This document shows positions 1 to 43,916 of a stretch of 43,916 nt of DNA, piece after piece. The stretch's first letter is position 1. Each line of letters begins with the position of its first letter. Source of the DNA: Flavobacteriales bacterium (GTDB taxonomy: Bacteria > Bacteroidota > Bacteroidia > Flavobacteriales_D > JAHECK01). The DNA lies in the NCBI GenBank assembly GCA_030591505.1, contig JAUVAY010000003.1:1-43916 (forward strand), given 5' to 3'. Both the position numbers and the translations under genes were made by a program. The notes below the pieces were generated by a model. It was given only the letters and a program-made list of their open reading frames with translations, did no database searches and was not told the DNA's origin.

Positions 1-382
1 CTTCCTGAGGGAAAACTGAATTATTGATCATTTCGACCAACAGAGGTAACAGGTCTTTGGTAAATTTATTAAGCAAGTATAAACTGACCTGACTAAAATC
101 ATTTTGTACATCCGGCATATAAAAAGCTCCCTTCCCATCGATCAATTCTGCAATTTGCTGAGAATTAAAATTTACCGTTCCATCATTTAGTAAGGCATTA
201 ACGGCTCCCGGAAGAACTGGGTTTTCAGAGAATACGTTCCCTGCTTCAAACAATACATCGATCTTAATCAATGCTTGTTTTCCAGCATTAATAAAATAGA
301 CAGGCAAACCATTCGCCAATACGATCTTATCGTAAGACAAAAGATCAAGGGACTCAATTTCCTTAATTAGCGGCTGTATCAT
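1..382 (-). CDS. M16 family (pitrilysin-like) peptidase, probably the non-catalytic partner subunit; runs off the left window edge
   Basis: Manual translation from ATG at 382, which overlaps the upstream TGA (ATGA): MIQPLIKEIESLDLLSYDKIVLANGLPVYFINAGKQALIKIDVLFEAG...LLNDGTVNFNSQQIAELIDGKGA. M16 N-terminal pattern without HxxEH, tandem with the catalytic subunit. Confidence 0.8.
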   Translation of the reverse strand, partial: MIQPLIKEIESLDLLSYDKIVLANGLPVYFINAGKQALIKIDVLFEAGNVFSENPVLPGAVNALLNDGTVNFNSQQIAELIDGKGAFYMPDVQNDFSQVSLYLLNKFTKDLLPLLVEMINNSVFPQE

Positions 383-1626
383 TTTTCTTGTGTTTTGGAT
401 TCGTAATAAATAACAGATGCATTATCATCGATCAGGTAGGTAGATGCAAATTCTACAATATCGTTTACTGTAAGATTACGATAATCGCTCATCTCCTCAT
501 TTATCAAGTCTATATTACCCAGCAATTCAAAATAAGCAAGGTTAAATGCTTTATTGGAATGACTGATCTCATTAAACAAATACGTAGACTCTACTTTATT
601 GAGTAAACTATCAACCTCCGATTGAGAAAAATCACCTTCTCTAAGCTTCCGGAGCACTTTTTCAATTTCATTTTCTACTTCTTCAAAAGAAGCTTCCGGA
701 ACCATCATTCCAGATATACTAAAAAGCCCGGGATCGATACTTCCAGTCACACTTGCTCCAATCTGAGTAAATAATTTTTTCTCCTTCACTAAAACCTTAT
801 GTAGCCATGATGAAATTCCTCTTCCCAACAGGTCACTCGTTAAATCACCTACTAAATAAGCAGCCCCCATTCTTTCAGGCATATGGTATACCTTATTAAA
901 TGAATTTTGAGGAACATCCCTTTTAAGGTGCAATGTTCTTTTCTTATTCTGCTTTTCCTCTTGGACAATATTTCTTTCGTATTTCTTTCCAGAAGGGATC
1001 GCACCAAACCACTTAATTATCCACTTTTTTGTTTGTTCAATATCTATATTTCCTGCAATACTTAGAATTGCATTTGAAGGAGAGTAATGTTTCTTAAAAA
1101 AGCCTTTTACATCCTCGAGCGTAGCATCTTCAATATGCGCTACTTTTTTACCAATCGTCGGCCATAAATAGGGATGTTGACGATAGGCCAAGGGTGATAA
1201 TTCAAGCCATATATCTCCATAAGGTTTATTCAAATAGCGTTGCTTAAACTCTTCGATCACAACTTTACGTTGAACTTCAAGCGATTCAGGTGAAAACAGT
1301 AAGCCTTGCATTCGATCCGACTCAAGCATTAAGCCTGATTCCATATTGATAGCTGGTAGAGAAATATAATAATTAGTAAGGTCGTTACTTGTAAAGGCAT
1401 TATTACTAGCCCCCGCCCGTTGTGCTATATCATCATAATCGGGAATTGCCGGAGTGCCTCCGAACATTAAATGTTCAAACAAATGAGCAAAACCCGTTTT
1501 GTCGGGGTTTTCATCTCGCGCCCCTACATCATACAAGACATTGATCGTAACCATTGGAGTGCTACTATCCTGATGTAAAATGACCCGCAAGCCATTCTCC
1601 AATACATATCGTTCAAAATCTACCAT
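379..1626 (-). CDS. M16 family zinc metallopeptidase
   Basis: GFAHLFEHLMFGG (HxxEH inverzincin motif), NAFTS, LESDRM, VVIEE. Confidence 0.93.
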   Translation of the reverse strand: MVDFERYVLENGLRVILHQDSSTPMVTINVLYDVGARDENPDKTGFAHLFEHLMFGGTPAIPDYDDIAQRAGASNNAFTSNDLTNYYISLPAINMESGLMLESDRMQGLLFSPESLEVQRKVVIEEFKQRYLNKPYGDIWLELSPLAYRQHPYLWPTIGKKVAHIEDATLEDVKGFFKKHYSPSNAILSIAGNIDIEQTKKWIIKWFGAIPSGKKYERNIVQEEKQNKKRTLHLKRDVPQNSFNKVYHMPERMGAAYLVGDLTSDLLGRGISSWLHKVLVKEKKLFTQIGASVTGSIDPGLFSISGMMVPEASFEEVENEIEKVLRKLREGDFSQSEVDSLLNKVESTYLFNEISHSNKAFNLAYFELLGNIDLINEEMSDYRNLTVNDIVEFASTYLIDDNASVIYYESKTQEK

Positions 1627-1628
1627 AA

Positions 1629-2579
1629 CTATAATTCCTTAAAATTTGAAGTTGTTTTTAATGCTGAATTATACTCGTTCACGATGTTTTCAAGAATGGT
1701 TTTAGCAGGTAAAATAGAGTTGATAGCACCCGATATTTGACCTATTTCAAGCTCTCCTTCTTTCAAATCACCTTCATACATTCCCTTTTTTGCTCTTCCT
1801 CTGCCCAATAGTGATTTCAATTCATCAATCGATACATTCTTAGTATATGCTTTTTCCAAATCAGCATAGAATTCATTTTTTATCAATCTTACCGGCGCCA
1901 GTTCTTTAAGTGTAAGCACTGTATCCCCTTCCTTTACATCCACTACCTTTTCTTTAAATGCCAAATGGGCGGATGATTCGTTTGAGCATACAAAACGACT
2001 TCCAATTTGAACAGCTTCTGCACCGAGGGTCATCGCCGCTAACATCGCTTTGCCATCGGCTATTCCACCTGCAGCTATCATTGGGATATCAATTGTCTTT
2101 GCAACCTGAGGCCACAATACCAAACTGGTAGTTTCTTCTCTTCCATTATGTCCACCAGCTTCGAAGCCTTCCGCTACAATAGCATCCACTCCTGCCTCTT
2201 GTGCTTTTAGGGCAAATTTCACGCTTGATACTACATGGACGACAATAATTCCATTATCCTGTAATAATTTCGTCCATGCTTTTGGATTTCCTGCAGATGA
2301 AAATACAATAGGTACTTTTTCTTTAATTATCGTTTTCACATGCTCCTCTACGTTAGGATAAAGAAGAGGAATATTAACCGCGAAAGGTTTATTCGTATTC
2401 TTCTTTACTTTTTGAATCTGTTCTTCCAGTACTTCCGGATACATAGAGCCGGATCCTAAAATCCCAAGTCCACCAGCATTACTTACCGCACTGGCTAATT
2501 CCCATCCTGAACACCAAATCATCCCTGCCTGGATGATCGGATACTCTATATTGAATAGCTTTGTTATTCTATTTTTCAT
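1629..2579 (-). CDS. Nitronate monooxygenase / FabK-like FMN-dependent oxidoreductase
   Basis: YPIIQAGM, AEGFEAGGH, IAAGGIADG, GELEIGQ. Start moved to the ATG of MKNRITK at 2579. Confidence 0.88.
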   Translation of the reverse strand: MKNRITKLFNIEYPIIQAGMIWCSGWELASAVSNAGGLGILGSGSMYPEVLEEQIQKVKKNTNKPFAVNIPLLYPNVEEHVKTIIKEKVPIVFSSAGNPKAWTKLLQDNGIIVVHVVSSVKFALKAQEAGVDAIVAEGFEAGGHNGREETTSLVLWPQVAKTIDIPMIAAGGIADGKAMLAAMTLGAEAVQIGSRFVCSNESSAHLAFKEKVVDVKEGDTVLTLKELAPVRLIKNEFYADLEKAYTKNVSIDELKSLLGRGRAKKGMYEGDLKEGELEIGQISGAINSILPAKTILENIVNEYNSALKTTSNFKEL

Positions 2580-2746
2580 ATAAAATTTAAGATCGATTAA
2601 TAGCTGACTGATCAAGTCAATTATTTAATAAATTAAATTGAAATAATTATCCAACTCAATTTTACAAAAATACGTTATTGAATGCTACAAGGAAGTATTT
2701 AATGAGGATATGTAAGCCTTATTTCATTACGTGTTTTTAACTCCAA

Positions 2747-4045
2747 TCAACTTAGCATTTCCACTCGCCAAAACACTTTCGTTTCATTATCAATTTTCAC
2801 TTTCTCACTGAGTACAAGTCCGGGGATCCAAACAACCTCACCCTCAGATTCCAGAAGAAAAACATTCTTTTTACTCGCCCGATCGACCTTTTTATCTATT
2901 AAAATATCACTCACCTTTTTATTTCCTTTCATACCAAGAGGCTGAATACGATCACCTTCCTTCCATTTTCTTAATATAATAGGAAATAGGAGCTTCTCTT
3001 TATCGAAGGTTTCAACATTTTTCTTCCCTTCTATCTTCCCTTCCTTTTGGGTTGAGAACTTAAGCATCATCGGATCAATTATGGCGCTTGTATTTTCATG
3101 AATTTCAATCTTCTCATCCTTTACAAAATCCTTAGCAACGATAATGACCTTCTGTCGATCAATAAACAATTCGTGTGATTTTGAAATAAAAACCTTTCCT
3201 ACCTCCTCTATTGAATAAAGAATGTTTTGAACCTGATCTCTATTGAAATTAAACTCCTTTATGAGATCAAACAAATAAATTCCTAATCGCTTTTTTGAAA
3301 TTGTTTCTATAATTATTTGTCCTTTTTGGATACTATAAAAAGCGTCTTTAAAATCTTCCAACGAATCAATGAAAGATGAATTTACATAGCTAATATTCTC
3401 GACCATACGTTCCAGCGCTTGGTTCAATGCTGGATTTTCCTTTTTAAGTAAAGGGATGATCTCATTTCGAAATCTATTGCGTTTATACTTATCCGAAGTA
3501 TTACTCGAATCCTCTCTCCAATCTACATTCTTGCTTTTCAAATACTTCTCAATCTCTTCTCGCTCAGCAAAAAGTAATGGTCGTATAATATTCCCTTTTA
3601 CTTTTTCCAAACCCATTAAGCCTTTTAACCCTGTCCCTCGCGTAATATTCATCAGGATCGTTTCCGTATTATCATCCTTATGATGAGCTGTCAATATCCA
3701 TGAATAATTATTTTCTTTTAATAATTCATCGAAATAAGCATAACGTATATCCCTTGCTTCTGCCTGAATATTCATCCCTTTTTCCCAATAATCACTTAAT
3801 ACTTCTTTTAGGTAAAATTTGACTTCATTCGCTTTGCAAATTGAAGAAACAAAAGCAGCATCTGCAATTGATTCCTCTCCACGCAAAGAATAATTAACAT
3901 GGGCAACCGAAAAAGAAAAGCCTTCCTCTTTTAAAAGGTAAAAAAGTGCAATAGAATCGGCGCCACCGGAAAGTGCCAAAAGAAGAGAGTCCTCTTTACT
4001 AAAAAGCTTGTTTGATTCAATAAAATCCTTGAAACGGTCGATCAT
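2747..4045 (-). CDS. tilS: tRNA(Ile)-lysidine synthetase
   Basis: PP-loop ALSGGADS, ARDIRY, TAHHKDDNTET, DSSN..KYKRNRFR, and C-terminal TilS domain (GDRIQPLGMKGNKKVSDILID). Confidence 0.96.
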   Translation of the reverse strand: MIDRFKDFIESNKLFSKEDSLLLALSGGADSIALFYLLKEEGFSFSVAHVNYSLRGEESIADAAFVSSICKANEVKFYLKEVLSDYWEKGMNIQAEARDIRYAYFDELLKENNYSWILTAHHKDDNTETILMNITRGTGLKGLMGLEKVKGNIIRPLLFAEREEIEKYLKSKNVDWREDSSNTSDKYKRNRFRNEIIPLLKKENPALNQALERMVENISYVNSSFIDSLEDFKDAFYSIQKGQIIIETISKKRLGIYLFDLIKEFNFNRDQVQNILYSIEEVGKVFISKSHELFIDRQKVIIVAKDFVKDEKIEIHENTSAIIDPMMLKFSTQKEGKIEGKKNVETFDKEKLLFPIILRKWKEGDRIQPLGMKGNKKVSDILIDKKVDRASKKNVFLLESEGEVVWIPGLVLSEKVKIDNETKVFWRVEMLS

Positions 4046-4054
4046 AAAGCAAAG

Positions 4055-5326
4055 TTAACTATTCTGAAGTGCATTTTTCATTGCTTTTGCTTTAAGAATA
4101 CACTCACGGTATTCATCGGGTCCGTTAGCAAGGGAAGTAAGTGCCCCACCAACAGGAAAACTGACTACTCCTTTCTTCTCATTATAAAGAATAGAACGGA
4201 TCACTACATTAAAATCAAAATCACCAGAGGGAGTGAAATAGCCAAAAGCACCCGAATAAACTCCTCTTCCGAAATTTTCATTTTCCTCTATAAGCTGCAT
4301 CGCACGTATTTTTGGAGCACCGGTCATCGAACCCATTGGAAAAGTAGCCTTAATAACATCAACGGGGTGGATATCTTTTTTTGACTGACAAGAGATACTA
4401 GAAATCAACTGATGAACCGTTTTGAAAGAATAAACACCAAATAGTTCATCAACTTTCACGCTAGCTTTTGTTGCGATTTTTGAAAGATCATTTCTCACAA
4501 GATCAACGATCATTACATTTTCTGCCTGTTCTTTAGGATCGTTTCGTAACTTCTCTTTTAATAATTCATCTTCCGCTTCATTTTCACCACGTTTTATCGT
4601 TCCTTTTATCGGTTGAGACAAGATCGAATTTCCTTCTTTCTTCAGGTATCTTTCCGGACTGCCACAAAGGAGATAGTTTTCATTATCATTAAAATAAACG
4701 GAGAAAGGAGCATCCGTCATATTATTTAATCGATAATAAGTACTCAAAGGGTCTATATTGATCCGATCAGTTTTAAATTCCAAACAGTAATTTATCTCAT
4801 AAATATCACCTCGTTGAATATTTTTTCCGAGTCGTTCAAAATGGACGAGATAATCATCCTCTTCGTATCCATGAATCACTTTTTCTACCAAGCTTTTTTC
4901 TCCTGGCATAAACACCTCCATTGCATTTTGCAACATCTTATTAAGTTTTTCTTCCGAAAACCCATTAATAGCATGAACGATCGTAGAGTTAGGATGAACT
5001 TCTATCAATAATTCGGGGACAATAAAATGCAAAGCCGCAAACCCAAGTTCGTTCGGGTTCTTACTTTCTAGTTTTTCAGTATCATTTTTTAGGTCATAAG
5101 ATAAATAACCAGTCATCCAGTCATTCTCTTCCGACTGAAAAGCTTTTAGTTTAGCGAATGCATCATCTGATTCGATTAGCTTTAGTTCACTCACCTTGCC
5201 CCACGAAAGTAAATTAACCTTTGTTTTATCATTACTATTAAAAAATGCCACACTTCCATTATTTTTCTCAATAAAGCGTAGGGGGTCGATAGCAAAGGGA
5301 TAAGATATTTTACTTCGAGTATTCAT
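4055..5326 (-). CDS. pabB: Aminodeoxychorismate synthase component I (chorismate-binding family)
   Basis: GSPERYL, PIKGT, KEQAENVMIVDLVRNDL, TFPMGSMTGAPKIRAM. Confidence 0.88.
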   Translation of the reverse strand: MNTRSKISYPFAIDPLRFIEKNNGSVAFFNSNDKTKVNLLSWGKVSELKLIESDDAFAKLKAFQSEENDWMTGYLSYDLKNDTEKLESKNPNELGFAALHFIVPELLIEVHPNSTIVHAINGFSEEKLNKMLQNAMEVFMPGEKSLVEKVIHGYEEDDYLVHFERLGKNIQRGDIYEINYCLEFKTDRINIDPLSTYYRLNNMTDAPFSVYFNDNENYLLCGSPERYLKKEGNSILSQPIKGTIKRGENEAEDELLKEKLRNDPKEQAENVMIVDLVRNDLSKIATKASVKVDELFGVYSFKTVHQLISSISCQSKKDIHPVDVIKATFPMGSMTGAPKIRAMQLIEENENFGRGVYSGAFGYFTPSGDFDFNVVIRSILYNEKKGVVSFPVGGALTSLANGPDEYRECILKAKAMKNALQNS

Positions 5327-5339
5327 TTGATAAAAGCTA

Positions 5340-7016
5340 TCATTTAGAGATCAACGATTCCTTCTTATTTTTAATACTTATTACAAAGGTATAGATCAAT
5401 AGTAAGACACTTAAAAAAGCAGCAAGTCTTCCAATATAATCACCATGCTTTACATAAAAGGTAATTACCTTATTAGGGTATACCGTTTCTACCATGCTGT
5501 CTTGTACCCACCAATCAGATTCTTGTACAACTTCTCCTCTGGGATTTATAAAACAGGATATTCCTGTATTGGCACTTCGGGCTACCCATTTTCGCGTTTC
5601 GATAGCTCTCAGTTTTGCATAGCTAACATGTTGTTTATATCCTGGCGAATCACCCCACCAACCATCATTGGTTATAATTCCCAGGACCTGTGCTCCATTA
5701 TTTATAAATTCAGCACTCACTTCTCCATAAATAGATTCGTAGCAGATCGCCGGGGAAATCCCGATTGAATCTGATGAAGAAAAGAACGGAACCTGATCTT
5801 CTTGCGTACCCAAGGTTCCTGTTGTTCCTCCCATATCTATTGCAAGATCGGCAAATGGTTTTAACAATGATTGAAATGGCATGAACTCTACTGCCGGAAC
5901 TAATTCCGATTTATGATAAAACTGGACTGGCATATCCTTTTCAATGACCAAGGCTGCGTTATAGGATTGGTAATAGACATCCAGACTCTCAATATAACGT
6001 GATGCGTTGACTAATTCTTCATCTTTACTTTGCAATCTATCAGAGGATAAACCAAAAATAAGCGTCAAGTTTGGATAATCATTCAAAAATGTTCTGATCA
6101 ATCGAAGCGAATTAGATTGTTCAATATCATTTTCCCATAGACCAATTAATACAATGGAATCTCTAGTTTGACGGAGTGTGGTTCTTTCTTGTAAAGCTGT
6201 TTCTGGAAAAAGAATAAAGCGTGTTTCCTCTGAAATTTTTGATTTAGCCAACTCCAACATATTCATTAACTGAACGTCAGAGGTAGAATAGTTAAACTTT
6301 TCAGAATAGGGATCAACATTAGGTTGAGTAACAATAATCTCAACACCTTTTCCAGGTGTAGGTGATGTTACAAGATCGGTTTTTCCAAATAGGTAAGAAA
6401 CTATAAGTAGCGATCCGACTGCAATAACATTCATAACAGCTCCTCGTTTATTCCCTTTGATATAATTTTTATAGGAAAAAAACAGAATCAAATTGATCAG
6501 CAGAATAAGTAAAGAGCCTCCAAAGATACCTGTATACTCATACCACTGAATCCACTCTATATGAATAGAAAAAACATTTCCTAGGGTTAGCCAGGGCCAT
6601 GAGAGTTCCCAATTTAAATGCAAATACTCCCAAGCCAGCCAATATAATACTAAGCTAATATAGCCTTCCTTATTCCCTACTCGCGTTCGTGTAATATGAA
6701 AAAGGGAGAAGGCAATCGTCATAAAAGCTGCATTAAGGGTTATGGCCATCCCTGCTGAAAATAATTTTGTTCCTAAACTCTCCTGAACATTATAGATCCA
6801 AAATGTAGTTATGATATTAAAGATTAATAATGCTGGATAAACTCGCTTGAATGCAGCCCAAAACGACCTCTTCCCTTCATTATAAAGATCATCTTCAATA
6901 ATTAATAAAGGCACAAAGCCAATAAAGACAAAGGTGGTTACCGATCCCATATATGGCCAGGAAACTCCGAGTAGAAGTCCTGACAACAGTGTTAAGCCCC
7001 ATGTTTTTAAATTCAT
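5340..7016 (-). CDS. lnt: Apolipoprotein N-acyltransferase
   Basis: N-terminal TM helices, WPWLTLG, nitrilase triad context (FPETAL, YHKSELVP, ICYES), ITNDGWWG, RAIETR, RSANTGIS. The ATG at 7016 is preferred over the TTG at 7028. Confidence 0.93.
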   Translation of the reverse strand: MNLKTWGLTLLSGLLLGVSWPYMGSVTTFVFIGFVPLLIIEDDLYNEGKRSFWAAFKRVYPALLIFNIITTFWIYNVQESLGTKLFSAGMAITLNAAFMTIAFSLFHITRTRVGNKEGYISLVLYWLAWEYLHLNWELSWPWLTLGNVFSIHIEWIQWYEYTGIFGGSLLILLINLILFFSYKNYIKGNKRGAVMNVIAVGSLLIVSYLFGKTDLVTSPTPGKGVEIIVTQPNVDPYSEKFNYSTSDVQLMNMLELAKSKISEETRFILFPETALQERTTLRQTRDSIVLIGLWENDIEQSNSLRLIRTFLNDYPNLTLIFGLSSDRLQSKDEELVNASRYIESLDVYYQSYNAALVIEKDMPVQFYHKSELVPAVEFMPFQSLLKPFADLAIDMGGTTGTLGTQEDQVPFFSSSDSIGISPAICYESIYGEVSAEFINNGAQVLGIITNDGWWGDSPGYKQHVSYAKLRAIETRKWVARSANTGISCFINPRGEVVQESDWWVQDSMVETVYPNKVITFYVKHGDYIGRLAAFLSVLLLIYTFVISIKNKKESLISK

Positions 7017-7122
7017 TTCATCCAGCAAATTAGAGGCGAATATAGGAAAAGCAAAGAATTATACGATGTAAAAGTCATTCATCACGCTATATAACCGTTT
7101 ATCCCTTTTTTTCAATATTTTT

Positions 7123-7165
7123 AGTACTTTGTATTGCATAATACTATTCTTTATACATATCTTTG
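7123..7165 (+). promoter_or_regulatory. Bacteroidota sigma-70-type promoter of padR-pspC with an overlapping imperfect inverted repeat (candidate PadR operator)
   Basis: TATCTTTG (7158-7165) matches TAnnTTTG, with TTG at 7134-7136. Inverted repeat AGTACTTTG-N5-CATAATACT at 7123-7145. Confidence 0.55.
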
Positions 7166-7204
7166 TTAAGAATATTACTATATGAATATTGAAACCCGTG
7201 AAAT

Positions 7205-7543
7205 ATGAAAATTGAAAACACGAAAGCACAAATGAGAAAAGGGGTTTTAGAATTCTGTATTTTATCTGTATTAAGTGATCATGAATCTTACCCTTCTGAC
7301 ATACTTAAACATTTAAAAGAAGGAAAACTGATCGTTGTGGAAGGAACATTGTACCCTCTTTTAACTCGTCTGAAAAATGCTGGTTTACTGGCTTACAGAT
7401 GGGAAGAATCGAAATCGGGCCCACCCCGAAAATACTATCGCCTAACAGAATTAGGTAGTCAATTTTTAGAAGAACTTAACAAGACCTGGAATGAACTTGT
7501 GCAGGCAGTAAAAATAACAACAAAGAAAACCAAAACATCATGA
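7205..7543 (+). CDS. PadR family transcriptional regulator
   Basis: QMRKGVLEFCIL, EGTLYPLLTRL, GPPRKYY. Confidence 0.95.
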   Translation: MKIENTKAQMRKGVLEFCILSVLSDHESYPSDILKHLKEGKLIVVEGTLYPLLTRLKNAGLLAYRWEESKSGPPRKYYRLTELGSQFLEELNKTWNELVQAVKITTKKTKTS

Positions 7544-9159
7544 ATAAAACGGTATCAGTAAATATTAGCGGTTTTATATTCAACATTGAAGAAACTGCTT
7601 TTGAGAAACTCAATCGTTATTTAAATACGATTAGAGGATATTTCAGTGAATCGACTGGATCTGAAGAGATCATCGAAGACATTGAAGCACGAATTGCTGA
7701 ATTATTTCAGGAAAAGATAGGTGAGAATTACCAGGTTATAAAACTAAAGGATGTTAACGAAGTGATCGAAATCATGGGGCAACCTGAAGAATATATCGAT
7801 GGTGATGTAGATGATGAACCTAAAATAGGTAGACAAAGCAGCACTTACAGTCAAGCAGAACCTCGTAATAAGTATAGAAAGATCTATCGTGATCCGGACG
7901 ACAAGGTATTAGGTGGAGTTTGTTCGGGTGTTGGTTATTACTTTGGTATTGACCCAATATGGATCAGACTGCTATTCATCGTACTTCTTATCGGATTTGG
8001 AACAGGTATTTTATTATATATCATTCTTTGGATCATTATCCCCCAAGCAAATACGGCTTCTGAAAAATTGGAAATGAAAGGAAATCCTGTTACTGCAGAA
8101 AATATAGGTAAACAAGTAGAGGAAGAGATCGATAATTTAAAAAAAAAGTTCAAAAACTATAAAGAAGGTGTTCCGCAAAAGGAAAGACCAATAGCAAAAG
8201 GAGTACATAGTTTTTTTGACTTTTTAGGAAGATTATTCCGACTACTTTTTAATAGTCTTGGTAAAGTAATAGGCTTTCTATTTATTCTGATCGGATTAAC
8301 AGTATTAGTTTCTTTGGTGTTCTCACTTGGAACAGGCGGTGAATTTCTTGGTCACTATTCGACTATTGATGGAATGAATATCACCTATATGGAACTGATG
8401 GATATTTTCCCTCAGCACGCTATAAACGATGGTTGGACACATGTTCTTTTATTATTGATAGTTGGCCTTCCTTTCTTAGCACTTACCATACTAGGGTTTA
8501 ATATGCTTACCAACTTCACCTATAAAATTCGAGGTTTTGGATTAGCATTATTCCTTATCTGGTTTATCGCAGCAATTGCTGGTGTATTCCAAGTTGGTTA
8601 TATCGCAAAGGATTATATACAGGAATATAAAGAAAAGGACGTCTATAAACTTGAGCAGGTAACGGGTGATACTCTTACTATTGAAGTTTCAGAAGATGAC
8701 ATCTATTATATTGATAGAGCACGACGTCATCATGATGACCTTGACTTCATAAAAGTTATTGATGATAGAATATACCTAGGCAATCCCGAGTTGGATATTG
8801 AAAAAAGCAATACAGATCAATTTCAATTGGTTATCTATAAAGAAAGCAGAGGGAGAAACCGAAAAATTGCCCATGATAATATCAGCGAAATCAAGTACGA
8901 TTATATGGCAATAGGAAACCTCATCAGCTTTTCACCTTATTTTTCAATAGCGAAAGAAAATGGTTATCACTTTGAACAGGTCAAGATCAGATTGCTCGTA
9001 CCAGAAGGAAAAGCTATTTTCCTTAAAGACGGAAGTGAACGCATTATTTATGATATTGAAAATGTGACCAATACCTGGGACCCTAATATGGTTGACAAAG
9101 TATGGACAATGACTGAAGAAGGATTAGAATGTATTGATTGTGATGTAGATGATCTATAA
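7540..9159 (+). CDS. PspC-domain membrane protein (envelope-stress type), translationally coupled to padR
   Basis: PspC motif YRDPDDKVLGGVCSGVGYYFGIDP...YIILWIIIP, several further TM helices and a beta-rich C-terminal domain; ATGA overlap with padR. Confidence 0.9.
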   Translation: MNKTVSVNISGFIFNIEETAFEKLNRYLNTIRGYFSESTGSEEIIEDIEARIAELFQEKIGENYQVIKLKDVNEVIEIMGQPEEYIDGDVDDEPKIGRQSSTYSQAEPRNKYRKIYRDPDDKVLGGVCSGVGYYFGIDPIWIRLLFIVLLIGFGTGILLYIILWIIIPQANTASEKLEMKGNPVTAENIGKQVEEEIDNLKKKFKNYKEGVPQKERPIAKGVHSFFDFLGRLFRLLFNSLGKVIGFLFILIGLTVLVSLVFSLGTGGEFLGHYSTIDGMNITYMELMDIFPQHAINDGWTHVLLLLIVGLPFLALTILGFNMLTNFTYKIRGFGLALFLIWFIAAIAGVFQVGYIAKDYIQEYKEKDVYKLEQVTGDTLTIEVSEDDIYYIDRARRHHDDLDFIKVIDDRIYLGNPELDIEKSNTDQFQLVIYKESRGRNRKIAHDNISEIKYDYMAIGNLISFSPYFSIAKENGYHFEQVKIRLLVPEGKAIFLKDGSERIIYDIENVTNTWDPNMVDKVWTMTEEGLECIDCDVDDL

Positions 9160-9226
9160 GGCACTAAATTAAAACAAACCTTAAAACCTTTTCATAGCAC
9201 ATTTGGATTCCCAAATGGAACGTAAC

Positions 9227-9265
9227 AACAAAGAAAGACTGCCAAAAGGCAGTCTTTCTTTGTTT
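9227..9265. terminator. Intrinsic terminator after pspC
   Basis: Perfect inverted repeat AACAAAGAAAGACTGCC-AAAA-GGCAGTCTTTCTTTGTT. Confidence 0.8.
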
Positions 9266-9338
9266 GAAATAACTTTCGTGACCAAATCCTTTTATTAATC
9301 CATTAAAAAAACAGAATTTCGTAGTCGAAACTAAATCA

Positions 9339-9509
9339 ATGTTTAATCAATTACCTGAATACGAAGAAGGGGATTTCTATATCAATGAAGACGGCTATAA
9401 AGTCTTTACCGAAAAATTTCTTCTAAAACGCGGCTATTGCTGTCAGAATGGTTGTAAACATTGTCCTTACGGTTTCGATAAAAAGGCTGGAAGAATAAAA
9501 AAACAATAA
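9339..9509 (+). CDS. Small Cys-rich protein (DUF5522-like), missing from the supplied ORF track
   Basis: 56 aa MFNQLPEYEEGDFYINEDGYKVFTEKFLLKRGYCCQNGCKHCPYGFDKKAGRIKKQ with an RGYCCxxGCxHCPY motif; ends 11 nt before hutU. Confidence 0.8.
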   Translation: MFNQLPEYEEGDFYINEDGYKVFTEKFLLKRGYCCQNGCKHCPYGFDKKAGRIKKQ

Positions 9510-9520
9510 ATCGATCGAGC

Positions 9521-11524
9521 ATGACCATAAAGGAAATACAAGTTGACATACGCCAGGGAATTCCAACTGAGATCCCCGTTAAAAAAGAATACGACACTAC
9601 GATTAGTCATGCTCCTAAACGAAAAGACATTCTTTCTGTAGATGAGAAAAGACTGGCTTTAAAAAATGCGCTTCGCTATTTCCCAGTTCATCAACACACA
9701 GAATTAGCAAAGGATTTTTCTGAGGAATTATTAAACTACGGAAGAATTTACATGCATCGTTATCGTCCGGACTACCCAATTTTTGCTCGAAGTATCGATG
9801 ACTATCCGGGTAAATGCTTACAAGCAAGAGCCATCATGGTGATGATACAGAACAACCTTGATTACTCGATCGCTCAGCATCCTCATGAGCTCATTACTTA
9901 TGGAGGAAATGGTGCCGTGTTTCAAAATTGGGCACAATATCGCCTGACGATGAAATATCTATCTGAAATGTCAGATGAACAAACACTTGTCATGTATTCT
10001 GGTCACCCCCAAGGCTTATTTCCAAGTCACAAAAATGCTCCCCGGGTGGTGGTAACAAATGGTATGATGATCCCAAATTATTCTAGTCAGGATGACTGGG
10101 AAAAATTTAATGCTTTAGGCGTTACTCAATATGGACAAATGACAGCCGGATCGTTCATGTATATTGGCCCTCAAGGAATTGTTCATGGTACAACGATCAC
10201 TGTCTTAAACGCAGGAAGAATGATTGACCCGACAGGTAGTCTTGCCGGAAAAATATTTCTTACCTCCGGGTTAGGAGGAATGAGTGGAGCTCAACCAAAA
10301 GCTGGAGATATCGCAGGATGCATTAGCATTGTAGCTGAAATAGATCCTATAGCAACTTATAAGCGCCATGAACAAGGTTGGGTAAAGGAAGTGATCACTA
10401 CACTCGATGAGCTAGTAAATCGAGTTAGAATAGCTAAAGAAAACAAAGAAGTTGTTTCTATAGCCTACCTTGGAAACATTGTAGATGTATGGGAAAAGTT
10501 TGATGAGGAGAATATTTTTGTCGACATGGGATCTGATCAGACTTCATTACATAACCCATGGGCAGGAGGGTACTATCCGGCTGGTCTTAGTTATGAAGAA
10601 GGAAAAGTAATGATGGCTGAAGATCCCGATCAATTTAAAATTCATGTAAAAGACTCATTGAGAAGGCAAGTAAAAGCGATCAATAAGCATACAGAAAAAG
10701 GAACTTATTTCTTCGATTACGGAAATGCATTCTTATTAGAAGCTTCTCGTGCAGGGGCTGATATTATGGCGGACAATGGTAAGGACTTTAAATACCCTTC
10801 TTATGTACAGGACATTATGGGCCCTATGTGTTTCGATTATGGTTTTGGACCTTTCCGTTGGGTATGTACCTCAGGAAAACCTGAAGACCTTTTAAAAACA
10901 GATAAACTGGCTCTTGAAACAATGAATGAGATCATGAGCCATTCTCCTGAAGAAATCAAGCAGCAAATGGCTGATAATATTCAGTGGATAAAAGGAGCAC
11001 AAGAAAATAAGCTGGTTGTAGGCTCTCAGGCAAGAATTTTATATGCTGATGCTGAAGGACGGATTAAAATAGCCAAGGCTTTTAATGATGCGATCGCACA
11101 AGGAGAGATCGGACCTGTGGTATTGGGTAGAGATCATCATGATGTTTCCGGTACTGATTCACCATTTCGGGAAACAGCTAATATATATGACGGTTCACAA
11201 TTTACTGCAGATATGGCCATTCAAAATGTTATTGGAGATTCATTCCGAGGAGCTACATGGGTTTCCATTCACAATGGTGGCGGCGTAGGATGGGGAGAGG
11301 TGATAAATGGAGGATTTGGAATGGTCTTAGATGGTACTGCAGATGCCGAAATGCGCTTAAAACAAATGTTGTATTGGGATGTAAATAATGGGATCGCGCG
11401 TAGAAACTGGGCGAGAAATTCAGAAGCTATTTTTGCAATTAAAAGAGCGATGGCTGAGAATCCTGATCTTAAAGTAACGCTTCCGTCAATTGCTGATGAT
11501 GAATTATTGGAAGGGTTCTTTTAA
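9521..11524 (+). CDS. hutU: Urocanate hydratase (long, ~670 aa form)
   Basis: YGQMTAGSFMYIGPQG, GLGGMSGAQP, SDQTSLHN, FDYGN, GRDHHDVSGTDSPFRET, HNGGGVGWG. Confidence 0.97.
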   Translation: MTIKEIQVDIRQGIPTEIPVKKEYDTTISHAPKRKDILSVDEKRLALKNALRYFPVHQHTELAKDFSEELLNYGRIYMHRYRPDYPIFARSIDDYPGKCLQARAIMVMIQNNLDYSIAQHPHELITYGGNGAVFQNWAQYRLTMKYLSEMSDEQTLVMYSGHPQGLFPSHKNAPRVVVTNGMMIPNYSSQDDWEKFNALGVTQYGQMTAGSFMYIGPQGIVHGTTITVLNAGRMIDPTGSLAGKIFLTSGLGGMSGAQPKAGDIAGCISIVAEIDPIATYKRHEQGWVKEVITTLDELVNRVRIAKENKEVVSIAYLGNIVDVWEKFDEENIFVDMGSDQTSLHNPWAGGYYPAGLSYEEGKVMMAEDPDQFKIHVKDSLRRQVKAINKHTEKGTYFFDYGNAFLLEASRAGADIMADNGKDFKYPSYVQDIMGPMCFDYGFGPFRWVCTSGKPEDLLKTDKLALETMNEIMSHSPEEIKQQMADNIQWIKGAQENKLVVGSQARILYADAEGRIKIAKAFNDAIAQGEIGPVVLGRDHHDVSGTDSPFRETANIYDGSQFTADMAIQNVIGDSFRGATWVSIHNGGGVGWGEVINGGFGMVLDGTADAEMRLKQMLYWDVNNGIARRNWARNSEAIFAIKRAMAENPDLKVTLPSIADDELLEGFF

Positions 11525-11558
11525 TGGTTAACCGCTGAAAACGCTAATGATATTTGTT

Positions 11559-11585
11559 CAGAGACACAATGCAATGTGTCCCTAC
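11559..11585 (-). repeat. GTAG-type REP-like palindrome between the convergent hutU and truA genes
   Basis: Minus strand reads GTAGGGACACATTGCATTGTGTCTCTG: a GTAG tetranucleotide followed by an imperfect palindrome. Confidence 0.5.
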
Positions 11586-11601
11586 CCTATTCTAACTGTT
11601 T

Positions 11602-12381
11602 TTAATTTAAATCAAAATGCGTCTTTTGTAACATCAACGCGGATGCAGGAGCAATATAATCGAAGTGCGGTGTGAGTTCATCAGTAAAACTCCTTTGGAA
11701 TTCATCAATAGTTATAGCACCCTTACCCAATTGATATAGTTGTCCCATCATTAAGCGAACCTGATTACGAAGAAAGCCTTTTGAATGGATATGAAATGCC
11801 CATGTTTCCTTAGGAAAAAAACTAGCGCTCATCACTTTATTTACCTCAATTCGACTATAAGTGATGTTTCTAATAAAAGTAGCATTCTCTTTTGGCTTTG
11901 TACAATACCTTTTAAAATTATGTTCTCCTTCAAATAAGAGCGCTCCTTTTTTCATCAACTCGATATCCAATACCTCATCAAAACTATGCATAAAGGGTGC
12001 TGAAAAAGGATGATTTTTCTCACCATGAGCAAATAAATATACATACTCTTTCAACTTAGGGGTTTGGATAATGTTAAACTCAGCATTTACCTCTTCTATA
12101 GAAACAGCTCTGATATCAGACGGTAAATTGCTATTAAAATCAGTCAAAAATTCATCTAGGTCTATCGATTTTTGTAAAAACATTTCAAATGCCATGTCAT
12201 CGGCTGAAACCATCGCATCAGTTCGCGAACTCCCTAATGTTTTATACTTTTCATCAGTAAATACAAAACTCAGTGTTTTATCCACCATCTGATGAATTGT
12301 TTTAACAACAGGTTGCTTGGCCCAACCATGAAAACGATAGCCTAAATACTGAATACGGATCAGGTAGAAATTATTCCACAT
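11602..12381 (-). CDS. truA: TruA-family tRNA pseudouridine synthase
   Basis: IQYLGYRFHGW, SRTDAMVSA (catalytic Asp), GEHNF, GFLRNQVRLMMG, APASAL. Confidence 0.88.
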   Translation of the reverse strand: MWNNFYLIRIQYLGYRFHGWAKQPVVKTIHQMVDKTLSFVFTDEKYKTLGSSRTDAMVSADDMAFEMFLQKSIDLDEFLTDFNSNLPSDIRAVSIEEVNAEFNIIQTPKLKEYVYLFAHGEKNHPFSAPFMHSFDEVLDIELMKKGALLFEGEHNFKRYCTKPKENATFIRNITYSRIEVNKVMSASFFPKETWAFHIHSKGFLRNQVRLMMGQLYQLGKGAITIDEFQRSFTDELTPHFDYIAPASALMLQKTHFDLN

Positions 12382-12433
12382 TTTATCGATTGCTATTTTT
12401 TTTCAATTTATGCTAAATAAATCATTTCTAATA

Positions 12434-12447
12434 CTGACAATTATCAA
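12434..12447. promoter_or_regulatory. FNR/CRP-like box upstream of 12494
   Basis: CTGAC-AATT-ATCAA compared with the FNR consensus TTGAT-N4-ATCAA (2 mismatches), 46 nt before the ATG. Confidence 0.35.
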
Positions 12448-12493
12448 TACTTATTAAGTATCCCGAATGTAATTTTATCAAAAATTTATAATC

Positions 12494-13393
12494 ATGAAGA
12501 GAATTCTTTTAATAATAATTATCGCATTAATTCCTTATTTGGTAATTGCTCAAACATTTAAGCCCTATACCATTGGGGTAATAAATGAAAAACCACTAAA
12601 TGAAGTAAAAAACTCTGTAGCTTCTGCTATGCAAACCAATAATTTTGATGTTGTTGGTGAGTATATGCCCGCCAATGATAAAACGCGTTGGGTCTTGGTA
12701 GTAACACATAATGAGTTACTAAAAGCAGTAGCAAAAGAAGGCGGATTACGTGGTTTTGCAGCTACATTAAGAATCGCCATAACCGAGGAAGAAGGAAAAA
12801 CATTTATTTCTTACACCAGTCCTGAATATTGGGGTAGAGCTTACTATCAGGATTCATTTGATAATGTCGCTAAAAATTATAAGACTGTTTCCTCCGATTT
12901 TGTAAAAGCTATGAGTACACTTGGAAGTTATGATGGAAATGTTTTTGGTTGTGAAAAAGGATTAGAAGCCAAAGATTTGCTGAAGTATCATTACATGATG
13001 GGGATGCCTTATTTTGATGACACGGAAGAACTGGAAGATTTTGATAATCAGGCAGAAGCCATAAAGAAAATAGAAGCCAATTTAAAGAATGGTGTAGACA
13101 ATGTGAAACAAGTCTATAAAGTTGACATTCCAGACCGTGATATGGTTTTATATGGTTTTGCATTGGGTGGTGAAAATGGAGAATCAACTTTTTTACCAAT
13201 CATTGATATAACAAAGCCATTGCATACTGCATTTCTACCTTATGAGCTACTCGTAGTAGATGGAGAAGTACATATTCTTCACGGAAGATTTAGAATAGCC
13301 ATCGCCTTTCCTGACCTAACGATGGGAACATTTACAAAGATCATGTCAACTCCAGGCGATATTGAAGATATGTTGGAGGAATTAGTGGACTAA
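12494..13393 (+). CDS. Exported protein of unknown function, possibly two DUF302-like repeats
   Basis: Sec signal (MKRILLIIII...VIA-Q). Segments PLNEVKNSVASAMQTNNFDVVGEY and HTAFLPYELLVVDGEVHIL resemble DUF302 patterns; YHYMMGMPYF is Met/His-rich. Confidence 0.6.
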   Translation: MKRILLIIIIALIPYLVIAQTFKPYTIGVINEKPLNEVKNSVASAMQTNNFDVVGEYMPANDKTRWVLVVTHNELLKAVAKEGGLRGFAATLRIAITEEEGKTFISYTSPEYWGRAYYQDSFDNVAKNYKTVSSDFVKAMSTLGSYDGNVFGCEKGLEAKDLLKYHYMMGMPYFDDTEELEDFDNQAEAIKKIEANLKNGVDNVKQVYKVDIPDRDMVLYGFALGGENGESTFLPIIDITKPLHTAFLPYELLVVDGEVHILHGRFRIAIAFPDLTMGTFTKIMSTPGDIEDMLEELVD

Positions 13394-13436
13394 ATATAAT
13401 GTACGTCTTATAGATAACCCATTGCAATTGGGTTGT

Positions 13437-13465
13437 AAAGGTCGAGTGTAAACTCGACCTTTTTT
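13437..13465 (+). terminator. Intrinsic terminator
   Basis: AAAGGTCGAGT-GTAA-ACTCGACCTTTTTT. Confidence 0.85.
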
Positions 13466-13759
13466 ATTTTATATACAGCACAATTACTTGATATGTTTGA
13501 CGCGATAACTTGATATATTCAGTGTGTTAATTTGCTGACAATGTCATAATAGTGTCACTTTATATTCCAAATATGAATATATCTGCCTTTTTCGAAAACC
13601 TGCTTACTTCATAACGTTTTCAATATCACAGCATAATTGACACGTAAAATTAATGAAATAATTATAAGTAATATATTGAATGCGTGTTACTTATGTAGAT
13701 ATATGCAATGATTATCTGTGTTAATGTAAGTAGAATAAATAATATTTATGTCTCCGCGT

Positions 13760-13796
13760 ATGATTTCAATCAATACTATCTGTGACCTAAATCACA
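13760..13796. promoter_or_regulatory. Perfect TGTGA-N6-TCACA operator (CRP/FNR- or Rex-type) with an adjacent FNR-like box
   Basis: TGTGA-CCTAAA-TCACA at 13781-13796 and ATGAT-TTCA-ATCAA at 13760-13773. The same palindrome occurs at 23356-23371. Confidence 0.65.
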
Positions 13797-13890
13797 TTTG
13801 TAAATAATCAGGGTCATAAAATAATCACTATTTGTGATGGACATTTACTGTAAATATTGACAAAAACAAATGTTCAAAAAAACAAATATC

Positions 13891-15117
13891 ATGAAAACAA
13901 AATCATTTTTAATGTTAATGACACTTGGAGGCGCACTCCTTTTTACTACATCTTGTAAAGACGATGTTGAAGATCCTCCTCCACCTCCTCCTCCGGGACC
14001 GGGTGAAAGTACAACTGAATTAAAAGTAGCTAAATTCACTTCTGCACCAGACATGGATGGAACTATTGATGACATGTGGGCAAATGCTCAAAAATTAGTA
14101 GGTACTACTTCTGTTCCTACATTAGATCCAAGAGATACTTACTTAAACTCTGATGGAGAAGGTACTGAAGAAGATCTTGGTTTATTTTACCCATACTCAG
14201 GAGAAGAAAATGACTTCACATTACGTGCTGGTTATAAAGACGACAGAATCTATTTCTTAATGGAATGGGTTGATGGTGATGATAGTAAAGACAGACAGTC
14301 TTGGTACTTTGATGAAGATGATCATCTTTGGAAAGGTGAGCATAAATATGCTAACGAAGTAAATGACAAATTTTACGAAGATAAATTTGCATTCTTATTT
14401 CCAATAGGAGAGGTTAATAATTTCAGTAGCTCTACTTGTTATGCTACTTGTCACCAAGCTTCATCAATCGCAACTCCAAAAGACAAACATACTAGACACT
14501 ACTTAAAAGAGGATGGTCAATTAGTTGATATGTGGCATTGGAAACGCGTAAGAGGAACGTATATGGGTCAAATTGATGATCAACAAATGACTTATGTTGC
14601 CCCTCCTTACGATTCAGGTTCAAATGGTAGAACTGGTGACGAAGGTGGAGCTGGTTATGCTAACAACTCACAAACATTATTCAATGGTTCTGTAGATGTA
14701 AGTGTACCTCTATATGTTGTTCCTAATGGAACAGATTATTACTGGATCAGTGTTGATGACTTCGGTGGAAGTGCAGTATTAGTAGAATCTGTTGATGAAA
14801 TGGGTGTTTTAACATTACTTGGTGGAGCTACCATCGATCCTAATGGTGATACTGGTTATGCACAAGGTTCAGGTAACAAACGTATTCCTAGTGTTACTAC
14901 ACATGCATTTACTGGTGGAAGAGCTGATATTGAAATCACTGCTGTATATACTGGTTCTGGTTGGATCTGTGAATTCACACGTTTACTTGACACTGGTGAT
15001 GTTGATGATGTAGTATTTGATATCACTGAAGAATTAGACTTTGGTTTAGCAATATTTGATAACGCTGCAATCGCACACGGAATCAAGCCAGGTCTGAAAA
15101 TGACTTACGTTCAATAA
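13891..15117 (+). CDS. EB_dh / DOMON-type heme-binding lipoprotein (ethylbenzene dehydrogenase gamma-like)
   Basis: Lipobox LFTTS-C then KDDVED, poly-Pro linker, APDMDGTIDDMW, IYFLMEWVD, YEDKFAFLF, CYATCH, DMWHWK, WICEFTRLLDTG, FGLAIFDN. Start at the ATG of MKTKS (13891). Confidence 0.8.
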   Translation: MKTKSFLMLMTLGGALLFTTSCKDDVEDPPPPPPPGPGESTTELKVAKFTSAPDMDGTIDDMWANAQKLVGTTSVPTLDPRDTYLNSDGEGTEEDLGLFYPYSGEENDFTLRAGYKDDRIYFLMEWVDGDDSKDRQSWYFDEDDHLWKGEHKYANEVNDKFYEDKFAFLFPIGEVNNFSSSTCYATCHQASSIATPKDKHTRHYLKEDGQLVDMWHWKRVRGTYMGQIDDQQMTYVAPPYDSGSNGRTGDEGGAGYANNSQTLFNGSVDVSVPLYVVPNGTDYYWISVDDFGGSAVLVESVDEMGVLTLLGGATIDPNGDTGYAQGSGNKRIPSVTTHAFTGGRADIEITAVYTGSGWICEFTRLLDTGDVDDVVFDITEELDFGLAIFDNAAIAHGIKPGLKMTYVQ

Positions 15118-15134
15118 TTAATATAACATTATTT

Positions 15135-15165
15135 ATGGGGCGTCAATCAACAGTTGGCGCCTCAT
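15135..15165 (+). other. Intergenic stem-loop without U-tract (mRNA stabiliser or partial terminator)
   Basis: ATGGGGCGTCAA-TCAACAG-TTGGCGCCTCAT pairs with G-U wobbles, 18 nt after the stop. Confidence 0.5.
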
Positions 15166-15274
15166 TAGTATATAGTCAAGCGGTCTGAATAACATTTAAA
15201 AAATTGACTATTAAGATCTTTGAAATATATTTTCTTTAAATTTAAAGAGTCAATATTAACAAACAGATACTATT

Positions 15275-15646
15275 ATGGAATTAAAAAGAGCTTTTAAAGC
15301 ACTCGGCACTTGTTTGATCATTGCCATGCTATTTACCACTGCTTGTCAAAGCGACAAGGTCTACCCTCCACAAATTGAAGGAGATGTGAGTTACGCAAAT
15401 GATATGCAACCCTTCTTTAACGCAATGTGTACCGAATGTCATAATGGCACAGGTATTCCTCTTAACTTATTAGCAGATGTTTCTTATGATGCTCTATTCA
15501 CCGGAAACTATGTAGATACAACTGATGCATCAGCAAGTGTGCTCTATGTAAAAATAGTAGCCCCTAATAGTATGGAAAGTTATGCTTCAGATGTTCAAAG
15601 GTCAATGACATTGAAGTGGATCGAACAAGGAGCTAAAAACAACTAA
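15275..15646 (+). CDS. Monoheme c-type cytochrome lipoprotein
   Basis: Lipobox FTTA-C, CTECH, candidate distal Met (NSME), C-terminal KWIEQGAKNN typical of small cytochrome c domains. Confidence 0.85.
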   Translation: MELKRAFKALGTCLIIAMLFTTACQSDKVYPPQIEGDVSYANDMQPFFNAMCTECHNGTGIPLNLLADVSYDALFTGNYVDTTDASASVLYVKIVAPNSMESYASDVQRSMTLKWIEQGAKNN

Positions 15647-15656
15647 AATAAAAGCT

Positions 15657-16580
15657 ATGAAAAAGATTTTTAATACACCGACGAATACGATGAAACTTAG
15701 CTTTACATTTCTTTTGGTTTTTGTAATGCTTTCAATGTCTACCACTGTTTCTGCACAAGATGAAACTGAAGCAAAAGAAGAAATTAAGAAACCTGAAAAA
15801 CCAGCACGACCGGCTTACGAAAGTGCCTACTGGTTTGATGGTCAGAATGGAGTAGTATACAATAAGAAAACACTAGAATTTGCTATTCAACACCGTTTTG
15901 GATTAATCGGATCAGACCCTAAAGAATTATTAGGCCTTTATGGACCTTCAACCAATACTCGACTAGGATTATCTTATGTACCGATAAAAAATCTTAGTGT
16001 TGGCTTAGGTTACACTAAGTATAAATTCGTATTGGATCTGAATGCAAAGTACATGATCCTGACGCAAACAAAATCGAATTCCATGCCTTTTTCATTGAGT
16101 TACTATGTGAATATGGGAATCGAGATGCAGGATAAAGAGAATTATGAAACCTACTCTCATCGAATGAATTATTTCCATACCCTTATATTAATGAGAAGAT
16201 TTAATAAAAATTTCTCAGCACACATCTCTCCTTCATTCATTCATTATAATGCAGTAAAAGTTGAAGTACAAGACGATGGAAGTGAATTGTCAATGGATAA
16301 TAATTCTTACGGAATAAGTGTTGGTGCACGCTATAAGATCAACTCTACCTTAATCATTATGGCTGGTTATGACCAACCTTTAACGCAGCATGCTATTAAC
16401 CAACCGCTGCCTTCAATAAATGTTGGACTAGAGATCGCCACTTCAAATCATGCCTTCCAGATCATCTTTACCAATTACAACAAAATTCAGCCTCAAGAGA
16501 ATTTTATGTATAACCAAAATGATTTTGGTCAAGGTCAGTGGCTTATCGGATTTAACATAACTCGCTTGCGCTCATTATAA
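15657..16580 (+). CDS. Outer-membrane beta-barrel protein (DUF5777-like)
   Basis: Sec signal, LEFAIQHRFG, alternating amphipathic strands, GLEIATSNHAFQIIFTN, terminal strand WLIGFNITR. Confidence 0.8.
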   Translation: MKKIFNTPTNTMKLSFTFLLVFVMLSMSTTVSAQDETEAKEEIKKPEKPARPAYESAYWFDGQNGVVYNKKTLEFAIQHRFGLIGSDPKELLGLYGPSTNTRLGLSYVPIKNLSVGLGYTKYKFVLDLNAKYMILTQTKSNSMPFSLSYYVNMGIEMQDKENYETYSHRMNYFHTLILMRRFNKNFSAHISPSFIHYNAVKVEVQDDGSELSMDNNSYGISVGARYKINSTLIIMAGYDQPLTQHAINQPLPSINVGLEIATSNHAFQIIFTNYNKIQPQENFMYNQNDFGQGQWLIGFNITRLRSL

Positions 16581-16604
16581 TTCATAAGAACTTAAAAACA
16601 GAAG

Positions 16605-16877
16605 ATGAAAAAGAGTTCGGAAAATAAATCAGGATTATCAAGAAGAAAGGTCCTCCCTCTCATTGGGGGAGGTTTGTTACTTCCTTTTCTAGGTTTTGGA
16701 AAAAAGAGAGACAAGCCATTCGAAGAAGAGGATGCTTCTTACCAAACAATGCTTACGAAAGATGGCAGACTTGTAAAAGTCAAGTCCCACGTAGTTAAAA
16801 AATCGAAAAAGGTCGAAAATAAAGTTTCTAATCGCTCACTCCTTAAATGGCTTAACAAAGACCAAAAAGGAACTTAA
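16605..16877 (+). CDS. Small basic protein with a twin-arginine-like leader
   Basis: SRRKVL followed by hydrophobic PLIGGGLLLPFLGFG; gaps of 24 and 11 nt to its neighbours. Confidence 0.7.
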   Translation: MKKSSENKSGLSRRKVLPLIGGGLLLPFLGFGKKRDKPFEEEDASYQTMLTKDGRLVKVKSHVVKKSKKVENKVSNRSLLKWLNKDQKGT

Positions 16878-16888
16878 CTGTTAACATT

Positions 16889-17842
16889 ATGAAGAAATCT
16901 GATGATAAATCAAGAAGAAGCTTTCTTAATAATGGGCTTACCATTGGTGCATTTTCTATTATTAGCGGATCGCTGATCGCATCTAAACTTTTTGGAAATG
17001 ATGAGCCTGATGAAGAGTTAGTTGAAGTAATGACCACTGAAGGAGACATAATTAAAGTCCCTGCAAGTGAAGTGGAAGAAGTCCCAAAAAAACCTGCATA
17101 CAATGAACGTGAAGGATTTGCGAATCGCAAATTTGTAATGGTCGTTGATCTGGCAAAATGTAGAAATGCACTAAAATGCCAGGATGCGTGTAATAAACAC
17201 CATTATATAGTTGGCGATAATGCATGGTTAAAAGTTTATAAAATGCAAGAGAGCGAACAAACCGCTCCTTACTGGATGCCAATGATGTGTCAACATTGCG
17301 ACGAACCTGCTTGTGTAACGGTTTGCCCGGTAGATGCAACTTTTAAACGACGTGATGGCATCGTACTTATAGATAACGAACAATGCATCGGTTGTCGTTT
17401 CTGCATGGCAGCATGCCCCTACTCTACTCGAGTATTTAACTGGAATGATCCAGAACAAGAAACAGCACTAGCAGAAGAAGAACATCCAGCTGAACATTCC
17501 GCTGATCATTGTGGACATCCGAGTATTAAAGGAACTGTTGACAAATGTGATTTCTGTCCACATAGCATAGACAAAGGAGAACTACCTCACTGTGTTGCTG
17601 CTTGTCCGAATGATGTGTTCTTATTCGGTGATGCTTATGAAGATACTGTTACCAATGGTAGTGGTCAATCTTACCGATTAAGCGAATTGCTAGAAGAAAA
17701 AGCTGGCTATAGACTTATGGAAGGACTGGGTACAGAACCAAGTGTTTTCTACTTACCTCCTGTAGATAGATCAGACGCCTTTGAAGATGGGCTAAAAGAG
17801 TATAGAGAATTTAATTCCGTTAAAAAACCTGAAGAGCTATGA
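16889..17842 (+). CDS. NrfC/DsrO/PsrB-type multi-[4Fe-4S] protein with Tat signal
   Basis: SRRSFL Tat motif; FVMVVDLAKC; CQHCDEPACVTVCP; CIGCRFCMAACPY; KCDFC...PHCVAACP; LGTEPSVFY. Confidence 0.93.
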   Translation: MKKSDDKSRRSFLNNGLTIGAFSIISGSLIASKLFGNDEPDEELVEVMTTEGDIIKVPASEVEEVPKKPAYNEREGFANRKFVMVVDLAKCRNALKCQDACNKHHYIVGDNAWLKVYKMQESEQTAPYWMPMMCQHCDEPACVTVCPVDATFKRRDGIVLIDNEQCIGCRFCMAACPYSTRVFNWNDPEQETALAEEEHPAEHSADHCGHPSIKGTVDKCDFCPHSIDKGELPHCVAACPNDVFLFGDAYEDTVTNGSGQSYRLSELLEEKAGYRLMEGLGTEPSVFYLPPVDRSDAFEDGLKEYREFNSVKKPEEL

Positions 17843-19149
17843 GTAAATATGATGACTTAGTAGCAGAATTAGCGCCACGGAAATTCACGAAATTAGGCGT
17901 TAGCTGGACCATCGGTTTAGCAATTGTAACTTTAATTGGAATCGCTGCCTATATCGATCAGATAATTAAAGGACAAATAGTTACCAATATGCGTGACTAT
18001 GTATTATGGGGAGTATACATATCGAATTTTGTGTTTTTTGTTGCTATAAGTTTTGTTGGCTCCCTTACCGCCGCAGTTTTACGATTAACACATAAAACCT
18101 GGCGAACTCCATTGGTGAGAATTGCTGAAATAATTGCTTTTGCAGCCATCGTTTTAGCTGGGGTCACTATTATATTAGATATGGGTCGCCCGGATAGATT
18201 ACTTAATCTATTTATACACGCTCGTTTACAATCTCCTATTACCTGGGATGTTGTGATCATTACAACTTATATTGCAATCAGTGCGCTGATACTTTATATT
18301 CCACTATTGCCGGATCTTGCTATTCTTAAAGATAAGTTTAAAGATAACTGGACAGGGATTTGGTATAAACGACTCTCCTTAAAATGGAAGGGTAGTGTTA
18401 AGCAATGGGCTATTCAAAAAAAATCTATCAAGATAGTCGCAATACTTATTATTCCTGTTGCACTAATCCTGCAAACAGTTGATGCATGGCTATTCTCTAC
18501 CACTTTCAGAATTGGATGGGATAGCACTAATTTAGGTCCTTATTTTATCGCAGGTGCCTTTGTAGTTGGGGTTGGCGGATTGATCTCGGTTACTTATGTG
18601 CTACGTAAAGTTTACAAACTGGAAAAATACATTACAGAACTTCATTTTGATAAATTGGGTAAAATGCTCGTTTTTGCTTGCCTTGTTTACCTTTACTTTA
18701 ATATAAGTGAGTACTTATTACCCGCGTTTACAGCTCCAAAAGCAGAAGAAGCTCATTTACGTGAACTCTTCGTTGGACATTATGCACCGCTATTTTGGTT
18801 TGTGACTATTGGTGGACTAATCCTACCCATTATTCTATTGATATTCCCATGGGGTCGAAAACCAAAAGTGCTTTTCTTTATAGCTATTTTGGTTGTGATC
18901 ACATCATGGTGGAAACGCTATTTAATAGTTGTTCCTGCATTATTACACCCATTTCTACCTGTACAAGGAGTACCGGAATCTTGGCACAGCTATTTCCCGA
19001 GTATGCACGAATGGGCTATCGTAAGCGGTACGCTTGCTGCAGCTCTTCTCATAATTACGATCTTAGTAAGATACGTGCCCATCATTCCAATACATAGGAC
19101 GGCAACAGAAATGGGGATATTACCTAACGATAAAGATGAACAATCATGA
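17839..19149 (+). CDS. NrfD/PsrC/DsrP/ActC family integral membrane quinone-interacting subunit
   Basis: WGVYISNFVFFVAIS, RIAE, DMGRPDR, SPITWD, about 10 TM helices, WWKRYLIVVP; ATGA overlap with the Fe-S gene. Confidence 0.93.
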   Translation: MSKYDDLVAELAPRKFTKLGVSWTIGLAIVTLIGIAAYIDQIIKGQIVTNMRDYVLWGVYISNFVFFVAISFVGSLTAAVLRLTHKTWRTPLVRIAEIIAFAAIVLAGVTIILDMGRPDRLLNLFIHARLQSPITWDVVIITTYIAISALILYIPLLPDLAILKDKFKDNWTGIWYKRLSLKWKGSVKQWAIQKKSIKIVAILIIPVALILQTVDAWLFSTTFRIGWDSTNLGPYFIAGAFVVGVGGLISVTYVLRKVYKLEKYITELHFDKLGKMLVFACLVYLYFNISEYLLPAFTAPKAEEAHLRELFVGHYAPLFWFVTIGGLILPIILLIFPWGRKPKVLFFIAILVVITSWWKRYLIVVPALLHPFLPVQGVPESWHSYFPSMHEWAIVSGTLAAALLIITILVRYVPIIPIHRTATEMGILPNDKDEQS

Positions 19150-20003
19150 AAGCAAATTTAATTTCAAAATATGCATTACTGATCTTCTTAGGATCTTTCT
19201 TGATGATCATCAGTACGCAGCTTCAAGGACAAGATAAGTTCAAAGCAAAACTCTCTGTCGATTACCAAAAAACGATGGGTGAAGGTTCTGTTTTACTCAT
19301 CAAGGTTAAATACAAAGCAGAAAAAAAGTATATACCTGCAAGTTTTCTTAAGGTAAATATCTATGAGCAAATAAATGAAGATTCACTGGCTTTGATCGGA
19401 GATATTTCTACCGACCATGGAGGGAGTGCTGAATATGCTCTGCTACTAAATAGTGACTTTAGCGATTCGCTCTACACCTATCGATATATAGTAAAGATCG
19501 AAAACGATGATAAATTTAAAGACGCTAAAAAGGCTATCAAATTCATTGATGTAAACTTAGTTGCCAAAGCAATAGTAGAAGACAGTGTACATTACATTTC
19601 AGCTACTTTAACGGACGCTACCGGAACAGCAATTGAAGGTGCTAAACTGGAAGTAAAAGTGCATCGATTGTTTGCTCCACTCACTATTGGTGAATCTTCT
19701 TATAAAACAGATGATAATGGCAAAATTCTTGTACCTATTGAAAACCCATTACCGGGAGTAGATGGAATTTTAACTTTTGAAGTTATGTCTGACAGTAGAA
19801 GCTATGGAATTGCAAAAATTATTTTTGATGCCCCTATTGGAAAAGTGGTGACAGACCAATCTACTTTCGACCAACGAACAATGTGGGCTCCCCCTCGAAA
19901 TACACCTTATTTCTTATTGATATTTCCAAACCTTCTAATATTAGGTATTTGGGCAGTTATTCTACTTCTAGTAAGTAACCTTTATAAAATATATAAATCT
20001 TAA
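19146..20003 (+). CDS. Hypothetical exported beta-rich protein with C-terminal membrane anchor
   Basis: N-terminal signal, beta-strand-rich body, hydrophobic helix YFLLIFPNLLILGIWAVILLLV near the C-terminus; ATGA overlap with the NrfD-type gene. Confidence 0.75.
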   Translation: MKANLISKYALLIFLGSFLMIISTQLQGQDKFKAKLSVDYQKTMGEGSVLLIKVKYKAEKKYIPASFLKVNIYEQINEDSLALIGDISTDHGGSAEYALLLNSDFSDSLYTYRYIVKIENDDKFKDAKKAIKFIDVNLVAKAIVEDSVHYISATLTDATGTAIEGAKLEVKVHRLFAPLTIGESSYKTDDNGKILVPIENPLPGVDGILTFEVMSDSRSYGIAKIIFDAPIGKVVTDQSTFDQRTMWAPPRNTPYFLLIFPNLLILGIWAVILLLVSNLYKIYKS

Positions 20004-20013
20004 ATAAACAAAC

Positions 20014-20418
20014 ATGAGAACTTTAAAAAATTTATTACTATTCACATTTATAACATTAGGGCTTTACGCCTTTAACACGGCAGTTCAGGAAGACTGGGTA
20101 GTACCTGAAAAGTATAAAGCGATGGAGAACCCTACAGATGTTGAAGATGATGAAAATATTGAAATTGGTGAAGAATTGTATATGAAACATTGTAAATCTT
20201 GCCATGGAAAAGAAGGTTTGGGTGACGGGCCAAAAGCAGAAGAGCAAACAGGTGAATTAGGTGATTTTTCATCTGAGGAGTTTCAAGCTCAATCTGATGG
20301 GGCTTTATTTTATAAAACAACTATTGGACGAGACGATATGCCAAATTATGATAAGAAGATGCCGGATGATGAAGATCGATGGTTGATCGTAAATTATATG
20401 AGAATACTAGGTGAATAA
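20014..20418 (+). CDS. Class I monoheme cytochrome c (periplasmic)
   Basis: Signal peptide, GEELYMKHCKSCHGKEGLGDG, SDGALFYK, DMP (distal Met), RWLIVNYMR. Confidence 0.92.
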   Translation: MRTLKNLLLFTFITLGLYAFNTAVQEDWVVPEKYKAMENPTDVEDDENIEIGEELYMKHCKSCHGKEGLGDGPKAEEQTGELGDFSSEEFQAQSDGALFYKTTIGRDDMPNYDKKMPDDEDRWLIVNYMRILGE

Positions 20419-20439
20419 TTAATATTAATAATTGTTTTG

Positions 20440-20470
20440 ACCGGCAGACTAATTGTTTGCCGGTTTTTTT
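20440..20470 (+). terminator. Intrinsic terminator closing the redox cluster
   Basis: ACCGGCAGAC-TAATT-GTTTGCCGGT followed by a T-run. Confidence 0.85.
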
Positions 20471-20521
20471 ATTTCCTTTTTTCGTCCATATCTTACTATC
20501 TTGTCGATATAAATAAAGCTA

Positions 20522-20971
20522 ATGAATGATACGATAATAGAAATTATAAAAGGGATGCTCGCTCCAGGACTAATGATCTCAGCCTGTGGTCTTTTGTTAC
20601 TCGGCATGAACAACAAATATTCCTTGGTTGTAAACAGAATAAGAACATTAAATTACGAGTTTAGGGCATTGGATAGTGACAACCTAAGCAGAAAAGAAAG
20701 TATCCTGACGCAACTTCCGTTATTGATTCAACGGATGAAATTAATTAGAAATGCAGTTTGGCTTTATACCATCGCGATCGCACTCTATATCTTCTCTATT
20801 TTTTCTATCGGTTTCTTCTTTCTGAGTGGAAAAACCTTGACTTTATCAATACTCTCCTTTTCATTCTTCATATTGGCATTGATTGCACTTCTTTGGGGCA
20901 TTATTCATGCAGCAAAAGAGGTTAGACTAGGGTTTAATATTCTTAAAATTGAAACGAAAGACATTTTATAG
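20522..20971 (+). CDS. DUF2721-like membrane protein
   Basis: MLAPGLMISACGLLLLGMNNKYSLVVNRIR, R..LIRNAV, three hydrophobic helices. Confidence 0.75.
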   Translation: MNDTIIEIIKGMLAPGLMISACGLLLLGMNNKYSLVVNRIRTLNYEFRALDSDNLSRKESILTQLPLLIQRMKLIRNAVWLYTIAIALYIFSIFSIGFFFLSGKTLTLSILSFSFFILALIALLWGIIHAAKEVRLGFNILKIETKDIL

Positions 20972-20989
20972 ATTCATAAAATCACTCAA

Positions 20990-22030
20990 GTGAAAAAATT
21001 TATAGCCTTTGCTGTTCTTCTCTATATAATATACTTCATTGTAAATACGCTTTATGATTCAGGCGTTTTTAAAACGATAGAAAACCATTCTCTATTTCAA
21101 AACATAAAGTCCTATGAAACTATTTATGGACCTGAAGATCTTGATATCGACCATAAGAAAAATTCTCTATTCATATCGTCAAGCGATAGAAGGAAATTGA
21201 GTTTAGGCTTGCCTGCTAATGATGGCATATATCTCTTAGATCTAACTAAAGATAGCATACCCTATAAATTAGCAACAAGCTTTTCAGAAGAATTCCATCC
21301 ACATGGTATTTCTTATTTACACCATGATGATAAGGATTACTTATTTGTGATTAATCATAATAAGCAAGGTCACTCAATTGAATTATTCCATTATATGAAC
21401 GATACTTTATTTCATATAAGAAGTTTTAAAAACGAGTTGATGATAAGTCCGAATGACCTGATCGCCACCGATATTGATAATTTTTATGTTACGATCGACC
21501 ATGGAACAAAAGAAGGTCTATGGAGGACATTAGAAGACTATTTACGCCTACCCTACTCCTATGTTTTATATTTTGATGGTAAAGAGTACTCAAAAGTATA
21601 TGAGGGCTTAAATTATGCAAATGGGGTGAACATCTCCAATGATGGAAACACGCTTTATGTCAGCGAAACAACGAGTGGAAAATTATCAGCACTAAATAGA
21701 AATAAAAATACGGGGCAACTAGAACTCCTTTTTAGCAAAGAACTAAAAACAGGTCTCGATAATATAAGTATTGATAACAATGGGGATCTTTGGATCGCCG
21801 CTCACCCTAAATTATTCGATTTTCTTGCTCATTCAAAAGACTCAACGAAGCATTCACCTTCTCAGGTTTTAAAAGTAAATGTCAGTAAAAATGATTTTAC
21901 TATAAGTGAGATCTACTTAGATAATGGAGTGAAATTTTCAGGGTCCAGTACAGGCCTTAGTGTTAATAATGAGGTGTTTATCGGTCAGGTTTATGATGAT
22001 AAAATTCTAAGAGGAAAATTACTTCCTTAA
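20990..22030 (+). CDS. Paraoxonase/arylesterase-like six-bladed beta-propeller lactonase (SMP-30/PON superfamily)
   Basis: GPEDL, FHPHGIS, VINH, SPNDL, YANGV, GLDNI, AAHP, SPSQVL; N-terminal hydrophobic helix; GTG start. Confidence 0.85.
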   Translation: MKKFIAFAVLLYIIYFIVNTLYDSGVFKTIENHSLFQNIKSYETIYGPEDLDIDHKKNSLFISSSDRRKLSLGLPANDGIYLLDLTKDSIPYKLATSFSEEFHPHGISYLHHDDKDYLFVINHNKQGHSIELFHYMNDTLFHIRSFKNELMISPNDLIATDIDNFYVTIDHGTKEGLWRTLEDYLRLPYSYVLYFDGKEYSKVYEGLNYANGVNISNDGNTLYVSETTSGKLSALNRNKNTGQLELLFSKELKTGLDNISIDNNGDLWIAAHPKLFDFLAHSKDSTKHSPSQVLKVNVSKNDFTISEIYLDNGVKFSGSSTGLSVNNEVFIGQVYDDKILRGKLLP

Positions 22031-22099
22031 AGATGATAAATATTGCCTTTTTTATTAGTGACATTCTATAGTTTTAATCATGAATTATAAGAAGCATTC

Positions 22100-22597
22100 A
22101 TGAAACAGTTGAGCTTAGCGATCACTATACTATTCTTCACATCATGCTATAATAATTCGAATAGTAAGCATGAACACATAGGAGTTCCTGAAGAAAACTC
22201 AATTAATTCCCTTTTGAGTCAAGAAGCAGAAAGAGGAAAAGAATTGTACAATGTCTGCCTTAGCTGTCACAACCCAGCATTGGACACAATGGTCGCCCCC
22301 CCAATGCTGTACGTTCAACAACTGTATAAAGACTCATTTCCTAAAAAAGAGGCTTTTATTAAGAATATAGTAAGGCATATCAAATACCCCAATGAAAAAA
22401 ATGCATTAATGAGTATCGCAATAGATAAATTCGGTCTCATGCCAGCCTATCCTTTTTCTAATAAGGATCTATCAGATGTAGCAAGCTATGTGTACGAAGG
22501 GAATTTTGAAGACGGACGATTGCATAATCACGAAGAGATGCATTCAGAACATATTCATAAGAAAAAAGAGAGCCAGGCAGAGAATTTACTTGATTAA
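22100..22597 (+). CDS. Monoheme cytochrome c lipoprotein
   Basis: Lipobox FFTS-C, GKELYNVCLSCH, APPM, FGLMP, His-rich tail. Confidence 0.85.
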   Translation: MKQLSLAITILFFTSCYNNSNSKHEHIGVPEENSINSLLSQEAERGKELYNVCLSCHNPALDTMVAPPMLYVQQLYKDSFPKKEAFIKNIVRHIKYPNEKNALMSIAIDKFGLMPAYPFSNKDLSDVASYVYEGNFEDGRLHNHEEMHSEHIHKKKESQAENLLD

Positions 22598-22707
22598 TCA
22601 AGCTAAAGAAGGTAAATCCTATTATTAATTACATTCAATCATGTATAAAAGTCATTTTTTGGGGCTTCTGATATAATTACTTTTATCCCGTATAAAAAAC
22701 ATATAAG

Positions 22708-22941
22708 ATGAAACAGTCAATAGAATATTTAAACAAAGCTTTAGAATACCTTGAAAAATGTGAACTCGCATCACCTTATAAAAATGTAGTTGATATCAAC
22801 AATGCTAAAATAGCTTTACAAATGGTTGAGTTGGAGCATAAGATCGAAGATGCAAAACAACTACATCACCATGAGGATGCTGATAAAATGAAGGAAGAAT
22901 TAAACATCTTATCTAAAAAGATAAATCCTTCGTTGGCTTAA
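22708..22941 (+). CDS. Small hypothetical protein
   Basis: 77 aa helical-looking ORF with an AT-rich leader, followed by a terminator. Confidence 0.55.
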   Translation: MKQSIEYLNKALEYLEKCELASPYKNVVDINNAKIALQMVELEHKIEDAKQLHHHEDADKMKEELNILSKKINPSLA

Positions 22942-22981
22942 CAAAATCATCTCTTTTAGTTAATTACCGAATTTTTATATC

Positions 22982-23017
22982 AAAAAGCTAGCTTAACATA
23001 AGTTGAGTTGGCTTTTT
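22982..23017 (+). terminator. Intrinsic terminator
   Basis: AAAAAGCTAGCTTAAC-ATAA-GTTGAGTTGGCTTTTT. Confidence 0.7.
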
Positions 23018-23355
23018 CTATTAAAAAATAGTATCACAATATAAATTGATTCACTTTTCTTCCTATTTCATCTGAAATACGCCGAAATTAGGAAACACTA
23101 AACCTAAACTCAATAATTAATCCTTCTCCTCCTGTTAACGACTTCCTTTTTAGGGTAAAAACGTGGTATATACAATGCTACTTCTTAGGTATAGCAAGCT
23201 CTCACAATGTTAGTATATAATTAATCTGCTATTTATGAAATATCAATAAAATGTTGATTTAATACCACTAATGTTTATAAAATTTAGTATCTGATATTTC
23301 TTTAACATTTTTATTGACTTAATATGTGCCTTTTGTGACACAACCATGACTTTAT

Positions 23356-23371
23356 TGTGACGTATATCACA
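23356..23371. promoter_or_regulatory. Perfect TGTGA-N6-TCACA operator (CRP/FNR- or Rex-type)
   Basis: TGTGA-CGTATA-TCACA, 83 nt before the multiheme cytochrome ATG; same motif as 13781-13796. Confidence 0.65.
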
Positions 23372-23454
23372 TTTATCATTAACCTATATCATGATTTATT
23401 CTGTAATCCTCCTATAATTTAATAGAGAATTAAGTATTAACCAATTACAAAAAA

Positions 23455-24564
23455 ATGAAAAAAATAATAAAGCTTCTATCGGTTTTTACAATAGCAATAT
23501 TAGTAGGAACCTCTTGTGCAAAAGATGGAGTACAAGGCGACAAAGGAGAAGCTGGAGCTAATGGTCTTGATGGTTCAGATGGAACCGCAGGATGTATTCA
23601 GTGCCATACTTCTGATGAAAATATGCAAATAAAAGGGGCTCAATGGGCCTTAAGTAGTCATGTAACTGGTGGTCATATGAGTGGCTACTATGCTTCCCGT
23701 GATGGGTGTGCCGATTGTCACTCTAGTCAAGGTCATCAGGAAGTTGTAGCTACAGGCGAATGGGATAATATAGCACCTGCTAATCCATTACCAGCAAACT
23801 GTTATACTTGTCATGAAATTCATCAAACCTATACTGAGGCTGACTGGAACTTCAGAGTTAGTGACGATGGTATTCCATTTTTAGTAAATGATTATGTAAG
23901 TGATCAAAGCAATGCAAATACTTGTATTCAGTGTCACCAATCTCGAATTGCTGAACCTATATTAGATATTAATGCTACTGCAGAGGTTACAATTACAAGT
24001 AAACGATACGGACCTCACCATGGACCACAAGGTAATATGACTGCTGGTGTAGGTAATTCAGGTGCTTATGAATTAGCTGGATCAATGGCTTATAGTAATT
24101 CCATGCACGTAACAAGTACAGATGTAAACTGTGTATCATGTCACCTCGCAAGTGGAGCCGGAAGTGGTGGAAATTTTGAATTAGGTGGACACAGTAACAA
24201 TGTAAGTGTAGGTGATTGGACGGAAGGAACTAAGTCAGTTAATGTAAATGGATGTACTACTTGTCATACAGATCAAGTCAGCAATGGAGATATTACAGAC
24301 TTTGTATCTATAGCAAGAGATGCAAACCTACTGCTTATTGATGACCTGAGAACATCCCTTTATAACCTTGGCTACCTGGATGACGATGATTATGTTGCCA
24401 ATAATAATGTAACCATATCAGACGATAATCACTTGACGGTATCTCAACCCCATGCTGCTGCTATCTATAACTTTAAATTTGTAACTGAAGACCAGAGCAC
24501 ATTAATCCATAACCCTACATATGCTAAAGCATTAATTCAAAATTCAATCGAAGCTTTGCAATAG
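23455..24564 (+). CDS. Hexaheme c-type cytochrome lipoprotein with N-terminal collagen-like repeat
   Basis: Lipobox VGTS-C; 7 Gly-X-Y triplets; six CxxCH motifs (CIQCH, CADCH, CYTCH, CIQCH, CVSCH, CTTCH); extra His residues as candidate distal ligands; C-terminal IHNPTYAKALI. Confidence 0.92.
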   Translation: MKKIIKLLSVFTIAILVGTSCAKDGVQGDKGEAGANGLDGSDGTAGCIQCHTSDENMQIKGAQWALSSHVTGGHMSGYYASRDGCADCHSSQGHQEVVATGEWDNIAPANPLPANCYTCHEIHQTYTEADWNFRVSDDGIPFLVNDYVSDQSNANTCIQCHQSRIAEPILDINATAEVTITSKRYGPHHGPQGNMTAGVGNSGAYELAGSMAYSNSMHVTSTDVNCVSCHLASGAGSGGNFELGGHSNNVSVGDWTEGTKSVNVNGCTTCHTDQVSNGDITDFVSIARDANLLLIDDLRTSLYNLGYLDDDDYVANNNVTISDDNHLTVSQPHAAAIYNFKFVTEDQSTLIHNPTYAKALIQNSIEALQ

Positions 24565-24585
24565 CAATTTTATGATGTATGTTTT

Positions 24586-24617
24586 AAAAGCCAGCTGTAC
24601 TTTCAGTTGGCTTTTTT
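24586..24617 (+). terminator. Intrinsic terminator
   Basis: AAAAGCCAGCTG-TACTTT-CAGTTGGCTTTTTT. Confidence 0.85.
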
Positions 24618-24825
24618 ATTGATCCATTTATTAGTTTCTAATTAAATACCAAAATTTAACCACAATGACGCAAAGTAAGCACGGAGTTCACAAGGAAAAA
24701 ACGATAAATGAATAATGACTGTTGCAATATTAAATTACAATTGCAATTCTATTATTTTCGAATCTCTGTGACCGTTTTATACACTATGCATTCATTTCTA
24801 AAGTACATCAATATTGAATTCTTCA

Positions 24826-25392
24826 TCCCTTTTGCTTGATCAAAAGGAATCAAAAATCAAGAAAGAAGGACTTAGTTATCAACTAAGGGCCAGGTTTGTG
24901 GGACGCCGTCCCTCTCTGAACAAATGTTAAAACATTATAAACGTAATGGAACTCCTTGGGTCGTTCTAAAGGAGGACATTGTCTTATTGACAATGAGCCA
25001 GGTTTGCGGGGTGATTGTTTTAACACATTTGTCCATTTACGACCACGCAGCCCTACCATTCTTTCTGGCCAACGCACTTCTTCCACTATTTGTTAATTTA
25101 AAGTCTACTCTTAATTGAATTAAAATGTTTTATGAGCGCTATGAAGATATTGCCTAACAAGTGATATTAAGGTGTGATGGCTTATCCAATACGGCGGGCC
25201 TGTGATGGGGTGAATATAAAAATGCGTAATAATAAATGAAAGGGGCTTGTCCTCTGGTTTGGCTACAAACCAATACTTTCATATTGTTATAGCATTTTTA
25301 TAGAGCGGGGAGTAGCATCGTATTGGAAAGATTTTCATCCCACATTCTCGCTCAATTGTCTTTAAACAATTGCCGCTTTTCTAAAAAGTAAC
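24826..25392. other. Highly structured non-coding region (candidate ncRNA(s) or non-autonomous element)
   Basis: Several nested inverted repeats: 24920-24934/25016-25032, 25185-25193/25319-25327 and 25215-25225/25292-25302. Also a duplicated hairpin-GCCAGGTTTGYGGG module. Confidence 0.45.
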
Positions 25393-25502
25393 GTAAAGAA
25401 TAAAAATTGGATAATTATTCTTGGAAGAATAAATGGTAGTTACAAAAATATGGTCAACCTGTATCAGGGACATACAAACTTCCAGCTGTGCTTTGTGCTT
25501 CT

Positions 25503-27224
25503 CTACACCTCCTCGCTTATCACCTGCTTATAAGTTCCAAGATCCCTAAGATCCGACCTTCTGATATAAGCGATCTTACCCCTATTCTCATCACCTTTCG
25601 CTTTGATAAATAGCTCAGCTATATTTTTGTAAGAAGGATCACGCATCGCATCTTGCAATAATAAATGTCCCATTACAATATTACCCGCAACCTCAACCAA
25701 TCGTCGTGCATGAAAATCAGTAAATTCACTGTCATCAGTTGCTTTTACTTCCTCAACGACCTCTTCGTAAGCATGAGTCATTTTTGCCAGCTCGCGTTTT
25801 AGGTATTCCGATTCCGGATTGACAGGCATCGCTTCGTATTCTTTGATTTTCGTTAAATAAACTCCCGTCATAACTCCTCGTATTGCAGCAATCACCTGTA
25901 ATTGAGACGTTCCTTCATAAATAGAGGTTATTCTCGCATCTCGAAAAATTCGTTCAATTGGGAAATCTTTCATAAATCCTGCTCCACCATGAACCTGAAG
26001 TGCATCATAGGCAATAGTATTACTTAATTCCGAGGCGGTGAGCTTTAATAATGGCGTAAACACATCCGCAAAACGCTGATAGGTCTTCATCTCTGTCCGC
26101 TCTTCCTTTTCTAACTTTCTATCCTCAGAAATTTCGATATAGCACTTGTACATATCCACCATCCTTGCAGTTTCATAAAGCAAAGAACGATGTGCAGCAA
26201 TATTTATTCGCATATTGGTCAGCATTTCATAAACAGCAGGAAACTGAATGATGGGCTTTCCAAACTGGGCTCTTTCCTTCGCATATTTTAAGGCTTCTCG
26301 ATAGGCAGCTTCCGCTATCCCGATCGACTGTGCACCAACACCCAAACGAGCAGAATTCATCAAAGACATCACATATTTGATCAATCCCATTCTTCGGTTT
26401 CCAATTAAATAGGCAGGAGCATCATCAAAAACCAATTCACAAGTTGGTGAGCCTTTTATACCAAGCTTGCGCTCAATACGTCTTACTTTAACCGCCTTCT
26501 CTCTTCTATCATAAACGAATAATGATAATCCACGTGCATCTTGCGATCCTTCTTCAGAACGAGCCAATACCAATGAAATATCAGCATCTCCGTTAGTGAT
26601 AAATCGCTTAACTCCATTTAAAGTCCACGTATCTTTATCTGCGTTATAAATCGCTTTTAACTGAACCGCCTGCAGATCAGACCCCGCATCGGGTTCTGTC
26701 AGGTCCATAGCTGCTGTCGCTCCTTTACTGAACATCGGTAAATATTCATCCTTCAACTTCTCAGAAGCAAATTCATAAATTGTTTCTGCACAATCTTGTA
26801 AGCCCCAGATATTGGCAAATCCAGCATCAGCACGTGAGATCATTTCACCCGCAATAATATAGGGTGTGATGGCAAAGTTCAATCCTTTATATTTTCTTGG
26901 TAAGGTCATACCGATCAATCCGGCTTCTACCAATGCATCGTAGTTCTCTTCCGTCCCTCGAGCATATTTAACTTCATTATCAATAAGTGAAGGTCCTTCT
27001 GCATCGACTGATTCGGCATTAGGATCGATCACATCTCCACTGATCTCCCCAACGATCTCTAATACTTTCTCATAGTTATCCATAGCGTCCTCGAAATCCT
27101 GAGGCGCATAATCAAACTTTTCTTTCTCAGCAAAATCTCTCTCCTTAAGATCAATGATCTTTTTCATTAATGGATGAGTAAGATGAAATTTTAACTCGGG
27201 GTTGTCATTAAAAAAATTAGCCAT
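25503..27224 (-). CDS. Acyl-CoA dehydrogenase (long Bacteroidota/anaerobe type)
   Basis: MDLTEPDAGSDL, LNGVKRFITNG, KLGIKGSPTCEL, LMNSARLGV, ERAQFGKPI, QVHGGAGF, RITSIYEGTSQLQ, plus C-terminal extension. Confidence 0.95.
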   Translation of the reverse strand: MANFFNDNPELKFHLTHPLMKKIIDLKERDFAEKEKFDYAPQDFEDAMDNYEKVLEIVGEISGDVIDPNAESVDAEGPSLIDNEVKYARGTEENYDALVEAGLIGMTLPRKYKGLNFAITPYIIAGEMISRADAGFANIWGLQDCAETIYEFASEKLKDEYLPMFSKGATAAMDLTEPDAGSDLQAVQLKAIYNADKDTWTLNGVKRFITNGDADISLVLARSEEGSQDARGLSLFVYDRREKAVKVRRIERKLGIKGSPTCELVFDDAPAYLIGNRRMGLIKYVMSLMNSARLGVGAQSIGIAEAAYREALKYAKERAQFGKPIIQFPAVYEMLTNMRINIAAHRSLLYETARMVDMYKCYIEISEDRKLEKEERTEMKTYQRFADVFTPLLKLTASELSNTIAYDALQVHGGAGFMKDFPIERIFRDARITSIYEGTSQLQVIAAIRGVMTGVYLTKIKEYEAMPVNPESEYLKRELAKMTHAYEEVVEEVKATDDSEFTDFHARRLVEVAGNIVMGHLLLQDAMRDPSYKNIAELFIKAKGDENRGKIAYIRRSDLRDLGTYKQVISEEV

Positions 27225-27230
27225 TATGAT

Positions 27231-28250
27231 CTATTTAGTATGTTCTTTATAAGATTTTATCATTTTCGGGATCACTGTTCCCACCTTTCCGTTTATCACG
27301 TAATCGGCAATTTTATTTATCGGTGCATGCGGATCGGTATTAATGGAAATGATCATCGCTGATTTATCCATTCCGGCAGTATGCTGTATCTGACCAGATA
27401 TTCCACACGCTATATAAAGTTTTGGTCGGACTGTCAATCCTGTTTGTCCAACCTGCCTGTTGTGATCAACAAAACCCGCATCTACAGCTGCTCTTGAAGC
27501 ACCTACTTCACCTCCCAATACATCAGACAGCTCATAAAGAAGATTGAAATCATCTTTCGAACCAACGCCATAACCTCCAGATATAATAATATTGGAATTC
27601 TTAAGATCCACTTCACTTTTTTCAATGTGACGCTCAATGATCTTCACTACCATATCCGTTTCAGATACATAGTCATCCACCTTGATCTTAACTACTTTTC
27701 CCTTCTTTACTTTTTTTACCGTTTCCTTTTTCATCACCCCTTCGCGAACAGTAGCAAGTTGTGGTAAAGTATCGGGAGTAATAATGGTTGCGATAATATT
27801 CCCTCCAAAAGCGGGTCTGATCTGCATCAGTAGATCTTTATATTCCTTCTTCGATTTTTTATCGGTATAATCTCCTATCTCTAACTCTGTACAATCAGCT
27901 GTTAAGCCGCACATTAATTTTGAAGAAACGCGTGGCGCCAGATCACGACCAATGGAAGTCGCACCAAAAAGTCCAACTTTAGGTTTTTCCTCCTCGAAGA
28001 TTCCCGAAACAATAGCAGCATGAGGTAAAGTCAAGTAAGGATACAAACGTTTATCATCAGCAATATGGATAATATCAACGCCGAAGCCGAAAAGTTCGTC
28101 TTCAACATCTTTGATCTTATTTCCTAAAACGATGGCTTCTAATTCGCATTTCAGATCATTCGCTAATGAACGACCTTTAGAAAGAATCTCTAGACTCACT
28201 TCAGCGATCTTGCCTTCTTCTATTTCGCAGTAAACAAATACGTTATTCAT
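27231..28250 (-). CDS. etfA: Electron transfer flavoprotein alpha subunit
   Basis: GLTADCT, RPAFGGNI, SRAAVDAG, QVGQTG, PKLYIACGISGQIQH. Confidence 0.96.
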   Translation of the reverse strand: MNNVFVYCEIEEGKIAEVSLEILSKGRSLANDLKCELEAIVLGNKIKDVEDELFGFGVDIIHIADDKRLYPYLTLPHAAIVSGIFEEEKPKVGLFGATSIGRDLAPRVSSKLMCGLTADCTELEIGDYTDKKSKKEYKDLLMQIRPAFGGNIIATIITPDTLPQLATVREGVMKKETVKKVKKGKVVKIKVDDYVSETDMVVKIIERHIEKSEVDLKNSNIIISGGYGVGSKDDFNLLYELSDVLGGEVGASRAAVDAGFVDHNRQVGQTGLTVRPKLYIACGISGQIQHTAGMDKSAMIISINTDPHAPINKIADYVINGKVGTVIPKMIKSYKEHTK

Positions 28251-28274
28251 TTATAAATTTTTTAATTTCTTATT

Positions 28275-29150
28275 CTATCCAATATTGTGATGTTCCACCA
28301 ATTCAGCCATCAACTGATCAATATCCTTATCAGTAGCTTCCAGAACTTTTGAATCCTTTGTAGTGAAAACGATATTGGTTACCTGTTTTACTTTTGTCGG
28401 AGAACCCGATAAACCTAAGTATACATCATCTGCTTTTAGGTCATTGATATCCCACTCGATAATATCGAGGTAATGACGTGTATCGTGCAGACTTATGTAA
28501 TCTTCCGACTCGTGATGCATTTCTGAAGGCGTACAGGCATGTTTATATTTCATTAAGAATTTTGCATTCCTACTTCTGCAATCAGGTGCAGATGCGGTAA
28601 CGGTCATTAATAAAGGTAATTTTGCTTCTACTGTTTCTACTCCATTCTCGAGTCGTCGCACAGCAGTGATCTTATTCTTCTCGACAGAAATTATCTCCTC
28701 AACATAGGTGATTTGTGGTATATTCAACTTCTCGGCCGACTGTGGACCAACCTGCGCTGTATCACCGTCGATCGCTTGTCTTCCTGCAAGGATGAGATCA
28801 TACTTTTTGATCTTCTTAATGGCTAATGACAGCACATAAGATGTTGCCAAGGTATCAGAACCTGCAAATTTTCTATCGGTAATTAAGATCCCTCCATCGG
28901 CACCTCTAAACATTGCTTCTCGAATGATGCTTGCCGCACGAACAGGACCCATCGTCACCAAAGTGATCGTAGTTCCTGGGTACTTATCTTTTAATAGTAA
29001 AGCTTGTTCTAAGGCTTTTAAATCCTCAGGGTTAAAAATAGCCGGTAAGGCAGCTCTGTTTACCGTTCCATTCGCTTTCATCGCATCCTTACCCACATTA
29101 CGTGTATCGGGTACTTGTTTAGCTAATACAATAATTTTTAGACCGCTCAT
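28275..29150 (-). CDS. etfB: Electron transfer flavoprotein beta subunit
   Basis: KQVPDT, FNPEDL, DRKFAGSDTLATS, GRQAIDGDTAQVGPQ, GLSGSPTKV. Confidence 0.96.
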   Translation of the reverse strand: MSGLKIIVLAKQVPDTRNVGKDAMKANGTVNRAALPAIFNPEDLKALEQALLLKDKYPGTTITLVTMGPVRAASIIREAMFRGADGGILITDRKFAGSDTLATSYVLSLAIKKIKKYDLILAGRQAIDGDTAQVGPQSAEKLNIPQITYVEEIISVEKNKITAVRRLENGVETVEAKLPLLMTVTASAPDCRSRNAKFLMKYKHACTPSEMHHESEDYISLHDTRHYLDIIEWDINDLKADDVYLGLSGSPTKVKQVTNIVFTTKDSKVLEATDKDIDQLMAELVEHHNIG

Positions 29151-29187
29151 ATTTTTATAAATTCATTTACAAATAATCAATGTTTAA

Positions 29188-29328
29188 TCCCGAAAATTCG
29201 GGACAAAATCTTAAATCCAAAATCCAAAACTCAAAAACCACTTCCTCCACGCTTCAAACTTCGAGCTTCAAGCTCCGCGCTCCATTCTCCGTGCTCCGTG
29301 CTTCGAGCTTCGAGCTTCGAGCTCCATT
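29188..29328. repeat. REP-like palindrome plus heptanucleotide tandem arrays upstream of etfB
   Basis: TCCCGAA-AA-TTCGGGA (29188-29203); AAAATCC-like heptamers (about 29205-29235); 12 in-phase CTYCNNN heptamers (29245-29328). Confidence 0.8.
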
Positions 29329-29460
29329 AACTAACTTGGAATAACTTTCTAAGCCTCTAATTAATTTCCCTATAAAATAAAGCAATAAACAGGGCGTATA
29401 AAATGACATATATGAGTTTTAAAAATGAGATTTGGTAGCATTTTCTATTTTTGTAGCACA

Positions 29461-30090
29461 ATGAGTAGAAAAATTGACATCTCCAATTGGAATAGAAAAG
29501 AGCATTTTGAATTCTTTTCACGTTTTGACGAACCCTTTTTTAGTATTGTAGCTGAAGTAGATTGTTCAATTGCCTACAAAAAAGCTAAAGAAAATAAGCA
29601 TTCCTTTTTTGCTTACTACCTCTATAAATCCTTACAAGCAGTAAATGAAGTAGAAGAATTCAGGATGCGAATAGAAGGTGATGATGTAGTTGTTTTCGAT
29701 AAGATCCATGCTGCAACTACCATCGGTAGAGAAGATGGGACTTTTGGCTTTTCGTTTGTTCATTTTTCTTCCGACTTCAATCTATTTAAGGAAGGACTGA
29801 ATAAAGAAATCAAAAATGTAAAAGAGTCGACGGGAATCAGGTTCAATGAAGACGCAAAACGATTGGATGCTATTCACTTTTCTACCATTCCATGGCAATC
29901 ATTTACCGCTTTGACCCATGCCCGGGATTTTAAATATAAAGACAGTACGCCGAAGATCACTTTTGGAAAATTGTTTTTAAGGGATGGAAAAAAGATCATG
30001 CCGGTAGCAGTCAATGTACATCATGGATTGGTGGATGCCTTTCATCTTTCTAAATTTCTTGATGTTTTTCAGGCTTTATTGGATGAGTAA
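29461..30090 (+). CDS. CatA-like chloramphenicol O-acetyltransferase family protein
   Basis: WNRKEHFEFF, STIPW, PKITFGK, VHHGLVDAFH (catalytic HHxxxD). TATTTTTG promoter element at 29446-29453 supports the ATG at 29461. Confidence 0.88.
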   Translation: MSRKIDISNWNRKEHFEFFSRFDEPFFSIVAEVDCSIAYKKAKENKHSFFAYYLYKSLQAVNEVEEFRMRIEGDDVVVFDKIHAATTIGREDGTFGFSFVHFSSDFNLFKEGLNKEIKNVKESTGIRFNEDAKRLDAIHFSTIPWQSFTALTHARDFKYKDSTPKITFGKLFLRDGKKIMPVAVNVHHGLVDAFHLSKFLDVFQALLDE

Positions 30091-30100
30091 GTAAAAAATG

Positions 30101-30836
30101 AACCGCGGAATGCGCAGAGAATCGCTAAAAACTTAATGCAATTTGGAAAGACAATGCATATAGGCTTTAAACTGCATATTATTTTCGATCGCCTGATTAT
30201 ACATATATACCTTACAATCCAGGATTAAATAATTTTTAATTTTTGAAATATCATCCTTGCTTAACTTAAACTCGGCATAATGCGTATAAGTTCCATCCAG
30301 GTTCTTATAAAAATTTGTGGCTACCTCTTTTTCAATTGTATACCCTTTTTGAAAACGTATTGATACATTCCCTCCTTTCTTATCAAATTTAGAAACGGCA
30401 CTCACTCGCATATAAGTAACTTCTACTCCATTTGTTACCAGTTTTCTGAAACTGATCGACCTGTCAAATGGAGATTTATACTTTGCTTCTCCTGTCATCA
30501 CATCCTTTTCGATAGTTATATAACCGCAATACGCATCGAGGTCAGGATAATTTTGGGAATAAGCAACTAAAGAAGAGGCAAGCAACAATAGACTAAAGAG
30601 GTATTTTTTCATGATAAGCTTGAGATCTAAATTATTAAAAAACGAACTTAAGAATAATACTCTAATTATTTTCCGCATATATAAATACTTAGCGCATTTT
30701 TAGCGTTCTCTGCGGTTAGGCATTAATAATAGAACCGCTGAATGCGCTGAGAAACGCAAATATTGATAAATCCAACCACTATAATTTCTCGCCAAGACAC
30801 TAAGCCGCAAAAAAAGAGGGAGTGAAAGACGCAAAC
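30101..30836. repeat. Family of short AACCGCnGAnnnCGCnnA repeats in both orientations
   Basis: Copies at 30101-30128 (+), 30689-30717 (-) and 30733-30760 (+); degenerate copy at 30787-30836; related copy at 11530-11547. Confidence 0.6.
30133..30612 (-). CDS. Hypothetical exported protein
   Basis: MKKYLFSLLLLASSLVAYS-Q signal peptide from the ATG at 30612; no recognisable domain. Confidence 0.7.
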   Translation of the reverse strand: MKKYLFSLLLLASSLVAYSQNYPDLDAYCGYITIEKDVMTGEAKYKSPFDRSISFRKLVTNGVEVTYMRVSAVSKFDKKGGNVSIRFQKGYTIEKEVATNFYKNLDGTYTHYAEFKLSKDDISKIKNYLILDCKVYMYNQAIENNMQFKAYMHCLSKLH

Positions 30837-31044
30837 CTGTCAAGACAGGTGTTTTAAAAAACTGGAAAATGTTCTGATCCAAATTTAAAACGGCTTTGCA
30901 AAAAACTCTGAAAGGTTTTTTTTGTTTGGGTATAAGATATAGATCAGCATTGCTATTTCAATTATACTAATCCAATATAATGATGTTAATCATAAATCAT
31001 TGATAATGCATTTAATATATTAGCTACGCACTAATAGTATAAAA

Positions 31045-32064
31045 ATGGCGTATCCAACACAAATAATTAAAGCACTCAAAAAATCATTAGGAGCATTCGA
31101 TTTTAATGAAGCTATCGATAAATCTGATAACGAAGCAAAAACAAGGATGTATCTAGTAGAGCCTTTTTTTAAAACACTTGAATTTAGAGGTGGATATAGT
31201 GATGGTGAACTCCAACCTGAATTCAATGCTGACTATGCAGATTTAAAAGGCAAAAAGGTAGATTATGTGATACAGTTTAAAGGTAAACCGGAAATAATTA
31301 TTGAAGTAAAGAAGGCTAACCTAAAGCTAACAAATCTACACCTACGACAATTGAATGAGTATTTTCATTATTTAAAGGACGCAAAAATTGGTGTCCTTAC
31401 CAATGGAGTTGATTACCAGTTTTATTGTAGAAACAAAGATAAAGGAGGAGGACTACACCCTACACCTTTTTTCACTTTTAAGTTTGGTGATTCAGATAGT
31501 GGTTCAATAGATCAACTGGCGGCATTCTACGCCACGACGATTGACACGAAAGCTATCATTGAGGAAGCTCAAGAACTGTTCTTTTTAGAATCTTTTGAAG
31601 AGGCATTATTTAAGGAACTTTCTAATCCTACAAGGGAATTTGTAAAAGCTATTTATTCAAGGATGGGTGGATCAAGAATGAGTGAAACAGCAGAGAAACA
31701 AGTCACGAGTTTGATAAACTCAATATCTATTAAATCTGCTTTAGATAGATTGATTTCGGAGGAAACAAGCAAAGCAAATACTGGGATTATTACTACCCAT
31801 GAAGAACTAAAAGCATATCATTTTATCGTAGCACTGCTTGCCCAAAACAAGCAAATTGAAACTAGTTCGATTGGATATAGAGACTTGAAAGGTAAATTCA
31901 GTATTCTTATTGATGATAATCAAAAGAAGAAAATTTGTGACTTGTATATTTCACCAACTTCACAGAGGATAGAAATTGCTGGAGAAAAATTTGAGATTCC
32001 TGATGTTGATAGTATTGTTAAGCTAAAGAAAAAACTGACTGATAAGGCCGTATCATTATTGTAA
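31045..32064 (+). CDS. Stand-alone HsdR_N-like PD-(D/E)xK nuclease-domain protein
   Basis: NEAKTRMYLVEPFF, KVDYVI...IIIEVKK, QLNEYF, GVLTNG; no helicase domain. Confidence 0.8.
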   Translation: MAYPTQIIKALKKSLGAFDFNEAIDKSDNEAKTRMYLVEPFFKTLEFRGGYSDGELQPEFNADYADLKGKKVDYVIQFKGKPEIIIEVKKANLKLTNLHLRQLNEYFHYLKDAKIGVLTNGVDYQFYCRNKDKGGGLHPTPFFTFKFGDSDSGSIDQLAAFYATTIDTKAIIEEAQELFFLESFEEALFKELSNPTREFVKAIYSRMGGSRMSETAEKQVTSLINSISIKSALDRLISEETSKANTGIITTHEELKAYHFIVALLAQNKQIETSSIGYRDLKGKFSILIDDNQKKKICDLYISPTSQRIEIAGEKFEIPDVDSIVKLKKKLTDKAVSLL

Positions 32065-32069
32065 TCAGC

Positions 32070-32804
32070 ATGAGAAAAAAATTAAGATCTATAATTGAAG
32101 ATACTTCAACAAAAGCTGGTAGAAATTTCGATTATTTCATACAGTTTTTAATACTGTTGTCCTTAATTTCTTTTTCGGTAGAAACACTTCCTGATAATAG
32201 CTCTACTACAGTACAAATACTTAAGTACATTGATGTTTTTTGTGTAGGGATTTTCTCCATTGAGTACATGCTAAGAATCTACGTAGCTAAAAAACCTTTA
32301 AGCTACATCTTCAGCTTTTATGGAATTATTGACGTCCTAGCGATATTCCCTTTTTATTTAAGAACTGGAATGGATCTAAGGGCATTGAGAACATTTAGGG
32401 TATTTAGAGTATTCAGAGCCCTAAAGCTGATTAGATATAATAGAGCATTAAAGAGGTTTCATATTGCCGCAGGAGTTGTAAAGGAAGAGTTAGTTCTATT
32501 CTCTATTGTTACCGGCATACTGATCTTTTTATCAGCTTCGGGTATTTACTTTTTCGAGAATGAAGCACAGCCTGAAGCTTTTAAATCAATCTTCCATAGT
32601 CTGTGGTGGGCTGTTGTATCTTTAACTACCGTTGGGTATGGTGATGTAGTTCCTATAACAGCAGGTGGGCGGATTTTTACCTTTTTTGTACTAGTTGTAG
32701 GAGTCGGTGTTGTTACAGTTCCTGCGGGGCTTGTAGCTACGGCATTGTCGAAAGCTAGGGAGATAGAGGAAGAGGAAAGAGAGAATATTAATACAAAACC
32801 ATAA
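32070..32804 (+). CDS. Voltage-gated-type potassium channel (Ion_trans family)
   Basis: Six TM helices, S4-like RTFRVFRVFRALKLIR, selectivity filter TTVGYGD. Confidence 0.93.
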   Translation: MRKKLRSIIEDTSTKAGRNFDYFIQFLILLSLISFSVETLPDNSSTTVQILKYIDVFCVGIFSIEYMLRIYVAKKPLSYIFSFYGIIDVLAIFPFYLRTGMDLRALRTFRVFRVFRALKLIRYNRALKRFHIAAGVVKEELVLFSIVTGILIFLSASGIYFFENEAQPEAFKSIFHSLWWAVVSLTTVGYGDVVPITAGGRIFTFFVLVVGVGVVTVPAGLVATALSKAREIEEEERENINTKP

Positions 32805-32809
32805 TTAAA

Positions 32810-33319
32810 ATGAAAAAACTAATAATTTTAATCTTTCTAACTCCATTATTTTTAAGTTGTGGAAATTCGAATGCAACAACTGAATCATTAAATCCTGGTG
32901 ATAGTCTATTTGTGGACAACAACTTACGAATCTTGGCTTTTTCCCGAGTACACAGAACCAACTCAAAAGGATATGTTGACGGTCATGCTCAGGTCGATAG
33001 CAATAAATTTGAATCTGTTTTAGCAAATTTCGATAGAAAATTCTTCTTCAACCGTGAGAAAACGTTTGTCGGAACTTTCGAAAATATTTGTGAATATGAC
33101 GCTGAATATGTGGTCGTGAACCTCCAACAAGACATTAAAAAAGAGATATTAAAAGACAAAGAACATTTTGGCAAGAAGATAAAAGCTGACAAGAAAATAT
33201 TTTATTCTGGAGAAATCAGCAAGGGTGTGATTCTTGAGAATTTTCCAAGCGAAATTTATATTGAACTTAGTGGATTGAATAATGCCTCTGCCGATTCGGT
33301 TTTCAACGTGCATAAATAA
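32810..33319 (+). CDS. Hypothetical lipoprotein
   Basis: MKKLIILIFLTPLFLS-C lipobox; 5 nt after the channel gene. Confidence 0.65.
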   Translation: MKKLIILIFLTPLFLSCGNSNATTESLNPGDSLFVDNNLRILAFSRVHRTNSKGYVDGHAQVDSNKFESVLANFDRKFFFNREKTFVGTFENICEYDAEYVVVNLQQDIKKEILKDKEHFGKKIKADKKIFYSGEISKGVILENFPSEIYIELSGLNNASADSVFNVHK

Positions 33320-33382
33320 GGCTAACGAAAGGAAATATCGAAATAAACGCTATCGAATGCAAGGAAAATTGAAGAAGAGGAA

Positions 33383-33979
33383 ATGAAGTCGAGAATATAC
33401 TTGACGCTTTTAAGGACTCTGACAACCTTTACTTTGAGTAATTATGAAAATATTGGTTTTAGGAACCTTAATGCACTAAAAGAAAACGGAATCAGGATCA
33501 AAGAAGCAGAACTAGGGATTAAATTCGAGGATATAACGAAATCGGTCTTCACTCAATTGGGCTTCAATGTAGATGAGCAGTTGAGAAAGAAATTTAACAC
33601 AAAAAAAGACAAAGTAGATATCCTTCTAAATCTTGGAAATGAGCAAGTGATTATTGTTGAATGCAAAACTCAGAAAGAGAGTGGATACAATAAATACAGC
33701 TCTGTTTCAAGGCAAATAAGGTCATATCGGGACTTAGTGAAGGTTAATGATTATACAGTTGTTAAATCCCTTCTTGTAGCGCCTGATTTTAGCCAAGGGT
33801 TCATTGAAGATACCGATAATGATTATGAACTTGGGTTATCACTTATAACTGCATCTTCTTTAAATAATATCTTAAAGGCTTTTAAAGAGTCAAAAAAGCA
33901 TAAGCAATTTCCATATAAACTTCTTTTAAGAGATGTTGAGATAAATGAGGATAGGATTATTAAAGCGATTAGGAAATAG
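33383..33979 (+). pseudogene. Mrr/restriction-endonuclease-like C-terminal fragment, probably truncated and frameshifted
   Basis: KFEDIT..F..LGF, VDILL...IIVECKT, RQIRSY nuclease pattern. An overlapping frame reads ...EVENILDAFKDSDNLYFE* and fuses to NYENIG if T33439 is removed. Confidence 0.6.
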
Positions 33980-33986
33980 GCTGATT

Positions 33987-34577
33987 ATGATGGAAAATGA
34001 AATTGAAGAAATCAAAAAGTATTTAAATGAAGATCAAGATCCGAAGGTAATAAAGAAAATGTTGCCAAAGATTAAAAACCTACTTACATCAAATGAAATA
34101 ATTGAATACATAGCTGTTCAAAAAAAGCCAGTAGTTACACTCTCTCCTGATTGTGTGGCACTAACAAATAAGAGAGTCATATTTATCTCTCCCAAATCTT
34201 TTGGACTTACAATGGACTTCAAAGACTTCCAATGGAAAAACGTTAAAGATTGCCATGTAAGTGAAGGCTTGATGGGTAGTACTTTCAGCACTTTATCTGT
34301 TCTGAATAATAAAGTTGTTGTTAGTTACCTTCCAAAAAATCAAGCAAGAATCCTTTATAGGTTTACTCAGGAAAGAGAAGAGGAAATGTCTGAATACCGA
34401 AGATAAAGAGAGATGGAAGAAGCTAGGGCTGGTGCAGGTGGCTTTATCATGCAGACTCCAAACAAAGAAACTGATCCTCTTGAGAGCTTGCAAAAGCTTA
34501 AAGGATTATTTGATAGCAATCTTATTACTCAGGAAGAATACGACAAGAAGAAATCTGAGATTCTAACTAAACTATAA
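33987..34577 (+). pseudogene. Bacterial PH-domain + SHOCT protein interrupted by an in-frame TAA
   Basis: PH-like LTNKRVIF...FQWKNV. After TAA (34404-34406) the same frame continues REMEEARAGAGG...LQKLKGLFDSNLITQEEYDKKKSEIL (SHOCT) to TAA at 34577. Confidence 0.8.
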
Positions 34578-34763
34578 TAGTATAAGCCTAAAATAGATGG
34601 TCCCGATATTTAATATTATAAAATAATTATGGCATTTAAGTTCTATAAATGGGATCAAGGATATACACAACATTAAAAATTTATTAATGTAGCAATTGAA
34701 TTCCTTTTACAATTTGGACAGATTTACTATATGTGTCCATATTATTGAGATATATGAACACAA

Positions 34764-34972
34764 TGCTTTTTTTGTACCCAAAAATCCTCTCAAGCGAGCT
34801 TGGTTACTTCGTAATTAATCATTCGTAATTCGTAATTGAAAGGATTACTCCCTGCGGTCGTGATCCTTTAACGCTCTGAAATCTATCATAAAAACCCAAT
34901 GCTACGCATTGCTTTTTTTGTACCCAAAAATCCCCTCAAGCGAGCTTGGAGGGGTTTTTGGGTACAAAAAAA
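34764..34972. repeat. 40-bp direct repeat whose second copy forms a ~60-nt hairpin, with CGTAATT heptamers between the copies
   Basis: TGCTTTTTTTGTACCCAAAAATCCYCTCAAGCGAGCTTGG at 34764-34803 and 34910-34949; inverted repeat at 34913-34972; heptamers at 34810-34837. Confidence 0.8.
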
Positions 34973-34996
34973 CCCTGAGGTTCCCTCAGGGTTTTT
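34966..34996 (-). terminator. Terminator downstream of tRNA-Arg
   Basis: AAAAAAACCCTGAGG-TTC-CCTCAGGGTTTTT. Confidence 0.75.
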
Positions 34997-35006
34997 ATCA
35001 CTTTAG

Positions 35007-35080
35007 TGAGCCCGAAAGGATTCGAACCTTTGACCGCCTCCTTAGAAGGGAGGTGCTCTATCCAGCTGAGCTACGAGCCC
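35007..35080 (-). tRNA. tRNA-Arg (TCT)
   Basis: GGGCTCGTAGCTCAGCTGGATAGAGCACCTCCC-TTCTAA-GGAGGCGGTCAAAGGTTCGAATCCTTTCGGGCTCA; cloverleaf, CCA not encoded. Confidence 0.97.
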
Positions 35081-35117
35081 TCAGTAAATTTCTAGTTTGA
35101 TAAATATAATATCAATC

Positions 35118-35152
35118 AAAAAAAAAGTCAACGCTGAGTTGACTTTTTTTTT
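35118..35152 (-). terminator. Terminator-like hairpin between tRNA-Pro and tRNA-Arg
   Basis: A-run-GTCAAC-GCTGA-GTTGAC-T-run. Confidence 0.65.
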
Positions 35153-35153
35153 G

Positions 35154-35228
35154 TCGGGGTGGCAGGATTCGAACCTGCGACCTCCTGCTCCCAAAGCAGG
35201 CGCGATAACCGGGCTACGCTACACCCCG
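35154..35228 (-). tRNA. tRNA-Pro (TGG)
   Basis: CGGGGTGTAGCGTAGCCCGGTTATCGCGCCTGCT-TTGGGA-GCAGGAGGTCGCAGGTTCGAATCCTGCCACCCCGA. Confidence 0.97.
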
Positions 35229-35334
35229 AATGAAGTTCACTTAAGACCAATGAAATCATCGAACTTTCTCAAATTCAATATGACCATTTTTAACTACTTA
35301 AAGAACAAAAAACCGCTCTCCTAAAAGAGCGGTG

Positions 35335-35365
35335 CAAAAGTATCATTAAAATTTATTCCCCCAAA
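35335..35365 (-). promoter_or_regulatory. Bacteroidota sigma-70 promoter for the tRNA genes
   Basis: Minus strand TTTG (35365-35362), 19-nt spacer, TACTTTTG (35342-35335). Confidence 0.7.
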
Positions 35366-35376
35366 CAATTTTTTAA

Positions 35377-36201
35377 TTAAATCAAAGAAGATCTAATCTT
35401 TCCAATTTCGTCGTTTAAAGCCTTAATATCTTCAAGGTTTAATTTGCTCTTTTCTGTGATTTTTTTAACTATCGGTTCTAAAGTCTTATAATCTTCATAA
35501 ATCTTCTTCGCATCTGCATCATCACCAAAAACATTTAACATCTTCAATACTGATTCGTAATTATAAACCAATACCCAGAAGTCTGAAAGATCTACAGGGT
35601 TGATCTCATGATCAAGAATGATCTTACTCGTTAAATAAACACTTTCTATCCAACCTCCAGATATCATAAATGTACCCATCAATGCACGCTCTTCACTATA
35701 CATTTGATCCTCCGCATTTCTAAAGGCCTTAGAAATTAAATTCGACTTCTCTATTAGGTTTAAAGTATCAGCCGTTGAAACGATCTTCTCAAAAGATTCT
35801 TTGTCGAATGCACTCTCAATCCCTAACGAAGATGATAATTTAGATATAGCTTCAACCGTTTTTCTAGCATCTTCTGTTTGCTCAAAAACCGTAAGATAAT
35901 TAAGGTCTGCACCATAAATACCCATATTCACGCTTTTATCAAAGCTACTACTGTACTTCGATGCATTACTAGCTGAATTCACTAGAGATTTATTATATTC
36001 TCCACCTCTCGACTTTAATAACAGGTAAAATCCGCTTGTTTCTTTAATGTTTCCACGAATGGTTAAGGTCTGTCTTGTATAATCTACTGATAAAGAATCA
36101 GAACGATCATAATCATAGGTTTTACCAACCTCATCTTCGCCACCACAAGACGTTAAAATTAGTGCCACACCAGATGCTAATGTGAAAAATATATTCTTCA
36201 T
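35377..36201 (-). CDS. Hypothetical helical lipoprotein
   Basis: Lipobox ILTS-C; conserved-looking NMGIYGADLNY and GGWIESVY segments. Confidence 0.8.
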   Translation of the reverse strand: MKNIFFTLASGVALILTSCGGEDEVGKTYDYDRSDSLSVDYTRQTLTIRGNIKETSGFYLLLKSRGGEYNKSLVNSASNASKYSSSFDKSVNMGIYGADLNYLTVFEQTEDARKTVEAISKLSSSLGIESAFDKESFEKIVSTADTLNLIEKSNLISKAFRNAEDQMYSEERALMGTFMISGGWIESVYLTSKIILDHEINPVDLSDFWVLVYNYESVLKMLNVFGDDADAKKIYEDYKTLEPIVKKITEKSKLNLEDIKALNDEIGKIRSSLI

Positions 36202-36318
36202 AACTATAGTTTGTATTTACTGTCAAAATTAATTTAATTTCAATTAATTTAAGTTTCCTAAGCAAAACTTACAAATATTAAATGTTCATAAACTATATTT
36301 GCGCAACTTAAGATATTG

Positions 36319-36864
36319 ATGACTTCAAATATCATACTCGATCCCATCCAATTTCATCTAACGGTTTCTCGTCTTTGCTATGAGTTGATCGAAAATCACG
36401 ACGACTTCAGTGAGTCTGTTATTATCGGTCTCCAACCAAGAGGAATCTACTTAGTAAAACGAATTAAATCTGAATTAAACAGAATACTTGGTGAAGTTGA
36501 TATTCCTGTCGGAACGCTTGATATTACTTTCTATCGTGATGACTTTAGAAGAAGGGATATTCCTATTGCCGCTAATAAAACAGAAATCGATTTTATCATC
36601 GAAGACAAGAATGTAATCCTTGTCGACGATGTATTTTATACAGGAAGAAGCCTGCGGGCAGGACTCGATGCAATGCTTGCTTTTGGTCGGCCAAAACAAG
36701 TAGAGATGCTGACTTTAATAGAGCGGAAATACAGTCGCCATTTTCCACTTCAACCTGACTACATTGGACGATCGGTAGATTCTTTATCTTCTCAGCGTGT
36801 GGAAGTTGAATGGAAAGAATTAAACGGAAAAGATTTGGTTAAACTTTATACAATTGACGCATAA
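36319..36864 (+). CDS. pyrR: Bifunctional pyr regulator / uracil phosphoribosyltransferase
   Basis: LDITFYRDDF, VILVDDVFYTGRS, GRP, PLQPDYIG; TATATTTG promoter element at 36294-36301. Confidence 0.95.
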   Translation: MTSNIILDPIQFHLTVSRLCYELIENHDDFSESVIIGLQPRGIYLVKRIKSELNRILGEVDIPVGTLDITFYRDDFRRRDIPIAANKTEIDFIIEDKNVILVDDVFYTGRSLRAGLDAMLAFGRPKQVEMLTLIERKYSRHFPLQPDYIGRSVDSLSSQRVEVEWKELNGKDLVKLYTIDA

Positions 36865-36865
36865 G

Positions 36866-37798
36866 ATGAGTGAGTTGAGCGTAGATCATTTACTAGGAAT
36901 AAAACAGATCACCAAAGAGGATATTGAACTTATATTCAAAACAACCGATCATTTTAAAGATGTGATCAACCGACCTATTAAAAAGGTTCCTTCTTTACGT
37001 GATATTACCATTGCCAACCTCTTTTTCGAAAACTCTACACGAACACGAATTTCATTCGAATTAGCAGAAAAAAGACTTTCTGCTGACATTATCAACTTTT
37101 CTGCATCCTCCAGCTCTGTAAAGAAAGGAGAAACTCTGATCGACACGGTGAATAACATCCTTTCGATGAAAGTGGATATGATAGTAATGAGGCACCCAGA
37201 ACCTGGAGCAGCTGTCTTTCTCTCAAAACATATCAATAGTAGAATAATAAATGCAGGCGATGGCACCCATGAACATCCAACACAGGCTTTGCTCGATTCC
37301 TATTCAATTCGAGAAAAACTAGGAGATGTAAAAGGGAAAAAAGTTCTTATCGTAGGCGATATTATTCACTCCAGAGTGGCACTATCAAATATCTACGCAC
37401 TTAATATGCAAGGTGCGAAAGTTTGTGTTTGCGGACCTCCTACACTTATCCCAAAGCACATTAAAGAATTGGGAGTTGAAGTAGAATACGATCTAAAAAA
37501 AGGATTGGAATGGTGCGACGTCGCAATGATGCTCCGAATCCAAATGGAAAGGCAAAATGAACGCTTATTTCCTTCCTTAAGAGAATATGCAATGCTCTAT
37601 GGATTAAACAAAGAACTCCTCGATTCAATAAAGAAAGAAATTATTGTAATGCATCCGGGTCCAATAAATAGAGGTGTGGAAATTACAAGTGATGTAGTCG
37701 ACAGCAAACACGCTATCATACTCGATCAAGTGGAAAATGGAGTGGCAATTCGTATGGCTATTTTATACCTACTTGCAAGTAAAATAGAAAGGGCTTGA
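36866..37798 (+). CDS. pyrB: Aspartate carbamoyltransferase catalytic subunit
   Basis: FFENSTRTRISFE, NAGDGTHEHPTQ, LRIQMER, MHPGPINRGVEI. Confidence 0.97.
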   Translation: MSELSVDHLLGIKQITKEDIELIFKTTDHFKDVINRPIKKVPSLRDITIANLFFENSTRTRISFELAEKRLSADIINFSASSSSVKKGETLIDTVNNILSMKVDMIVMRHPEPGAAVFLSKHINSRIINAGDGTHEHPTQALLDSYSIREKLGDVKGKKVLIVGDIIHSRVALSNIYALNMQGAKVCVCGPPTLIPKHIKELGVEVEYDLKKGLEWCDVAMMLRIQMERQNERLFPSLREYAMLYGLNKELLDSIKKEIIVMHPGPINRGVEITSDVVDSKHAIILDQVENGVAIRMAILYLLASKIERA

Positions 37799-37847
37799 TT
37801 TTTTTCTATTTTTGTTAGAATTAATTTCCTCAATAGAAAGAACAACT

Positions 37848-38219
37848 ATGAACTTTACGATCAGCAATAAAGAAAAACATCAATTGGTCACAAGCAACAT
37901 CGAGAATTTAAATTCGGTCGTTTCTACTGAATTGAAATCCGAGCTTGTCGTTACTGTTAAAGAAGGCAACAAGAATCTTATTCTTGACCTTTCGAAAACT
38001 GTGTATGCAGATTCATCTGGCCTTAGCGGAATTTTATTAGGGAATAGACTCTGCCGCGATGCAAATGGAACTTTTGTTCTTACAGGCTTGAACGAACATA
38101 TCAGTAAGCTTATTGAAATAGCTCAGTTAGATAGAGTTCTTAATATTACACCTACAGTACAAGAAGCTGTTGATTTGATCTTTATGGAAGAGATCGAACG
38201 GAATTTAGGCGAAGAATAA
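37848..38219 (+). CDS. STAS-domain protein (anti-sigma factor antagonist)
   Basis: LILDLSKTVYADSSGLSGIL motif; TATTTTTG at 37807-37814 favours the ATG at 37848. Confidence 0.9.
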   Translation: MNFTISNKEKHQLVTSNIENLNSVVSTELKSELVVTVKEGNKNLILDLSKTVYADSSGLSGILLGNRLCRDANGTFVLTGLNEHISKLIEIAQLDRVLNITPTVQEAVDLIFMEEIERNLGEE

Positions 38220-38220
38220 A

Positions 38221-39156
38221 ATGAGCCTCACCTTTGAACTTACAATTCTAGGTACCGGTTCAGCAACTCCAACATTACGAAGAAATCCAAGTGCGCAAGT
38301 ATTAAATGTACGCGAAAAGCTATATTTGATCGATTGCGGTGAAGGAACGCAGATCGCCTTGAGAAAGAATAAGATAAAGTTTCAAAGCATTGAGTGCGTC
38401 TTTATTTCTCACCTTCATGGTGATCATTATCTTGGACTTCAGGGTTTACTCTCTACTTTCGGGCTACTCGGACGACAAAAAGAGCTTCATATTTATTCTC
38501 CTCCTGGACTAGAGAAAATAACTCAACTGCAATTTGAACTTTCAGGATCTAAAGCTACCTACCCTATTCACTTCCATGAATTAACTATGGATGTCCATGA
38601 AAATATAGTTGAAAATGATCACTTAAATATTACCGCTTTTCCACTAAAACATAGGGTTCCTACCTATGGTTTTTTATTTAAAGAGAAAAAGAAATTAAGA
38701 CATATAAATGGGCGGGTTACAAAAGAACTCAGTATCCCTCATTATGCATTTGATAAATTAAAAAAGGGCGAAGATTTTATTCATCCAGAAAGCGGTGAGC
38801 TGTTTTCTTATAAAGCACTAACCCTTCCTGCCGATCCTTCTTTCTCTTATGCCTACTGCTCAGACACTGCTTATATGCAAAAACTGAAATCAATTATTAA
38901 AGGTGTGGATCTTCTTTATCATGAAAGTACATTTTTGCATAAAGATGTCATATTAGCTAGGAAAACCAAGCACTCTACCGCCCAACAAGCTGCTACTTTA
39001 GCTAAAGAAGCTGAAGTGAAAAAACTGCTTTTAGGTCATTATAGTTCAAGGTATCCATCTCTTAAACTACTACTTGAAGAAGCTAAATCAATTTTTGATA
39101 ATACAATACTTACTGATGACGGAGACGTGTTTAGTCTGTCAAAATCTGACATTTAG
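38221..39156 (+). CDS. rnz: Ribonuclease Z
   Basis: LGTGSATP, DCGEGTQ, SHLHGDH, YCSDT, HESTF, HST, GHYSSRY. Confidence 0.96.
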   Translation: MSLTFELTILGTGSATPTLRRNPSAQVLNVREKLYLIDCGEGTQIALRKNKIKFQSIECVFISHLHGDHYLGLQGLLSTFGLLGRQKELHIYSPPGLEKITQLQFELSGSKATYPIHFHELTMDVHENIVENDHLNITAFPLKHRVPTYGFLFKEKKKLRHINGRVTKELSIPHYAFDKLKKGEDFIHPESGELFSYKALTLPADPSFSYAYCSDTAYMQKLKSIIKGVDLLYHESTFLHKDVILARKTKHSTAQQAATLAKEAEVKKLLLGHYSSRYPSLKLLLEEAKSIFDNTILTDDGDVFSLSKSDI

Positions 39157-39377
39157 CTTTTTTTAAGATAAATCTTACATGAATTATTAAAAAAATCAAC
39201 GTTATTTGCCGCAATTATCAGAAGTAGGTAATAAGTTGCATGTTTTTTCTGTTAAAAATTTCAAAATAGCATGCAGTAGTTTAGTAAAGAAGTACTTAAA
39301 GAAGGGTTATGTAATATAACGCATTGTAGTAGTTCTTTCATTTATAGAGATTTGAATATAAAAAGAAACGATTAAAT

Positions 39378-39602
39378 ATGGGAAGACCATCAACAAAACC
39401 GGCGAAGCTAAAAGATGGTTACTATTTAGAACTTAGAAACAAAGGAGCTTCAAGCGGAATTAGAATCCAACGTGATACTAAAGAGCAAGTTGAATTTGCA
39501 ATTAAAGATTACCAGAAGACAAAAGAAGTGATTTTCTTAGGTCATGTTATCAATGGTAAATACGTTACAGAAAAGAAAGCGAAAAAAGCAAATAAAAAAT
39601 AA
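39378..39602 (+). CDS. Small basic hypothetical protein
   Basis: MGRPSTKPAKLKDGYYLELRNKG..., 74 aa, followed by its own terminator. Confidence 0.75.
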   Translation: MGRPSTKPAKLKDGYYLELRNKGASSGIRIQRDTKEQVEFAIKDYQKTKEVIFLGHVINGKYVTEKKAKKANKK

Positions 39603-39620
39603 TCAAATAGTATTTATTTG

Positions 39621-39652
39621 AACCCTGACATTTATGGTCAGGGTTTTTTTTT
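39621..39652 (+). terminator. Intrinsic terminator
   Basis: AACCCTGAC-ATTTATG-GTCAGGGTT plus T-run. Confidence 0.8.
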
Positions 39653-39687
39653 GAATAAATAAAATATCTTTGCTAAAATTTCCAGGC

Positions 39688-40248
39688 GTGCATTCAGATC
39701 TCTCGACTATCATTGATACCCTCAAAAATGCAGGGACAATCGTATATCCAACAGATACTATCTGGGGTCTAGGTTGTGATGCTAGGAATGAAGAAGCGGT
39801 GGCAAAGATCTTCTCCATAAAAAAAAGGAAGAAGAATTCGCCCCTTATCGTACTCCTACACGACGAAAATCAACTTTTTGATTATGTAAAAGAAATTCCG
39901 GATGTAGCTTTCGATCTAATAGAGCTAAGTACAAACCCCTTGACCATCATTTTTGAAAATGGAAAAAATGTAGCGCCAAGTATTTTAGGAGATGATGGAT
40001 CGATCGCTATTAGATTATGTACGGATGCTTCCTGCCTTCAACTTTTAAGAAAATGGAGAAAACCTTTGGTTTCAACTTCTGTTAATATTAGTGGTGAAAC
40101 AGCGGCACTTTCTTTAAATGATATAAGCCCGGAGATCTTAGATAAGGTTGATGCGATTTATAATGCTGACTATATTATAAACGCTAGCAGCCCTTCTCAA
40201 ATTATTAAGCTCGACGCAAACGGTAGCGTTTCAATTATTCGCAAATAG
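39688..40248 (+). CDS. tsaC: L-threonylcarbamoyladenylate synthase (Sua5/YrdC)
   Basis: YPTDTIWGLGCDA, IKKR, PLVSTSVNISG. TATCTTTG promoter element (39665-39672) overlaps the track's TTG start, so the GTG at 39688 is preferred. Confidence 0.92.
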   Translation: MHSDLSTIIDTLKNAGTIVYPTDTIWGLGCDARNEEAVAKIFSIKKRKKNSPLIVLLHDENQLFDYVKEIPDVAFDLIELSTNPLTIIFENGKNVAPSILGDDGSIAIRLCTDASCLQLLRKWRKPLVSTSVNISGETAALSLNDISPEILDKVDAIYNADYIINASSPSQIIKLDANGSVSIIRK

Positions 40249-40252
40249 CATA

Positions 40253-41668
40253 ATGAATATCCTCAAATCTATCGATATAGCTCTATTTAAAACCATTGGT
40301 GGCCTTGCAAAAGAGTTAAAACTACCTGTTTATATAGTAGGAGGATGGGTAAGAGACCAACTTTTAGATCGCCCTTCTAAAGATATTGACTTTTTAGTGA
40401 TCGGCGATGGACTCCTATTTGCTGAAAGCTTAGCAAAAAAACTAGGTGGCGCTAAAGTAAGTTTGTTTAAAACCTATGGCACAGCAAGTATTAAATACAA
40501 GGATTTTGAATTAGAATTTGTTGGAGCGCGTAAAGAGTCTTACTCAAAAGACTCGCGAAACCCACTGGTTGAGACCGGAACTTTCGAAGATGATCTTGAT
40601 CGCAGAGATTTTACTATCAATGCATTGGCAATAAGTTTGAATGAGGAAAATTATGGTGAATTGATAGATCGTTTTAAGGGACAAAACGATTTAAGCGATA
40701 AGATAATAAGAACACCTCTTGATGCTGATATCACGTATAGCGACGACCCTTTAAGAATGATGCGGGCCATTCGTTTTGCTACACAATTATCTTTTAAGAT
40801 TGAAAAAGAGTCTTTTCAATCAATTGTAAAAAATGCCGATAGGATCAATATCATTTCTAAAGAACGCATTAGTAGCGAACTAAATAAGATCATCCTCTCT
40901 TCAAAACCTTCTTATGGTTTTATGCTCCTCGATCAAAGTGGACTTCTAGAGATCATTTTTCCGGAGATGACCAAGTTAAAAGGGATCGATAAGAAAAACG
41001 GAATTACACATAAAGATAATTTCCTTCATACTATTCAGGTGCTGGATAATATATCAGAAAACACCAATGACTTATGGCTTCGTTGGGCAGCTATTCTACA
41101 CGATATTGCAAAACCAGCCACTAAAAGGTTTGACCCTAAAATCGGGTGGACCTTTCATGGACATGAAGATAAGGGTGCTCGAATGGTGTCAAAGATCTTT
41201 AAAAGATTGAAGCTTCCTCTCGATCATAAAATGAAATTTGTTGAGAAAATGGTCTTTTTACATTTGCGGCCCATCGCGTTAACAAAAGATGAAGCTACTG
41301 ACTCAGCATTGAGAAGACTCCTTTTTGAAGCGGGTGAGGACATCGATAAATTGATGCTTCTTTGTAAGGCTGATATTACTTCAAAGAATGAGGCAAAGGT
41401 TAAAAAATACCTTAAAAATTATGAAAAGGTAAAATTGCGACTCGTAGAGGTTGAAGAAAAAGATCATTTACGTAATTGGCAGCCACCTATAAGTGGAGAA
41501 GAAATAATGAGCACCTTCGATTTAAAACCATCGAAAGAAGTAGGTATGATCAAAAATGCGATCAGAGAAGCAATTATTGATGGGATTATGGAGAATAATT
41601 ATAAGGAAGCCTTTGAGTATATGATCAATAAAGGGAAGGAATTGGGCTTGACTCATAAGTCAAAATAA
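40253..41668 (+). CDS. cca: CCA-adding tRNA nucleotidyltransferase with HD domain
   Basis: VGGWVRD, DIDF, RRDFTINA, DDPLRMMRAIRF, LHDIAKP, FHGHE. Confidence 0.93.
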   Translation: MNILKSIDIALFKTIGGLAKELKLPVYIVGGWVRDQLLDRPSKDIDFLVIGDGLLFAESLAKKLGGAKVSLFKTYGTASIKYKDFELEFVGARKESYSKDSRNPLVETGTFEDDLDRRDFTINALAISLNEENYGELIDRFKGQNDLSDKIIRTPLDADITYSDDPLRMMRAIRFATQLSFKIEKESFQSIVKNADRINIISKERISSELNKIILSSKPSYGFMLLDQSGLLEIIFPEMTKLKGIDKKNGITHKDNFLHTIQVLDNISENTNDLWLRWAAILHDIAKPATKRFDPKIGWTFHGHEDKGARMVSKIFKRLKLPLDHKMKFVEKMVFLHLRPIALTKDEATDSALRRLLFEAGEDIDKLMLLCKADITSKNEAKVKKYLKNYEKVKLRLVEVEEKDHLRNWQPPISGEEIMSTFDLKPSKEVGMIKNAIREAIIDGIMENNYKEAFEYMINKGKELGLTHKSK

Positions 41669-41722
41669 TGCAGATAAAATTACACCTATTTACTACCTTT
41701 GCAGCAAAACAATATTAAGAAA

Positions 41723-42262
41723 ATGCTATATACATTTAGGGTTCTCATCGACTACGAAAAGGATGTTTTTAGAGATATCACTTGTCGTCAAGATCAATCT
41801 TTTGCAATGTTGAATAATGCAATTATAGAGGCCTTTGATTTTAGCGGAGACCAAATGTCATCTTTTTATATGAGTAATGACGATTGGGACAAAGGGGAAG
41901 AGATCGTTCAGTTCAACATGGGTGATGAAGATGAATTGAAAAGCATGGAGTCGACTTTATTGAAAGACATGATCAAGGATAATGATCAAAAAATTCTATT
42001 TATCTACGACTTTTTGAAATTATGGATCTTTTACATCGAATTAATTTCAATAAGTGAAGAGAAAGAAGGCGATTATCCTCAAATAACTTCCAGATTAGGT
42101 ATTTCTCCAAAGGAGGATGAAAAATCGGCTGATTTCGAAATGCCACAAGATCATATTGGTGAGGATGCTGAATTAGACCCCGAATTAAGAGATCTCTTAG
42201 GAGGAAACGATGATGATGAACCCGATTATATAGATCCTAATGACCTCTCCAACTTCTACTAA
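41723..42262 (+). CDS. pRiA4b ORF-3-like (IS1096 passenger TnpR-like) conserved protein
   Basis: YTFRV, VFRDI, AIIEAFDF, SSFYMSNDDW, FIYDFL..W, acidic tail; TACCTTTG at 41694-41701 supports the ATG at 41723. Confidence 0.8.
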   Translation: MLYTFRVLIDYEKDVFRDITCRQDQSFAMLNNAIIEAFDFSGDQMSSFYMSNDDWDKGEEIVQFNMGDEDELKSMESTLLKDMIKDNDQKILFIYDFLKLWIFYIELISISEEKEGDYPQITSRLGISPKEDEKSADFEMPQDHIGEDAELDPELRDLLGGNDDDEPDYIDPNDLSNFY

Positions 42263-43151
42263 ATTATTGGTTATAGTCGATGGTCCAACCGCTTCAGGAA
42301 AAACAAAAGTAGGAGTCGACTTAGCTAAATATTATAAATCGGAAGTTATTTCGGCCGACAGTAGACAGTTTTATAAAGAACTTAAAATTGGAACTGCTCG
42401 ACCTGATAGTGAAGAATTAGAGGGAGTTTCCCATCATTTTCTTGGGCATGCCTCCATTCATGATGAGATCAATGCCGGAAAATTTGAGAAAGAAGCTGCG
42501 GCTGTAATCGATCAACTTTTTAAAAAACATAACATTCTTTTTGTTGTAGGAGGTTCCGGTTTTTATATCGATGCCTTGCTTTTTGGAATAGACGACATCC
42601 CTCCTATTCTTCCTGAAGTGCGTGAGAAAATGATCCATGAATATGAGAAGAGAGGATTGGAGCATATTCAAGGTTTATTAAAAGCACTTGATCCAAAATT
42701 GTACGAGTCTATTGATATCCAAAATCCAAAGCGAATTATCCGGGGACTGGAAGTGAATTACCAAACTGGAAAGAAATTATCCGATCTACAACTAAACAAT
42801 AAAAAGGCAAAATGGCCTTATTTAAGAATTGGATTGGAATGGGATAGAGAAGAATTGTATGCAAGAATAAACCAACGTGTTGATCTGATGATGGAGAATG
42901 GATTGAAAAATGAAGCGTTGGGGCTGAAAAAACATAAAGATCTCAATGCCTTAAGAACGGTTGGCTATTCTGAGCTATTTTGTCATTTTGACGGAGATTA
43001 TGACCTTGAAAAAGCCGTTGATCTAATAAAACAAAATACGCGTAGGTACGCAAAGAGACAGCTAACATGGCTACGAAATCAAACGGATACAATATGGTTA
43101 CTTCCAACTGCACTCTCTGAAATGAAGACGCTTATTGATAACAAATTATAA
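42240..43151 (+). CDS. miaA: tRNA dimethylallyltransferase
   Basis: GPTASGKT, SADSRQFY, IGTARP, VGGSGFY, TVGYSE, TRRYAKRQLTW. Confidence 0.96.
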   Translation: MTSPTSTKLLVIVDGPTASGKTKVGVDLAKYYKSEVISADSRQFYKELKIGTARPDSEELEGVSHHFLGHASIHDEINAGKFEKEAAAVIDQLFKKHNILFVVGGSGFYIDALLFGIDDIPPILPEVREKMIHEYEKRGLEHIQGLLKALDPKLYESIDIQNPKRIIRGLEVNYQTGKKLSDLQLNNKKAKWPYLRIGLEWDREELYARINQRVDLMMENGLKNEALGLKKHKDLNALRTVGYSELFCHFDGDYDLEKAVDLIKQNTRRYAKRQLTWLRNQTDTIWLLPTALSEMKTLIDNKL

Positions 43152-43326
43152 TTGGAATAAGCTTAGGTATTAGTGCTTTAATATTCCTAATGAAGCTAAA
43201 TTTTTATTATTCAAGATCTTTCTATTGATTTTTTTCAACATCTAATTCTTAATTTTTGGAGTTAAATAATTATAGCTTTTGTTGATTTTTACTTATATTT
43301 AGGCAAATCTATAAACTAATATTACG

Positions 43327-43916
43327 ATGAAAAAAATTTTACTATTGGCCGGTATTATGGCTATGGGTGTAGGAATGAACGCCCAAACAATGATTTCCGA
43401 AAATTTTGATGCTTATACAGCAGATGATTATCTCGGAACGCAATCAGATAACTTTACGACATGGACTGATTCTCCAGGAACAGCTGAAGATGCTTATATT
43501 ATTGACTCTGTTACGACAACAAGCGGAAGTAATTGCTTTGTTTTAACAAGTGGAAGTCAAGATGTTGTAGCAAAATTAGGAGCTTGGGAAAAAGGTTCTT
43601 TTGAAATCACCTTTAAATACATGGTAGGTGTTGGCTCTGGAGGTTATTTTAATTTCCAAAAATCAGAAACTCCTGGAGTACAATGGGGTGGAGAGTTTTA
43701 CTTCAGCGATGACAGTACAGGTTTTTTGACTTATCAAGGAACGGATTATCCATTTGTATTTAATAATGGAGAATGGACAAGTGTACGTGCATTGATCTCT
43801 CTTGATATGGATACTGCATTGGTATATATCAACGGTGAGTTGGTATTAGGTTACCAATGGAGTCCTGATGGTGGGCCTAATGGTGGTGCAGCTATGAATA
43901 CTTTAGGTGGAATTAA
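43327..43916 (+). CDS. Secreted beta-rich protein; runs off the right window edge (possible T9SS substrate)
   Basis: Manual translation MKKILLLAGIMAMGVGMNA-QTMISENFDAYTADDYLGTQSDNFTTW..., open to the window edge, LamG-like beta pattern. The C-terminal sorting domain is not visible. Confidence 0.7.
   Translation, partial: MKKILLLAGIMAMGVGMNAQTMISENFDAYTADDYLGTQSDNFTTWTDSPGTAEDAYIIDSVTTTSGSNCFVLTSGSQDVVAKLGAWEKGSFEITFKYMVGVGSGGYFNFQKSETPGVQWGGEFYFSDDSTGFLTYQGTDYPFVFNNGEWTSVRALISLDMDTALVYINGELVLGYQWSPDGGPNGGAAMNTLGGI

Follow-up and report, generated by a model that had tools for sequence, protein, structure and literature searches.

An operon of eight genes in a marine-sediment Bacteroidota bacterium is best explained, with a probability of about one half, as a two-module respiratory side branch that would carry electrons from quinol to an acceptor on the cell surface or beyond it. 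An inner-membrane module (g4 to g8) is joined to an outer-membrane module (g1 to g3), and this arrangement is far beyond chance; dozens of other genomes show the same order of genes. A literature search on this operon found no paper. The original prediction of a quinol-to-surface conduit, made on the same window (the whole stretch of 43,916 nucleotides that was analysed), was confirmed as an observation and partly supported as an interpretation: the parts, their co-occurrence, the export signal of g1 and the predicted binding of g2 to g3 speak for a conduit, whereas the barrel appears too small for an enclosed cytochrome and g2 is predicted to sit on one face of it.

Layout of the operon and its inner-membrane module

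All eight genes are located on the + strand as a single unit between two terminator-like hairpins (Table 1), with spacings from g1 to g8 of 157, 10, 24, 11, -4, -4 and 10 bp. By this layout, with overlaps or spacings of 10–24 bp and terminators at both flanks, g1 to g8 are one transcription unit, and a single terminator serves all of them. Open reading frames, spacings and hairpins agree with the predicted set of eight co-oriented, mostly tight or overlapping genes closed by one terminator, and the predicted parts list was borne out by family matches and by motifs in the translations. For g2, g4 and g7, profile searches of Pfam and NCBIfam gave no family above cut-off. Family searches of the neighbourhood placed no gene for a molybdopterin enzyme, NrfA, a hydrogenase or an ActA-like protein in the operon; the expected lack of a catalytic Mo subunit was thus found, and a multiheme subunit is missing as well. 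A partner may be encoded at a distance from the operon.

Table 1. Positions of genes and signals in and downstream of the operon.
Feature	Position	Strand	Description
Terminator-like hairpin	13437..13462	+	11 pairs, T run; ends the preceding gene, 5' boundary of the unit
Perfect palindrome TGTGA-N6-TCACA	13781..13796	.	CRP/FNR-family type; 74 bp upstream of the g1 start
g1	13870..15117	+	EB_dh/NxrC-gamma-fold surface-type lipoprotein, c-type heme motif
g2	15275..15646	+	Monoheme c lipoprotein, predicted barrel partner
g3	15657..16580	+	DUF5777 outer-membrane beta-barrel
g4	16605..16877	+	Small twin-arginine protein, 90 aa
g5	16889..17842	+	Tat-exported NrfC-type iron-sulfur protein
g6	17839..19149	+	NrfD-family integral membrane subunit, ActC-like
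g7	19146..20003	+	Signal peptide, two Ig-like domains, C-terminal membrane helix
g8	20014..20418	+	Class I monoheme cytochrome c
Terminator-like hairpin	20439..20465	+	11 pairs, 6 GC, T run; 20 bp 3' of g8, closes the operon
Second perfect palindrome TGTGA-N6-TCACA	23356..23371	.	84 bp before the hexaheme gene
Hexaheme lipoprotein	23455..24564	+	Six CXXCH; 3 kb downstream of the operon
Terminator	24586-24615		3' of the hexaheme lipoprotein gene

The small protein g4 possesses a twin-arginine motif (S-R-R-K-V-L), contains no cysteine and belongs to no Pfam family. Its own family was found in 7 other loci, and f7, a related family of small Tat proteins, in 22 loci; in many relatives a small Tat-type gene of this kind stands before NrfC. 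A twin-arginine motif is also present in g5, together with four cysteine groups, and this protein matches 4Fe-4S dicluster families (Fer4_11, 1e-19). Its best NCBIfam model was DsrO (184 bits, below the cut-off of 200), and its matches to solved structures were ArrB (6cz7_B, 1.4e-27), PsrB (2vpw_B, 4.3e-27) and the C-terminal part of ActB (6btm_B, 4.9e-18).

The membrane subunit g6 belongs to the NrfD family (PF03916, 1.6e-35). It aligned over residues 18–420, i.e. over its full length, with the ActC chains of alternative complex III (ACIII; 6lod_C 1.1e-41; 8k9e_C 1e-37; 6f0k_C 6.6e-36; 6btm_C 2.2e-35); the match to ActF reached only 8e-3, and PsrC did not occur among the matches to solved structures. 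The best NCBIfam model, DsrP, scored 123 against a cut-off of 350. D137 and R360 of g6, both invariant in 25 relatives, align with D169 and R395 of ActC, which PMC8076601 describes as quinol site and gate, respectively. Of the four ActC residues checked, however, two are replaced in g6 (H139 by D114 and D253 by L218), so that quinol chemistry by g6 is not assured.

In the model of g7 (pLDDT 86.6), two Ig-like beta-sandwich domains are followed by a C-terminal helix. A structure search gave generic Ig/FN3 matches only, and the invariant residues are restricted to G, R, T, P and W, with no conserved Cys, His or Met. The last gene product, g8, possesses an N-terminal hydrophobic segment and a CXXCH motif and was assigned to the families Cytochrome_CBB3 and Cytochrom_C. 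It matches cytochrome c552 (9vr0_A, 5.9e-15) and ActE (6btm_E, 2.1e-7) and shares 28% identity with the ActE encoded elsewhere in the genome.

Judged by these sequences, a stripped relative of ACIII is the best description of the inner-membrane module. As in the solved complexes (ActABCDEF) of Flavobacterium johnsoniae (6BTM), Rhodothermus marinus (6F0K), Roseiflexus (6LOD) and Chloroflexus (8K9E), an ActC-like subunit with equivalents of D169 and R395 occurs with a counterpart of the Fe-S half of ActB (g5) and an ActE-like cytochrome (g8). Unlike these complexes, the operon contains neither the pentaheme ActA nor a second NrfD (ActF), g5 (317 aa) lacks the molybdopterin-like half of ActB (1084 aa in the genome's own ActB), g4 and g7 are extra subunits, and the linked genes encode outer-membrane proteins instead of an oxidase. 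The original statement that the system is not canonical ACIII is right; its NrfD is specifically ActC-like. As with g5 and g6, a Tat-exported periplasmic Fe-S protein on a cofactor-free membrane subunit with a quinone site is common to DsrOP, PsrBC, NrfCD, QrcCD and HybAB. DsrMKJOP differs, since the DsrO and DsrP scores are below cut-off and DsrMKJ is missing here, and in contrast to other NrfCD pairs the operon has no gene for a catalytic subunit of the Mo, NiFe or multiheme type.

The outer-membrane module

The barrel protein g3 was assigned to DUF5777 (PF19089, 5.2e-67); conserved starts make 15690 the likely start of its gene. It has 675 relatives, and the database entry for the window's own g3 comprises 296 aa. 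In the alignment of the relatives, 48 columns are invariant; many of these are polar, and H79, H245 and H265 are among them. By our own reading of the sequence, and not from a model, the barrel domain consists of about 240 residues in about 12 strands and would therefore be too small to surround a cytochrome in the manner of MtrB.

In g2, the lipobox Cys24 and the heme motif C52-x2-C55-H56 are invariant in 25 sequences, and the gene is located beside the barrel gene in 79 of the 80 loci compared. A predicted complex of barrel and cytochrome was obtained for g2 and g3 with heme (ipSAE 0.67, runs 0.66–0.68; best of three controls 0.00). Of 80 solved complexes 58 reached this mark, as did 2 of 110 mismatched pairs; these counts apply only roughly to g2-g3, whose modelling relied on alignments of our own and included a riding ligand. 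Contacts agreed between runs to at least 71%, and the pLDDT of the partners was at least 88. g2 is thus predicted to bind the barrel, with contacts of its N-terminal tail (24–32) and heme-site segments (C55, 96–107) to all six long loops of g3, as we assign them. In the model, g2 caps the barrel like a lid on the long-loop side only. Behind its lipid cysteine only one acidic residue is found, and the sequence therefore gives no clear call on surface exposure.

g1 matches EB_dh (PF09459, 3.5e-32), and conserved starts indicate that its gene probably begins at 13891. Beside the lipobox cysteine it possesses an invariant T-C-x3-C-H motif (invariant residues C29, C190, C194, H195, H210 and H403); this CX3CH motif implies a covalently bound heme. 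The model (pLDDT 76.5) and the matches to solved structures (NxrC 7b04_O, 3.6e-8; EbdC 2ivf_C, 2.4e-6; then CBM9) relate the fold to EbdC (2IVF_C) and NxrC (7B04_C), gamma subunits of the type II DMSO-reductase family, which bind heme b. These subunits differ from g1, which is a lipoprotein with the CX3CH motif, an additional inserted region and no alpha/beta partner. K-D-D follows directly after the lipid cysteine of g1, and its relatives show C-x-K-D-D, given in PMC5080379 as the optimal surface-export signal of Bacteroidota; the proposed surface-facing lipoprotein gains support for g1 from this signal.

The family of the hexaheme lipoprotein encoded downstream occurs in 9 other loci. In six of them (L011, L018, L061, L065, L071, L080) it replaces g1 directly before g2 and g3, and the hexaheme protein is probably an alternative surface partner. 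The first gene of the module, encoding the surface lipoprotein, is therefore exchangeable; in related modules it encodes a non-cytochrome lipoprotein (family f8). A marginal match of the hexaheme protein to the MtrC/MtrF domain was obtained with a model that also matches controls from E. coli and B. thetaiotaomicron as well as the genome's ActA.

As in MtrCAB of Shewanella and Pcc of Geobacter, the barrel gene adjoins genes of cytochrome lipoproteins, binding of barrel and cytochrome is predicted, the outermost hemoprotein can be exchanged and there is a link to quinol dehydrogenase genes. No sequence relation was seen, however; the barrels of Mtr and Pcc are much larger, and the one-heme partner here would cap the barrel and not thread it. 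Cyc2 of iron oxidisers likewise pairs one c heme with one outer-membrane barrel, but as a fused cytochrome-porin with a larger barrel, in contrast to the two genes and the lipoprotein cytochrome found here. Among the relatives no fused form over 539 aa was found, and the close barrel relatives all have about 300 aa.

Distribution and candidate regulation

The synteny set comprised the 80 loci with the closest barrels. NrfC/D genes occurred on the same strand in 52 loci and were absent in 4 with at least 7 kb of flank on both sides, while 24 loci were too short to tell; g1 was present in 60. In a phylum sample of 400 other Bacteroidota genomes, with the inner module scored as the pair g6 and g7, this pair was detected in 12 genomes, all of which are also DUF5777-positive, and in at least 5 of them the barrel lies 2–9 kb from the pair on the same contig. 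The prediction that barrel and lipoprotein genes co-occur with NrfCD therefore withstood both comparisons (52/56 informative loci from several families; 12/12 genomes). DUF5777 barrels were found in 166 of the 400 genomes versus 12 with the inner module, so that the barrel family is much wider than its link to NrfCD; the outer module clearly works without the inner module in most lineages. The carriers include genera known as aerobes, e.g. Terrimonas; cultured carriers are Terrimonas sp. R1 (locus L019) and Lutibacter sp. B1 (locus L080). Besides the possible source, four studies have metagenomes from sediment and cold seeps that contain near-identical DNA.

Perfect TGTGA-N6-TCACA palindromes occur twice in the window (0.02 expected) and just three times in the genome (2.93 Mb). 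The third is located 141 bp before a heme-uptake operon (HmuY-TonB receptor-HmuY). Intergenic sites with one mismatch are located before a Rieske/cytochrome b/octaheme/NapAGHB cluster and before the gene of an ApbC-type Fe-S carrier. Among 67 upstream regions taken from relatives, 9 contained a palindrome with at most one mismatch (background 0.049 per kb). Elsewhere the genome encodes a complete ACIII adjoining an oxidase, three heme-copper oxidases, with cbb3- and caa3-type genes present, and also TatC and a CcsA-type heme lyase.

Proposed electron route and alternatives

From gene content, families and folds, conserved synteny, nested distribution, the predicted g2-g3 binding and the common palindrome, we infer the following route. 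Menaquinol would be oxidised at g6, and the Fe-S clusters of g5 would relay its electrons to the periplasmic heme of g8. g8 may then reduce the outer module, which would deliver the electrons at or beyond the surface to an oxidant of the sediment, e.g. metal oxides, humics or chelated Fe(III). The system would be active when oxygen is scarce, under control of a CRP/FNR-type regulator. Against this route stands the passage through the outer membrane: with g2 modelled on one face, no known cofactor or protein segment bridges the barrel, and a heme-to-heme gap of about the membrane thickness would be slow. The wide spread of barrels without NrfCD and the aerobic genera among the carriers also speak against it.

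We regard it as unlikely that the barrel is a solute channel of a redox station at the surface and not part of a protein wire. The barrel would pass a redox solute (Fe2+/Fe3+, Mn, a flavin/quinone shuttle or reactive oxygen species), which g1 and the lid g2 oxidise or reduce at the pore mouth and the inner module recycles in the periplasm; reductive acquisition of iron or heme-iron is one variant. The polar invariant columns and three histidines of g3 fit a specific lumen or binding site, the modelled heme-site segments of g2 point to the barrel mouth, and the palindrome shared with heme uptake, the frequent outer module without the inner one and the non-cytochrome first gene of related modules agree with this. 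However, transport genes for iron, heme or metals are not among the recurrent extra genes of the 80 loci, which are tandem Usp, ABC ATPase and helicase; four Fe-S clusters and at least three hemes would be costly for an iron-starvation system, and the other candidate regulon members are genes of anaerobic respiration (Nap).

Inward electron flow appears rather improbable. Here, hemoproteins at the surface would take electrons from a donor outside the cell (Fe(II), sulfide minerals or reduced humics) and feed g8 and an oxidase, or menaquinone uphill by means of the ActC-like subunit and the proton gradient, resembling the set of Cyc2 and ACIII in neutrophilic iron oxidisers. The combination of a monoheme cytochrome and a barrel with an ACIII-like module, the invariant gate arginine of the ActC ion path, a habitat rich in reduced iron and sulfur and the cbb3- and caa3-type oxidases would suit it, but menaquinone reduction from high-potential c hemes is strongly uphill, and barrel and cytochrome are separate genes. 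The carriers look heterotrophic and have no obvious use for reverse electron flow. It is very improbable that the modules are merely unrelated neighbours, g4 to g8 being a periplasmic quinol:cytochrome c oxidoreductase for terminal oxidases beside an independent outer-membrane system. Although g8 resembles ActE, a feeder of oxidases, g1 and g2 are separated by 157 bp, most genomes with the outer module lack the inner one and four loci have no NrfCD within 7 kb, all 12 sampled genomes with the inner module have a DUF5777 barrel, same-strand adjacency extends over several families, one terminator closes all eight genes, and the genome already possesses a full ACIII beside an oxidase.

The preferred reading remains the side branch from quinol to an external acceptor. 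This conserved yet unstudied operon is probably a route by which respiratory electrons reach the cell surface.

Gene families and conservation of the operon

The eight co-oriented open reading frames g1 to g8 are separated by 157, 10, 24, 11, -4, -4 and 10 bp; the probable start positions that the alignments suggest for g1 and g3 are given in the table. In the family scans, g1 was assigned to EB_dh (PF09459; 3.5e-32, 112.8 bits vs. a Pfam cut-off of 33.3) and g3 to DUF5777 (PF19089; 5.2e-67, 226.1 bits vs. 23.1). Furthermore, g5 matched 4Fe-4S dicluster families, with DsrO as the top NCBIfam model (184.1 bits, below the cut-off of 200), g6 matched NrfD (1.6e-35; DsrP 123.1 bits, below the cut-off of 350) and g8 the class I cytochromes c. 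For g2, g4 and g7, no Pfam or NCBIfam match above cut-off was obtained. The translations contain a lipobox cysteine in g1 and g2, CX3CH in g1 and CXXCH in g2 and g8; g4 and g5 each bear a twin-arginine motif, and g7 has a signal peptide and a C-terminal helix. Reading frames, scans and motifs agree with the eight-gene parts list of the original prediction. The proposal that g4 is a copy of the g5 N-terminus was rejected (BLASTP E = 10), and merely a loose motif resemblance was retained. A sigma-70 promoter scan, which is uninformative in this phylum, gave 56 sites vs. 52.8 expected.

Features of the operon, its surroundings and other contigs of the same genome
Feature	Contig	Coordinates	Strand
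Terminator-like hairpin, closes the preceding gene	window	13437-13462	
Operon g1 to g8	window	13870-20418	+
Suggested start of g1	window	13891	+
Suggested start of g3	window	15690	+
Terminator-like hairpin after g8	window	20439-20465	
Four genes between operon and hexaheme gene	window	20522-22941	
Lipobox monoheme cytochrome c, one of these four	window	22100-22597	
Hexaheme lipoprotein gene	window	23455-24564	+
Acyl-CoA dehydrogenase and electron-transfer flavoprotein alpha/beta	window	25503-29150	-
HmuY-TonB-dependent receptor-HmuY operon	C86 (locus L085: 5573-10213)	~12572-17212	
AlgE-like outer-membrane barrel gene region	C1 (loci L086, L093)	6349-15884	
546-aa and 966-aa frames	C17	2408-5645	
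Adjoining ORFs of 612 and 701 aa	C94	13354-17279	

An alignment search of a genome collection with the barrel g3 yielded 563 relatives, of which the best 80 loci were kept. These belong to Cyclobacteriaceae, Roseivirgaceae, Chitinophagaceae, Saprospiraceae, Flavobacteriaceae and others, and include the cultured carriers Terrimonas sp. R1, Flavihumibacter profundi and Lutibacter sp. B1. Clustering of the reading frames showed that g2 adjoins the barrel in 79 of the 80 loci and g1 in 60; NrfC occurs in 52, NrfD in 50, g7 in 45 and a g8-type cytochrome in 53. The expected co-occurrence of barrel and lipoproteins with the NrfCD pair in other genomes was thereby found: NrfC or NrfD is present in 52 loci, always on the strand of the barrel, and absent in four loci with at least 7 kb on both sides, while 24 loci are too short for judging.

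The layout is a block X-g2-barrel, followed by a block small Tat protein-NrfC-NrfD-g7-cytochrome c. Position X is taken by the EB_dh protein, by a hexaheme cytochrome (in six loci) or by a different lipoprotein family, and tandem duplication was seen for either block. The genes NrfC-NrfD-g7-cytochrome c are tandem-duplicated in five loci. In another five a second g2-barrel pair follows, flanked by a membrane protein (f11) and two lipoproteins (f8, f9), all three without a Pfam match; accordingly, a YceI-like nature of f8, which replaces g1 in some loci, was not confirmed. In seven loci, the g1-g2-barrel block is preceded by a tandem universal stress protein (Usp) gene.

In an even sample of 400 other Bacteroidota genomes, DUF5777 is present in 166, with 0 of 87 in one large family. 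The anchored protein g7 was detected in 12 genomes (a thirteenth match, 9e-6 in a 1492-aa frame, was discounted), and in the same 12 a g6 gene with 37-65% identity directly adjoins it. Since all 12 are DUF5777-positive, the distribution of the inner-membrane module (g4 to g8) is nested inside that of the outer-membrane module (g1 to g3), and not vice versa. Remoter g6-like genes (30-42% identical) occur in eight more genomes that lack g7, of which seven do not belong to the DUF5777-positive ones.

Outer-membrane and inner-membrane modules

The nearest folds to the structural model of g1 (pLDDT 76.5) are NxrC and EbdC, followed by CBM9 modules. Both NxrC and EbdC are gamma subunits that bind heme in enzymes of the type II DMSO-reductase family. 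The lipid cysteine, a T-C-x3-C-H motif and two more histidines are invariant in 25 relatives of g1; the invariant motif implies that the heme is bound covalently, and g1 appears to be a protein with an EB_dh/DOMON-type fold and a covalent heme. After the signal peptide, most relatives carry C-x-K-D-D, and g1 itself carries C-K-D-D. C-x-K-(D/E)2 is described as the optimal signal for surface export of lipoproteins in Capnocytophaga, and acidic variants of it are described for Bacteroides and Flavobacterium (PMC5080379).

In g2, the lipid cysteine and CXXCH are invariant, and a P-M-P segment is usually present. The barrel g3 is small: the DUF5777 model comprises 247 positions, and the 120 best relatives have 205-328 aa. 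It has an N-terminal extension (residues 34-70), and its 48 invariant columns include H79, H245 and H265. Manual reading of the sequence gave 12 strands, a count for which the amphipathic-moment script gave no usable signal; short turns connect them on one side, six longer loops on the opposite side. A Protein Atlas query with g3 returned DUF5777 clusters only, and the database names of g1 and g3 relatives are all "hypothetical", DUF5777 or automatic labels.

Co-folding of the mature g2 and g3 chains with heme resulted in a median ipSAE of 0.67 (runs 0.66, 0.67 and 0.68), in comparison to 0.00 for the best of three controls. At least 71% of the contacts agreed between runs, and the partner pLDDT was at least 88. 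Of 80 solved complexes, 58 attained the mark of 0.67, as did 2 of 110 mismatched pairs; for g2-g3 this calibration is only rough, because own alignments and a ligand were used. On the g2 side, the predicted interface consists of the first nine mature residues and segments near C55 and 96-107, beside the heme site; on the barrel side, it is confined to one face and involves residues within all six long loops. Under the usual rule for outer-membrane proteins, the modelled g2 covers the outer face of the barrel like a lid.

Regarding the inner-membrane module, the four top matches of g6 among all solved structures are ActC of alternative complex III (ACIII; 6lod_C 1.1e-41, 8k9e_C 1e-37, 6f0k_C 6.6e-36, 6btm_C 2.2e-35), which cover residues 18-420 of 436. 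ActF matched with 8e-3 only, and PsrC was absent from the matches of this search. In ActC of R. marinus, the quinol-site residues are H139, D169 and D253, and R395 is the gate, according to a review of NrfD proteins (PMC8076601). In the alignment, g6 D137 corresponds to D169 and R360 to R395, and both are invariant in 25 relatives; H139 is replaced by D114 and D253 by L218.

The Fe-S protein g5 (317 aa) matched ArrB and PsrB (~1e-27); of ActB, it covers the C-terminal Fe-S part alone (residues 770-944 of 6btm_B). The cytochrome g8 matched c552-type cytochromes (~1e-14) and ActE (2.1e-7). The model of g7 (pLDDT 86.6) shows two Ig-like sandwiches, preceded by an N-terminal helix and followed by a C-terminal membrane helix; none of the conserved residues of g7 is Cys, His or Met, and its fold search gave generic matches alone. 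A complete ACIII is encoded on another contig of the genome, adjoining an oxidase, with an ActB of 1084 aa, an ActC 26% identical to g6 and an ActE 28% identical to g8. Judged by its sequences, the inner-membrane module is a relative of ACIII in which ActA, ActF and the molybdopterin-like half of ActB are missing and g4 and g7 have been gained.

Regulation and genomic setting

Both g1 and the hexaheme gene are preceded by a perfect TGTGA-N6-TCACA palindrome, at distances of 74 and 84 bp, respectively, which makes two in the window vs. 0.02 expected. The whole genome of 2.93 Mb contains three in all, the third being located 141 bp before the operon of a T9SS-tailed HmuY, a TonB-dependent receptor and HmuY. 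From this site, heme uptake may be co-regulated with the cytochrome operon. Among the 52 one-mismatch palindromes of the genome, 11 are intergenic; one lies 50 bp upstream of the AlgE-like barrel gene and another precedes a gene for an ApbC-type Fe-S carrier. The cluster after the AlgE-like gene encodes a Rieske protein, a b6/ExtP-like cytochrome b, an octaheme HAO/HDH-like cytochrome, NapA, NapG, NapH and NapB. Sites with no more than one mismatch also occur in 9 of 67 upstream regions from relatives, roughly tenfold the background density, and the genome encodes at least five Crp/Fnr-family regulators. This fits control by a putative CRP/FNR-family regulator that would induce low-oxygen respiration and cofactor supply. 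FNR-type boxes (TTGAT-N4-ATCAA; at most one mismatch) gave no signal, with 8 sites vs. 5.9 expected.

Tat and cytochrome c maturation genes, whose presence elsewhere the original prediction had wanted confirmed, were detected as TatC and a CcsA-type cytochrome c synthase. In addition, the genome has three heme-copper oxidases. Its four molybdoenzyme genes are all located on other contigs, the window's contig having no match to the Molybdopterin family, and three of them possess their own quinol modules (two with NrfC/D, on C42 and C17, and one NapA with NapGH). On C17, the 546-aa frame, with NrfC-like and NrfD matches and one CXXCH, stands beside a 966-aa molybdopterin-family frame and may be a fused Fe-S/membrane subunit. 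ORFs with 28, 23, 12, 8 and 8 CXXCH motifs are encoded elsewhere; those with 23 and 28 adjoin each other on C94 (612 and 701 aa), an extreme heme density for Bacteroidota.

The four genes between operon and hexaheme gene, none recurrent in related loci, encode a DUF2721 membrane protein, an arylesterase/SGL-type beta-propeller, the monoheme cytochrome c and a 77-aa ORF. The hexaheme lipoprotein, with six CXXCH motifs, has a short collagen-like Gly-X-Y run right after the lipid cysteine, perhaps a spacer off the membrane. Its match to PF22113 is marginal (40.1 bits over three stretches; best 25.7 in the genome search, below the cut-off of 30) and the same model fires in unrelated controls, for which reason the reading as an MtrC homologue was not adopted. 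The acyl-CoA dehydrogenase and flavoprotein genes form an ordinary set that feeds quinone, and nothing points to a connection with the operon. Electron supply to LPMOs was also rejected, as no LPMO_10 match was found in the 91%-complete genome and no CAZyme genes among the window ORFs scanned.

Near-identical DNA was found in metagenomes from sediments and cold seeps, in four studies besides the possible source. In one further study, metatranscriptome contigs from four runs, with a likeness of at least 95%, extend over 23-27 of 30 bins of 13000-25000, a coverage that includes intergenic DNA and the terminator stretch and cannot establish transcription or an operon; two runs with shares of 0.07-0.08 were left out of it.

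A putative quinol-linked route to the cell surface

In the best-supported reading, which we consider about an even chance (probability roughly 0.5), the operon encodes a quinol-linked route to the cell surface. The ActC-like g6 would oxidise menaquinol, the clusters of g5 would relay the electrons to the heme of g8, and from there they would pass to the outer-membrane module with its exchangeable outermost hemoprotein. The step across the outer membrane is the weak link, because the barrel is too small for a heme domain and the modelled g2 contacts one face only; a relay inside the barrel, a periplasmic docking partner or a diffusible shuttle is needed.

Judged by the features that define them, ACIII, DsrMKJOP, Psr/Nrf, Mtr/Pcc and Cyc2 all differ from this system, in line with the original view that the cluster is not a canonical ACIII, Nrf, Psr or Mtr. 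ACIII shares the ActC-type NrfD subunit. However, it possesses the pentaheme ActA, whereas no ORF of the operon has more than one CXXCH (an ActA-like ORF with six is located on C119 of the genome); its ActB contains a molybdopterin-like domain, whereas g5 consists of the Fe-S part alone; and it has a second NrfD, ActF, whereas the window's contig has one PF03916 match. DsrMKJOP differs by DsrO and DsrP scores below the cut-offs and by DsrMKJ, of which no similar gene is among the eight. Psr, Ttr, Nrf and Hyb carry a catalytic Mo, NiFe or NrfA subunit with NrfCD; family scans found none within 13.4-25 kb, in line with the original prediction for the cluster. In Mtr and Pcc, a large barrel surrounds a periplasmic multiheme cytochrome, in contrast to the ~12-strand barrel and the one-heme g2 with its contacts on one face. 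As in these conduits, cytochrome and barrel are predicted to bind each other. In Cyc2, a monoheme domain is fused N-terminally to the porin; here two separate genes occur, and no fused form was found in a weak search among proteins of 539-2000 aa. The EB_dh gamma subunits resemble g1 in family score and top fold matches. Functionally, a porin-cytochrome conduit supplied by an ACIII-like quinol oxidase is the closest likeness. The literature searched mentions neither DUF5777 nor the combination of EB_dh, NrfD and barrel in Bacteroidota, and the available sections of the NrfD review (PMC8076601) do not include a complex of this kind.

Other explanations seem less probable. The outer-membrane proteins could form a redox station at the surface together with a solute channel, a reading that includes reductive uptake of iron or heme iron; this is rather unlikely, and iron uptake has against it that transport genes are absent from the 80 loci. 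Electrons could also flow inward from external donors, for which we see a still smaller chance. That two unrelated systems are merely neighbours is the least probable, as the nested distribution and the tight synteny speak against it.

Beyond the quinol-linked route, we tentatively propose, at clearly less than even odds, that the barrel and its one-heme lid are a new minimal trans-outer-membrane electron gate. It would occur in about four of ten sampled Bacteroidota genomes, accept plug-in surface modules (the EB_dh-fold c-heme protein, the hexaheme cytochrome and others) and, in a subset, be fed by a stripped-down ACIII. The missing redox relay might then be carried by the barrel itself with its three invariant histidines. 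We see a substantial chance that barrel and lid together represent something new in their own right. Even if the conduit reading fails, DUF5777 barrel and monoheme lipoprotein are among the more widespread protein pairs of the phylum without an assigned function, and the inner-membrane module offers a natural "minimal ACIII" for asking what an ActC-type subunit does alone.

Bacteroidota are abundant in sediments, soils and water and are regarded as ordinary aerobic and fermentative heterotrophs, while extracellular electron transfer is known mainly from Shewanella and Geobacter. To our knowledge, no envelope-spanning redox route has been described for Bacteroidota. With its defined parts, a likely regulator site and the cultured carriers Terrimonas sp. 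R1 and Lutibacter sp. B1, the operon is a testable candidate. If barrel and lid indeed form such an electron gate, the transfer of electrons at the cell surface would be common in Bacteroidota and would have been overlooked there.
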